A stretch of 60,027 nucleotides of DNA, counting the filler, from Hausera hauseri (Eukaryota): the NCBI GenBank assembly GCA_046269625.1. It is 11 parts of 11 records of this genome, joined end to end, with 100 filler letters (N's around TTAATTAATTAA, not from the genome) between each part and the next. Parts side by side here need not be neighbours in the genome. Positions count along the whole stretch, not along the records: positions 18,340 to 28,761 come from JBJURY010189971.1; 10 more parts are not named here. The stretch is one strand, 5' to 3'. Each line of letters opens with the position of its first letter. Positions within the stretch are counted from its first letter, which is position 1. The translations under genes and the position numbers were made by a program. Positions 1-60,027 of the stretch are shown here, piece after piece. The notes under the pieces were generated by a model. It was not told the origin of the DNA and searched no databases. It saw only the letters and a program-made list of their open reading frames with translations.

Positions 1-406
1 TACATCGAATTTCCGCCGATAAATGGACAATATTGGAATTAAATTTTGCCATTCACCGTTAAAGTTCTTTTTCAGGAAGACGATCCCACTTCCGATACCA
101 ATTATCCTGAACTTGCGTAATATCCATGAAGCAAGAGTGAAATATAACATTTGATAAAACTAAAATTCAACTGAATAATAGATTTCTAAAATGATTACAA
201 CAGTTTCCTGATTCGAAATTAAAAATATTCGTAATTGTTTAACTAAAATCAAAATGTTGAGCAGTTTTTTAAAAGTTCAAATTACAAGTTCAAGAATTAA
301 TGTATTTACATTATTTAAACAAATCACAAATAAAAACATTTTTTGACAATGACTGTTGGCGAAGTGACGTCTGAGTTTTTGTTTTGATTAGTCTCCGATT
401 AATCAT

Positions 407-760
407 TGTAAGGTTCCACCTTACAAAATATTAAAATTTATATTCAGATTAACCAAATCAACAAAATAAAATTTTTTTACTAATAACAAAATATATCAAA
501 AACAAAATCTCAAAATTTAAATTTTTCAAAATTCAACAGATAAATTAAAATACTCAAAATAAAATAAATAACCAACACACACGGATTCATGTGCGAAAAA
601 GGAAACAAAAAAATAAATAAAATGTAAAACCTTAAAATAAAATTAAACCCGAAAATAAGTCAGGATTACAAGTGCAGAAGTAACCAGCACTTGTAATAAT
701 AAAAATTAACAATCAATGTGTGTAGATTTAATCCATTTGTTTAAATCCACAGTCTAAGGA
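407..760. repeat. Dispersed A-rich repeat with three hairpins, copy 1 (possible LTR of an unidentified element)
   Basis: Starts TGTAAGGttccaCCTTACA (407-425); further stems at 665-697 and 721-751; same blocks recur at 13391-13735. Confidence 0.65.
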
Positions 761-807
761 TTGAACATTATATTTCAAAAAAAGAAAAAAGCAAGAAAAC
801 TCTCAAA

Positions 808-1518
808 ATGTCCAAAATGTCAGCAGCACCGAAAGAGTTCAAAAAGAGCCAGATGTCGGCAACCAAAGTGAAACCAGGCGAACCGATAACCAGTAAAGAT
901 TCAAAGGCCATCCCGGCCGATGCCACGAATTAACCAAACGCCATCCTTGGTGGAACGACGGCATCACTGACTCCGGAGTATCGTATTCCAATGATACCCC
1001 GACTAACACACACCGTCGAGGTGAACCAAGTTGTCGAGCGTACCGCCTCGACGAAACAAGCCCGGTCCGAAGATCGAAGCCACACAGCACGGCGAGCTAC
1101 TCGTCCGAGAAACCGCCAAGCTCCGTGCCGTTCATATTCAGATTATATGTCGGTGAGAGAGCTACTGCAACGGAGCCGATTCGAGCAGCACCTCACCAGG
1201 TTGTCCGAGAACGATCCGTATTGCTTCCCTAACGGACATCTTCGAAGCTTTTATGCCGATGGAGACAGTCAACGGCTGTTCGATTCCTCCGCCTTCTTAC
1301 CAGTCTTTATAAGACTGATGGCAACTGCAGACCGGATGTTCGAATCACTGGTTCCCTCTGAGAGCCAGTTGATTCCGAACCAGAGAATCTCCGGCTCACG
1401 GCGGGTCAGACGTACAGCTCCGACACGGACGATCAACCAATTCCCATTTATCGACTTCTCAGGACGGAACTGTCCCTATCCAGTACGGACGCATCTTACG
1501 CCTCAGCGGATGCAGTAG
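808..1518 (+). pseudogene. Unknown ORF (~237 codons, one internal stop) upstream of gypsy gag
   Basis: ATG at 808 is in frame with ORF 991-1518 apart from TAA at 931-933; GC-richer than flanks; AATAAA just downstream. Confidence 0.35.
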
Positions 1519-1639
1519 ACAATTCTAATAAAAATTGTTTATTTTTGTTTGTTCTTCTTGTGTTTCGCATGTCAGTCGTTTTAATTGACCGCTTTGATAG
1601 GTTAATGTCCCCTTTATTTTTTAGGAAGTCAATCCTTAA

Positions 1640-4600
1640 GGAGGAAACCCCTAAATATACCTTCGCTCCCGCCATTCAAACACACTTCTCAGTGCACAGA
1701 ATACTTTTATGATCAAGAAAAGTCCAGAAAAACCTGGCTCAACTTTTCCAAACTCTGGCTACAGTCTAATAACATTACTGATCCATCTGCCAAAGCCCAT
1801 AGTTTACTTTGCCTCTTACCAAACACAGTAAAAACTTCCCTTCACTATATTTTAGACATATTTCAACAATCCGACCCGTACACCCATCTCTATAATGCAG
1901 TTTTAAAACTCACGGAACCGTCTATGGATTCCATAATTCATTGATTCTTCAATGATAATGCTATGGGTACGCAAAAACCATCAGATTTTTTCAGAATCTC
2001 TCTCGCTCAACTGCAAACACTCGGAGTTACCAAACAAAATAATTCCGATCTCTTACAACTTTCTAAACGTATTACCGATCTATATCAGAGTCATGCTTAA
2101 AATCGTCAAGGAATCGACGGCGCTGGATAAGTTAACCGAACTTGTGGACAAAACTTATGACATATTACATCTGAACACTCAACCCATCATTTCAGCAGCA
2201 CTTACAGCAAACGAAAGCACATTAGAATATCAAATACAACAGTTACGGGCCGAAAACGAAACCCTAAATAATGCAATTAACAATATAAATGATAGATTAA
2301 ATGAAATCTCTTTGTCGCAACGAAAGAGTTTCGCCTCCGATCGCACACGCTCTCTACCCAGAGGTCGGTCACCTTCTCCTGCATGATCGCCGATCTGTTT
2401 CTAACATGATAGGTTCCCTCATAAAGCACAAAAATGTCATCTTGGGTGCCGCTTTACACCCAAAAGTATCAAGTTAACAACCCTATTTGCATGTACCACG
2501 CAAAATTTAAGAATGAGGCACATAACTGTATTCCCGGTTGTACCTTTAGAAACACACAACATACGAACGTCGGGCGCACTACCTCGTCTTCTAACAGCCG
2601 CCAAAGTTCACCACTGCAAAAAAGCTAATTCGGCCGCCAGAACTTACGGCGAGTCCTGTCGACAGACATTCTTCAGTTTCTACCAGCCGAAAACTTTTTT
2701 CGCCGTATTTACAGTAAAATCAGTAACTACATTACCAACATCCCGCCACATAGATTTACTCGTCAATTCAGGTGCTGCGATTTCCTTACTATGGGTCACT
2801 TTTCCAACTCAACATACTTCATCCAACTATAAACCTGTATTTACAACTTCCGGACAACCGCTACATGTTTCCGGTACTTGAAGGCTTTCTTTTACTCTTT
2901 CGACATTTACTTTAATGTTTCACTGGACATTTACCGCTGCAAACGTCCAGACAGATACTTTTAGGATTCGATTTCCTTTCGCACTATAATCGCTTCGTCG
3001 ATTGCAAACGACGTTGCTTTACAAGTGGTTGCAATAAGGATCGATTTGATCACGTCAATACCATTTCGTCTGTCGTGCAGGTGAATGCAAGTCGAAAACC
3101 AATATTAAAAAACCTTTTAAAACCTTTTTCTTACAATCATGGTACCTTCTTTTATAAATTACTAAAGAACAATGTTATTGATGATTGGGATTTGCACGGC
3201 AATGAGAGTGATTCCGTTGCCACTGCGAAATTATTAGATAAAACTACCAGCCACAATACCATCTTCAATTGTACCATCCTGCATCGAATACCACTTCATT
3301 TTAGATCACTAAATAACGTCAAAATTACAACAGTTACCGACAAAACCACCTTGCTCCCATCAAACTTTTTACAGTTACCTGCAAGTCTGCAGCAATTCAT
3401 CAACGTATCCTGTTCTAGAATAATAAAAAAGACAGGTCTTTTACTCCAGCAAATACCACTTTTCACCACATAGGTGACACAACGTCAAAGACGTATCAGC
3501 CAAAAAGTGCGTCCATTATCTCCTAGTCGCAGACAAGCAGTTGAAGCCGAATTTCTAGAATTCGAACGTTCCGGCCTTGTACGTCGCTACAAATCCCCAT
3601 GGTCGTCACCATTACATGTAGTCCAAAAGAAGGACGGAACTTTTCGACAATGTGGCGATTTTCGTCAGTTGAACACTGACAATAATGGATGCATACCGCT
3701 ACCACTCATTAAGGATATCTTACACCGTCTTAATAACACCACAATTTATTCTACCATCGATTTATTCAAAGCCTACCACCAAATACCGGTGGCACCTGAA
3801 GATATCGAAAAACAGCCGTAACTACTCCTTTTGCCTTCTACAAATATTTGTACATGCCTTTTGGTCTACGGAATGCTGCGCAAACCTTCAAACACCACAT
3901 CTATGCTATACTTTCTGATTTTCCACATGCTCATCTCTATATCGCTGACATATTAGTTGTTTCCTCTTTGACCCAACAATACGAGGAACACCTCAGATCA
4001 ATCTTTCAACGTTTAAACCAGCATAACCTCCAGATCAATTTCGCCAAATGTCACTTTTTCCACAAGCGTATAAATTTTCTTGGTCACGTTATTTCTGCTC
4101 AAGGTCTCTCGCCTCAACCCGATCGAGTTGAAGTCCTAAAAACGTGCAGCTACCTCGAACAACAACAGAAATGAGGAGCTTTTTAGGAACATTGCACTTC
4201 GTTCACAAGTATGTGCCGTAATGCTCTGAACTTACCACACCATTTGCTCACTTAAGCTGCGGCAAAAACATCAGACAGTCCAGTGGACACCTAAACTGGT
4301 TGATAAGTTTGATAAGCTACTCGAAGGAATTAAAACCATCTACTTTCTCGCTTTCCCCAAGCCTGATGCAGAAATTATTCTTACTACAGACGCTTCAACC
4401 ACTGCCGTAGGTGCTGTGCTTCACCAAATCTACAAAGGAAAAAATCAACCTGTAGAATTTTTCTCTTGTAAGCTAACATCCCTGAAACCCAATATTCAAC
4501 GTTTGATCGAGAATTATTGGCCATCGTTCTCGCTTTAAAGCAATTTTCCAACTTGTCGCTCGCCCTTTTACCATACAGACCGATCACAAGCCCTTGCTAA

Positions 4601-5273
4601 ACATCATGGCTATGAAACATCCTTCCTCACGCCAATAACGACAGATAATATTTGTCGACATTTAACTTTGACATAAAACATTAACGGGGTTAATAATTTG
4701 GTTGCCGATTTCTTATCTAGGGCAGTTGGTTCGATTAATTTTTTACCAATCTTCTCTCAAGTACAACTCCAACAGAACCAGCCACCTCAGGATATGTTTA
4801 ATTCTTTTAAGTCTTGCACAATTGTTGACGGCATGGCTTTAGACACTTCCAAACCAGGTCATGCCGTAATAATTCTCGCACCACCTTTACAACGGAAAGC
4901 GTTTAACAGTGTACATTCGCTACACTACCCTGGCACTAAGGCCACTTTTCGTTTACTCCTCCGACAAGTAGTTTGGCCGCAAATGCGCTCCGATGTGCAG
5001 ACTTGGGTTAAGGAGTGTGTGGACTGCCAGAAATACAAAACAATTAAATATTTAAAGCCACCACTATTCCACTTTCCATGCACATCGCGTTTCATTGGCC
5101 CTCTTCCTCCGGACAACGGTCACCAATTCATTCTCACTATGATGGATCGTTCCTAGCGATGGCCAGAAGCCATCCCTTTGCGGAGCGCAAATACCAACAC
5201 CATAGCTGACGTTTTCATTCGTACATGGATTAGCAGGTTTGGATCACCTCGCTTCATCATCACGGACCAGGGT
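1640..5273 (+). mobile_element. Decayed Ty3/gypsy retrotransposon gag-PR-RT-RH-IN (continues at 55393)
   Basis: Gag-like region with Cys/His motif (ICMYHAKF...AHNC); protease LVNSGA (D>N); RT SPWSSPLHVVQKKDG, IDLFKAYHQIP, MPFGLRNAAQTF, YIAD (YxDD mutated); RNase H TDAS and VADFLSR; integrase H..H..C..C; many stops and frameshifts. Confidence 0.92.
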
Positions 5274-5373
5274 NNNNNNNNNNNNNNNNNNNNNNNNNNN
5301 NNNNNNNNNNNNNNNNNTTAATTAATTAANNNNNNNNNNNNNNNNNNNNNNNNNNNNNNNNNNNNNNNNNNNN
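5274..5373. other. Artificial contig linker; also at 9616-9715, 13736-13835, 18240-18339, 28762-28861, 35078-35177, 41192-41291, 45612-45711, 51212-51311, 55293-55392
   Basis: Identical 100-nt N-TTAATTAATTAA-N blocks with stop codons in all six frames. Confidence 0.98.
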
Positions 5374-5389
5374 CCGATCTCACGTAAAC

Positions 5390-7175
5390 ATTTTTTCCAG
5401 CGTCAATTGGAACACTTAACTATTTTCTCCAGTGTCAGGGTGGTACACTGCACCATTTTCCCCAGTGTCAGTGGAGACACTGCACCATTTTCTCCAGTGT
5501 CAGGATGGGACACTGAACAATTTTATCCAGTACCAGGATCAGATATTGCACCATTTACTTTGTCAGGGCGGGACATGAAACCATTTTCTCCAGTGTCAGG
5601 GTACGAAACAAAACTATTTTCTCCAGTGCCAGGATGTGACACTAAACCATTTTTTTCAGTGTCAGAGTGGGACACTGCACCATTTTATTAATGTCAGTGT
5701 GGGACACACACCATTTTTGTTCATTCGAAAGGTGGGACACTAAACTATTTTCTCCTATGTAAGGTTGGGACATGAAACCATTTTCTCCAGTGTTATGATT
5801 GGACACTACACCATTTTCTCCAGTTTCAGGGTGGGACCCTAAACCATTTTCTCCAATGTCAGAGTGGGACACTACACCATTTTCTTCAATGTCGGGGTGG
5901 GACTCCAGTGTCAGGATCTGTCAGGATCAGTTTTCTTAGTATTCTTAGTATTCAGAACTTGACAATTTTCTTCAATGTAAGAGGACACTACACCATTTTT
6001 CCCAGTGTCTGGCTTGGACATTACACCATTTTCTGCAGTTTCAAGGTGGGATGATGCACAATTTTCAGTCAGGGTGGGAAACGAAACCACTTTCTTCAGT
6101 GTCATAATGGGACACCACCATTTTCTCCAGTGTCAGCGTGGGGCACTGGACTATTTTGTCTAATGTCAGGGTATGACTCTGCAAGATTTATCTCCAGTCT
6201 CAGGGTGGGACACTACACATTTTTTTGCAGTTTCAGGGTAGGCTACGACACCGCTTTCTCCAGGGTCAGAGTGGGTAAAAATTAATCCACTTTCTCTAGT
6301 GATGAGGAAAAGCAAAACCATTTTCTCTTGTGTTAGGGTTGTACACTACCCCATCTCGAGTGTCAGGATAGGAAACAATCTTTTTCTCCAGTGTCAGACT
6401 GGGATGCTTCACCATTTTCTCATGGTCAATTCTAGAAACTACACCATTTTCTCCAGTGTTAGCTGGGAAACTAGACCATTTTCTCATGAGTCAGGGTGCA
6501 AAACAACCATTCTATAAAGTGTCAGGGTGGGACACTACACCACTGTGTTAGTGTCAAGGTGAAACACTATAATATTTTCTCAAGTGTTACATTGGGAAAC
6601 TACACCATTGTGTCCAGTGCCAGGGTGCGTCACTAAACCATCATCTCCAGTGTCAGGGTTTGCTGCTACACTGTTTTCTCACGTGTCAGTGTAGGAAAAT
6701 AAAACATGTTCTCCAGTGTCCTGGTTAAAAACTATATCTTCTCCATTTTTAGGGTAGATCACTACACAAGGTTTCTGGAGTGTCGGGGGGTGTGGGGTGG
6801 GGGAGGCACTACACCATCTTCTCCGATGTCAAGGTAGGAAAGTAAAATATGTTCTCCTGTTTTCTAATGTCATTGAGGGACACTAGACTATTTTCTCCAG
6901 TGTCAGGGCAGGGCACACCATTTTCTTAATTCTCAGTGTGGGACACTACACCATTTTCATCGATGTTAGAGCAAGGCACAATACCATCTTTTACAGTGTA
7001 ATGGTGGGGCACTACACCATTTTCACCAATGTCAGGGGAAGGCACTATACCATTTTTTTAATCCTCTCAGGGTGGGACAGTACACTTTTTTCTATAGTGT
7101 CAAGGTTGGGCACAGCACCATCTTCTCCTTTGTCAAGATTGAATGCTACACCATTTTCTCCAGTTTCAGGGTTGT
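5390..7175. repeat. Degenerate 33-bp minisatellite (~50 units), consensus ccattttctccagtgtcagggtgggacactaca
   Basis: Unit recurs head-to-tail without spacers; internal AGTGTC/GACACT inverted repeat. Confidence 0.93.
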
Positions 7176-7840
7176 CTCCTCATTGATACAGACTGGTACG
7201 ATTGCTATTTATATTATATATAATTTGTAGATTTATGAGGAGCTGGAAGGAGTGTGGGCAACCACTTCAACAGCCACGGAAACTCCGGAACTGCAGATGT
7301 TCTCGTCACGGCTAGCAACTTCTCCTATTGCGACGAGAATGCTCGCCACACGGTGTAACAGAGGTTGGTGCATAACTTGAACAATCTTGCTCCTAACGGT
7401 CTTAATATTCACCTTTCTTTTCATTAACCTGCTTTTGTTTCATCCCCTTGCGTACGATCCCTCCTTCTATCATTCCACTTACTTTCCTACAGCATCGCCT
7501 GCCTTCCCCTTTTGTCTCCCAGCGATCTTTCTTGCGTCTCTCCAGTCCTGTATCTCTACGCGCCTCTACAACCCCTCCCCTTATGTTTGCGTTTGTTTTT
7601 GTTCTGATTTGCGCTTCCCATTCGGCGGATCTATCACATGACTCTGCGGGGTCCAGCCGCTGCTTTCTTACCACATGCCGTCAAGCGTCGTCCTTCTCCA
7701 GATCTACATCGTGTGTGGCGGTGTGATGCTGGACATAAATAGGCTTAGTTCTATTTCCATAGTTTTTTCTTTTATTTTATTGTATCTTGTAGTCTCGGTT
7801 TATGTAGTCATGTTTGTCTTTGTGTTGTATTGTTTTTGTT

Positions 7841-7875
7841 CCTGATGAAGACCTAGTGGTCGCAACGTAATTTGT
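7841..7875 (+). ncRNA. Degenerate minimal hammerhead ribozyme motif (Penelope-like element type)
   Basis: CTGATGA-a-GACC-tagt-GGTC-GCAA-cgt: CUGAUGA core and stem II present, GAAA box reads GCAA. Confidence 0.45.
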
Positions 7876-9157
7876 TAATTCCTTTTCATTACGTGAGACT
7901 TACCCTACCCTACTTTTGTATTCCTACTTGCACCTACGTATTTATTGTCTCACAGCAGTTCATTCTCCTCTTCGCTGTTACATAGAGCAGTGTTGTGGAG
8001 AGCAGTTGAGAAATGTCAAAATTGTAATCATTCTGTATAATATGTCCTAGAAAAATCTGCAGAGTGTTCTGATCAAAGACCATTAGTAACCAGAAACTCC
8101 TCACTCGAAGCAAAACAGGAAAATTTTACCTAGAATAATTAGAAAACAGCACTCAAGATAAATTGGACATTACCACGGAAACTACCCATTTAAATTTCGC
8201 AGTGCGTTGCATATCAGATGGAGGGAGAGGACAACCAAAGACAATATGCCGAAGAACAATGCATGCAGAGGCGTACAACGTAAATGGGGGCCTCTACATG
8301 ATCCTAGCACTCAGAAGACCGAAAGAAGTAGATAAGAAACAGTGCGCGCAATGCAGGGGAGTAGGGGACTAGCCTAGTCCCCATACACTTTAAGTAATCT
8401 GTGTTAAATCCTTATGAGATATTTAAACAAAATAAAATTTGAAGTACATGATTATCTGAGATTCAAATATTAAACGGAGGTCGCTTCAGTAGATCGGAAA
8501 CACTCGGGTTATATCGGCTCTCTCCGACGCTCCTTGTTTGGTTTCAGATACAAGGGACTAGGCTCGAATCTCTGCGGGCTTCTGCAGTATTATTAACATT
8601 ACACGCTAAGGCGTTCGGTCGTTTGAAAGTTTAAAGTTCGTTTACTCTGTTTGAGTAGATAAGTTGTGTTATTTGAAATCATCATTTATTTCTCATTAAC
8701 GTAAAGAATCGTTTGATTTATAAAAGTGCTGGATTTTTAATTTAGTTAGACGATTGTTTAAATAAGAGTATTTGCAATGGGACTTGATTTAGTATATTGT
8801 TCCCTCAAAACAATTCAACACGATTGGTTGAAATTGGTCAGCTGACAAGGCGTGGCGATTGCGTGTCGCTTCGCGATATTCTTGACAGAATGTTCATTGT
8901 AACTTTCGAAAGCTAAGGGTTTTGAAGAAGAAAAAGAAATAATATGGAAAGGTAGGTCCACTCTAAACATTGCAGTTAAAACAAAAATGAAAAACTGTAG
9001 GTTATTTCAAATCAGAGGTTTTCAGTCACATTTTCCGATATTCTTTTTAACATTCTACGTACAAATGAAATAAACAAACACATGTGTATGAACAGGGTAC
9101 TCGATAGACGGAAAGAAGTAGATACACACTAGACAACAGAAAAAACAGCAAGTACAA

Positions 9158-9186
9158 TGGCCACTCGGGAATCGAACCCACAACAA
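9158..9186 (-). repeat. tRNA-derived 3'-half fragment (SINE head or tRNA relic)
   Basis: Minus strand gtgGGTTCGATTCCcgagtggcca = B-box/T-arm; no D or anticodon arm recognisable. Confidence 0.4.
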
Positions 9187-9279
9187 TGGACGGCGCCATC
9201 GACGTCATCACAACAAGACAGCAGTTGTCCAGTGTGTCCTTTTTCTTTTTATCCGCTTCTTTAATCTATTTTATAGACA

Positions 9280-9490
9280 CAGTTTTCACAGCTGATCACT
9301 TGCTGTTACAGTGCCCGAGTCTAGTAGATTTGAGATGCCGTCTCCTCCCAACACACACAACAATCGAAAACACACTCTACACATTAACATCACAACTGAG
9401 AAGAACAGCTGCTTTTATCCAAGAAGCAATCAGCTGTTGAGAGTGACCTGCCTACAGCTAGCAGGAATACTTCATCATTATCATCACCAC
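9280..9490 (+). mobile_element. 3' end of a non-LTR retrotransposon (I-group-like) with (CAT)n-like tail
   Basis: TADHLLLQCPSL..LR...TLY...QLRRTAAFI resembles the C-terminal knuckle region of I-group LINE ORF2; followed by catcattatcatcac. Confidence 0.6.
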
Positions 9491-10940
9491 ACAATATCTG
9501 TTAACGTATCAAATATAGTAATCAGTATCTCACTGATCAATATTATATTATGCAAAGGCAAAAAAAAAAGTAACAGCATCTCTGTGTGTTAATGCTTCAG
9601 GTTTCACTGTTAATANNNNNNNNNNNNNNNNNNNNNNNNNNNNNNNNNNNNNNNNNNNNTTAATTAATTAANNNNNNNNNNNNNNNNNNNNNNNNNNNNN
9701 NNNNNNNNNNNNNNNACACAATACGTCTGGACTTTAAAACCATTAATATTAAATTTGAAGTAGTTCAGAATCTATATATTAATGCAAACTTACAATTCAA
9801 GGACGTTGTTAACGTGCAGAAAAAATAATAGTGTTGTCAAGTGCAGGACTTCTTGGGAGACACAGTAATGTTCGGGAACCTACACAGAAAATATCATGGG
9901 TAAATATTCCTGAATTTGGTTATAGTCATGTTGATTAGTGTAAAACTAAATTTGACTTCATTTGCGCATAGAATTAATAACTAATGCGTAATTACTAATA
10001 TGGTCGCTAAAGATATTTAAAGTTTTTCTTCAACAAATATTACTACATAAAAATTCAGTCGCATGAACGTGTATAGATTGTATGTTCTGATTTGTTTAGT
10101 GTTGACGGAATTTAAAGAAGAGTTTAATATGGGAAAAAGTATAAATAGTCTATGGAATTGATGACAGATGATGTATATAAAATTAAATGAAAGAAGCATA
10201 TAAAGGTTTTGCTGTGCGAAATAGTTCATTTTTGTCTTAATGAATTGAGTTTTGAAGAGATGTCGATATTAACATCCGATGCAACAAATACAGTGAACTT
10301 CATGAGCAATGAATATGCGAGGGAGTCAACCGCCAAACAACGAGAGGCAAATGATCCGATTTCTAAACAAACCATTGAAGGATGACAGGCGCATGTGACT
10401 ACAAGTTCCGGACGGCCACGGAGCTCATGATTACATCAGAATTGGTCTATCCTTCAATACAAATGATACGCTGGGAAACGCCGAATACTAGTCTCCTAAC
10501 ATTTTTTACACCCACATAACTTAACATGTGATTTGGAAGAATTAAAATCACTTTTATTTACAATACAAAATAACCAACTTTCATGTTTGGACTATGAATA
10601 TAAAATAAAGGGCATTGGAGAACGGTATCAAATTTGCTTTTAGCATAATACGTTGTTGATCGAGTTGACTTGGAAGTCTTTTTTTGAAGTTTATTATTGA
10701 AGGTAAAGTTGTCAACTACAGATTTATACCGGTAAGTTTTAAACTGTCAATATTTATAAGTCAAGATAAAACGAATGTAACGATTAAGCTTTGGAAGCAA
10801 TTTCTTTATGACCTGAAATGAAAGACACTAAAGAATCCAATTAGAAATCTTTATTCTATATATTAATTTTGTAATTATATAAAAATTACAAATATCAAGA
10901 AAAAAAAACAACTAAAAGAGGAAAACAATAAGGTTATCAT

Positions 10941-12388
10941 TTATTTATTAAACCGCCCTTTCTTTGCATTCGGTCCACCGAAATTTCCACCAGCCGGTCT
11001 TTTAAACCCGGCAGTATTATTATTGAATTTATTTGTTTTAGTTTTCGCAGTATATTTTCCACTTTCAAAAACTCTCATCATTTTCTCTAAGAAAGCTCTG
11101 AAAGCAATTCCCTGTTCAACTTTAGCATCATCAGCATCACAAAGCGCATCGATTCTCGTTGCGAGAGCAGCTTTATTTGCAAGCATTCTGGACATTTTAC
11201 CTTTGTGTTGTGAACTGACCTGACCCACCAATGAAGCGTGATAAAGCAAACCATATTTTGGTGTGTTGTGTTTGGTTTTTAAGGCTCTGAAAAGTGCCTT
11301 CTCAGCTCCAAGAATTTGTACAGTTGAACTTGGATGTTTTGCTAAATTTATCAGCGTACCGGCGTGGGAAATAAGTCGAGCACCCAAAATTTCACCAACG
11401 ATTGCTGTGAGATTTGGTGCAACGGCCATCATTCGGTTCTTCAAGTATTCGTAGAGTTGGGAACGATTATTTGAAATCTTCTTTATCATAGTGCAGAGAT
11501 TTAAAATCATGTCCAAATCACCGTCAGTAATTTGATTACCACATGAAGTTCTTGCAGCATCTCTTACAGGCTCAATGAGCTCTTCGGATAAAATGTCTGA
11601 CAAATCCTTCGTCAGAACATTTTCACGACGACCGACATGAGCAACAAGGTTAACATAGATTGTATTATCGGAAACTGTCTTTGCTAATTCTGGAAAATGC
11701 CATCCGTACATTTCTTTGCACCGCATTACGTAATTATTTGATGCTTTGTCCAAATCATCCAAAGGAGCTAAATATCATTAAAACTAAAGGGAATAAACAA
11801 AACATTACAAATGGCCTGAACAATCATAGTATCAATCTTATCTGGGTTACACTTCAATTGGTATCTGTTGATACTGTGGGACAGACCAAGATTCAATCTG
11901 TCTCTTTCTTCGTCACCAATTGAAGTAAGTAGTTCAAAATTTTGGATGACACACTTTCGCAATTTTGTAGCATTGACATTGGACACGATTGATGCACCAA
12001 GTTTATCATTCAATTGCTTTCCCAAATTTGGGTCACAGACAACAAGTTTTTCACTTAGTTCAACGAGTTTCATTTTCTTAACTAATTTTTTCAGTTTCTT
12101 AGTTACCTTACATTCGGCTAATGAAACGGCTTCAGTTAAACCGTCCTTCATATCCTTAAACTTTACAAACTTTTCAAGTTCAATCCTGATAAATCATAAA
12201 TTTTTACAAATGTTTGACAAGCTTACAATTGATTAATGCCATCTTCATTCATGAAATGAGAATACACATTATCGATTTTATCGATGTCTTTCTTTAACTA
12301 ATTTTAAATAAAACACAAAAATATGTCTATTAAAAATACGAACCCTAAACACAGCATAACCAGCTGAACTTTCAACCAAAAGAAACAT
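10941..12388 (-). CDS. NOP58: Nucleolar protein 58 (box C/D snoRNP); exons 12388-12344, 12297-12227, 12185-11809, 11767-10941
   Basis: MFLLVESSAGYAVF start; KIDTMIVQAI, YGWHFPEL, STVQILGAEKALFRALK, TPKYGLLYH; GT-AG introns of 46, 41 and 41 nt keep the frame. Confidence 0.93.
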
Positions 12389-13390
12389 GTTGACCAGAAA
12401 TTAATTAGGAAAATTTAAACAAATAATATAAATTGGATCAAGTCTTAGCTTGAATTTACTGACAAAACCAGGCGAATCCGGTGAATTTGAATATCTGAAA
12501 AATATTAAAAATGACCGCATGTTAATTTCATTTACTGTATTTGGTACTTTGTTTAATAATTATCTAAAAAGTAAATAAAATTGCTTACAATAATTCTAGA
12601 GTTTTTAAATAGATACGTTTAGCTAAGCTTACTGTACGTATATACATGTTATCTATAAAAATAAAACCGCAGCTTATTTTCGTAACAAATTTAAGAAATT
12701 CTTCACAAATTTTGGTATGTTATCCTTGCGGTATCTGGTGAAGTTAATCTGTTTAAGTAAACCCAGGTTTGGTTTTTTAATCATCTTCCTGCAAAATAAT
12801 TGTAATCCGATAAGTGTCCATTTGCGCTGAATATATCGGCAAAAACGGGAGAGATAAAGACCGAAAGAGACTAATTACAATGTGTTTGAAATTTTATTAA
12901 ACAGATTTTAGAATCATCTTTGACTTGAATATACCCCATTAAACTGTTACATAAAATTCTCTCGAAACTTTCACGTTCGTAGTAATAAAATATTTGATTT
13001 TATATTTATGTGCCGTTTCTTTTCTATGGAACTAAAAAATTTACTTTTTTATCTTTTAAATATAACATGATGGGAGCTTTTTGTGTCTAAATATTTAGTG
13101 TGATTAGTTATTTTCTGTTAAGAGTGATATAATTTCTTATTAATGTTACTGAACATGTGTAGACCATAAATTAACTCTCACTCCGGAATTAAATATGAAC
13201 GGTCTTATTTTTGGTAAAATTCGAAAAAATTCTGAATAACTGAATCAATGCACGCACCGCCAAATTTCCTCCTAACTTCATAGTTAAAATAGACAATTAC
13301 AAACCATAAAGAAAATGACGTAAATTTTGAATTTTAAAAAATTAAAATCATTTGAATAATTTTAATTTTTCTTTTCAGGCGGGGGAGCCT

Positions 13391-13735
13391 TGTAAGGTTC
13401 CACCTTACAAAAATACTAAATAAAATCACAAATTTAAAAATTTTTTTCGTAAAATCTTATCTCAAATAACAATTCAAAATTTAAATAAACAAAATTTAAA
13501 AGATCCCAAAATACGCTAACATACAAAAAATACCAAATTTAAAAAATTAAAATTTCCAACAAAATCACGGGTTCTCTCAAAATCAAGAACAAAAAATAAA
13601 TTATCAAAATAAAATAACTTCAAAATTTAAAATCACGGAATCACAAATTACAAGTGCTGAAATAAGCAGCACTTACAAAATAAAAACAATCAAGATCTGT
13701 GGATTTAATACATTTGTTTAAATCCACAGTTCAAG
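13391..13735. repeat. Three-hairpin dispersed repeat, copy 2, preceded by purine tract GGCGGGGGAG
   Basis: Identical 19-mer TGTAAGGTTCCACCTTACA; stems at 13652-13674 and 13697-13729. Confidence 0.65.
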
Positions 13736-13835
13736 NNNNNNNNNNNNNNNNNNNNNNNNNNNNNNNNNNNNNNNNNNNNTTAATTAATTAANNNNNNNNN
13801 NNNNNNNNNNNNNNNNNNNNNNNNNNNNNNNNNNN

Positions 13836-16036
13836 GTTGTCCTAATGATAGCCGCAGGTCGTCAACCTCAATATTACGTTTTTCATGGCTGAAACTGTGT
13901 AGATGATTTCCTTCAGCAGTTGGAAACAATAGTAGAAACGGTAATCGCACCTTAGTACAGCGGAAATAGCAACAAACCTTTGATATGGGCCGATGAAGCT
14001 GAACGTCTGACCTTTGCAGTCATAGATGAATGTTATCTGTGCCACAAAATATTACCGTTTGATTCATTTCAACGGCTCGTACCGGATCACAATTATTTTG
14101 CCGGGCGATATGTAGGAGCAGCACGCAATTCGTGCAATTTTGCAAGGCATGTGAAGCCATTCCTATCGGCGATTTTTCATAATTTCCGGAGTTATAATTG
14201 CCACCATATTCTGAAATGGGCCATAAACGGTTTTCCACACTGGAAACTATCCATAATACCAACAATGATGGAGAAGTACCTATCCCTATCGGCACGCATA
14301 AACCGGTTACAAATACGGTTTTTTGACTCATTGCAGTTCCTCAGTAAGTCTCTAGGAAAGCTCGGAAATGCCTTGCCAGATGTGCCTCTAACGCTGACGC
14401 AGTTCCCTGCGCATATTGCGTGCAGAAAAGGCATATTCCCATATGACTTTACTCTTTCGTACGAGCGTCTTCAGACAACAGATGAATTTCCCCCAAAATA
14501 AACCGGAATCATAGAGGACGAGTACCACAGAGCACAGGAAGAGTGGACAGAGCTCGGCTGCAGAAACATGTTGGAGTACATGCTCCAGTACTTGAAACTG
14601 GACGCGTACTTGTTAGCCGATGTGTTTCAGATATTTCGTGCTAAGGCGTTGGTGGAAGATAGGCTGGAGCCGCTAAACTTTTACTCCATACCGAGAATGA
14701 CTTGGGCATCCGCACTAATGTCGCTGGACAGGGAAATTGAGCTGTTGCAAGACCCGAAAATGTACTGACTATTTGATGTTGGTATTTGTGGCGGCATGGC
14801 ATTTGTACACAACCATTATGTAACTAGTGATGATACCACATCAATGTTGTATATGGACATTAATAACGTGTACGACTGGGCGCTTTCGCAACCCTTGCCG
14901 TACAGTTCATTTGAATGGATAATGGACAAACAAGAACTGGATACATTGCTGGGGAGTCTGCCAGCAGCAGCAAACACGAGGAAAAGCAGCTCAGTCGGCT
15001 ATTTAATGGAAGTCGATCTTTTGGGACCAGATAAGCTGTATGGCGCTATTGAAGAATTATCCAATGTCCACCCGGCTCAAAAGTAAGGAAACTGCTCGTA
15101 ACGCATGAATCCAAGTCGAATTACGTAGTTCATTGGCGTCTACTGCAGTTTTACATGCAGCTTTGTGTACGCGTCACACAACAGTATCGTGCAATCTGCT
15201 TCAATCATGCGCCGATATTCAAGGGGTACATTGATGGAAATTCAGAAAAACGAGCCGCAATTTGTTCAGAGTTCGAAAAGGACTATTACAAGCTCAAAAG
15301 AAATTCACTAAAGGGGAAAATAGTGCAGATTCTGAAGAAGCGGCTGGTTACGTACACCAGCAAGGCTCAGTTTAGGCGATCCATGCACATTGCCGATGGA
15401 TTCGTTGCGGTACTATTAAACCGGGAAGAAGCCGTTCTGGACCGGACAAGTTACGTCGGACAAGTGGTATTGAAACTGAGCAAGTTAGAAATGTACGAGC
15501 TACAGTATCACAACGTGGCACGTTACCCGCAAATATTCGACGGCTGTGAGTAGTATCATTGCTGGTGACACAAACAGCTTTTTTCTTGAGCTGAAAAACA
15601 TAAATCAAGATCATTTGCTCAGACAAGTAATGTCAGATGGACTACTGGACACATACAACTACCCGCAGAACCATCCTTTGTAGAGCAGCGCGATAAAAAA
15701 CAAAATGAGCTGCTTCAAAGAAGAAAAATGAAGGCGGGGTTCAATACATGTAATGCATATTTTTGCGCCCAAAGTGCTACAGTCTTGTGTCGGACTGTGG
15801 GCCAAAAATGCGGGCAAAAGGCATCCAGCTAAAACAGATGGAAATAAATCACGATGATTATTGCCGTGCCTATGATGGACAAAAAGAAGAAGGAAAGGCT
15901 GTTGTGTCTCAAACGACCATACGATCGATTGAGCACCAGTTGTATACCATCACAAATAAAAAAGGTTACTTTGTCATGCAGCGATTACAAGCGAAAGTGG
16001 GTGGGGCGAAATAATAGTTGGGCGTATGGACATTAG
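13836..16036 (+). pseudogene. Protein-primed family B DNA polymerase (Polinton/adintovirus type), decayed
   Basis: CYLC...DHNY..GRYVGAA, FHNFRSY, FFDSLQFL, RKGIFPYD, YLKLDAYLLADVF, DINNVYDWAL, KAKG-like RAKG, C-terminal AYGH; many frameshifts. Confidence 0.9.
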
Positions 16037-16300
16037 CGGTTGAAGTAAAGTACATGCACAGTCAGACAGCCCAGACAAAGACAGTCAGACCAGTACAATT
16101 TATAAACTATGACACTTACTGTTATTTGATTTTGTGAATAATGTATATTTGTTCCACGATTTTATTTTATCTTTTTAATTTAGCGTACTATTATGTAAGG
16201 TATTTAATAAAAATAAAAAATTAAGAGAAAAGTAAAATCAATAATTTATTAATCATAAAAAACAAAAAGCAAGTTAAATCAAATTAAATTTGCACAATTT

Positions 16301-16740
16301 CTACATTGGAGATTTAACGCCACACAGTTCTTTGTAGATTTTTAATTTCAGCGTTAAATAGCTGTTAGCACATTCGGTTGGCAACATCACCGCTTCTGTT
16401 GTTGTTGTTGTTATTTCGTAACCACTTGAACGGATAATCTTTTTCATATTGCCCTTGCGAAAAAGAAATGATGTGTCCCGAATATCATTGGACAACACCA
16501 GATCGCTGTCCACCTTTTTCAGCGTACGTTATTTCGTGTCTAAATCACTGCCGCTGATTTTCTTTGCCAACAAACCGTATTTCATTTGAGGTTGCGTCAA
16601 TGATAATTGAATGGGCGTTTGTAGGTAGTTCAATTTGTAGCCATTGTGCAACCGAGACGGCGTGACTGAATATTGATTGTATCGTGGTAGATTTGCAGCA
16701 GCAGCAGCATTAAATTTGGATGCTTTACTAGAATTCATTG
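16301..16740 (-). pseudogene. Small unknown accessory ORF of the pPolB element
   Basis: In-frame ORF pieces 16529-16792 and 16301-16513 separated by one stop; convergent with pPolB. Confidence 0.35.
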
Positions 16741-17031
16741 TTGTTTCGTAGAGGCAGAGAAAGAGAGACGGAGTGAAATGAAATTTACTCATCTATATAT
16801 ACATGTCACGTTGGTTGAAACTGTTTCGTTTATATTACACACGTGTGCACGCTGGAAAGTGGCCAAAAGGGTTTTGTTAAAATTATGTATAAACTTAGTA
16901 AAAAGAAATGATACTAAATAAGATTAAAAATATTTCTTGACACAATTACAAATATTCATTTGTAAAATCACGCATAGCAACAACCATATGAATTTGACAA
17001 GTGCTTAAATCGTAAAATCGCTCTATAAGAG

Positions 17032-17562
17032 TCAAAAGCCGCTGTTTCGGTGCAGTCTCCAAGTGTTTGATTGATTAATTGTTGTTGTTGATGTTGGTAA
17101 AAGTTCCAATAAATCAAATTTTATAATTAACGTATCGTCATTATCCGCGAAAAGTGATTGTAATTTTATTAATGGAATAAATTTCGGAAATCCATTTGCA
17201 ATTTTGAGTTTGTCTTGTGTATTCGGTTTCATGAAACATACCGAACGTAAATCCGGCTGCAGTTTGTCAGAGAAATTAATTTCGCCCCGTTTGTTCAGTA
17301 ATGACATTTGAATCACACCGCGAAACGGCTACCGCAACGAATGACCATGTTCACCTTTGACAAGTGCAAAGAAAACTGATAAATGCGTACATTTTCCGAT
17401 TCCATTACCGTCCGGATAAACTGCAATACAGAAATTGTACTACTGCAAAATGAATGAATCACTTGTTACTTCTACTACTACTGCATCACTACCCGTTTTC
17501 TGATCTGAGAAATTTTCTAATTTCCAAGTGAAGGATGAGGTAGTAGTTGTGGTGGTATTCAT
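17032..17562 (-). pseudogene. Stand-alone TRAF-type MATH (TRAF-C) domain, two premature stops
   Basis: Read-through gives FTWKLENFS...YPDGNGIGKCTHLSVFFALVKGEH..SLR*PF...IANGFPKFIPL...DDTLIIKF, the TRAF-C pattern; intronless. Confidence 0.8.
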
Positions 17563-17709
17563 AATTTTTAAAATAAATAAAAATGTCAGCTTTATTAATA
17601 TTAGTTGGTTGTTATTGGAAAACATTTGATACATGGTTGCGCAACATAATACCAGTATGATATTGAAATAATATACATAAAAGAAAAGAAACACATATAT
17701 CTACATTTA

Positions 17710-18182
17710 TTTGGATGAACCACATTCTACACAAAGCGCTAAACATTTTCTGTGGTCATAATACGGTCGTGTTCACGATACCGACATAAGATATTATCAG
17801 GTACAACCAACGCCGCCGATGTTGCATACTCCGTCATTCACAGCTTTGGAAATTGCCAGTGTATGTGTGCAAACTTTTGACTACCAATTTGACTTTTTAA
17901 CGCAAAACGTTGTAATACCAATATCAGAGCGATCACAAATGTCATTCACTATATATGTTACACAAAAGCCTGAATTGCCATTATGCCAATAAATTCCATG
18001 ACGATGTCGTATAAGAAACGCATTTGTAATTTGCGCCGTTTCCGTCTGATCTTTCCACTCACCGTATGACTTGAATATGTACACAGGCGGGTGGAACATG
18101 TCACAGATGTCCATTATGTATAATTCCTTTATTATATACCGAGCATTTTCATCTTGCAAAGCATCACTATCAATAAATCCTG
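17710..18182 (-). pseudogene. Polinton-associated small exonuclease-like ORF
   Basis: FID...YIIKELYI...RHRHGIYW..G motif and Cys/His-rich end, typical of small Polinton ORFs. Confidence 0.5.

Positions 18183-18239
<57 letters not shown>
18183..18239. repeat. (ATC)n microsatellite
   Basis: ~19 perfect units at the contig end. Confidence 0.97.
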
Positions 18240-18339
18240 NNNNNNNNNNNNNNNNNNNNNNNNNNNNNNNNNNNNNNNNNNNNTTAATTAATTAANNNNN
18301 NNNNNNNNNNNNNNNNNNNNNNNNNNNNNNNNNNNNNNN

Positions 18340-21300
18340 AATTTTGATAATAGTCGAAACAGTTTTTCTAGTAAATCAAACTATCATACAAATAAACGCC
18401 TAGATGGCCCCAAAAATTTTAATCGACAGAACGGCAGCCGAAATTACGATAATGGTCAATATGGAGACCCTAGATAGGCTACGTCGCAGCAAGGATACAA
18501 TAGAAATCCGAGTAGGTATAAATTCCCATTAAACGAAGATGGTCGACAAAAGATCGGAGGAAATGGCAACTTAATTTGTTATACATGCGGACAAGAAAAA
18601 CACATAGCAAGGTCCTGTCCAATTCCGCGAAGTGTCTCGTTTGTCAAACCTAGTAAAACTAATGTAATTAAAAATGAAAATTTGGAAGCAATTTACGGTG
18701 TCCGTAGAGACACGGGCATGATCATTGAGATACAAGACTTACGACGTTTTCTAAAGACCCAACCTGATACTACGGATCCTAAAGTTTTAGTGGCTAGAAA
18801 CGAGTACGAACATAAGTTACGACTATTAGAAGTTTATCGCGGTCTGCGCGAACCAGAAACAGAATATGAACGTTCCATTGCCCCACCAAGGCTAAGTGAC
18901 ATGGCACGGAAGAAGAACGTTCCTACAATAAACAAAAAGTTATATTAAATAGAAAAGCCTGAGACCCCAGGCAAAGCAGATTTGGATGTAGAACCCAAAT
19001 ATACTATAAAAACGGTAACTAAGGAGGCAGAGGCCGACAAAAAAGAAGAATTTCTAGAACCGCTTATACTTAAAATTACCAAGAAACGAGGCCGTAGCCC
19101 ATCATTGAGACGAAAACGCAAGGATCGTTCTAGATCTTCAATGGTAAAGGAAAAGTCAAACACAAAGAGAGAAACCGAAATCGCGTTACAAAGCAATACG
19201 GAGCGTGCCTCGAACGTTTTGGAAAATAATCTAGTTACGCCCGTCGAAATGAATGAGCCCACGAAATCTGTAAATGAGATAAATGACGTATATCTTTTAC
19301 CTTCTAGCGAAGAGGAAACAGAACAAGAGGAGAAACGCGATCCAAAAAGGTAGAAGATTAGACGCTCATGGAAATGTGCCGAAGAATTAAAAAGAATGAG
19401 GACGAATTGTCTGAATCCAGAGGTAGTACAACAGAATCTGGAGAAACTCAAGACAATGAGTGAACAAGTGGATATTTCTGGCAAGGAACAACAGTTTGTA
19501 GAGAGATTATATAAAAAGATGAAACTATATAGTGAAGGAAAACTAAGCAAAGCCATAGAATTAGATCAGCCCGAAGAAGTGTCGACGGAAACTCTAACTC
19601 AGTGGAAACGCAAATTAAAACGTTGGATCAAAAGCAAGACAAAATTTCCGGAGACATGGAATAAAACTACTCAAGACATTGAAACTAGAATCAACCAGGC
19701 TCAGTCGATCTTAGCTACATTAGAAGCCAACCCGAAATTAAAAAGAGCCGTACGTAATTTAGAGCGTGTCATGAATGAAATTAGATTTGCAATAGTCGAA
19801 CAACTTAAAGGAAAGCCGGTCGAAGAACGAGATGCAAATGACCTAGAGATGTTGGGCATAGATTCATAGATATTCCACCCTTGATGGAGATGATAAAGGT
19901 CGCTTCGACGGCCCCAACGCAATATACAAGTTTGGAAAATCGTATTACAATTGAAGCCGAAAAACAGTCGCAGATATATGGTTTAAGGAACAGAATTATG
20001 TACACTGATAACAAAGAAACTCACAAAATAATCATGGCTTGCATCCTCGAGTTTGATGAATACAAGGACGAGTTTTATTATGCCTACCGGATCATAGATT
20101 TTATTAAAGGCCCAGATGATGAGCTAGAAAATGCTCGCAAATTGTTAGACAAAGCAATCTTAGCAAAGCCAGAAATCGCTAATCAGTTGAACGAATGGTC
20201 AAAAGTAATAACAAGGTTAAGCGAATTAATAAACAGAGGGTAGAATGAATTTCCGAAGAGCGACCCTACAGTGAAAAAGCAACTAGAGGAAAATGCCCGA
20301 AATCTAGATATCATGAGAACAGAAATTGACATCCGTACCCAATTCGAGGCACTGCATCAATTAGACTTTATAGAAAAGAAACAAGAAATGATAATACTAG
20401 ACGATATATATGAGATGATCGAAGAAACAGACTTTATGCGGAAACAAAAAGCGACTTGCAATTTCTACCCGCGATTATGACGGCCAAGCCTATCGAAGAA
20501 ATATCGATCCGAGATCTTAAAACCTTGGACTTTTGTCCCAAATATCGGTCGATCGCTGAAGAAACGGTGAAATTCTTACACCAACCACAAGGATGGATGG
20601 ACGGAATGGATCAGCGATATAATACCGAACTGATTAAAGTAAAGAATGACCACCACCTTAACTTCGAAGAAATCAAGTTTGTAAAAAAATTATTAGATTC
20701 GATATATTCGGATTCAAAGAGTATTAACGACATGTACGAATTAGCAATATTGATGACAGAAATGGCAAAAATTAGTGACGAAAAACTAAGCCAATTGTTA
20801 CAACAGATACAGCAAGTCGAAGAAACTTGCATTAAGACAAAACAAAGAGCGATGAGGTTAGACGAACTAGCTAGAGAACTCGAAGTCTATAAAACAAATA
20901 CGCCCTTACGGAAGCAGAAAAAGCTGACAAGTCACAATTCATTCAAAGATGGCAAAGAAATGTCACGTCTAAACAACGAAATATCAAGAAAAGGGGTTAA
21001 TTTCATCCGAAGAATTATGTTTGTTGTTAACACTACTTCACCAAACATCCGCTAATGAGCGATGTTTCCGAACGACGAAAATGGTCCAAATTCAGGAAAA
21101 ACTACAAAAACTCAGAAAAACCACATGGACCGCAGGTGTGGACAGGCCAACTGATATACCGTCGAGGAACTATCAATTGCCAGATAATGAAAATGAACCA
21201 GATTGGGAGTCATATTTAGACGCAATGATCGCCGAGAATCCGTAAACCCCAATGCGATTGGATGAAATGGAGGTATATTCTCCGGACCAAAGTTCAACGT

Positions 21301-22010
21301 AGAAATGCTCCTGGATCCGGTACAAACCGAAAAGGATTGAATTCAATTAACTGAAGTGAACCTCACTGAAAATCAACTAAGACGTCTAGTTCCCACTTTA
21401 ACCAAACTAGCTAGCGAAGGTACGATTTCTAGTACGGTACCTAAGCTTTTACTTAAGGAATATTCTAAAATTTTAAAGGCAAAGGTAAAGGAAATGATCC
21501 CAGTAAAGATAGTATCAGACTGGATGGACGAGAAGGAACAAGAGTTCACTACGCGCTCCCTTGTAAAGGACGTATTACTGTGAAATTGAGGAATTGAACG
21601 AGCTGATGAAAGATTTGATACGAATAGTAAACCACTCTAATCTCGGTGGTGATGTAATAGATGAGAAGGAGAAGGCCATAGCGAATGCCGCAAAGGTTAT
21701 GAAAGGTCTTCGGTGTAAATTATCTAGAAGTACCTTAAGCAATGAAATGATAATCGAGAAAATTATGGTAGAAAATACCATATAAGAATTAAGAAAAGTA
21801 CTGCTATATCTGGCATTAAAACGAACCCAAATCGAGAAAATTAATTTAACAAGGCTACTAGCTTGGCAAGAAAGGCTGACAGGAAAATACCTCGAGAGGT
21901 AAACTGGTCTAAGTTATTTGAAAAAGAAGAAGAACATCAAGACAGATTCTTCTCAGGTAACAATAGATTCGAAGATCTGATACGAAATGTAACCGGAAAT
22001 CACAGAGGAA
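18340..22010 (+). pseudogene. Gag C-terminus (N/R-rich linker, CCHC knuckle) fused in frame to ~1100-codon unknown helical region X
   Basis: CYTCGQEKHIARSC is in frame with ORFs 18682, 18982 and 19396; later ORF pieces are collinear with homologues at 41292-44060. Confidence 0.75.
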
Positions 22011-22019
22011 ATTAATCGA

Positions 22020-24162
22020 ACTGGCTAATTAACTTTTTGACCATGCTGATATTAATAAGGCAGATGGGCGCAGTCACAGTATATGATTGTGACAAATTTA
22101 GACTTGGTCAAAAATATTCGCTAATACACTTGGAAATGTGCAAAGATGCGATGCCCCGCAGATTAGAAACAAAAGAGAAAAGTTACATATTGTATCAACA
22201 ACGCGAACTAGTTACCTTGGATGGAGTAGAATGTATGTTGCGGCGATCTCGCAGCATCTTCCATTGTGGACTGGTACATGGACACTCGTCAATAATTAAG
22301 CCAACAACCCCACTAATTCCGATAAATTTAGAGCGACAGCATTGTAATCAAGCTAGACAAACGGGCAGAATAAAATGGGACGGCATGGAAATGGCAATGC
22401 AGCAAGGAAAAATAATCAGAGTGTATAAAGTAGCACCAGGAAGGCTAGATATGCACACCAGACATTGTCAAGGTACAGAATACGATACCGGAAAGGGATT
22501 AGAGTCAAACGTCGTGGTAGTAGATTTTTACAAAAACGAAATGCGCATACAGAAAGTGATGTTTCATGGCGTTACTAAATTTTACACCGAGAACCACAAG
22601 TGCCACATTCAGGATGGCACATGCCCGTTTCGAAGTTCTGTAGTAATTTGGGAACCCCCAGCCAAAACCGATTGCAACTTTATCAGAATTAAAGAACTTA
22701 ATTTCGACGAGGCGACAGGAAAACAATACATAAGTAGTACAGAAACTAACTCTAAAACACGAGAAGATGTAGCCGAACAGACTACACCTACGATATTGAT
22801 TCCTGATACTTATGGATTGAAATTTGTAAAGAAAGCTATGCTCACCAGATGCGACGTCATAATGTATGCCACCAACTATGAAACATTTTTCGTAGCCCAG
22901 ACAGAAATAAACGCCAGAACGTTCAAACACGAGACTCAGGACATCCGGATTGAAGATTACTTGAAGAACAGAGATGACTACTTCTACTATAAAGGACAAG
23001 CCGAAATAGCCGAGTTGTACCACAAGATGATAACAAACGACTGCAAATTGGATTTGGAAATCATGAGAACTAAACTAGCTCTAATATACGCAAATCCCGA
23101 GTTGGCATCACCAATAATTCCAATGAAGGAGGGTGTTTTAGGACGAGTAACCGGAGAGGTTCTATTGACGTATGAGTGTGAAAAGAAATACGTACCGATT
23201 AATGTGGAAGAGAAGAGGTGCATACAAGAACTTCCAGTGATATATCAGGACGTACCGAGATTAGTAACACCAATTACCAGAGTGTTGTTGGCAAACGCCA
23301 CCCAACCAACAATTTTAAGAGACTGTAAAACCAGCTTAGGAGAGCCAACGTTTAGACGTATCGAAACCGACTGGGTAAGTTTACCGAACGGTGATATTAT
23401 CGCACCACCTAACAAACTGACAGGAACAAACTTAATAAAGGAATAACCGATGATAAATTTCAGGATACAGCCGCGAAGGGTATCTACCCACCAAAAGAAG
23501 TAGAGGTGTTCAGACAATTTCTCGCTTTTCCCCGTCAGCGCACACATGAATTAAACAGAGCAATGCATACAATATTACAGAACTCGCATTACTAAGCAAA
23601 ATTGGAGTCATTACTTGGTGTTGGCCATTACAAGAAGGTAACTACAGAAATATTATACAAAATTTGGGGAAGATTCCTGATATTCGGACAGGCCGCGTCC
23701 GGTTTTCTAGCGATATACTTCTTAATTCAACTAGTAAAAGCCATAATTCAAGCAATCATAAATGGACACGAGATATTCACCTTGACAGGATTTTCGTGTA
23801 AGATTCTAACGGTTATTATTACTTCTTTTGGCAAATTCCTAAAGGCTTATGAAGCGAGTAAATGGAAAACAGATGTGCAGCGACATATTGGCTACCATAA
23901 TCAAAAACGGAAAAGGCGTATATTCTACTACAAGCAAAAATTCATAAATGCTACGACACGAAGAAATAATTCGGATGATGAGCAGCCTAAGGGAGGAGAC
24001 GTCATCCCCAGGCGGAAGAGGCACAAAAATTACTCTGTTATGAAACTACCATTACCGATTTTGCTGCCAACGGCACCAATATATGAAGATTGCGAGAAAC
24101 AATCTATGAGCTCGTGCCAGACAAATATCTATAGGAAGCCGTTTAGTTTAGAGGATCCTTAA
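22020..24162 (+). pseudogene. Env: chuvirus-glycoprotein / gB-like (class III) fusion protein
   Basis: Hydrophobic signal then VYDC..YSL..C..LYQ..EC..RSRSIFHCG..HSS; Cys-rich ectodomain; GEVLLTYEC, CIQELPV, KGIY..FP; membrane region WGRFLIFGQAASGFLAIYFLIQLVKAIIQAIINGHEIFTLTGFS; lesions at ~23446-23600. Confidence 0.8.
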
Positions 24163-24518
24163 GTAGGAACAAAACGTTATAGGATATTGCACAAGATCCA
24201 CGAAACAGAGAGGACCTCGGTTCCCCGCCATCGATCAGCGGTCGACGACCACGGTATAATTTACTTACCTAGAATACCTAAGCCAAACGAAACCCAATCG
24301 ATATTTACTCGAAACTGTGAGGCAAGAATTTTCCGAAACCCAGATATTCAGCCGCCAGTTACAAACCCAAGAGTAGAAAACGCGAATGGAACAAATAACA
24401 AAGTATACACAGACAGTTAGTCGAGCAGTCAGTTGGAACCACTGAAGTTACCATCAACGGCCACAAAGTGTCTACGATACGAAAACCCAAGATAGCACCA
24501 AGCTATTAAGGTATATTA

Positions 24519-27500
24519 ATCGAAGGCAGACCCTTCGCAAAGATTCAATTGGAAGATTGGGAAGTTTATGCACTAATAGATACAGGATCTGAAATATCAC
24601 TAATAAAATATGATTCGATACCACAATTCTTACGGAAATAATTATATCCACCTCTGCGACAGCCCCAGGAAGCATTGGAGTTTTCCGACAATCCTCGAAG
24701 AGTAAATTCCGATGGAAACCGGAAATTCACATAATGGGGCAATCTTTTCGTCATGAATTCTCAGTAATGTAGAAATTAACGGATGATGTAGTGTTAGAGT
24801 GTGACCTATTGAGACAACTACCTAATATAGCAATCGATTTTAATGCAGGCAAGTTGATAGAACTTGGCACAATAAAAGTAGCTAAAACCACTAAAGACAG
24901 AAAATTCGGAGAAGTGTGGATTTCAGTGGATGAAACTACACCACCCAGAACAGAAATCCTAATATATGCTCAAATACGTCAGGGTGAAGATCAACCAATA
25001 TATTTTGAACCAAAGGAATCTCTCGATCCAAACCTCGTGCTCAGCAATGTTTTGACAAGAGTATCAACAGGCCGTGTACCAATCAGAATAGCAAATAATG
25101 CGCCCATTTTAACCAAACTGTAGGCCAATACCACTCTAGGACACACGTGTAGAGTATCATCAATCACTACTGAGAAGAAACCACATAAGGGTGGCGAATA
25201 TCCGCCACACGTGGAGACTAGGTTTTCACAAGAATCATATTGTCGATTTTACGAATTGCTTTGTTGCTATAGCTCGATTATCGCGAGAGATAAAGAAGAT
25301 ATTGGTTTAGCCAAAACCCTAAGGCTCACGATTCTACCTAAAAAGAAGCGCGGTTCCAACGACGAAATAGATTTAGAGGATCTTAAGATGCCCAAATGAT
25401 GCCCTCCTCCACACTCGTTAAGGCCAGAAATAACTAAGGAGGTTGAACGAATGTTAAAGGCCGACATAATTAGACTAAGTTACAGATCTTGGTATTCACC
25501 GATACTCATGGTTAAGAAAAAAGGTACCAGTAAGCACCGATTTTGTACCGACTATTGAGCGTTAAATACACTTATGATGAAGGACTCTTTTCCGTTACCA
25601 TCAGTAAAGGAAGATTTGGACAGACTTTCGGGAGCTAAATGGTTTACCACGCTTGATTTACAATCTGGATATTGGCAAGTAGAGATAGAGGAGGAAGATC
25701 GTTACAAAACGGCACTTAAGACACATAACGGTATATATGAATTCAATGTTATGCCCTCTGGAATAACTATCGGACCAGCCATCTTTACCCGTATGATGAA
25801 CAAAATGCTAATGGGACTGGAGCACGCATTTGCATATCTGGACGACGTTATGATTGCGTCGAAAACGGAAGAAGATCATTTAAAAGACATTGAAGGTACA
25901 CACATGAGATTGGAGCATGCTGGATTGAAACTGAATCCAAAGAACTGCAAATGGGCTCAGAATACTGTGTCGTACCTCGGACATATAGTAGGAGAAGGAG
26001 GATCGAAGCCGGAAAAATCATTATTAAGTAAGATATCTGACTGCATGGAACCTCAGAATCAAAAGGAATTAAGACACTTGTTAGGATTATGTGGATATTA
26101 TGCCACCTACGTACCAGATAATGCGAAGATAAATGCACCGCTATATCGTTTATTAAAGAAGGAAATCAAATGGAAATGGACCGATGTCGAACAAAAGGCT
26201 TTTGATGAAATGATAAAAATTTTAACTAGTGAACCTGTTTTAAGATATCCTGACTTCAACCTACCGTTCATAATTAAAACAGACGCCAGTAAGGAAGGTA
26301 TCGGATATGAATTGGCCCAAAAACGAGAAGACGAGGAGTTGGAACATCCGATTGCATACGGAGGACGTTCACTAAAGAAAGCTAAGAAGAACTATTCCGT
26401 AACAGAGTTGGAAACGTTAGGGGTAAAACAAGCCTTGCGACATTTTAACGTGTACGTATATGGACAGAAGATAGTAATCGTTACTGATCATAAGGCAGTT
26501 ACGACTTTAAAGGGTAGAGCTAATAATCCAACTTATAGACTGAGCAGATGGATTGAGGAAATCTCACGTTACAATATTGAATTTCAATACAAACCCGGAA
26601 GTAAACATTTCGATGCCGACGCACTATCGAGACTTAAAACCCAAACAAGCGCAGTTACAGTAATGAGGAAAGCACACCTTGATGATGTAGTAGAAAGACA
26701 ACGGACTCTCAAATTAGATAAGGCATTAAAGATTGCTGTCGAACAGAGAAAAGACAGGGTTATACAACAGATTTTCGAGTTCGTTGATACCAACGTAATA
26801 CCCAAGGGTCATCAGTTACGGAAACACCTACGACGATATGGTCACAAATACTGCGTCACTGGAGAATTGAACCTCGAAAATGTGTTATACTACTAACGAA
26901 AATGACGAAAATTAGTCGTCATACCGAAGGGACTACGAACAGAAGCACTCATGGCCGAACATGATTCATACATAGCCGGACACATGTCGTGGAAAAAGAC
27001 ATTGGAAAGGATATTAAATAAGTACTATTGGCCGAGCATTTATATTGACGTAAGGAATTGGGTGGATGCTTGCGAAGTATGCGCAACCAAACAAAGAAAA
27101 GTGAAAAACTATGTTGCGGAGCTTAAGCCTATCGACGTGCACGATAGGCCAATGCAAGCAATGTCTATGGATATTGTGGGACCATTGCCTATGATCCACA
27201 AAATCAACAAGTATATTTTGACCTGTGTAGACCGATTGACTCATTTCGTCGAGCTTATCATGTTGATAGACCAAAAAGCCGAAACGTTGGCAGAAGTAAT
27301 AGTCTGGAAGATTATTTGTAGATACGGACCGCCTGAACAAATTTTGACAGATCGAGGGAGAAACTTTACGAGCGAATTTTTCGACAAAATTACCAAAATT
27401 TTTGAGATTGAACGATTAACTACCACAGCTTATCATCCCCAATGCAATGGAATGTTGAACGAATGAACGCAACAGTTATACGAATCTTATCAACAGTAGT

Positions 27501-27620
27501 CGCAAAGGACCGGAAAGATTGGGATGAGTTCTTAGAAGGTACACAGTTTGCCACTAATACTACTCCACATCCTGCGACAGGATTCACTCCATTTTTTTAT
27601 GATGTACGGAAGAGATTAAT
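24519..27620 (+). pseudogene. Pol: aspartic protease, RT, RNase H, integrase (Ty3/gypsy order)
   Basis: RPFAKIQLEDWEVYALIDTGSEISLI; FTTLDLQSGYWQV, AYLDDV; IKTDAS, YSVTELE, TDHKA, DALSR; H..GH..CEVC, SMDIVGP, LTDRGRNF, AYHPQCNG. Confidence 0.95.
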
Positions 27621-27629
27621 GAGAGAATT

Positions 27630-28056
27630 TGTAGTAAATATGTAAATATGAAAATAGTTAATAATTATACGGAATTTTTGGAAAATCAATTGTAAATAAT
27701 AAATATGAATTTATGCATGAAATTACCTATGACTGCCGACTATATAAGTCAATACACAATTAGTCAAATCGAACAAGTTAGAAGTTAAGTTAGTGTTGAT
27801 TGAGCTGCCTGTAAAGATCAGATATCCAGTTAATTTCCGAAATTATCGAAACGATTTTCAATTGCCGAGCTAGCGGAGAAGCTCCAAGAAATTAGAATTT
27901 TCTGAAGAAGATTGCAGTTGACTCAGATAACTTGAACGATTTGTAGAAAATTTCCGACGACTGTATCGTCTGGTATATTGTTTTATTTGTCAATAAATTC
28001 GTATTGAAAAATTTTTTTATAGTTTTCCGTCTCTCCTTAGAGGGACTTGTACTACA
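27630..28056 (+). repeat. 3' LTR (427 bp)
   Basis: Terminal inverted repeats TGTAGTA...TACTACA, purine tract GAGAGAA just upstream, TATATAA ~27740, AATAAA 27992-27997. Confidence 0.8.
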
Positions 28057-29032
28057 TTAAGGATTAAATTCGAATTAAACTTTATAGTTAAGTTGAGAAT
28101 TTGTAAACTACGCAAAGCACCGCACGCAGTACAAGCATCATAAACTAGTGCAAACATTCTAACGAGAACGTTAAGACTTACCTGCTTAAAATCATTTTTT
28201 TAAATTCGAGTTTCAATATTGTTATAGTTGGGTGTTGAATAGGGACCACCTTCAACTACTAACATACATATTGAGTAAATTAGCAGTTCTCTTTTGTACA
28301 TCATGGTTGCTATGGCAACGATGAACGCATAGAGACACAAGATTACAGGCATGTTTGATTTATTTTTACCGAAGAAAACCTTAGTTACTGGGTGTAAAAC
28401 ATTTTGAGAGCACTTTATTCGTTATTGGTTGCTATAGTAACGAGATATACTTAGTAACACTTGATTACAAGTTTAATTCCGCTGATAATTCCGACATTTC
28501 CATANNNNNNNNNNTTTTTGCACAATTTCAACTTCAAAACAATTTATCAATTGTAATCAATACATGTTTCCTAGACATTATCAAAATGTTGAATTTCATA
28601 TAAAATGAGGTTTCAGTGCGTTGAAATACAGTTCAAAACGTTGAAACCTCGATAACAGTATTTTGAGAAATTATTCAACACTCAGAGTTTAAATGCTCTT
28701 TTTATTAAAGTAATGAGCCCCCGGTTGGTGCCAACATCAGCTTTTCATGGAGCACTAGTCCNNNNNNNNNNNNNNNNNNNNNNNNNNNNNNNNNNNNNNN
28801 NNNNNTTAATTAATTAANNNNNNNNNNNNNNNNNNNNNNNNNNNNNNNNNNNNNNNNNNNNATGCGGAAAACTGTTCCAGGTGATTGATTTCTACTCGAC
28901 CAATGAGAAGTTCGAAAATGAAGCCACAATAAAATTTCGAAAATTCAAAAATTCAAAATCAGCAATCGACTACGAAATCCATTAGCATACGTTGATTTAT
29001 CATTTAATAACATCGTTAGGTTTCCCGATCAT

Positions 29033-30940
29033 GTGATGATGGTTACCGATGAGTTGGATCTTAGCAACAATAAAATTAGAACTGTTAGTCAGAATATGTT
29101 AAAGAAACTCTCAGGTCATACAAATAAAAATCTCGTCATGCACGGAAATCCGTTGGCTTATCCGCCGAAAGAATATTCGGAAATGGGTTTAAAATCAATG
29201 GTTAAATTCTACGAAGAAAACGCAATCGAAGAAAATAATTATTACGGTATCAAAATATTCGGTATGGGCTGTGAAATGTACAAATCGCGAATAATCAACT
29301 CATTTGTAGATCAGTTCGATGAAGATGATTCATCGAATAATGGGGAAAATAAAATCGATTTAATCGAAACGAATCTGGAAGATGATGGGCCGAGTTCAAA
29401 ACCATTTAACGTTCAGATCGTTGATATAATATACGGAGACAAATCAATCGATTTAATGTCCCTTATTTTGACCAAACCGGCGTTATTTCTACTTTTTATC
29501 GATGTTGATAAATATTCGGATGAGAATTTTGAAAAATCCACAGGAAATATTTTGAAACAAATCATCGTTTTAAACAACCAAATAACGTTTATTTTAATCT
29601 GTGTTACACAAAACGATAATGAAATCCGAACCAAAGAAAAAACTCGACAGTGTCGAGAAAAAATCAATAAACTATTCGATGATTATTTGGCGAACATCAC
29701 CGTTGAATTGAGGAGTATTGAATCGAAGAGCGAAATAACACCGACAATGAACCAAAATCTGAAACGATACATCCATTTACAATCGGTCAAAATCGACTGG
29801 CACAAAGAATCCATTGTCATCAAACCGAACGATCCGAAATCGATCAGTCAAATTTTAAAAGCCATTCATAAAATGGGCAAAGGTTCAAAATTATTTCCGA
29901 AAACGAAACATATTATACCGAAATTTTGGGTCGATGTTCAATCGTATTTGGAGGAGGATTCGTACTATTTCCCGTTGGTGACGTTCGAGGAATTTGAACT
30001 GATCATTCAGCAACGATTTAATCTCAGAGCAGCTGCTATAAAAATCGCGAATTTTCTTCATGAAACCGGGAAAATTCTGTGGTGGGAAAATGGTGTTAAA
30101 CCCCTTAATTTTTGGGTTGTGACCTGCCCGCAAACATTAATCGACTGTTTAGCCGTATTCTTCCAGAACGATTTGAAAGCGTATTTAGAGGATCCGAATG
30201 ACGTTGATTTAAAGTTAAGGAGATTTAAAAAGAAATTTCCTGGAAGCAAATTTACGTACAAAGAATGTTGTGGTATTTTGATTAATGAGGCGATTCTCCT
30301 GCCAGAACTAGCAATTATTTTACTGGAAAATATCATGCCCGAAAACAGCATCATTCGAATGTTGTACTTTCTTACCGAATGTCTCGGTTTGGGTTACCCT
30401 GTCAGTTACCCGAAATACCTCCAAACAAATTGGGATTCCCTGTTTATGGAATTGAAAGAGAGTCAGTCAGATTCGACGACAATCGTGTCCAGTGTTGAAT
30501 ATCGAATAAAATCCGCAGATTCCCATAAATCGGTGGAGTTCAAAAGCAGTAAAATACCGCCGATTTTGTTGAATTTCCTTTTGCATAAATCCGATTGTTC
30601 GCCTGAAACTAATAAATGCTGGAATTCGGCAATTGGTTTTCGAATTGGTGCTGCATACAAATTTCCTTTGGGTTTACAACTATTGTTACGTCATCAGATT
30701 TTCAGTCAATTTTCCAGTGTACATGGTGTCAAAGTAAGGAGATTTATCAATTTTTTCTGGTGGTTCTCTGATTGGTTAGTTCTATGCCTTTATCGAATAA
30801 AACTCGAAAATATTTCGTACTATTCGTATTGTTCACTATCCTTACTATTGAGAAATGCATGCTGGATAAATCATTAGCTGTACTGACCAAAACTGGTCTA
30901 ACAAAGGAACTATCATTGTAGTAACCAACTCCGACCGTGA
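29033..30940 (+). CDS. ROCO-family (LRR-Roc-COR, MFHAS1-like) protein, partial, degenerate Roc domain
   Basis: LDLSNNKI and GNPLAYPP LRR cap; Roc-like ILTKPALFLLFIDV; COR motifs IPKFW, FLHETGKILWW, PQTLID; likely intron from GTAAG ~30733. Confidence 0.7.
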
Positions 30941-31239
30941 AAATATTCATGAACAACCAAAAAGAAAGATAAATTTTGCTTTATTTTGGATGTATATAGT
31001 TAATATATGATGTAAGTAGATCGCGTCTCTACCATCCCGACTTCTACATCAATTGATGATTGAATTATCCATAAGATATTTATTATAAAAGTTGATAAAA
31101 CAATTGTCTCATTCACTCATTAAATGATTCTTCTTTTCATCCTTTTTTGAATTTCCTGCATTTATATTGGCTCTTTATTCATTTAACTTTGAATTAAATT
31201 TAAACATTAATATTCGTTTAAATTCCTCCTCACAATAAT

Positions 31240-33000
31240 AAAGAAAGTAGCTGAAGATACAATAAGCATTTGGAACCAAACAAGTATTCCAACAATAGCT
31301 CATAAAAGCATTCTGAACAGTCTAGAACGAGTTGTGCAGAAAGGTAAAGACTTGCAAAAGTACTCAAATTCGAGAAATTCCCAATTGTTTCAAACGGAAG
31401 AAAGCTTTATTGAACTCTGATATTTGCCCTTACGAAATTGTTAGCACAGGAATATGTGATCAGTTGCAGTGGAAGTGAGATTAAGGTTCCTTCAATAGAA
31501 TGGAAATGTTGGCTCAATCAGAAATGTGAGTGGAGAATGATAATAGGGTCCGCGGATCGCAAAGTCACTAATAAATTACGGCGAAGGATTGAAAAAAATC
31601 TAGATTGGAGGATTACAACATGACGAAATCTACTCATGGCACCAAATCTGACAGTGAAGCACAAAGTGATGCAATTGAAGGTGCATCCAGTAATCCTTTG
31701 GGACTTGGTGACAGGTTTTGATGAAACGTCAGGTGATGAACATGTAACTGAAAATAACAGCCTTGACGAAACATCTGACACAGAAGAGGTACCTAATCCT
31801 CAAAATAGAAATCAATATGCAGAGCTGCGTCAAATGATGGAAAAAACAAGCATAACTAATCGAGACGCCTGTAAATTAATTAATGTGTACTTACTGGACA
31901 TAAGACTTAAAAATCAAGAAACCTGTTAGAATTGATTAAACTCAGGAGACAACGAAATCTGTTCAGAAACAAGATCGCCGAAAGACTTACCAGCCAGTAT
32001 AAATTGACCTGTATTGCACTTGGTGGAAGAGTAGAAGATACAAGGTTGTTTATGTCTGAAAGCCTTCAGCAAACTAAGAGGAACACTAAGGGAGAGTATG
32101 TTGACCACGTTTCTCCGCAGAGTGGAAGATCAGAGAAAATTGTAAAAGAAATCATGTCCGTTTTACATAGCACTGCATCAGTTGACAGTTTGTGCGCAGT
32201 AGCAAAAGGCACAAACATTAACACTAGTGAGCATAACGGTGTCATCAGGCTGCTGGAACAAAGTCTCAACCTTGCAGTATAGTGGCTCATACTCATGCTG
32301 CACTTGAATGAAATTACATAGGAGGGCTGCGAGCGATACGTGGTTCCATTGGAAGCTGTCTAAATTTCGAATGTGCATTGCCCATTGTTGCCTTCTCTCC
32401 TGTTGAAGGCAAGACAAGATATATACCACTGGAAATCAAAGATTTAAGTGAAGTTCAGCGTTACATGTTACGAAGTTGTTTAGCTGTTCAACAAGGTTAC
32501 AGCTGTGCTGATTCAGATGACATCCAATTTCTGAATACAGTGTATGCTCCAGGCTGGTTTGAAATCAAGATCCATCCTTACTGCTATGGTGGAGCTAGAG
32601 AAGTCTTCATTCTTGAAAGATCCAGGAACCTTTCTGATGAAACTATGACAACAGCTGTCAGAAACTAGTAGAAACAGAACAGTTACTTCTCTGGTTTCTG
32701 AGACAAAGACATACTTGTCAGATGAAAAGCCGTTCAGACTTTTATTACAGCATGGAAAGCACAGGTTGCAGATGGTATTAAAAAGCTCTCTAAAGCCAAT
32801 AGTGTATTAAACTTTGATGCAGATCAAAGTTATTGACTGCTTCACTTCAACAATCACTCTAGCATCAATTCTTCACTCTGTCTCTGATGAGATATTAAAG
32901 CGAATGTCTGAGTACGGTCCAGTGGAAGTGCCCAGCTATCAATACCACACAGAAGCTGTTGAAACGGCTATTAAAGGTCTCTCGTGCATCGGCAACGGTC
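31240..33000 (+). mobile_element. Decayed DDE transposase (hATm/Spy-like; family unresolved)
   Basis: EYVDHVSPQSG, GTNINT..NGVIRLLE..L..W..LHLNE and HTEAVE motifs spread over frameshifted ORFs. Confidence 0.65.
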
Positions 33001-33254
33001 TACTTTCACAGTTCTTGGTACGGTTTAAATTTACCGGCGGAAGCATCACGTCAAGAGGCCAAAATTGGACGATAAATGGTCATTTACTGCAACTTGCTGA
33101 AGTTTCTTTTCTGTAAGTTAATTCGGCTCATTTCACATCATCGCACCTCATCACTATCATGCTTGGTTATTAATGTGTGCGTTTGTCATCTTTTGTCATT
33201 TGCAAAATTCTTTGCTTGCGTACGGTTGTGGTAGAAAATAAATAATATACATTA

Positions 33255-34540
33255 CACGTGGGGGTATCATAAAGTTTCAATTATCAACATCAACAGAATG
33301 ATCTACGAGGTTAAATATGATGCGTTCAAGTTAAGTCTTCTACACATAGTCGCCCTGCAGAGCCACACATTTCTGCCAGCGTTTCTTGATCTGCCGCAAC
33401 CCAACATTAATGAAGTCCTGAGATTGTTTCAAGAACCACTGTTCTACTTCCAAAATCACGTCATCTGTTATCAAATCGCCGACCCCGTAGTGGTTTCTTC
33501 ATCTCAGGAAAGAGAAAGAAGTCGCTGGGTACGAGAACAGGCGAATAGGGAGGATAAGGCAATATTTCCTAACCACACATCTCAGCTTTCACCATAGATC
33601 CTTGGGCTGAATGTGCGGGGAATTGTCGGCTAGGAGATAGACACCTTTGCTAATCATACCGCGGCGTTTTTCTTTCACTGCGTCTCGTAATTTCTGCAGA
33701 AGGGTGCAGTAGTAAGCACTGGTGAGCCTAGACCCTTCGAAAGGTAATAAGTTGGGATCACACCATTACAGTCCCAAAAAACAAAGCATAACCTTTCCTA
33801 CAGATTTCTGAACCTGAGCATTTTTGGGAGGAGGGGAGGAGTGTTTCCACTGTTTGCACATTTCTTTGTTCTCTGGATCATACAGGTAGACGCAGCATTC
33901 ATCAATAGTTATGAGACGAGCAGAAAATTCCCTTCATCCTGTTCCAAAAGTGTCAACATCTGCTGTGAAAGTTCACATCGAGTTTGCTTTTGAAATAGAG
34001 TCAACAATGGGGAAATCCATCGGGCTGACACTTTAGATATGTGTAGTTGGTCATGTATAATTTTCCTCACACTTCCATAACTAAGATAAACTTCATTCAT
34101 GACTATTTCAATGGTGATTCGTCTGTCTTCAAGTATAAGAACCTCCACTTTCTTCACCATGTCACGATCATCCGTAATTGAGGGTCACCCGGATCGAGAG
34201 TCGTCTGAGAGACATGTGACCAATTTGAAACTTCCTTTTCCACTTCACAACAATGTCATATGATGGGCTATCATCACCATGAACAGCTTTCATTTCATCA
34301 CAAATTTGGTGGACACTGTTACCTTTCAAATGGAAGAACTTGATAACACTACGTGCTTCCATTTTGTCCATCAGACAGGTTATTGACAACTACCAGTTTA
34401 TAAAACAAAACAAGTTGACATAAGCAGTTGTAATTTACAACATCATGAACATAGGAGTCAATGATTATGCAGCTAAGTTTATAACTGAATAGATCAATTG
34501 TTTCATAGTGATAATTAAAACTTTATGATAACCCCACGTA
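33255..34540 (-). mobile_element. Full-length mariner element (1286 bp), inactive transposase
   Basis: ~32-bp TIRs (c/t)acgtgggg(g/t)tatcataaagttt(c/t)aattatca, TA on both sides; MDKMEARSVIKFF, KVSARWISPLLT (WVPxxL variant). Confidence 0.93.
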
Positions 34541-34725
34541 TACTTGATTTAGAAAAGTACTTAGTGATCACCCTATCAACATCATTAATATCCAAAAGCG
34601 TTATAATCATGTCATATTAGAGCTTAATGTTTTTTAAAAAGAATTTTCGAATTACTTCTTCCAATTGTTTAGTTGTTACAAACAATCCAAATATGTAAAA
34701 TGAATCATAAAGTCCAAAAACAAAC

Positions 34726-34940
34726 CTGAATGCGTAATGTCGAGCTAAAGTTACAATTTCATGATCGGACAACTCTTCAACTGTATACATCTGTCGCAAT
34801 ATACATACAAATTGTTGGAATGACGTGGTCTTCGTCTCATTATTGCCTTGTCGATGGAAATAATCTAACATTTCTTGTTTCTTTCTTTGAGCATTGGTAT
34901 ACATTTTTTCTAATATTCGACTTAGATTTGATTTTGGAAA
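34726..34940 (-). CDS. Exon of an EFHC2/Rib72-like axonemal protein
   Basis: AG/GT-bounded exon encoding FPKSNLSRILEK...LSDHEIVTLARHY, resembling the post-DM10 EF-hand region of EFHC2. Confidence 0.45.
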
Positions 34941-35177
34941 CTAGGATAAAAGTAATTATTACAATTGAAAATGATTAAATATATTTTTCCGGAAAATCCA
35001 TTACTTTATATCAAATGAATTCAAATTAGCCAAAATGGGAATTAAGTGGAAAATATTCAATCAGAAAATATATTAATNNNNNNNNNNNNNNNNNNNNNNN
35101 NNNNNNNNNNNNNNNNNNNNNTTAATTAATTAANNNNNNNNNNNNNNNNNNNNNNNNNNNNNNNNNNNNNNNNNNNN

Positions 35178-35423
35178 CTCAAAACTCAAAACAAACCAGT
35201 TCTCAAGTGCAAGGGCATAAATCTAAAACAAACAGATTTACAATTCGACAGCTACTTACAAGCTTATGAATCCGGTTGTGGGACTATGGTGGACCAGGAG
35301 CGAATTGGCAGTAAAAACCATCAACTTATGACAATTTGCTCAAAGAAAAAAACGTTGGATCCATTTGACGACAAACGCCAGTGGATTGAGAAAAACCGAT
35401 CAGTTGCTTATGGGCATTATTGA
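35178..35423 (+). CDS. C-terminus of a second pPolB
   Basis: Open frame KCKGINLKQ...IGSKNHQL...FDDKRQW...AYGHY*, homologous to 15800-16036. Confidence 0.8.
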   Translation, partial: LKTQNKPVLKCKGINLKQTDLQFDSYLQAYESGCGTMVDQERIGSKNHQLMTICSKKKTLDPFDDKRQWIEKNRSVAYGHY

Positions 35424-36419
35424 ATATGATTAATGTATATATTTCATGCTAATAAATATTTCTTTCTTTACCGTGTTTATTAATAAGGTTTTTTAATCAT
35501 TGTAATTACGTTTTGGTTTTGTGAACTTTTTTACCGTTTGTGAACATTTATAACATTTAAAAGTTAAACACATTTATTACCGAACAAATCTAGATAAAAA
35601 TATTACAAATGCACAAATAAGAATACTGCACACAAGTAAAACATTTCTCTGTCTTTTTCTAAATTCATCTCTAATGTTTGTCGTCAATATCGATCGAACA
35701 ATAAGTTCTACATAGTCTTCTTTTGATAGAAAGTATTCATTCTCCAGTTCATTTAGAAATTGGGCACAGTCTATTTTCCCACTGCATATTTCATTTGTGA
35801 GCCGTTTAATTTCAGCTTCTAAATCTATTTTGTAATTCTAGTGATATAAATTATTTCGGATAACACATTAAAAATCATACCATTTGTCGTACTATTCCTT
35901 GAAACAACGTCATGCTATTTACACACCAATATTTATACCCAACCACCAAAATTAAAACAAAAATATTTTGACACAAACCGACCAAATCAGATTGCACCAA
36001 GTGGGGTGGGAATAGTGAAACCCAATCTGCCGCAGAAATCCCTTTGTTCATAACCAAAATTTAAACAAATTTTTTACGCGCCAAATTCAAATTTGGCATA
36101 CCGTCCGAATCCATGCAGTACGCGTGCTTGTGTGTATACACTTTGTGACTGTATGCCTCCCCATCTGGGCCCTACTAATCGTGCGTGTGCGTATCGTTTT
36201 TTCTACCTCATGACTCATCCCGAACCATTTGCTTTCCTTCCTTCCCTGGGGGGGGGGTTGCGGCCATGCGCTCCCTTCCTACTACTCCCACTGTCCAAAA
36301 ATTTCCCAACGCTCAATAGTTTTTCCCGGGGGGTTGGCCTCATGCACTCCTATCCTACTACTTTCATGACTAAGCAAAATCAACGTACAATTCATGTGTA
36401 TTGTACATGTCATAATATT

Positions 36420-39400
36420 ATGACGAGCTATTGTGGATACGAATTCAGTAGGATCCTCTATTATATATGCCCAGGATGTGAGGCTGTATGTGACGGAGAA
36501 TACATACAGTTTTACGAACATCATAATGCCCATTTGACAGACTTGAAGTCAAAGTCAAAGAAGGTCATATTTAATGAGCAGCATCATGCTTTGGCAGCAT
36601 AGACTGCTTTGGCAGCACAACCAGTTGTATAGACTGCTTTGGCGGCATGGCCCGATGCAGGACTAAAGCGCATAGCACTAGGAGCAGCAGAAGATGTTCT
36701 ATAAACAAGCCAAAGACAGCCGTCAGTTGATGCGGCAGCATTAAAGAGAAATTGCTGCAGATATGTTATTGAGGCAACTGATCAAACAACCTTCTAAGAA
36801 TTTCTCTTATAGACAAAGGACGAGACAGAGGGAATTCTTCAGGACACCATGGCTCAGCTCAAAGCCCTTAAGGTGAATATAAAACTGCAGGCCACATACA
36901 TCAATGTTGATGTCGAAAAATCCAATAGGGCCTTCAAGACCAAAATTAGACCCATATTGGAAATGGATACAAGAGGCGCATGAGAAGCTGATCCGTGAAG
37001 CCAGGTAGAGCCAGGATAAGAAGAGCGGATGGACTCCGGCAACTATCAGGAGATTGCTTGTGTATGTTCACAAGTACTCTCCCATGCGGGGTAGTTCATA
37101 TATTCAGCTCCCTGATTAAATCGCTAATAAAATCGTATGTCAATGTCCGTAATAACGACAACATGTGTTTTATGTATGCCATTCTATTAAAACTTGTAAC
37201 GGATCAAAATCGTGCTTCACGAGTTTGGCTATATAATGATCTGCAGCACAACTATGACTTCCAACGTATTAAGTTCCCGCCATCCATAGATGAAGTTAAA
37301 AAATTTGGAAAAGTCAGCAACATGTCCATCATATATTTTGGGATTTGACAAGGATAATAAATTCAATCCCCTACAGATATACAATACTGAATTGGAAGAT
37401 CATAGGGACCTACTCCTACTAGACGATTGAGAAAAGAAACATTATATTTGGATCAAAGACTTTGAGCGGCTAGTCAGGTCACAAATTACGAAACACCATG
37501 GACAAATAGAAATATGTAAACGATGCTTGTCCCATTTCAGCGGCGACGCAGCAGTGAACAAGCTTGAAGAACTCAATATGTACTGCAACAATAATTATTG
37601 TACCAGGCCAGAATTTCCGAAGGAGGACTACACTGAATTCAAGGAGTTCGAGAAGAAGATCAAGGTCTCAATAGTAACCTATTGCGACTTTTAAACTATT
37701 CTGCGTCCATTTCAGAGTTGCATACCAAATTCTCAACATAGCAGCACAACGGCACACCAATATCATGAGCTTTCATCATATTGCGTGTATGCCACAGGAC
37801 TGGACAGTGAACCATATCTGTTCAGGGGTCCAGGCGCTGCAGCTCATTTCATGAAACGACTCGAAGATATGGCTCATAGGCTTGGTGATATGTTACAGCA
37901 GCATAAGGACAACATTAGCATTTCGAAAAAGCAAGAAGAAGAATGGGGCAAGGCAACAGAATGTTACTTGTGTTCAAAGTCATTCACTAAGAAGAATCAA
38001 AATCAGGGATCATGGCCATTTTACAGGCATATATCGGAGCTCGGCATGTAACAATTTCAATCTACGCTGCAGAACATGTACATATATGCCTGTAGTGTTT
38101 CACAACCTCAGTTGTTATGATTCCCACTTCATTGTTCGGGAACTGGGCAGCATTGAAGGAAACATTGATGTGATCCCCAACAGTGAGGAGAAGTATATCA
38201 CCTTTACAAAGCATGTTTTGGAAAATCAGGCTTTGCTTCGTGGACAGCTTCCGTTTCATTTCGTCTTCACTTGCAAGTTTAGTGAAGAACCTCCTTGTGG
38301 AAGAACTCCAGGAGACGAAGCGGTTCTTTCCCACGACATTTGATCTCGTCAAGAGGAAAGGCGTGTTTCTGTATGACTACACAACCTCATGGAAAACACT
38401 GGATGAGACCTCATTGCCGGCCAAGAAGGACTTTTACAATATCTTCTCTGATTGCGATATCAGTAATATTGACTATCAGAATGCTCAGAACGTCTGGCAT
38501 ACATTCCAATGCCAACATTAGGAGAATACAGCGCCATGTACCTAAAGACGGACGTGCTGCTTCTGACGGATGTCTTTGAGAGTTTCAGGGATGTTACGAT
38601 AAAGAGCCGTGCATTGGATTCAGCTCATTTTTTTACGGCTCCATGGATGAATTGGACAGCTATACTGCGCTATCATAAAGGATTAGGACATAATCCTCAT
38701 AATTGAGAGAGGTATTGGAGGCGGGATATGCCAGGCCATTCACCGGTATAGCGAGACCAAAAACAAGTATATGGCCCAGTATGATCCATCCAAGGAATCC
38801 TCATATATAATATAACTGAATGCCAACAACTTGTATGGATGGGCAATGAGTGCCCCATTGCTATCTGATAACTTCAAGTGGGTCGAGCATCCTGAAAACA
38901 TCCCTTTACTGGACCTGGATCCCAGTGGAGATATGGACTACATACTGGAGATAAATATGGAATATAAAGCTTCTATCCACACAAGGCATAAGCAGATACC
39001 TTTCCTCCCTGGGAGCAAGCCTTCGCCTCATGAAAAGCATACAAAGCTGCTCTGCCATCTGGATAATATGGAGGAGTATGCAGTCCTCTACATAAATCTC
39101 TAATAGGCGGTCAGAAATGGACTCCGCATTACTAAGATTCATAGAGCCCTGCAGTTCAGCCACTCCATGTGGCTGCAGCCCTACGTAGACCTCAATACCA
39201 AGCTGCGAACAAATACCAAGAATAGTTTTCAGAAGGACCAGTTCAGGTTTTACAACACCAGCATTTTTGGCAAGACCATGGAGAATATTCGCAACAGGAT
39301 TGACATCGAATGGGTCTCTGAGTGGAAGCGGGCAAAGAAGCTCATTGACAAGCCCAACTTCCACAGCAGCACCATATATGCTGAGAACTTGGTCCACATC

Positions 39401-40020
39401 AATATGCTGAAAACATCGCTTGAGTTCAACAAGCCAATATATGTGGGTGTGGCAATACTGGACCTGTCAAAGACCTTGATGTACAAATTCCACTATAATA
39501 TTATGATCCCCACATTCAAGTCCATACAGCTGATGTATATGGATACTGATAGTTTCGTCTATCAGATCCATAATGAGGACATTTATGAGGACATTGTTAC
39601 GCTGTCACAGCATATGGATACGTCTGATTATCCGAAGGAGCATCCTAGCTATTCAGTAGCCAACAATAAAGTTCTTGAGAAATTCAAACACGAGGTGAAT
39701 GGGACAATCATCTCGAGATTGTAGCTCTTAAGTCCAAATTGTATGCAATTGATGTATGTGGTCAGGGCAAAAGAAAGCTAAGGGTGTTCAAAGAGCTACC
39801 TTAGCCAAGAAGATTACTTTTGCGGATTATGTGAGAATTCTGCATAAGCAGACTCACATTATATCAGAGATGCGAAGGATCCAGTCTAGGGATCATAACA
39901 CTGAGACATTAACATTACAGAAGAAGAGCCTAGATTGGATGGACGACAAAAGGCAGATTCTGGGTGGTGGAATAAGCACACTACCTCACGGACATGTCTC
40001 ATTGAAAATATGTACATATT
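36420..40020 (+). pseudogene. Near full-length pPolB (Polinton/adintovirus type), decayed
   Basis: VNVRNNDNMCFMYAIL, CYLC..DHGHFTG, PVVFHNLSCYDSHFI, KRKGVFLYDY, YLKTDVLLLTDVFESFR, NNLYGWAM, FGKTMEN, YMDTDS, KKAKGV, DDKR. Confidence 0.93.
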
Positions 40021-40199
40021 GTTATTCTGTGTTTAATAAAACGTGTATACAAATATCGCGTTGTCTTTTTAATCAAGTAATGTGGGATATAGGATAAGGC
40101 CAAGTAAAACTAAATAACTACTATGTAGAATAAGGCAATAAGATAATTTCATAACAATATAACTTTGGCATAACGCCAAACATTTTTATAATGTGGGTT

Positions 40200-41040
40200 T
40201 GTGTCTTTGTTTGGGTAAAATGAAGTAACCTGGGAAATGAATTGGTTCAAATATTTGTCTCGTGTGTGCATGTTTGTGTGTGCGGGTGAGTAAAATGCGA
40301 GTAACTTGAGAAATGAATGATTATGATATATGTCTGTATGCTTGTCTGTGCTTGTAAAATGTAAGTAACCTGAGAAAAGGTATAGCTCAGATATATGTCT
40401 GTGTGTTTGTCTGTGTGGGTGTATGTAAAATGCAACTAACTTGGGAAAATGTATAGCTCAGATATGCGTCGTGTGTGTGCATGTGTTTCTGCGGTATAAT
40501 GAAGTAACCTGGGAAATGAATTGGCTATGATATATGTCTGTGTGTGAGTGCGTGTTTTTGTACATTTGTGTGCGGGTATAATAAAGTAATTTGGGAAATA
40601 AATTTGCTATGATATATGTCTGTGTGTATATGTGCGCGCATATGTGTATGTGTAAAATACAACTAATATGGGTAATATTTAGCTAATGAGAGTAATATGA
40701 GTAATACAATTAATATGGGTAATACAAGTAATATGGGTAATCTGCAGTTACTATATATGTAATATGCTGGTAATATAGCTAATTGAGATAAACTATAAGT
40801 AACATATGTCCCATGAAGGTAATGCATGTGAAACTAATCAATACACTAATCAATGCAATAATCATTACACTCGTCAATAAATCAATGCAATGCAGCAGTA
40901 TATTATACATACTTTGACTCTCTTTAATTAACTCTATGCACCTATATGTTTAACCCTATATACCTATTAGGCTCACCATATATGCATATATAGTTAACCC
41001 TACACACCTATTCATTTCCCCTATATAGTTAATCCTATTG
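40200..41040. repeat. Tandem and low-complexity repeats downstream of pPolB
   Basis: ~60-70-bp units with aagtaacctgggaaa and (TG)n tracts, then gtaatatg-type and accctata-type short repeats. Confidence 0.7.
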
Positions 41041-41291
41041 ACTTTCAAACCGTATAGCATAGAGTGTATCACTTGAAAGGGTTAGACAAAAACAAAAGTA
41101 TAAAAACATTGTATTATCCAGTTTAAAGTATGCATAATCAAGTTGAACGTATGCATCCAGAATTATTTATAAGGAATATTGAATATTTCAANNNNNNNNN
41201 NNNNNNNNNNNNNNNNNNNNNNNNNNNNNNNNNNNTTAATTAATTAANNNNNNNNNNNNNNNNNNNNNNNNNNNNNNNNNNNNNNNNNNNN

Positions 41292-44200
41292 AGGTCGGAA
41301 TAAGTTGTCTTAACTTACTTTCAGTAATGTTTACGTTAATTAGCTCAATTAAATCCCTTTCAGTTAGCGCTGAATCCAGGAGCATCTCCACATTGTATTT
41401 CTTGCTCTTCGGGCACGTTTCTATTTCTTTTAGCTGTACTGGACTCACAGGATTTCTGACCGTTATTGCCTCTAAGTATGCATCCCAATCCGGTTCGTTC
41501 CAAACATCGGGAAGTCCACAGTCTATTAAGGTTGTATTTGTTCTTTGAACATTTTCTCGAATTTCCTTCAATTTTGAATGTATTTCTTTTATCTGCGTAG
41601 TTCGGAAACCTATGCCATTTCCACAGGCATACTGAATCATTGTCAATAATTTACCTAATTCGTTAGAGTTGACGAGTCATTTTTGGTGATAATCCGTTAG
41701 TTCAATAATTACATCTCTTTGCAATCTTTGTACAAATTCACTCTTATTTTTGATCTATAATTCGGTAAAAGCATATTTATTTCAGTAGATTTCTAGCTCT
41801 TTTATTAACTCGTCTAACCTTGTTGCTTTTTGTTTGGTTTTAATGGAAGTTTTTTCAACCTGCCTTATTTTAGGCATCAATTGCCTCATCTTCTCATCAT
41901 TAATTTCTGCCATTTCTACTAATAGAAAGGCTAGTTCATACATCTCATTTATGACTTTTGAGTCGGGATCTATTGCATCAAGCAATTTCTTTACGAACTT
42001 AGATTTCTGAAAACTAATATGTTGGTCATCTCTTATCTTCGTCAACTCGGTGTGGCAATTCTGATCTGATCCGGTCATCCATTCTTGTGGTTTATGCAAG
42101 AATTTTACTGCTTCTGTTAGAGCTACTCTATGTTCTAGACAAATATCTAGGGTTTCGATATCCTGGATTGAAATCTCGTCTATAGGTTTATATGTTAACT
42201 GTTGGACTCCTTCTAGTCAGACATTTCTTAATCTTGGATAAAAATTGGAAGTCATATTTCGCCTTTCTGCAAAATTTGTCTCTTCGATCATTTTATAAAT
42301 ATCTTCCAATATCATCGCCTTTTGTTTCTTCATAAAATTTAGTCCTCGTAATGCTTCGAATTGAATTCGAATATCTATTTCCGCCTTACTTGTGTCTAAG
42401 TTACGTGCACTTTCTTCTAGCTGTTTCTTTATCGAAGGCTCGCTCTCTGGAAAATCTTTCTTACAGTTTTTTACTAATTTACTTAGTCGCGTTACTAATT
42501 CGGACCATTCCGACAATTAATTGGCGATTATTGGTTTTGCCATTATAGCCTTATCTAACATCTTATATGCGTCCTTTAATTCATTATCTGGGCCTGTTAT
42601 GAAATTCATAATCCGGCTGACATAGCTAAACTCGTTCTTATACTCGTCGAATTCTATGACACAAGCTTTAACTACGTATTGGGTTTCTTCGTGGTTTGGA
42701 GATACAATTCGGCTTCTCAAGCTATAAATCTACTCTTGCTTTTCATTTTCCATTTTGGTTCGATCCTCTAGATTTGTGTATCGTTTTGGTACAGCGAAAG
42801 CAATTTTTATCACCTCCATTAAGAGAGAAATATCTACTGGGTCTACACCCAATATTTCTACATCGATATTACTTCGATTGCTAACTGGTTTTCCTCTAAG
42901 CCGGTTAATCATTGCATGGCGAATTTCATACTTCATACGCTCTAAATTACGGACTACCCTCTTCAGTTTTGAATTTGTTTCTAAAGTATATAATAATGTC
43001 TGAGCTTTAGCGACTTTTACATCGACACTATCTTCGCTTTTGCTCCATCCTTCCGAAAATTCGACTCCACTTTTAATCCATGATTCTAATTCATGCTTCC
43101 ATTTTAATAACGTTTCAGGTCATACTTCTTCAGGTTGTATTAAGTCGGTTGCTTCATAGAGTTTTCCTTCACTGCATAATTTTAAAATTTTGTATAACCT
43201 CTTAGCAAACTGTTGCCCTTTTCCGGATACATCTACTTGTTCACTGATTTGCTTGAGTCTTTCCAAGTTACGTTGTATTATTTCTGGGTCGTAGCATCTA
43301 ATTCTCATTTTCTTTAACTAATCGAGTTTTTTACGAACGTCGAACTTTCCACTTCCTTGGATCAAAAGGATTAATGTTTTCCGTTTATTCCTCTGTAGTG
43401 TGAAGTGGGCAAATCTCGTTAATTTCTTTAATTGATTTTGTAGATTCTTTTACCTCGATAGGCGTTAATGGACCAATTTCTGGGGTATTTAAGCTATGTT
43501 ATACATCGCTTTCTACTATGATGTTCGTATTTTCCGCTTCTTCTAATTTTTTTCCAGTTACTGGTGAGCGTGAACGACTCTTATGTTTCGTTTTCAATGA
43601 AGGGCTATGGCCTATATTTTTGGTAATTTTAAGTATTAATGGTTCCATAAATTCTCTTTTATCTGCATCATCTTCGGTAGTCTTATTTGGCTTTTCAACC
43701 GTGAACTCAGGTTCTGCATCTAAGTCGACTTCTGTGGATGTTCCTGGTTTATCAGATATTTTATTACTCGTCGGAACGCACCTTTTCCGTGTCATATCAA
43801 TTTGTTTGGGTGCTATCGCATATTTATATTCAGTTTCAGGCTCGGCTAAACCATGATACACTTCTAATAGTCTTAGCTTATCTTTATATTATTTTCTGGC
43901 CATTAAAATTTGTTGGTTAATAGTCTCAGGCTTAGCATTAAGAAATCTTCGTAAGTCCTATATATCAATGATAGTACCTACATCGCCACGAACACCATAC
44001 TTTACTTCTACATTTTCATTAACTTTAATCATACTAGTCTTATTGGGCTCAGTAAAGAAAACGCTACCCGGATTGGGGCATGACAATGAAATATGCCGTT
44101 TTTTACCACAAGTAAAAAAACAAAATGTCCATTTCTGCCGACTCTTTGTCGACCGACTTCATTCACAGGTGACTTGGGACTATTTGTACTTCTACTGTAC

Positions 44201-45611
44201 TGATTCGGCAAACTTTGTGTACTATCTACATTTCTTCGACTATCATTATTTCGATTATCATCCTCACGATTTGAATAATTTGAACCTTTGTAGTTTTCTC
44301 GAATTCTATTCGAATTAGAATTTGACTTGTTCATATTCCGGCCATTAGCATAACTATGGTTTCGACTATTCCTGTAGTCATTATTACTATTTCTATTTTC
44401 ATAATTTCTATTTCCATTACATCGTCTATCATCTCTTCCACGGTTGTCATTCCGATTTCTATCATTACGGTCATTTCGATCATTATTTCTATCATTTCTG
44501 TCGTTGTGTCTGGCATATCTATCGAGTGCCATTTCTAAATCCTGAGCCAATTGTAGAATTCTCTCAAAATTCTCAGATCTGGCCAAAATCAACTGCTTAA
44601 CTAAATATCGGGACCAAATGCCATTAATTAACTGAGTTGTCATCAGGACGTCTACATCTGGCGGGGTTGCCTTTTTTTGCAGAATCGCGTTCTGCGTCCG
44701 TTTTGGCTTTTGCTACATTAGTTATTCTCAGAGTACTTACATAACTATTAGCAAGTTTTTTCAATGCAAATGCAAACTGGGTTACCGATTCACCCTTTGG
44801 TTGCACTCTATTTTGAAATGCTACAAGCTTTTGTTGTGGCGTTACTGTCGGCAATAATTTACGGTTTAATGCTCCTACCAGAGAGGACCAAGATTTCTTC
44901 TCATCACTAATGAGCTCACTACAAGTGTCAGCAGCTAAATTTTTCAAATACAACGACAAGCGTTTAATCATTACTTCAGGTGTGAGACTGGCACCTTCTT
45001 CGTGCAGTTTGTAAGTTCTCAAGAATTCATTAAGCCCGTCCGGGTCACCATCGTATGGTGGCAGATTCAGAGAATCAAAAGTAAAAATGTCCAGTTTTTG
45101 CGCTACTGGTGAGTTATCTGCTGCCATATTGGTTACGTAGTTTATATCTAAATTTGCTTTATTGATTTTATGTTTCTCAAGTGGGATTTTAAATTGCTTG
45201 TTTTGCCCGGTGACGTCTAATTTGATTCTATTTTCCAAATTTGAACGTTTATATAATTTTTTAGAATCTATGTATATATTTCTACGTGTTTGACTTATGG
45301 GTGAATTATCTTTTAATACAACGTTTACTTTTGACTTATCAATATTTGTTCTCGAAATATTGATTTTTTGTGTATATAGTACATTTTCATGGAATAATTT
45401 TTATGCATAAGGGGGTTTTTGAACATGCGGAATCGACTACCGCTGTTAGATTTTTCGAATATTTCGATATTCGAGCCAAAAAATATTCGAATTTCGAATA
45501 TTTGACTCGAGATTCAAGATCACCATAGTCGATATCCTATCTGTTCCCGCTCAATGTTATATTGAATTTTGTTTCCTTAGGACATAAAATACCTTTGGGA
45601 TGTCTGGTCCA
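41292..45611 (-). mobile_element. 5' part of a second, diverged member of the gag-X gypsy family (5' UTR, gag, region X)
   Basis: Gag capsid-like LPPYDGDP..FL..Y...RVQPKGESVTQF (44624-45238), N/R/D-rich linker, frameshifted CCHC knuckle ~44075-44125, then peptides collinear with 18680-21400; contig ends before env position. Confidence 0.88.
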
Positions 45612-45711
45612 NNNNNNNNNNNNNNNNNNNNNNNNNNNNNNNNNNNNNNNNNNNNTTAATTAATTAANNNNNNNNNNNNNNNNNNNNNNNNNNNNNNNNN
45701 NNNNNNNNNNN

Positions 45712-45796
45712 GACAGATAGCTTCAAGGTGGAGGTGGGATTGCATCAAGGATCGGCTCTGAGCCCCTTCTTGTTTGCTCTGGTGATGGGCCGACTA
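45712..45796 (+). mobile_element. RTE-clade LINE reverse transcriptase fragment
   Basis: Encodes FKVEVGLHQGSALSPFLFALVM. Confidence 0.85.
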
Positions 45797-45952
45797 ATAC
45801 ATAGTTCCCATGTGACGTAACATCAGGGGCATTTCCGGGTAGTCCTCCATGCGTATAGGCGGAACAAAGCTACCAGAGCAGCAGTTACAGCGCAGTCTAC
45901 TGGCAGTGTAATTTTCGCTTTTTTTAAATTTTGTTATTTCTAATCATTTGCA

Positions 45953-48017
45953 ATGGTTACTTCGTGTTGGGTTAGTGGGTGTTCCAATCGGGGAAGCGTC
46001 AAGCTTAATTTTTTCTTAATTCCGAAAATAAGGACAAATGAAGGACCAGAAACCAAGGAGCTCACCACAGAACGTCGACGAGTCTGGCTGCATAATATCA
46101 ACCGCAAGGATCTGCCCTCGAAGACATCCAAAATATGCTCCGATCACTTTTTGTCCGGTAAACCAAATTTTGATACAAATAATTTTGCTAAATAATGTGT
46201 GTTTGAGCAGTTGTTTCATGATCTACCGTCTCTGTTAGTGTTGTTAGCTTAGCTAGCAACGCTATGCTACATGCTAGCCTCCACACCGTAACACTCACAG
46301 CCACAAAGTTCTGGTTCTGGTCCCGTGTTTAGCCTGGACTGTTTGTTGTTAGAAGGATGCATGTTAATTCTCTGTTGGCAAATTACTGTATACATTTGAG
46401 TCATTGCTTCTGTTTTATTGTTTTTTATTGTTTTTCTTGTTGTTCAGGACGGCCTGCACACATGTACGACAAATCAAATCCAGACTGGGCTCCTACATTG
46501 AAGTTGACCGGTGCTCATACTCCCAGAAAGTCAGCAAGGGAACAACAAAGAACTGAGGCAAAGCTGAACAGGTATAAAAATTAATATAATTGTTTTTTTA
46601 AATGATAATAGTAATTTATAAACATATTATTACTCTTATAATTATATATTTATAAACATGTAATCTTTAAATCATTGTAAAATATAATTAAGTTGTTTTT
46701 GAACTTGTTAAAATGTCTGCTGTGGTAATGTGATCTGTTTTCAGCAGCAAACTTGTAATATTATTACTTAGACGCAAACAAATATATCCATTCACATATA
46801 TATATATTTATGTTTATATTAATTATAGGTTCAGACGAGTGAAAGAAAGAGTTCGCTCTAAGGAACAGCTCCAGTGTGCGCAGGCTCTCCTAGACCTCGG
46901 TGCAGTCTCTGAACCAGAGGTTTTGGCAACACCAATCGACCAACCTGAAGAGGAGGAAGCAGTTCCAGTGTGTGAAACGGTTCAGCAGCAGCAAGAGGGT
47001 GCAAATGACTGTACAGAACATACACCTGTTTCTGAAAGTCAGGTTCAGTTTGAACTGCAGTCATTAATAACAGAAAACATTAACTTAAGAAATCAGCTAA
47101 GTGATTTTCAATTTAATGAAAAAAGCTTTGAGAATAATAACTTTAAAGTAAGATACTACACAGGCCTCCCATCATTTCTCATGCTGATGACTGTATTTGA
47201 TCATGTGAAGACATTCATACCAATTCCTAAAGTAAATCCTCATTTTGGTCAATTCCAACGATTTATTATGACACTAATGCGTCTGAAATTAAACTCTCCT
47301 GTGCAAGACTTGGCTTTCAGATTTCGAACCTCTACCTCAACAGTTTCAAGGACATTTCTGTTTGTCATCCAACTTTTATATACACGTCTGAAGAAGCTGC
47401 TGTATTGGCCACAGCGTGATGAATTGAGGAAAACCATGCCTCTTGAATTTAGAAAACATTTTGGACAAAGAACTGTTGTTATAATCGACTGCTTTGAAGT
47501 GTTTATTCAGAGGCCTAAAAACTTATTGGCACGTGCACAAACGTGGTCCAACTATAAGCATTCGAACACAGTAAAATTCTTAATAGGCATCACCCCGCAG
47601 GGTTCAGTATCTTTTCTGTCCAAAGCATGGGGTGGCAGGACAAGTGATAAGTGGATAACTGAAAACTGTGGTTTGCTGTTGAAACTACTTCCAGGTGACC
47701 TCATACTAGCAGATCGTGGTTTCAACATACAGGGCAGTGTGGAACCATTCTGTGCAGAGGTGAACATTCCGAGTTTCACCAAAGGTAAAGCACAACTCTC
47801 AGCAGTAGATGTGGAAACCACAAGGAAGATTGCACATGTTCGAATACATGTGGAAAGGGTCATTGGACTTGTTAGAAACAAGTACACTATGCTTCAAGCT
47901 CGTTTGCCAATTGATTACTTAATCAAAAATGATGACGGCTTGCCAGTGGTTGACAAAATTGCTACTGTCGCATGTGCCCTTACAAACTTGTGTGATTCAG
48001 TAGTCTCACTAACTTGA
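45953..48017 (+). CDS. THAP-HTH-DDE transposase; exons 45953-46157, 46448-46571, 46829-48017
   Basis: C..GC...W...ICSDHF...PDWAPTL (THAP); YYTGLP; [23 protein letters not shown]; GT-AG introns; no lesion seen. Confidence 0.92.
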
Positions 48018-48957
48018 GCATAAACACATATTCGACATGTATGAAAAGTAATTCAGTTTCAGACTGTGATGAAAAGAAGACTATGCGTCTGCTGGCTTCC
48101 TTCCTTACGGAACATTTTGTATTTTGCTATTAATGTTAATATTTTTGCAAAGTGCCCTGAAACTACTACTCTTGTGATTTGGTGTTAAACTGAACAGAAT
48201 TGTGAATGTCTTATGTCATAAGACTGTGTTTGAATACAAGGACCTTGTATTACACTGAATGTATGTTTGTTACAAATTGTTTATTCTGTACCTCAATTTT
48301 TGAATATCTGTGTGTTGAAGTCATTTCAATTAAAATGCTTAAGACAAATTGTCCATTCATTGTATTGTATTGAATTTAGACAGTTTACAATGATTTCTAC
48401 ATATAGATGTTTAATTTAAAAATTGTCATTCCCACCGTTCAGCTGGAGGTGCCATCATAGTGCAGGAGAAATATACCAAAATGTGTAGGTTTTGAAAATG
48501 TCAATGAAACATTGTACTGTAAATGGATAAGTTGAAAAACAGAACAATGATACTTGATTAACTGCTTTATTTAAAAAATAAATAAATAAAACAGTTTTTT
48601 ACCAGCACTGTATTTCAAAGAGAATACACGTTATTTCATAAGGGTCATTGCTGTGAAGTATCAATTCATATGGCTAGCTAATAAAGGAAAGCATAAAGAA
48701 ATAGTTCAAAGAACTTTCTTTAAAGATTTCTTTGGATGTCACAAAATTCAAACAAGCAATAATAAACCTAAATTTTATAGAATAAAATAAAAACATAGTT
48801 ATGTACATTTATAAAAGTAAAAGGTTGGAACTTAAAAAAATAGCTCGTAAACAACAACGTATTCACATGAAAAGTTCATTGATCACAGTACATTTAGATG
48901 TTGTTATCACTTGCTGTGGTGCAGAACTACACACACAACTGTTTTCTGTCATTCTAT

Positions 48958-51051
48958 TTACATTGTGGCCAGTCCACGTGTGAAAAGGCTCCCTGTGAGT
49001 TCAGGCAGAATTACTTCAATGAAGTATTGCTTTGATTTATTAATAATTTGATGTCTTAGCTGCTGATCAACAGTTATCCTCTGAGAACTGACATCAGCTT
49101 CTGTCCAAACAACAAAATCGCAGTAAGATCTGTTTGAGGCTAAAAGTTGCGTCTGAACCTGGTACCCGTACTGATGTTCAGGTTTCAGCTGCCCATCACT
49201 GTCCATAAAATCCAAACACTCCAAATTTGCCTTAACAGTTGTTGCTCTTATGCAAAAGGGACATTTAATTTCAACAACACCTTCCCCACAGCAGTCGCAG
49301 GACACAAACGCATCGGGGCTTGCTCCAATGTGAGGACACTCTGTTGAAACGACAAGTCCACATTTTTGCACAATTAGACGGCTGTGCTCAGCTGCAACAG
49401 ACTTTGTGTACTGGTCCAGAGCAACTCTTTCATGTTCACATCCCCACCTTGTAGCTTCTGTTGAAAAATTTTTTTTTCCGCCACAAATGTTAGACACTGT
49501 ACTTTTCACAGGGGCTTTTGGATTCCCAACACACACAGACTTCATTCGTGAAGCAGTTATTCTGCCATGGCGCAGAGCATGCCACACCTTACATTTGGAT
49601 TGCTCAGTAGTCAGTCTCTCAGCATTTGCTGACTGTTCTGCTGTTATAAACAAAGTGTCATAAAGAGTTCTGCAAACATTTTTTAAATCATTCCGCCCCA
49701 TAGCCTCATACTTTGCATGGCGCAATGTCCCAAGTGACACTGGGAGACATCCCTCCTTCAATATCTCCGGAACGTACTTTTCCTGAAAGCCAGCAGTAAC
49801 AGCTAACAAAGCTGGCTTTGATCCCACGACAGCAATCTTTTGCTTTAAAATGTCCATCTCTTCATCGGCTGGATCTGGAAATGAAGGTGTCTTCAGAACT
49901 GAACAAGATGGTTGTTGTGCCTCACCACCATTCACCACGCCTTCAAATTTTTTCTTCTTCATCGCTGGGGAGGTGAAGTCGATGTCACGGACTCCACCTT
50001 GTGAAGAGATGATGGTACCGGCCATGATGCCTTCTTCTGTGTGACAGTCATGGCCGCGTTCGCTCGGTAGGTGCTGTCGACCCAGTATAACAGGGCTCCA
50101 ACATGACTGCAGACCTCCCCCAGTCCAGCCATGCAGTCACAGTGGGCAGAATCCACAACTCCATCTTTACATGAAATGATCCATGGCCGAAGTGGAGTTT
50201 CATTCATCTTCTGTGAGTGACGCACCTATGAACAGAAAGTTACATACATAGTTGTATAAAAATTAAATTTGTGAAGTAAACAATGAAAAAGACCAATTTA
50301 TTCTATGCTGGAAGAAATGGATGGTTTATATAAAATCACGTACACCATATATAGACCTAGTAATTTATGAATAATATATTGACTGTAACAAAAACCATTT
50401 TCACTCCTTTTATATTAGTGTTTATTTTTAAATGCTACTGTGATAATAATATTTGAAATATTAAACATATTTACTGTAATACTTTAATAATACTTTAGAC
50501 CAAGTACAGTTATTTGTTTTGTTACCACTAACTCAAGTATCCAAACCCAGTCATATGTAATATAAATACATGTACTATCATAGTAGTAATGTGACATTTA
50601 TCAGCGATATTTACTGCTATGTTTAAGCTAATGCATGTTTAGGTTAAGCTAATGTAGCTTGTATCTGCAGTCTATGAGGGACATCTACCTGTATAATATT
50701 GTAATTACTTACTCTGCCAGTCACCAGAACTTTGTTATTAGCATGAAGCGTCCGTACGTCCTTCACAAATCCGTTGAAGCACTGATTATATGCATCCATT
50801 GATTTAAGACCACGAAGCTCCGCCATTGTGTACGCACTCCTCGTGTTGACTAAATAATTAACGATGTCATAGTAACATATCGGTGGCAACTTGTCAGCGT
50901 CGTCAGACATCTTTTCTTTCTCCATCTCATATGGGTCAACTCCGACCACTGCTATTTTTTGCAGATATCTAGCTCTTGCGCCTTGGTCAAGAGTATCGAC
51001 ATACTTAGTTCTGGTTGCTCGCGTCTGTTTATTCGCCATCTTGCTCGCCAT
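48958..51051 (-). pseudogene. SWIM zinc finger + YqaJ/lambda-exonuclease-like protein; exons 51051-50713 and 50225-48958, one frameshift ~50000
   Basis: AHCDCMAGLGEVCSHVGALL; RITAS, WGCEHE, GASPD, EIKCPF, YQVQTQL, CDFVVWT. Confidence 0.88.
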
Positions 51052-52654
51052 TTCCGCCTATACAGGTGGTGGAAAACCAGGTATTGCGCAATACTGGTCA
51101 CGTGTGTGGGAACTATGTATACGCTCAATAGTCTTGTCCTGCTCCAAATTTTTCAAAATTCAAGGTTCTTTATTTGTCATTCCGTCACGTGGTACATGTG
51201 ATGGAACAAAANNNNNNNNNNNNNNNNNNNNNNNNNNNNNNNNNNNNNNNNNNNNTTAATTAATTAANNNNNNNNNNNNNNNNNNNNNNNNNNNNNNNNN
51301 NNNNNNNNNNNGTCGAAAAAATCCTAAATTAATGCATCACATAAAGTAATTTTCTTGGATTTATCTACCAACGCTTTGCGATGTTCAGCCTTCTCTTAGA
51401 CTATGCTTGGAAGATATGTATTTTTTGTATCCATTCCAAAATCTAAAACGTTTTTAAGAATCTCCTTTTGCGTAAATAAGTCATTTGTATCTTCTACTTT
51501 TATGCTGTTGAGCATGAAAATTAGGTCTTTGAACAATGAATACAGTACAAAATCGCATAAGGTAATATTGTATGTTGCCGTTAAATTTTTACCTTATGAA
51601 CCAACAACTTTGAGTGTATAATTAAGACGTTTCATTCAAATCAATTTAATCATTGTCAGATCCGATGATGATTACTTTCATACCCGGAAATTGTGTCTTT
51701 TGGATAAATTGTATCAGATTTAGCCGATTCAACAATTACTTGAAATGCAGCCCGATCAGAAATGGAACTTTCACTTTTTCCAGCATACATCATCATCCTT
51801 TATCAAATATTGTTTTCATGCTTTTGTTCATAGTAGTGTTGGTATTATTATGACGCTTTTGCTTTCTCATACTGCCACCTTGCTGGTTAATCGTTTGTCG
51901 AAGTGCATTTGACGCATGCTCTCGGATTTCAGGCAAAGCATCCAAAGCACAATCTTTAATGGCATTGCGAAATGTCTTTTTTCCCGAAATAAAATGTGAA
52001 CCGGCTATTGGTATTCCTAACTTTCTTAGAATGAGTAATACAAAGCGTCCAATTGTTTTCAACCAATTTTTACCATATCGATTTCCAGAAATGTATGGTA
52101 AATCACCACCTTGCTGTGGTGAGTTGTAGAGTCTTATTACATCACTGTCAATATTCTTTTTTTCTTTTAATTTTCAGTTTAGTTTGTTTGTATGTTTTCG
52201 AAAATGTAGTATGCAAATTCAATAAAACGACCTACATCGTCATGAATATTAACTTCAACCCTGTTTATTGATGATAACACAGACGAGTACATAATATAAT
52301 GAAATCCTGTGTAAACTACATCACTGTACTTGTATTTCTTTTCCAACCACATATTTCTTAGGAGTGGAGCATGTATCTCACTAACTAGTATTGGTTCCGT
52401 TGCGATAAATAAATACTTCATTAATACCGTTATGTATAGGTGTTCTGTATATTCTTTTGATAGTGTGAGAACATGCTTTAAATTCAAATTAAATTCAAAC
52501 TTTAAAGTCTTCTCCATTTGAGTCTTTTATTTGGTACATGACAGTCATTTGTTTTGAGTCAATTTCGTAAATTAAAAATATTTCATCACTCCAGTTAGTG
52601 TTAGTTTTTAATAAACGATGATGTACTAATTTGCGATATTCGAACGAAATCTCC

Positions 52655-53924
52655 TATGAATATCTCTCATTTTGTTTTCTTGATGAGTGATGAAATAATC
52701 AGAATTAAGAAGGTTCAAGAATTTTCAAAATGCAAAATCATGTAATGAATATTAAAACATAAAAAATGTTCATATACAAATCACCGATTGGGTAAATGTT
52801 GGCACCACATTATCCCCCCCCGTAGCAAGGTTGGTATTACCAGGAGGGACGCACCGAAGGTCTTCTGGTAACCAGATTTCTGACACCTGATGATTGATCA
52901 TATTTCCGTTATACACCAATTTGTTCTGTTGCAACTGAAACCAAGATGTGAATTACAAATGGACAAACTCGGGTTTTTTTAATCGTTATAATTTTTTTCG
53001 CATTACTCGGTATTCGACAATCAATATATAAAACATTGGTCGAATTCAGATTCCGTTTAACAAACGAGGCAGATAAGCAGGAATTGTTACTGGTAGGATT
53101 TTTTACCTCAATGAATTGTATTTTTGCGTCCAAATTAGACTGAACTGCTCTGGCAGACGGAATGTTACTCAGCTGTTCACGAGATATCTTAATGTTATTA
53201 TAATAATTCAACGTATTGTTTGGATCCAGCGAACATTTCGAATTGGTTTTATGGTCATAATTTGATGAAAAGCATACATTAGATTTAGGATTTATAGATC
53301 CATCACCATTTGTTGTCTTGAGCAAAAGTGCTGAGAAGTTGTTCGAACAATCGTCAATTTTTGTCATTTTAATCTGTTGTCGATCGAACGACGAATTGCT
53401 GTCATCACAATCTGATTCCCGATAACGCTTGTATGATTTGCGATAATGCAAATAGTTTGAGTTGCTTGTTTTTTTCTGAGTCATGTGATGATTTAGATTT
53501 TTCGGTATTGGTCAAATGGACAGAAGTAGCATTAAGCATGTCCGATGCATCGTCGATGGAAAAATAAAGCAATTTCTAAACTTCCCTGAAATGTAGAAAT
53601 GGCATGTAAAATTTTGTTTCATGTTTCTCGACTATTAGTGAATTGGTCTTGCCTGATTCTACCGGCTGATGCAACACGATTGATTCTTATTGTCCGTGAC
53701 CATTAAAAAATGTTGGACTTCTGTCCGTTGTACAGCGACTGTGTACAGATATGGGCTTCTGACACCAGTATGAATATCTGCCATTTTGTTTTCTTGATGA
53801 ATGATGAAATAATCGGAATTAAGAAGGTTCAATAATTTTCAACATGCAAAATCATGTATTGAATATTAAAACAAGAAAAATGTTTTATATACAAATCACC
53901 GAGTGGGTGAATGTAGGAACCACA
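52655..53924 (-). mobile_element. Short non-autonomous LTR retroelement (TRIM-like, 1270 bp)
   Basis: LTRs 53769-53924 and 52655-52809 (~90% identical by eye), TSD TCTCC (52650-52654, 53925-53929), PBS TGGTGTCAGAAG (53767-53756), G-rich PPT 52813-52821. Confidence 0.9.
52909..53484 (-). CDS. Unknown N/S-rich ORF inside the short LTR element
   Basis: 191-codon open frame in element sense; no motif recognised. Confidence 0.35.
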   Translation of the reverse strand: MTQKKTSNSNYLHYRKSYKRYRESDCDDSNSSFDRQQIKMTKIDDCSNNFSALLLKTTNGDGSINPKSNVCFSSNYDHKTNSKCSLDPNNTLNYYNNIKISREQLSNIPSARAVQSNLDAKIQFIEVKNPTSNNSCLSASFVKRNLNSTNVLYIDCRIPSNAKKIITIKKTRVCPFVIHILVSVATEQIGV

Positions 53925-55392
53925 TCTCCAACACAATATTTGGCTGTTTGTTTGTGAAATGCATTCTGCTACATCGCAGTATCATGTATTATTCCAACTG
54001 GGCGAAAACCACTAATATCACGAAGCCCACAGTGGTTGTAGACATCTATAATTTTTGGTTAAACAGTAACCAGTTTTTAGCACCATGTCTGATAAAATAT
54101 TTTGCAGGCCAATTTCGTAATGTCCGATTAAGGAGTTCAACAAATAAGGCTTTTCACTGTAAGTCAAGCGAATAATGATTAATACCAAGTTTAGTGAACA
54201 AAGATGTCACGTTAATACTGTAAAATGCTTTACAAATGTCAATTTGAACATTCCTTGGTTGTTCAATTTTTAGACACTTTCCTATGGCTGCAGCCACATC
54301 TTTAGCGCATATATTTTTAACGGAAACAGCACGTGGAAATATGATAAATGCATCAACACATGTCAAAATATATCTGTATACATTATTAATGTGTGAATAT
54401 GGAATCACATCCATGAGATCCATCTGCCAAAGACTGTTAATGCCCCTACTCTGTATCTACGTGTTGGGAACTTCTCCAGCATCGGCTTGTTCAGATTGTA
54501 TGCCATTTGATTGCTCAACCATTCAGCTGCTTGTTGTTTCGTTATCTTTGCAGCTTTTGCTAATCTTCCTACACCACAGTAACCGGCCGAATCGTTTGGA
54601 TTGTACCATATCTTTTCCATCAACTTTGTCTACGTCACCATTATTTCAACATTTGAATTTGAAATTTAGTGTTAAATATGGCAAAGAAGTGATGTACCCA
54701 TACATACATGCGTCAATCCCACTAGTTGTTTATAATCGTTTTGTCACATTGTGCAACATCAATCATCTTTATGGTTGCATAACCGACTGTTGCTCCAACA
54801 GCTGCTGCTACAGCTTTTCCCAGCTATACTAGAAGAGGAAGTAGAGCTACCCATACAAACCCATTCCCATTTTGTCGGACTTCAACCTTTCCATAAAAAT
54901 TATTTAATTCGTTGGGTCTGATTGACAATCTAGATGTTCCCTTATTCCTTGTTGTTTCTTTTACATCATTAGGCTTTATAGGAAATCTAGACAACGAAAG
55001 ACGTTTCTTTGCAGCAAGCGACTGTGTTTTGACTAAATCCACCAAAACCTTAAGATATTTTAACAATCGCTTGGAGTACTTCCCGACATTAACATGTCTA
55101 TGAGCAATATTTTGTAATATTTCAATAAAATCCTAATATACAAAAGCCGGAAATGCTTGCAACACTTCCCATCGCAAATGTGACGATGTACCAATCAATA
55201 TCTGAAAGTATGGTAGGCTTCTTCCTAATTTCATCCTAATTATTTCATTCTCTCTAATTTGCATGTTTGTACTTGAACCCAGTTTTTTGGTANNNNNNNN
55301 NNNNNNNNNNNNNNNNNNNNNNNNNNNNNNNNNNNNTTAATTAATTAANNNNNNNNNNNNNNNNNNNNNNNNNNNNNNNNNNNNNNNNNNNN

Positions 55393-56780
55393 ACACCATA
55401 GCTGACGTTTTCATTCGTACATGGATTAGCAGGTTTGGATCACCTCGCTTCATCATCACGGACCAGGGTCCACAGTTTGAATCCAACATGTTCAAATCCC
55501 TTGTTAACTGATTGGGGATCCACCACATTCATACTACGCCTTATCACTCCCAATCGAATGGCCTTCTATAACGATTTCACCGAACATTGAAAACGCCACT
55601 ACAAATCTTTGCAGAGTCCAACAGTAGTTGAACGAATCTTCTTCCTTTCGTTCTGCTCGGCTGCCGGAACACTCCATCCACTTCTACAGGATGCGCACCT
55701 ACTGAAGCTTTATTCGGATCTCCTGTCCGATCATTATTCAAATTAACCGCCCTAAACGACACTCCCACGGATGACACGATACGGGCGGCGCAAAATCACT
55801 TTGTCGAGGTCAGCAAAGATTCGTTCTGCAGGATACTTCACAAAGACAAAAACATACTCACCCGAAGATTTGTACATGGCTAAATTCGTATGGCTGAAGA
55901 ATCAAGCTCCTTGCGGTTTCCAAAAACGGTATCTGGGGCTCTATAAACTTATACAGCTACACTCGCATAACGCCATTATCTCGAAAGACGGTAAAGATTT
56001 CACAGTACAAATTACCAATCTAAAGACCGCTTTCATTGTCGACAACACCTTACCATCCGACACAAAAACTTCTTTTCTTACCCCTCCACTCCCTGCTATC
56101 ACTACATCTATTGCTACACCATTTCTAACTTCCTCTTTTGCGCCTAGTCTTGCTCCATCATTTTCTACACTTTCTACTTCTATCCCTACCACTCTTCCTA
56201 TCTCTTCCACTACCCCTGTATCATCTTCTTCTTACACTCTTTCACTCAACACAATTCCAATCTCTACTCCAACCTTTTCCTCTCTTTCTTTATCCACCAC
56301 TATGCCTATCATCACTCCTTCGTCTTCTAACACTCTTTCCAACGCCTTTAACAATCCGTCTTTAACAATCCCTCTTCCTCCTTTGTCTTATTCTTCTATT
56401 TATTCCGACTCATCTTCACACGACACAACAGCTACACCAAAATCTAACAATTTTTTCCCCAACCTCAATCTCTGCAAACAGACACATCGCATAAACACAC
56501 AACACACAGAGTCACATTCAGCCAGTATAGTAGGGAAAAATCAGTCGAAGGCATTCAACGTCTTATTCACACTAAGCTCAGCTAACACACTTTTCATTTG
56601 GCGGTTTTTCTCCCTATCCTTTATTCTTTATAATTTCAACTTTCCTACGGGGTGGAGTTGATGTGGTGCCCGCGTGGATCGTCGCCCTCCGGCTCATTCG
56701 GTTGGGCACGGCCGGGTTTCCGCTGCCAGCATGTCGTGTACATAGGCAGGCCCCGATCTCCCGCCAAGATTGTGTGGAAG
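55393..56780 (+). mobile_element. 3' part of the contig-1 gypsy element: integrase, S/T/P-rich extension, PPT, start of putative 3' LTR at 56662
   Basis: First 77 nt identical to 5197-5273; WISRFGSP, TDQGPQFES, TTPYHSQSNG; GGGGTGGAG then TGTGGTGCC. Confidence 0.85.
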
Positions 56781-57207
56781 AAACAAAAAAATACATTGCA
56801 CATATCAAGAAAAGTGGTATTAAACAAGTTATCAATCTCTATAACAAAGTGAAAGATCGCAAAACGACCAATAATTCTGGGAGATGAAATTGAATATACG
56901 TTGATAAAATACAATAATGACGAAGAAACAGCGTTTGTTTTATTGATAAAAGATATAAATAAATCATTACACGGAGTTTAAAAACTTTCAGACATCTTTA
57001 ATTTGGAATTTTCTTGATATTTATTACTGCTGACTGTGGCGTGTTCAAAATTGGAAATTTCTCTATGTTACGGATTATTTTCAAATTTACCGTTTGGGAT
57101 TAATGTTACAGATACATTCGAGCTTTCATCGGTCCGATAAATAACAAAATGGTGTCAGAATTTGTTGCATTTTTTCCACGGAAATATTCTACGAAAATTA
57201 CATTAGT

Positions 57208-58770
57208 ATGGATGAAGATGAGATAACTCCAGAGTTTTGGCAAGGATCGGCTTGGACTCTGATCAGCAGTTTTTTTGAAGAAAAAGGACTTATTCGTCAG
57301 CAATTAGATTCTTTTGACGAATTTTTGATGACTTCAATACAACGGATTGTCGAAGAACAGCCAAAGTTAGTTGTTGAAGGAGAAACCCAATACGGTTCAG
57401 GTTATTATGCTCGAAATAAATGCGAATTTACTTTTAGACAAATTTACCTCAGTAAACCCACTCATTACAAGAATGATGGGTTTGGTAATCCAATGATGCC
57501 AAATGATGCACGGAAAAGAAATTTTACTTACAGTGCACCTCTTTTTCTTGATTTAACTCTAAAGAATTATGGAACAGATGGTCAGCTCGTTGAGACAAGT
57601 GATCGAGTTAACATAGGTAAGATTTCAATTATGCTTCGTTCAACATATTATTTGTTATCGGAAATGTCTGATGTTGATTTGGCTCAATTAAATGATTGTC
57701 CGTTGAATCATGGTGGGTATTTTATTATAAACGGATCCGAGACAGTTATTATTGCTCAAGAAAGAATGGCCAATAATACGGTTTTTGTTTTTGTTGATAA
57801 AGATAAATATTCTTATAAATGTGGCATAAAGTCGATGGTTGAGTACAGTTTTAGACCTGCAAGTAATTTGCAAGTAAATTTATTGGCAAAAAGTGGGGCT
57901 GGAAAACGAGTAATTGGTCCAAAAATTAAAGTAACCCTTCCACTGTTAAAAAAAGAAATACCAGTCATTATTTTATTTCGTGCAATGGGGTTTGTTTCTG
58001 ATAGGGATATTATAGGACATACGACTTACGATCCAGATCATGCTGTTATGCATGAAATGCTGAAACCATCCATTGGTAAGACATTCGTAATTCAAGATGA
58101 GCATCATGCACTTAATTTTATCGGAAACCTGGTATTCCTCTTACCCAACGTATTGAATTTGCGACGGAAGTGATTCAAAAGGAAACTTCCCCACATATCG
58201 GCACAACAGAATATAGATCAACTAGAAAAGCTTATTTTCTTGGATATATGGTTCACAGACTGTTATTTACAGCTTCAAAACGAAGGAATCCAGATGACAT
58301 AGATCATATAAGCAATAAGCGTTTGGATCTTGCCGGTCCTTTACTGGCAACATTATTTAAAGGATTTTTCCGAAATATGGCAAAAGAATCAAAACGCGAA
58401 TGTCTTAAGTATATAGACAGGACACCGCAGATCTTCATAAAATACATTGTGAAGAAATCTCTAATTGCAGACGGTCTAAAATACAGTTTAGCTACAGGCA
58501 ATTGGGGTGATCAGAAAAAAACGAGTGAAACGAGAAAAGGTGTTTCACAAGTACTTAATCGGTTCACATGCATCAACACTCACATTTACGTAGACTCAAT
58601 TCACCAAGCGGACGAGATGGGAAAATCCCAAAACCACGACAACTGCATAATACACAATGGGATATAGTTTGTCCTGCTGAAACTCCAGAAGGTCATGCTG
58701 TTGGTCTGGTAAAAAATTTGGCTTTGATGGCTTATATATCTGTTGGAAGTAAGAGTGATCCAATTCAGAC
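57208..58770 (+). pseudogene. RPB2: RNA polymerase II second-largest subunit, intronless, frameshifted, 3'-truncated copy
   Basis: [63 protein letters not shown]; frameshifts ~58125 and ~58570; similarity ends after YISVGS. Confidence 0.9.
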
Positions 58771-58959
58771 TAGTATACTGAATGCTAATAGCTCGTTAGC
58801 AACAGCTAGAGTACCAATTACAAACTGTCATCATGTTATCCCAGTACTGAACCGCTTCTTTCTCATGAGAATGAACTGATTTTTAAACCATTCAGTTCGA
58901 ACGCGAATCTAACAAAATCATGGAGTAATTTTCAAAATATTGCTGTAAAAAATGCCGAA

Positions 58960-60027
58960 ATGACAAACAATTCGGATTTGCAACCATTGACTTGGCTGCA
59001 ACGGCACAGTATTATCGATGTAGATCCTCTTGATGTTGAGGATGAGGTGAAGGAACACAGTTGCAGTTCTGCTCCGATCGGTCATGACGATCTCGTTGAC
59101 ACGCAGCTCTCGTGTCAGAAAGTTGAAGTGGAATCACAAGAGAATTCACACGTGCACGATTTTGTCCGATATCAGGCGATGCGCAACAGTATGGGCAATA
59201 GTGGTAGTCGGACGGCACTGCGCAGTAGTAATTCGTATGTGGACCACTGTAGCGGTCAGTTGTATCAGCACAGCGTTAATGGTTTTGTGAAACCCAACCT
59301 CAGTTATACCCAGTTGATATTCATGGCAATCGAAACATGTCGCGACAGGGCCATGACAGTCAATGATATTTACCAATGGTGTGAAGCAAATTATCCATAT
59401 TATAAACGCATTGCTCCGTCGTGGAAGAATTCTTTGCAGCATAATTTATCCATCAACAACTCTTTTCGGAGGATGCCACGTGATGGTCAGCAAGGCCGGC
59501 CTGGCAAAGGTGCCTATTGGATAGTCGATGAAAAGGAGAGAGAAAATCTAGTTGAATCTATATATCAAGCTCAGCAAACAATGTCATCGGGTTATCGTAA
59601 CGGGCAGAGGTTCGATCAGCCACATTCATTATTTCTGAACCCACCAAAATATGGATCAATGCTTGGCATTGACGGAAAATTCAGACGCATCTACACACTT
59701 GCAGAGTCGACGTAACAACGATGAAAACGCTGGAGATAGCAAAGTATTTCATCTGGTTCAACCTTCTTGCTACAGCATGGTACAGAACCAATCTGGTACT
59801 GAAAATTTAGATGGAGACTATTCGTCGATGATGCGTGGTCTCACGTCAACGAGTAGTCCAGAGGCAGAGGACCGGTCTATAAAATTGTGGAATAGCAGTA
59901 AGAGTAATACATCTCGGCCAGAAGATTGTGACACAGAACCATTCCAACCTGTTGTTAAAAATCATCGGAAAGCGAAACACGACAAGGTGAGATGCTACAA
60001 CGAACTTGAATTACTGAGAGAACAATA
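58960..60027 (+). CDS. Forkhead-box transcription factor (FoxN/J/M-like, subclass unresolved), probably frameshifted ~59640-59712
   Basis: KPNLSYTQLIFMAI...IYQW..YPYY...WKNSLQHNLSIN..F...PGKGAYW; a +1 frame stays open from 59639 to the window end. Confidence 0.8.

Follow-up and report, generated by a model that had tools for sequence, protein, structure and literature searches.

A decayed Ty3/gypsy element of Hausera hauseri with a gB-type env between gag and pol

Results and Discussion

A locus of Hausera hauseri in which an envelope gene lies between gag and pol raises the question of whether this order belongs to one Ty3/gypsy element and, if so, whether its env and pol were once made as parts of a single polyprotein. 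The window analyzed (60,027 nucleotides in total) consists of contigs joined by N linkers, and the whole finding lies inside one contig (18340-28761). Pfam matches established the order gag knuckle, X, env, protease (PR), reverse transcriptase (RT), RNase H (RH), integrase (IN) and LTR as real, with all parts on the plus strand, in agreement with the original prediction of gag-X-env-PR-RT-RH-IN on one strand of one contig. The features are as follows, the last one lying on another contig of the window:

18340-18948, plus strand: 3' part of gag, with an Asn/Arg-rich stretch and one CCHC zinc knuckle
18949-22015, plus strand: X, about 1,000 decayed codons, charged, predicted all-helical and without a membrane segment (codon-position substitutions, hydropathy)
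22016-22075, plus strand: env signal-like hydrophobic segment
22016-23595, plus strand: env ectodomain, class III fusogen of Monjiviricetes/herpes gB type
23596-24159, plus strand: env membrane-proximal region, TM, second weaker hydrophobic stretch and basic cytoplasmic tail (PF24664, hydropathy)
24160-24509, plus strand: poorly conserved env-PR linker (frame/stop analysis)
24510-24770, plus strand: aspartic protease (LIDTGS), frameshifted
24773-25399, plus strand: PR-RT spacer, homologous to that of relatives
25400-26896, plus strand: reverse transcriptase (YLDD) and RNase H
26906-27616, plus strand: frameshifted integrase with zinc finger and core, lacking the C-terminal domain
27630-28056, plus strand: LTR-like sequence of 427 bp with 7-bp inverted ends (TGTAGTA...TACTACA)
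41292-45611, minus strand: second related decayed element (nucleotide and amino acid match), with a whole gag (capsid-like, knuckle) followed by X, its contig ending before env

The pol order PR-RT-RNase H-IN is that of Ty3/gypsy elements (Metaviridae), as is an upstream gag with capsid and nucleocapsid, represented here by the knuckle in the study copy and the capsid-like gag in the second copy. In addition, by Pfam, env stands between gag and pol as in the GAG-ENV-POL errantiviruses with gB-type env; intact ORFs, required for inclusion in that group's catalogue (PMC13524379), are not seen in the study copy, which concerns this copy and not the family. The copy is decayed, as had been recognized before, with about 12 frame changes and many stops, and its own frame continuity is for this reason unreadable. 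The best frame holds 0-2 stops in 16 of 17 coding segments and the LTR 9-13 in all three frames, the short stretches flanking the protease being unable to discriminate between frames in this test. GC content is similar from gag to IN (0.38-0.43), with an A-rich skew of 0.18-0.28 along the same span, and self-blastn of the contig detected neither an LTR repeat nor any other internal repeat, which upholds the reported lack of an internal LTR at the X/env and env/PR junctions. The gag-to-IN core measures about 10 kb, a lower bound for the true size, as a 3' deletion is likely.

Gag and the Accessory Region X

The contig starts inside gag, and consequently the 5' part of gag, the 5' LTR, the PBS and the TSD are absent from it. 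The remaining 3' part (zf-CCHC, E 6e-5, 18478-18945) is 58% identical to that of the second element, which overall shares 65% nucleotide identity with the study copy over 2.5 kb and 37-62% at the amino acid level. Gag of the second element starts with the ATG at 45127 and matches Retrotrans_gag below the cut-off (E 0.007); it too adjoins X, whose single frame there extends over 675 codons, interrupted by 7 stops. Between the two copies, substitutions in X amount to 33/21/52% at codon positions 1/2/3 (pN 0.24, pS 0.75), a pattern indicating that X was coding and under purifying selection, as the predicted coding region between knuckle and env would require. Its predicted length of about 3.4 kb was also borne out, the distance from the knuckle to the env signal being about 3.3-3.4 kb.

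No Pfam family matched X at the cut-off and no homologue was detected, including in the env relatives. Likewise, a piece of X returned nothing at E <= 0.001 in a word-indexed protein search and no usable match in the ESM Atlas, and the single-sequence fold of the second-copy X (pLDDT 38) was unusable and left out of fold searching. Pfam gave no match to BCL2, BIR, ankyrin or MATH in the study copy, X included, where decay lowers sensitivity. A Bcl-2-like domain suspected by eye at the end of X found no support, since a profile built from three relatives scored X no better than chance (E 3.6-8, 798 tiles compared).

The Env Region

Env is a class III fusogen of the Monjiviricetes/herpes-gB type by both Pfam and Foldseek. 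Monjiviricetes_fusion (PF24664) matches 22016-23443 (E 1e-37, profile 7-455) and 23596-24159 (E 1e-15, profile 527-611), and the top Foldseek matches were gB, Dhori/Thogoto GP and GP64, with E about 2e-7 and low TM-scores. Moreover, 13 columns are invariant in the env alignment A1 with relatives, 9 of them Cys, and hydropathy places the ectodomain between a signal-like segment and a TM, as in HSV/gB-type proteins. The ectodomain is interrupted by a frame change near 23430 and by a single stop at 23593.

The signal-like segment (KD19 1.69 at 22025) aligns with internal signal-like segments of relatives and is preceded by an in-frame stop at 22013; its cleavage site was placed by eye. The hydrophobic core starts upstream of the first ATG (22043), and a start there would leave only 10 signal residues. 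The TM spans about 23690-23760 (KD19 2.18) and is followed by a second hydrophobic stretch at about 23773-23830 (KD19 1.68), which is also present in four relatives (KD 1.5-1.7). If this second stretch crossed the membrane, pol would be put in the lumen, which counts against the single-polyprotein model.

Linker, Pol and LTR

In the env frame, the linker carries stops at 24160 and 24418, and the protease lies in another frame. The TM-to-protease distance is about 304 codons, and 130-390 in relatives. A programmed -1 frameshift at env/PR was considered and rejected, as 0 of 22 slippery heptamers fall inside the linker. In the study copy, the stop at X/env, together with the stops and frame difference between env tail and protease, speaks against a single polyprotein.

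Downstream, the protease (RVP, E 5e-4, match within 24510-24638) is followed by the PR-RT spacer (phmmer E 3e-5 to P0166 and 3e-4 to P0002), which sits where the reported dUTPase-like domain of Burro elements does and has no Pfam dUTPase match. RT and RNase H were identified with RVT_1 (E 2e-30) and RT_RNaseH (E 3e-30; 25559-26893), and the integrase region with Integrase_H2C2 (E 2e-19) and rve (E 5e-14; 26906-27463). The integrase match to relatives ends 13 nt 5' of the LTR, without the relatives' C-terminal part, and for this reason the copy likely carries a 3' deletion at the integrase end.

The predicted TGTAGTA...TACTACA LTR was found, with TATATA at 27741 and AATAAA at 27992. This single TG...CA stretch is likely the 3' LTR of the element, a candidate that has no 5' LTR in the contig to match; the PPT is obscured, the IN match ending so close to the LTR. 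A solo LTR inserted into IN was rejected, as direct repeats do not flank the LTR and IN does not resume 3' of it.

Other Copies in the Host Genome

The family is multi-copy: 22,565 host contigs align to the element, covering 30 of 30 bins, at a depth that is uneven (669 to 54,861) and was not taken as copy number. One other contig spans X to env, and no listed piece covers the whole stretch. Among the 15 of 66 joints listed, no skip was longer than 416 nt, so that gag joined directly to PR, an outcome that would have contradicted the original prediction, was not seen there; nor did self-blastn or the contigs of other copies reveal a chimeric contig. Seven of the approximately 12 frame changes coincide with length differences in other contigs. 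Neither of the stops at the junctions, nor the frame change in the linker, appears among the differences listed for other copies (40 letter rows out of 1,403 and 12 length rows out of 13), and all three may for that reason be common to the family.

These data bear on the possibility that X-env was inserted later into an ordinary gag-pol element, or that several repeats were wrongly merged into this contig during assembly: short-read style contigs in a repeat-rich genome, a 77-nt exact overlap between two contig ends, the uneven depth, the want of one piece over the whole stretch, the lack of an X homologue in relatives and an RT placement that varies between trees would all fit, but the adjacency of gag and X in the 65%-identical second element, of env and PR in 11 relatives, the many copies over all bins without a long skip among the listed joints, and the repeat-free, compositionally even contig make it highly improbable.

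Relatives and Phylogeny

A full HMMER search with env yielded 17 relatives at E <= 1e-30, of which 14 were scanned by Pfam; unlike that search, a word-indexed protein search with env returned nothing at E <= 0.001. The relatives are predicted proteins with no more than 25-33% identity to the study copy in env. In 11 of the 14, a protease follows env in the same predicted protein (in P0007 below the Pfam cut-off); RT-RNase H is also included in 5, integrase in 4, and gag or a knuckle upstream, by Pfam, in 4. P0015 (2,146 aa) runs from knuckle through env, PR, RT and RH to IN, and P0002 (2,627 aa, encoded on a contig of 9,084 nt) from a knuckle recognized by eye through env to IN; the latter is annotated in a bacterial bin and is thus likely an unspliced gene call. 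In the other three of the 14 scanned, the env protein includes no protease, P0012 ending inside env and P0004 and P0013 just after the TM region, which counts against the one-protein design. Within one protein cluster, a fused form of 4,844 aa occurs together with split ones, as decay predicts. In 12 of the 17 best env relatives the signal lies at least 130 residues inside the protein.

Searches for the DNA of relatives found none for env in metagenome contigs, for P0002 in genome contigs or for P0008 in viral contigs. None of 120 proteins listed by an RT search carried env, a count that neither supports nor refutes the one-protein design, as only proteins of 780-2,225 aa were covered and the three closest start after the env site.

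The study RT forms a long branch. It fell inside the env-in-frame group in the FastTree RT tree (support 0.80), next to that group in an RT+IN tree (87/85) and elsewhere in an RT-only IQ-TREE (89/48), and an AU test gave p = 0.36. The IQ-TREE set comprised 34 of 127 RT rows, namely 12 near the study RT in FastTree (without P0152) and 22 best-scoring others; 10 of these were dropped from the RT+IN tree, lacking a full IN match. No PMC13524379 sequences were included in the trees.

How Env and Pol Were Expressed

Altogether, we interpret the locus as a decayed copy of a multi-copy Ty3/gypsy element in which a gB-type env sits between gag and pol. The active ancestor, with a probability of roughly 0.75, made gag-X-env-PR-RT-RH-IN as one polyprotein. 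The single polyprotein with an internal signal was part of the original prediction; it gains support through the close env relatives, from the env-PR fusions, the knuckle-to-integrase proteins P0015 and P0002 and the internal signals, while for the study family itself a continuous frame stays at the level of probability. In such a design, ribosomes would start at gag in the cytosol and, past gag and X, the internal hydrophobic signal would direct the chain into the ER membrane, where signal peptidase would cleave it. The env ectodomain would then pass into the lumen until the TM halted transfer, leaving tail, linker and pol to be translated on the cytosolic side, with PR, RT-RH and IN freed there by the protease of the element. 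The expected yield would be Gag, Env and Pol at about 1:1:1, initially tethered at one membrane, which would favor budding of enveloped particles.

Alternatively, the same gene order may have been expressed from separate frames, with gag-X ending before env and/or env ending after its tail, env being spliced or re-initiated and pol reached by readthrough, frameshift or splicing. Stops 22013 and 24160 and the linker frame change, all absent among the listed copy differences, fit this, as do P0004 and P0013 with their ends just past the TM region. A strict 1:1 ratio of Gag to Pol is atypical of retroelements, which also counts in its favor. Moreover, PMC13524379 uses the wording 'ORFs arranged as GAG-ENV-POL', and its search tolerated ENV-POL gaps of up to 2,000 nt; the terms polyprotein, frameshift, splic-, readthrough and fused are absent from its main text, which leaves expression untreated. 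However, env runs on into protease in 11 of 14 scanned relatives, no ATG lies between stop 22013 and the signal core, the A-rich sequence before the signal has no pyrimidine tract (by eye), and the linker has no slippery heptamer and a density of stops and frameshifts like that of domains that are certainly decayed. We therefore regard separate frames as unlikely.

Beyond the single-polyprotein reading, one may tentatively, and with more doubt than confidence, picture a separate long-branched gag-env-pol lineage that built an enveloped particle from one polyprotein threaded through the membrane and cleaved both by the signal peptidase of the host and by the element's protease, much as flavi- and alphaviruses do; X would be a new 1,000-residue helical accessory family, and a second type I membrane protein after integrase, as in relatives, would partner the gB-type fusogen.

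Comparison with Known Systems

The original prediction regarded the design as unusual, but it is not new, as elements of flatworms, bryozoans and nematodes with this layout have been published (PMC6431247, PMC13524379). Arkhipova & Yushenova (2019, PMC6431247) described an in-frame env between gag and pol in Burro/GYPSM1, giant planarian elements of the gypsy type. As described there, Burro has an Env with mononegavirus fusion glycoprotein matches within a 4,873-aa polyprotein, between gag and pol as here, and shares with the study element a long accessory region from knuckle(s) to env and an extra PR-RT region; the single ORF is unreadable in the study copy and found in its relatives. Burro exceeds 30 kb, with long LTRs and an internal region of up to 25 kb, and carries 2-3 knuckles and BIR, ankyrin, MATH, Ubi-like and BCL2 motifs, whereas the study copy has a core of about 10 kb and one visible knuckle, with none of these motifs found in X. 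The study element, with its 427-bp LTR and no Bcl-2, BIR or ankyrin found, does not belong to Burro.

GAG-ENV-POL elements with gB-type env have been catalogued in flatworms, bryozoans and nematodes (Chary & Hayashi, eLife 2026, PMC13524379), so that this gene order is published across three phyla; supplement 1 of that work has 9 flatworm and 10 bryozoan rows, with coding spans of about 8.5-12 kb after subtraction of the stated 3-kb flanks. Gene order and env class are as in the study element, and on inspection by eye six Schmidtea C1a ectodomains are similar to its env in their motifs and in the spacing of Cys; those elements are intact, whereas the study copy is decayed.

The relatives P0002, P0003, P0010, P0015, P0016 and P0151 share env-PR-RT-RH(-IN) in one predicted protein, at 25-33% identity to the study copy in env and 40-45% in RT, without homology to X. 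Several carry repeated proteases and a Bcl-2-like motif before env, and several encode a second membrane protein after IN, all of which the study copy lacks. This second membrane protein is apparently unremarked in the literature. Nematode endogenous retroviruses (NERV) reportedly have a continuous gag-env-pro-pol ORF with a nyamivirus-like glycoprotein, and are said to be monophyletic, confined to nematodes and without a long X. ENV and POL are flipped in them (Sacco et al. 2022, J Gen Virol, as cited in PMC13524379).

Overall, as the layout is already in print, the picture of retroelement design is unchanged. The relatives draw attention to two questions for which the decayed copy is a poor substrate, namely by what route polyproteins of this kind traverse the ER membrane and what sets the amounts of Gag, Env and Pol, and also to the second membrane protein after integrase. 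What the study element adds to the known systems is, judging from its sequence, a divergent family, with a best RT identity of 48%, and an accessory region X with no detected relative.

Composition and state of the element

The window consists of contigs strung together with N linkers. The element, a decayed Ty3/gypsy copy, occupies most of the contig at 18340-28761, and a Pfam scan on 21 natural open pieces of this contig gave the following layout.

Features of the element
18478-18945, + strand: zinc knuckle (Pfam)
22016-23443, + strand: env, Monjiviricetes fusion glycoprotein PF24664, first part (Pfam, E 1e-37)
23596-24159, + strand: env, PF24664, second part (Pfam, E 1e-15)
24510-24638, + strand: aspartic protease (Pfam)
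25559-26893, + strand: RT and RNase H (Pfam)
26906-27463, + strand: integrase (Pfam)
27630-28056: 427-bp LTR-like stretch with 7-bp inverted ends (TGTAGTA/TACTACA), TATATA and AATAAA present

This order on the + strand and the inverted LTR ends agree with the parts described in the original prediction, and its claim that no internal LTR is present holds as well, as no internal repeat was found in the element contig. No Pfam family was detected in the 3.3 kb after the zinc knuckle. The copy is decayed, as had been stated, with approximately 12 frame changes and dispersed stops, protease, env and integrase also being hit. Moreover, the integrase match stops 13 nt short of the LTR while relatives extend hundreds of residues further, so that a 3' deletion after the integrase core is likely. 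Just 3' of the LTR, 28057-28761 begins with another high-depth repeat (bin 28084-28431) followed by near single-copy depth; host flank that includes a repeat of its own is the likely explanation. By eye, a protease-frame stretch at 24420-24470, upstream of the real protease, has the look of a protease first strand and may be what is left of a protease duplication of the kind seen in relatives: six related polyproteins (P0001, P0003, P0005, P0006, P0017, P0151) carry 2 to 7 DTG-type aspartic-protease motifs each, several of them Pfam-confirmed.

Env and its signal

An AlphaFold model of a 476-residue env piece (8-row alignment, mean pLDDT 61) matched herpesvirus gB, Dhori/Thogoto GP and baculovirus GP64 with E ~2e-7 and TM-scores of just 0.2, which makes env a class III fusogen. 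By hydropathy, env opens with a signal-like segment; its TM lies near 23704, and a further hydrophobic stretch, weaker than the TM, follows near 23773. None of the gag-X pieces of this copy attains a KD19 hydropathy score of 1.3. The hydrophobic core of the signal starts upstream of the first ATG following the stop at 22013, and a start at that ATG would leave 10 signal residues, which favours an internal env signal. The TM lies ~304 codons from the protease, within the 130-390 of relatives, and no slippery heptamer was found in the env/PR linker (24160-24509).

One protein or several

A HMMER search with env over 1.84 billion proteins yielded 17 hits at E <= 1e-30. In 12 of these the env match begins 130 to 1,349 residues into the protein, and the remaining five proteins themselves begin inside env. 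A domain scan covered 14 hits, the other three being short env pieces. Eleven of the 14 carry a protease downstream of env in the same predicted protein; RT-RNase H is also present in five, integrase in four, and gag or a knuckle lies upstream of env in four. Knuckle, env, PR, RT, RH and IN occur together in P0015 (2,146 aa) and, with the knuckle recognised by eye, in P0002 (2,627 aa). The latter sits on a 9,084-nt contig annotated in a bacterial bin, which makes an unspliced frame likely. Although annotated as hypothetical within a Flavobacteriaceae bin, the same protein is an animal-type retroelement polyprotein, and its contig is likely a misbinned eukaryotic one. These relatives are predicted proteins, compared at the protein level, and it is they, rather than the copy itself, that provide the decisive evidence for a one-protein design.

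The single gag-X-env-pol polyprotein originally proposed is thus borne out in part, as env and protease are fused in most scanned relatives, while P0004, P0012 and P0013 lack a protease: P0004 and P0013 stop just past the TM region and P0012 within env, which counts against a single protein. In favour of a single protein, one protein cluster includes split forms together with a fused 4,844-aa form, as decay predicts. The same gene order in separate frames, expressed by splicing, re-initiation or readthrough, would accommodate P0004 and P0013, but the fused relatives and the position of the env signal argue the other way, and we regard it as unlikely.

We consider a single polyprotein the best reading, at a probability of roughly three in four. 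Gag and X would be synthesised in the cytosol. With the ER translocon opened by the internal signal and the signal itself cleaved, the env ectodomain would pass into the lumen, and the TM would halt transfer; pol would then be made in the cytosol and freed by the element's own protease. For this to hold, the second hydrophobic stretch must rest on the membrane without crossing it.

In seven relatives a second signal-like segment, an ectodomain of a few hundred residues and a TM follow in frame after integrase (P0002, P0003, P0010 and P0151 by hydropathy; P0166, P0170 and P0171 by eye), so that their polyprotein end is a predicted second type I membrane protein. A similar membrane module lies directly upstream of the protease in P0151 and P0171. 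No mention of a second membrane protein after integrase was found in the accessible portions of the literature on such elements.

Other copies in a public run

One public run contains the stretch, but the window was possibly drawn from this very run, which therefore does not count as independent. On the element contig, 22,565 run contigs align at >=85%, with depth in 30/30 bins. Among the joints listed (15 of 66), the largest skip is <=416 nt, and one contig spans X to env; gag joined directly to protease, the outcome named beforehand as refuting, was not seen among them, and an insertion or assembly chimera is highly improbable. At seven of the ~12 frame changes of this copy, other contigs differ from it in length, so these breaks are copy-specific decay. 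The two stops at the X/env and env/PR junctions and the linker frame change were absent among the differences listed (40 of the 1,403 letter rows and 12 of the 13 length rows) and may be shared by the family.

Region X

The same X occurs once more in the window, where it follows the whole gag of another element.

Second element
41292-45611, - strand: whole gag, then X

Over 2.5 kb the two copies share 65% DNA identity, and X of the second element keeps a single frame through 675 codons with 7 stops. Between the copies, codon positions 1/2/3 differ by 33%/21%/52% (chi-square p 6e-21), with pN 0.24 and pS 0.75; by this pattern, X was a protein under purifying selection, joined to gag in two diverged elements. 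X matched no Pfam family at cut-off and no homologue among 273 fetched proteins, one X piece gave no match in a word-indexed protein search or Atlas, and the structure model of X was all-helical and unusable. A Bcl-2-like motif stands just before the signal, upstream of env, in four of the 14 relatives examined (P0001, P0004, P0012, P0013), as reported for Burro, the planarian giant gypsy elements; a Bcl-2-like domain in X was not supported, as the relatives' profile scored X at chance level.

Kinship of pol

A FastTree analysis of 126 RTs gave a group of 12 leaves (0.80) that contains the element and all 6 of the env-in-frame proteins. IQ-TREE on 34 rows placed it elsewhere with weak support (89/48), and a partitioned RT+IN tree of 24 rows placed it directly outside the env-in-frame group (87/85), that group having 100/100 without it. 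Grouping with the env-in-frame proteins was not rejected by the AU test (p 0.36). The RT lies on a long branch, with a best identity of 48% and a position that differs between trees.

Other features of the window

Further genes in the window
10944-12193: Nop-domain gene
28922-30874: LRR/ROCO-like ORF, weak COR-A
46734-48014: Harbinger-type DDE transposase
48961-50136: YqaJ-like exonuclease
57145-58664: RNA polymerase second-subunit pieces
58810-59712: Forkhead gene

These constitute an animal-like gene set; together with the relatives of the element, the neighbouring contigs point to an invertebrate animal as the likely host. A further gypsy pol, only distantly related (RT 23% identical), lies at 3690-5273 and 55393-55568, and the last 77 bases of the first contig recur unchanged where the final contig begins, an assembly overlap. 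A long degenerate tandem array with a 33-bp unit was found at 5390-7208, and a 65-75-bp array at 40214-40750. A decayed, Polinton-like piece of protein-primed DNA polymerase B (13956-15550, E 5e-7) shares its contig with a MATH-domain gene (17035-17700).

Comparison with known systems

Nematode elements with a continuous gag-env-pro-pol ORF were reportedly described by Sacco et al. 2022. Chary and Hayashi (PMC13524379) catalogue GAG-ENV-POL elements from Nematoda, Bryozoa and Platyhelminthes whose env is of the HSV/gB type, citing Sacco et al. 2022 for nematodes; six Schmidtea ectodomains therein are similar to the window env, as compared by eye only. In a search mostly of literature outside subscription, no treatment of the ER topology of such polyproteins was found, as 'signal peptidase' is absent from a 2019 review, and 'polyprotein', 'frameshift' and 'splic' from the eLife text (PMC13524379). 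The design had been considered unusual, a view that these sources do not support: the element works like Burro, for which an env lying in frame between gag and pol was described in 2019 (PMC6431247), and like the GAG-ENV-POL errantiviruses. It does not match Burro in size and accessory motifs, and it fits the GAG-ENV-POL group in gene order and env class. Overall, it is a divergent element with a type of design already known from both.

Follow-up and report, generated by a model that had tools for sequence, protein, structure and literature searches.

A selected Gag–X–Env segment without a known protein family in a Ty3/gypsy element of the GAG-ENV-POL type from a probable flatworm host

Envelope-bearing Ty3/gypsy elements are widespread in invertebrates, and their capsids, which lack a matrix, have to reach an envelope. 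In the planarian giant gypsy element Burro/GYPSM1, as set out in a review (PMC6431247), Gag, zinc knuckles, accessory domains, a mononegavirus-type Env and then PR, RT, RH and IN follow one another in frame, and a further article, in its accessible part, deals with the expression of Burro only (PMC8532177). Chary and Hayashi described gB-type GAG-ENV-POL errantiviruses in Nematoda, Bryozoa and Platyhelminthes, for example Smed_errantivirus_5 and Smed_errantivirus_6 (eLife, PMC13524379); what is taken from this article here refers to the accessible portions of its text and supplement. Their entries comprise the ORF span with 3 kb on each side, so that the spans given here are entry lengths minus 6 kb. 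On this measure, 14 of the 19 flatworm and bryozoan entries span 8.3–8.9 kb and four span 10.9–12.0 kb, with one entry clipped, while eight of the 13 unclipped nematode entries span 7.1–7.9 kb, the nematode entries covered ranging over 7.1–9.3 kb (15 of 36 rows). The region between the zinc knuckle and env is not described in those portions of PMC13524379, which also cites the nematode element NERV of Sacco et al. (2022). A glycoprotein of the chuvirus class is also carried by mosquito BEL/Pao elements, according to the accessible part of a separate report (PMC7642597). These elements thus share the glycoprotein class within an LTR retrotransposon but belong to a different superfamily. We know of no X-like region in them.

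The window analysed here is a stretch of 60,027 nucleotides from assembly GCA_046269625.1 (Hausera hauseri), made up of 11 separate contigs joined by N spacers. It holds two diverged copies of one element, copy A on the contig at 18340–28761 and copy B, on the minus strand, on the contig at 41292–45611; the two are not to be read as genome neighbours, since their contigs are joined only by N spacers. Between the zinc knuckle and the envelope gene lies a long region, called X here, which a first-pass annotation of the same DNA had singled out as an unassigned protein fused to gag.

Layout of the element and comparison with described systems

The order of the element is gag-X-env-PR-RT-RH-IN, as read from the Pfam matches on copy A together with the gag start and capsid of copy B (Table 1). 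On copy A the CCHC knuckle is followed by 3.4 kb without any Pfam family, and then by the PF24664 envelope match, reverse transcriptase, RNase H and integrase. Among the features of a Ty3/gypsy element, the Pol order PR-RT-RNase H-IN and a Gag with a capsid (a weak PF03732 match) and a CCHC knuckle are present. The Env lies between gag and pol, carries both a signal and an anchor and matches PF24664, as in the gB-type GAG-ENV-POL errantiviruses. Taking the part from gag start to knuckle from copy B and the rest from copy A, the reading-frame span is estimated at ~10.2 kb, with the integrase end uncertain. Comparison of the 3′ end of copy A with the 5′ end of copy B gave no LTR match, both contigs ending inside the element.

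Table 1. Features of the two element copies, in positions of the window
Feature	Position	Strand	Evidence or remark
Gag tail (N/R/G-rich linker) and single CCHC zinc knuckle, copy A	18343..18621	+	PF00098, E 6.4e-5; gag start lost at contig end
Region X, copy A	18622..22024	+	~1,134 codons; 7 stops and 7 frame changes
Block X1, conserved, ~100 aa, behind knuckle	18622..18930	+	53–67% identity per 30-residue window
Linker, variable, ~150 residues, probably disordered	18931..19386	+	30–43% identity; disorder judged from composition
Conserved island with basic/RS patch, inside linker	19030–19120	+	67% identity
Helical core of X (predicted)	19387..21397	+	40–61% identity to copy B by segment
Part of core matching sole outside relative (P0001)	20750–21210	+	
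YPxL motif in X, candidate late motif	20466..20477	+	also in copy B (42240); could be chance
Env internal signal sequence, hydrophobic, in frame of X's last residues	22025..22081	+	hydropathy 1.69
Env, gB/chuvirus-type fusion glycoprotein	22016..24162	+	PF24664 Monjiviricetes_fusion, E 9.5e-38 and 9.8e-16 on two pieces
Env C-terminal membrane segment, cytosolic tail after	near 23700	+	hydropathy 2.18
PTAP motif in Env cytosolic tail, candidate late motif	24067..24078	+	
Aspartic protease core (DTG)	24525..24626	+	PF00077, E 0.0012, just under cut-off
Reverse transcriptase and RNase H	25415..26896	+	Pfam
Integrase (H2C2 and rve), broken	26906..27600	+	Pfam; 3′ end not fixed
Copy B gag: likely start codon, capsid, linker, knuckle	44080..45127	-	PF03732, E 0.0035, under cut-off
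Copy B region X, to contig end	41292..44075	-	

The general plan is that of Burro: a Gag with knuckle, a long accessory region, an Env in frame with it and then PR-RT-RH-IN. However, ORF1 of Burro is near 4,900–5,100 aa with two or three knuckles, whereas the two copies combined give an estimate of ~3,400 codons here, with one knuckle, and the internal part of Burro reaches up to 25 kb, against a reading frame of ~10 kb. The MATH, BIR, ankyrin, SUMO-like and BCL2-like domains that stand before Env in Burro, and the dUTPase before its RT, have no Pfam match here at E up to 1, a comparison at the sequence level that, with structure models of low confidence, leaves room for remote BCL2-like folds. 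Since the element is half the size of Burro, has one knuckle and shows no named Burro domain at the sequence level, it is most likely, on sequence grounds, a member of the GAG-ENV-POL errantiviruses and not Burro. With these it shares the gag-env-pol order, the gB/chuvirus-type Env and a probable flatworm host, and its span comes near the long entries of the class (10.9–12.0 kb; accessible part of PMC13524379). In the supplement of that article, as far as it is available, the Schmidtea elements are those whose rows the Env ectodomain found here follows, by eye only, and the short motif YATNY, also present in this Env, stands in two places of supplement 2, both in Schmidtea elements (PMC13524379). 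Troyka elements were set aside as a comparison, the terminal signatures given in the available part of their description (PMC12440569) not being visible on these contigs. The nematode NERV resembles the present element in having Env between gag and pol but differs in that the nematode entries covered are mostly too short for an insert of the size of X. Its gag-env-pro-pol frame is reportedly continuous. Taken together, the locus is very probably the Gag-X-Env frame of a Ty3/gypsy GAG-ENV-POL element.

The element belongs to an abundant and diverse family of which X is a part: in sequencing run X1, 26,298 of 15.5 million contigs match copy A, covering 30 of 30 bins, those of X included, although this run may be the source sample and hence is not independent. 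The contigs of this family also bear on the fusion of X to gag. In copy A no stop separates the knuckle from X (ORF 18478–18948), and in copy B knuckle and X likewise share one frame; at the other end of X, a single stop at 22013 stands between its last residues and Env, which are in the same frame. The covering contigs (44, with 251 contigs on 21900–22100) read otherwise at this stop at a depth of 924/985; no indel is listed at the X–Env junction, and four of the eight pieces listed bridge it with at least 31 letters on both sides. The stop is therefore not common to most contigs of the family, in which Gag, X and Env form one reading frame. The proposed fusion to gag thus holds as far as the frame shared with the knuckle goes, but X is an internal Gag-X-Env segment, also in frame with env, and not the tail of Gag. 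It has no membrane segment, its hydropathy maxima being 0.13–1.01 in copy A and 1.55 in copy B against the values of the Env signal and anchor in Table 1, and it ends at the internal signal sequence of Env, upstream of the start of the PF24664 match.

Conservation of region X

The length expected for X, about 1100 codons behind the knuckle, agrees with the ~1,134 codons counted from the knuckle to the Env signal, and its homologue on the minus strand is collinear, with homology running from the knuckle to the contig end of copy B at 41292; all four peptide pairs that had been cited as shared were found in place. Spacing between the copies is nearly free of indels across hundreds of codons. Both copies have nevertheless decayed since, and X is open in neither. 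Copy A has seven in-frame stops and seven frame changes between knuckle and env, the last two of which (near 21580 and at 21860–21900) were placed from open stretches alone, and in copy B X is interrupted by 11 stops and a single frame change, with no stop common to both copies by eye. The former frame of copy B is still plain: from 43317 to 41293, one frame contains only seven stops over 675 codons, whereas the remaining frames contain 90 and 58.

The first-pass annotation had held that the DNA diverged widely while the peptides persisted, and had set a codon alignment for dN/dS as the check, with a ratio near 1 as the opposing outcome. The DNA of copies A and B is 64.7% identical over 2,528 columns. 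For the test, six pairs of single-frame segments were used unjoined, and 14 knuckle codons and all stop-containing pairs were dropped, which gave 856 codon pairs; the last ~200 codons (21400–22024, where the contig of copy B ends) and four short gaps lie outside them. Over these pairs pN was 0.257 and pS 0.775, so that pN/pS was 0.33 (bootstrap 0.295–0.367), and mismatches at the first, second and third codon positions were 0.34, 0.23 and 0.53. The corrected dN was 0.31, whereas the corrected dS was undefined overall and 1.6–3.4 in three segments, giving an omega near 0.13–0.15; fourfold sites (n = 132) differed at 0.545, corresponding by hand to a distance near 1.0 and an omega near 0.3. Because omega is well below 1 by either estimate, the X protein was conserved while the subfamilies diverged. 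X was thus under purifying selection as a protein over 856 of its ~1,134 codons, and the contrast of diverged DNA and retained peptides is borne out.

Predicted structure and search for relatives

Glutamate, leucine, lysine and isoleucine make up 10.5, 10.2, 10.1 and 8.6% of X. In a heptad score, six windows passed, against a mean of 0.9 in shuffled sequences, and 10 of 200 shuffles reached six; no internal repeats were found in X. AlphaFold models of 675 residues alone and of 301 residues with five partial rows were both all-helical and both unreliable, with a mean pLDDT of 37.9 for the former and 45.8 for the latter, of which only the first 30 residues reached ~70–80. X is therefore predicted, at low confidence, to be mostly helical. 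The earlier wording of an E/K/L-rich, helical or coiled-coil-like protein fits this composition and these models, although the heptad score gives no clear sign of an extended canonical coiled coil, and the basic patch noted in it is present in copy A but weaker in copy B.

In a HMMER search of 1.84 billion representative proteins, X had one match at 38% identity (E 1e-18), P0001, an unnamed singleton protein of 150 aa on a contig of 2,157 bases. Since P0001 retains the spacing and motifs of the region 465–613, a third and more distant member exists. X matched no family in Pfam, and its 675-aa member had no match in PHROGs and NCBIfam, where weak, scattered single-member hits (best E 0.0006, MCE) were judged to be helical noise. 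Among the sequences of the PDB nothing credible was found for X (best E 0.49, 0.17 and 0.21). Fold searches, which had been suggested together with structure prediction, were run on pieces of X and gave no credible fold match for these low-confidence helical models: Foldseek with the 301-aa model returned none at E up to 0.001, and the best VIA-align score (Z 8.1, a helical hairpin at residues 148–226) is within the range stated for common arrangements. Three rows of the ESCRT-I core with VIA-align Z 6.0–6.6 stood among unrelated hairpins and were not taken as evidence.

Sampled protein collections were similarly silent. The ESM Atlas gave no usable match for P0001 or for 19387–19863, which shows neither absence nor novelty, and word-based searches came back empty both for the first 306 residues of X, against proteins of 537–2000 aa, and for Env, against proteins of 261–833 aa. 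As the word-based search missed relatives even of Env, the lineage is poorly covered and the blanks for X weigh little. Viral contigs and metagenome contigs had no match to X or Env, and phage records had none. By eye, one stretch of X resembles a SAM domain and another the end of a Bcl-2 fold. The former (copy B, 42082–42327) has no SAM match in Pfam or in PDB sequences at E up to 10, and no model covered all of it at useful confidence; no support was found for the latter, and a DED match (E 0.094) was far under the cut-off and in one copy only.

The central claim of the first-pass annotation, that the element encodes a selected protein which belongs to no known family, is thus upheld by the pN/pS of 0.33 and by the searches of Pfam, PHROGs, NCBIfam and PDB sequences. 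It had also named, as a result that would speak against this, a clear match to a described gag extension; here the slot itself proves to have a description in Burro and, by implication, a counterpart in other GAG-ENV-POL elements, but no sequence match to a known extension was found. In the literature searched, with Repbase, most subscription papers and the sequence repository of the eLife authors outside its scope, no X-like region is described, so that X seems undescribed as far as searched. Its setting is not new, since this gene order has been published and accessory cargo is on record for the slot; X is, judged from its sequence, a real, selected and orphan Gag-X-Env segment with a function that is predicted only.

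Possible roles of X and the probable host

As a large, selected protein without a family, X sits where topology predicts the link between capsid and membrane. Our tentative preference is for a role of X as a scaffold in the cytosol, where it would stand in for a matrix and connect the capsid precursor with the membrane that bears Env. From hydropathy and the general topology of such polyproteins, Gag-X would stay in the cytosol while the internal signal of Env leads the ectodomain into the ER. Cleavage behind the signal by signal peptidase would then leave Gag-X attached to the membrane by its C-terminus, opposite to the arrangement of orthoretroviral Gag. X could then form a layer between membrane and capsid, since Gag has no N-terminal matrix and X is the sole candidate for such a layer: in copy B a motif that we take to be capsid-like lies ~20 residues past the likely start of Gag, with no matrix-sized N-terminal segment and no Gly-2. 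Two candidate late motifs, YPxL within X (ALIX type) and PTAP within the tail of Env (TSG101 type), may recruit ESCRT for budding, although by a hand estimate from composition chance alone would give roughly one YPxL per ten proteins as long as X. The element protease might later release both capsid and nucleocapsid.

Even if X acts as a matrix does, it would not be one by descent: a retroviral matrix has an N-terminal place in Gag, a myristoylated Gly-2 and a small helical fold, whereas X is C-terminal to the knuckle and ~1,134 aa long, and the Gag of copy B has no Gly-2. Nor does the GAG-ENV-POL class need X, because eight of the 13 unclipped nematode entries, at 7.1–7.9 kb, leave no room for it. 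Against the scaffold stand also the host-derived regulatory domains with which Burro fills the same slot and the unreliability of both models of X. If X is structural, it would be an independent solution to the job of the retroviral matrix. The wider proposal that X represents a new structural class, in effect a matrix or tegument layer turned round and anchored at its C-terminus, for matrix-less Ty3/gypsy capsids that bud into gB-type envelopes, which arose in a flatworm lineage independently of the retroviral matrix and is shared with the long (11–12 kb) GAG-ENV-POL elements, appears rather unlikely.

Nearly as likely as the scaffold is that X is accessory cargo as in Burro, a set of several old host-derived helical domains that would be released by the protease and act on the host, in cell death, RNA silencing or chromatin, with no role in the particle. 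X occupies the slot that holds Smc-like, MATH, BIR, ankyrin, SUMO-like and BCL2-like domains in planarian Burro, the size of this slot varies within the class, as seen from the four long and 14 shorter spans (one further entry clipped) among the 19 entries from flatworms and bryozoans, a nuclear signal may lie in the basic/RS patch, and the likenesses to SAM and to the end of Bcl-2, drawn by eye, would suit such cargo. However, no host protein was found among the 1.84 billion representatives and no domain of the Burro type in Pfam at E up to 1, and the SAM-like stretch had no support in Pfam or PDB sequences. If X is directed at the host, it would be a new accessory family beside those of Burro, and in either case a target can be named: the 2–3.5 kb that carry no annotation in the long elements of the GAG-ENV-POL class.

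Negative-strand viruses have nucleoproteins that are mainly helical, and X directly precedes an Env of family PF24664, so that X could be a nucleoprotein- or phosphoprotein-like protein captured together with the glycoprotein from a virus of the Monjiviricetes. This origin is improbable, as no viral family was found in Pfam, no viral protein by phmmer and none in viral contigs, and as, in the accessible part of PMC13524379, errantiviruses have had this type of Env for long, and the majority of GAG-ENV-POL entries lack the length for such a gene. Of the functions offered at first, a matrix-like protein and an antagonist of the host therefore stay in consideration, while a captured viral protein has found no support. 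That X has no function and is a mere spacer, or a captured gene in decay, and stayed open just for the sake of the frame into env, is very improbable and largely refuted for 856 of its ~1,134 codons: selection would remove stops from any segment inside a polyprotein, regardless of what it codes for, and both copies are broken, but frame upkeep cannot explain the amino-acid constraint (pN/pS 0.33, 0.30–0.37; second positions 0.23 against 0.53 at third positions), the spacing is near indel-free over hundreds of codons, and the motifs recur in the outside relative, which is 38% identical.

The host is probably a flatworm, judged from one gene, Nop58, whose branches are long. Its intronless frame lies on another contig, and the best named matches, at ~60% identity, are proteins of cestodes and monogeneans. 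In a midpoint-rooted tree of 26 rows (25 chosen of 120 listed matches and its own), which has long branches and includes neither nematodes nor bryozoans, Nop58 falls with six neodermatan flatworms and three other rows, with support of 100/99, and this grouping with neodermatans is the ground for the assignment.

The env tail, the protease–RT interval and X

In the Ty3/gypsy gag–X–env–pol element (copy A), two strongly basic clusters (23905–24030) lie in the Env cytosolic tail upstream of the PTAP motif, and they could contact membrane or RNA. Between the protease and the RT of the same element, about 200 codons (24776–25393) matched no family in the Pfam search; in Burro, the giant planarian gypsy elements, this slot is occupied by a dUTPase-like domain.

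Within X, the family-less segment between the CCHC knuckle and Env, the second half of the stretch at 42082–42327 (minus strand) of the homologous copy B is the best-predicted part of the 301-residue AlphaFold model (pLDDT ~70–80). By eye, this stretch has a motif resembling that of a SAM domain; searches of Pfam and PDB sequences gave no SAM profile support for it.

Other mobile elements

A further Ty3/gypsy element, distinct from copies A and B, spans two contigs that overlap by 77 identical bases (5197–5273 and 55393–55469); its association with Rpb2 and Forkhead pieces is consistent with capture of host mRNA by an LTR element. The transposase and exonuclease, in two long open frames, constitute a Harbinger-type DNA transposon, and the DNA polymerase B pieces are Polinton-like.

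Features of the other mobile elements and adjoining host-gene pieces
Feature	Position	Strand	Remarks
DDE_Tnp_4 transposase	46734–48017	+	Pfam
YqaJ-like exonuclease	48958–50136	-	Pfam; faces the transposase
Protein-primed DNA polymerase B	13956–16000		broken pieces; PF03175 for 13956–14498
Protein-primed DNA polymerase B	37855–39724		broken pieces; assigned by eye
RT, second Ty3/gypsy element	3474–4174
Integrase, second Ty3/gypsy element	4866–5273, continued at 55395–55568
RNA polymerase Rpb2	57145–58667		intronless, broken pieces; downstream continuation of second element
Forkhead piece	58810–59715		after Rpb2 pieces

Further coding frames and a tandem array

The Nop58 coding sequence (10941–12193, minus strand), used solely for placing the host, consists of two long frames with no evident introns and may be a retrocopy. 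An open frame of 651 codons (28922–30877) has weak Pfam matches to LRR and COR-A (E ~0.001) and is Roco-like. The stretch 5390–7208 is a tandem array of diverged 33-base repeats.
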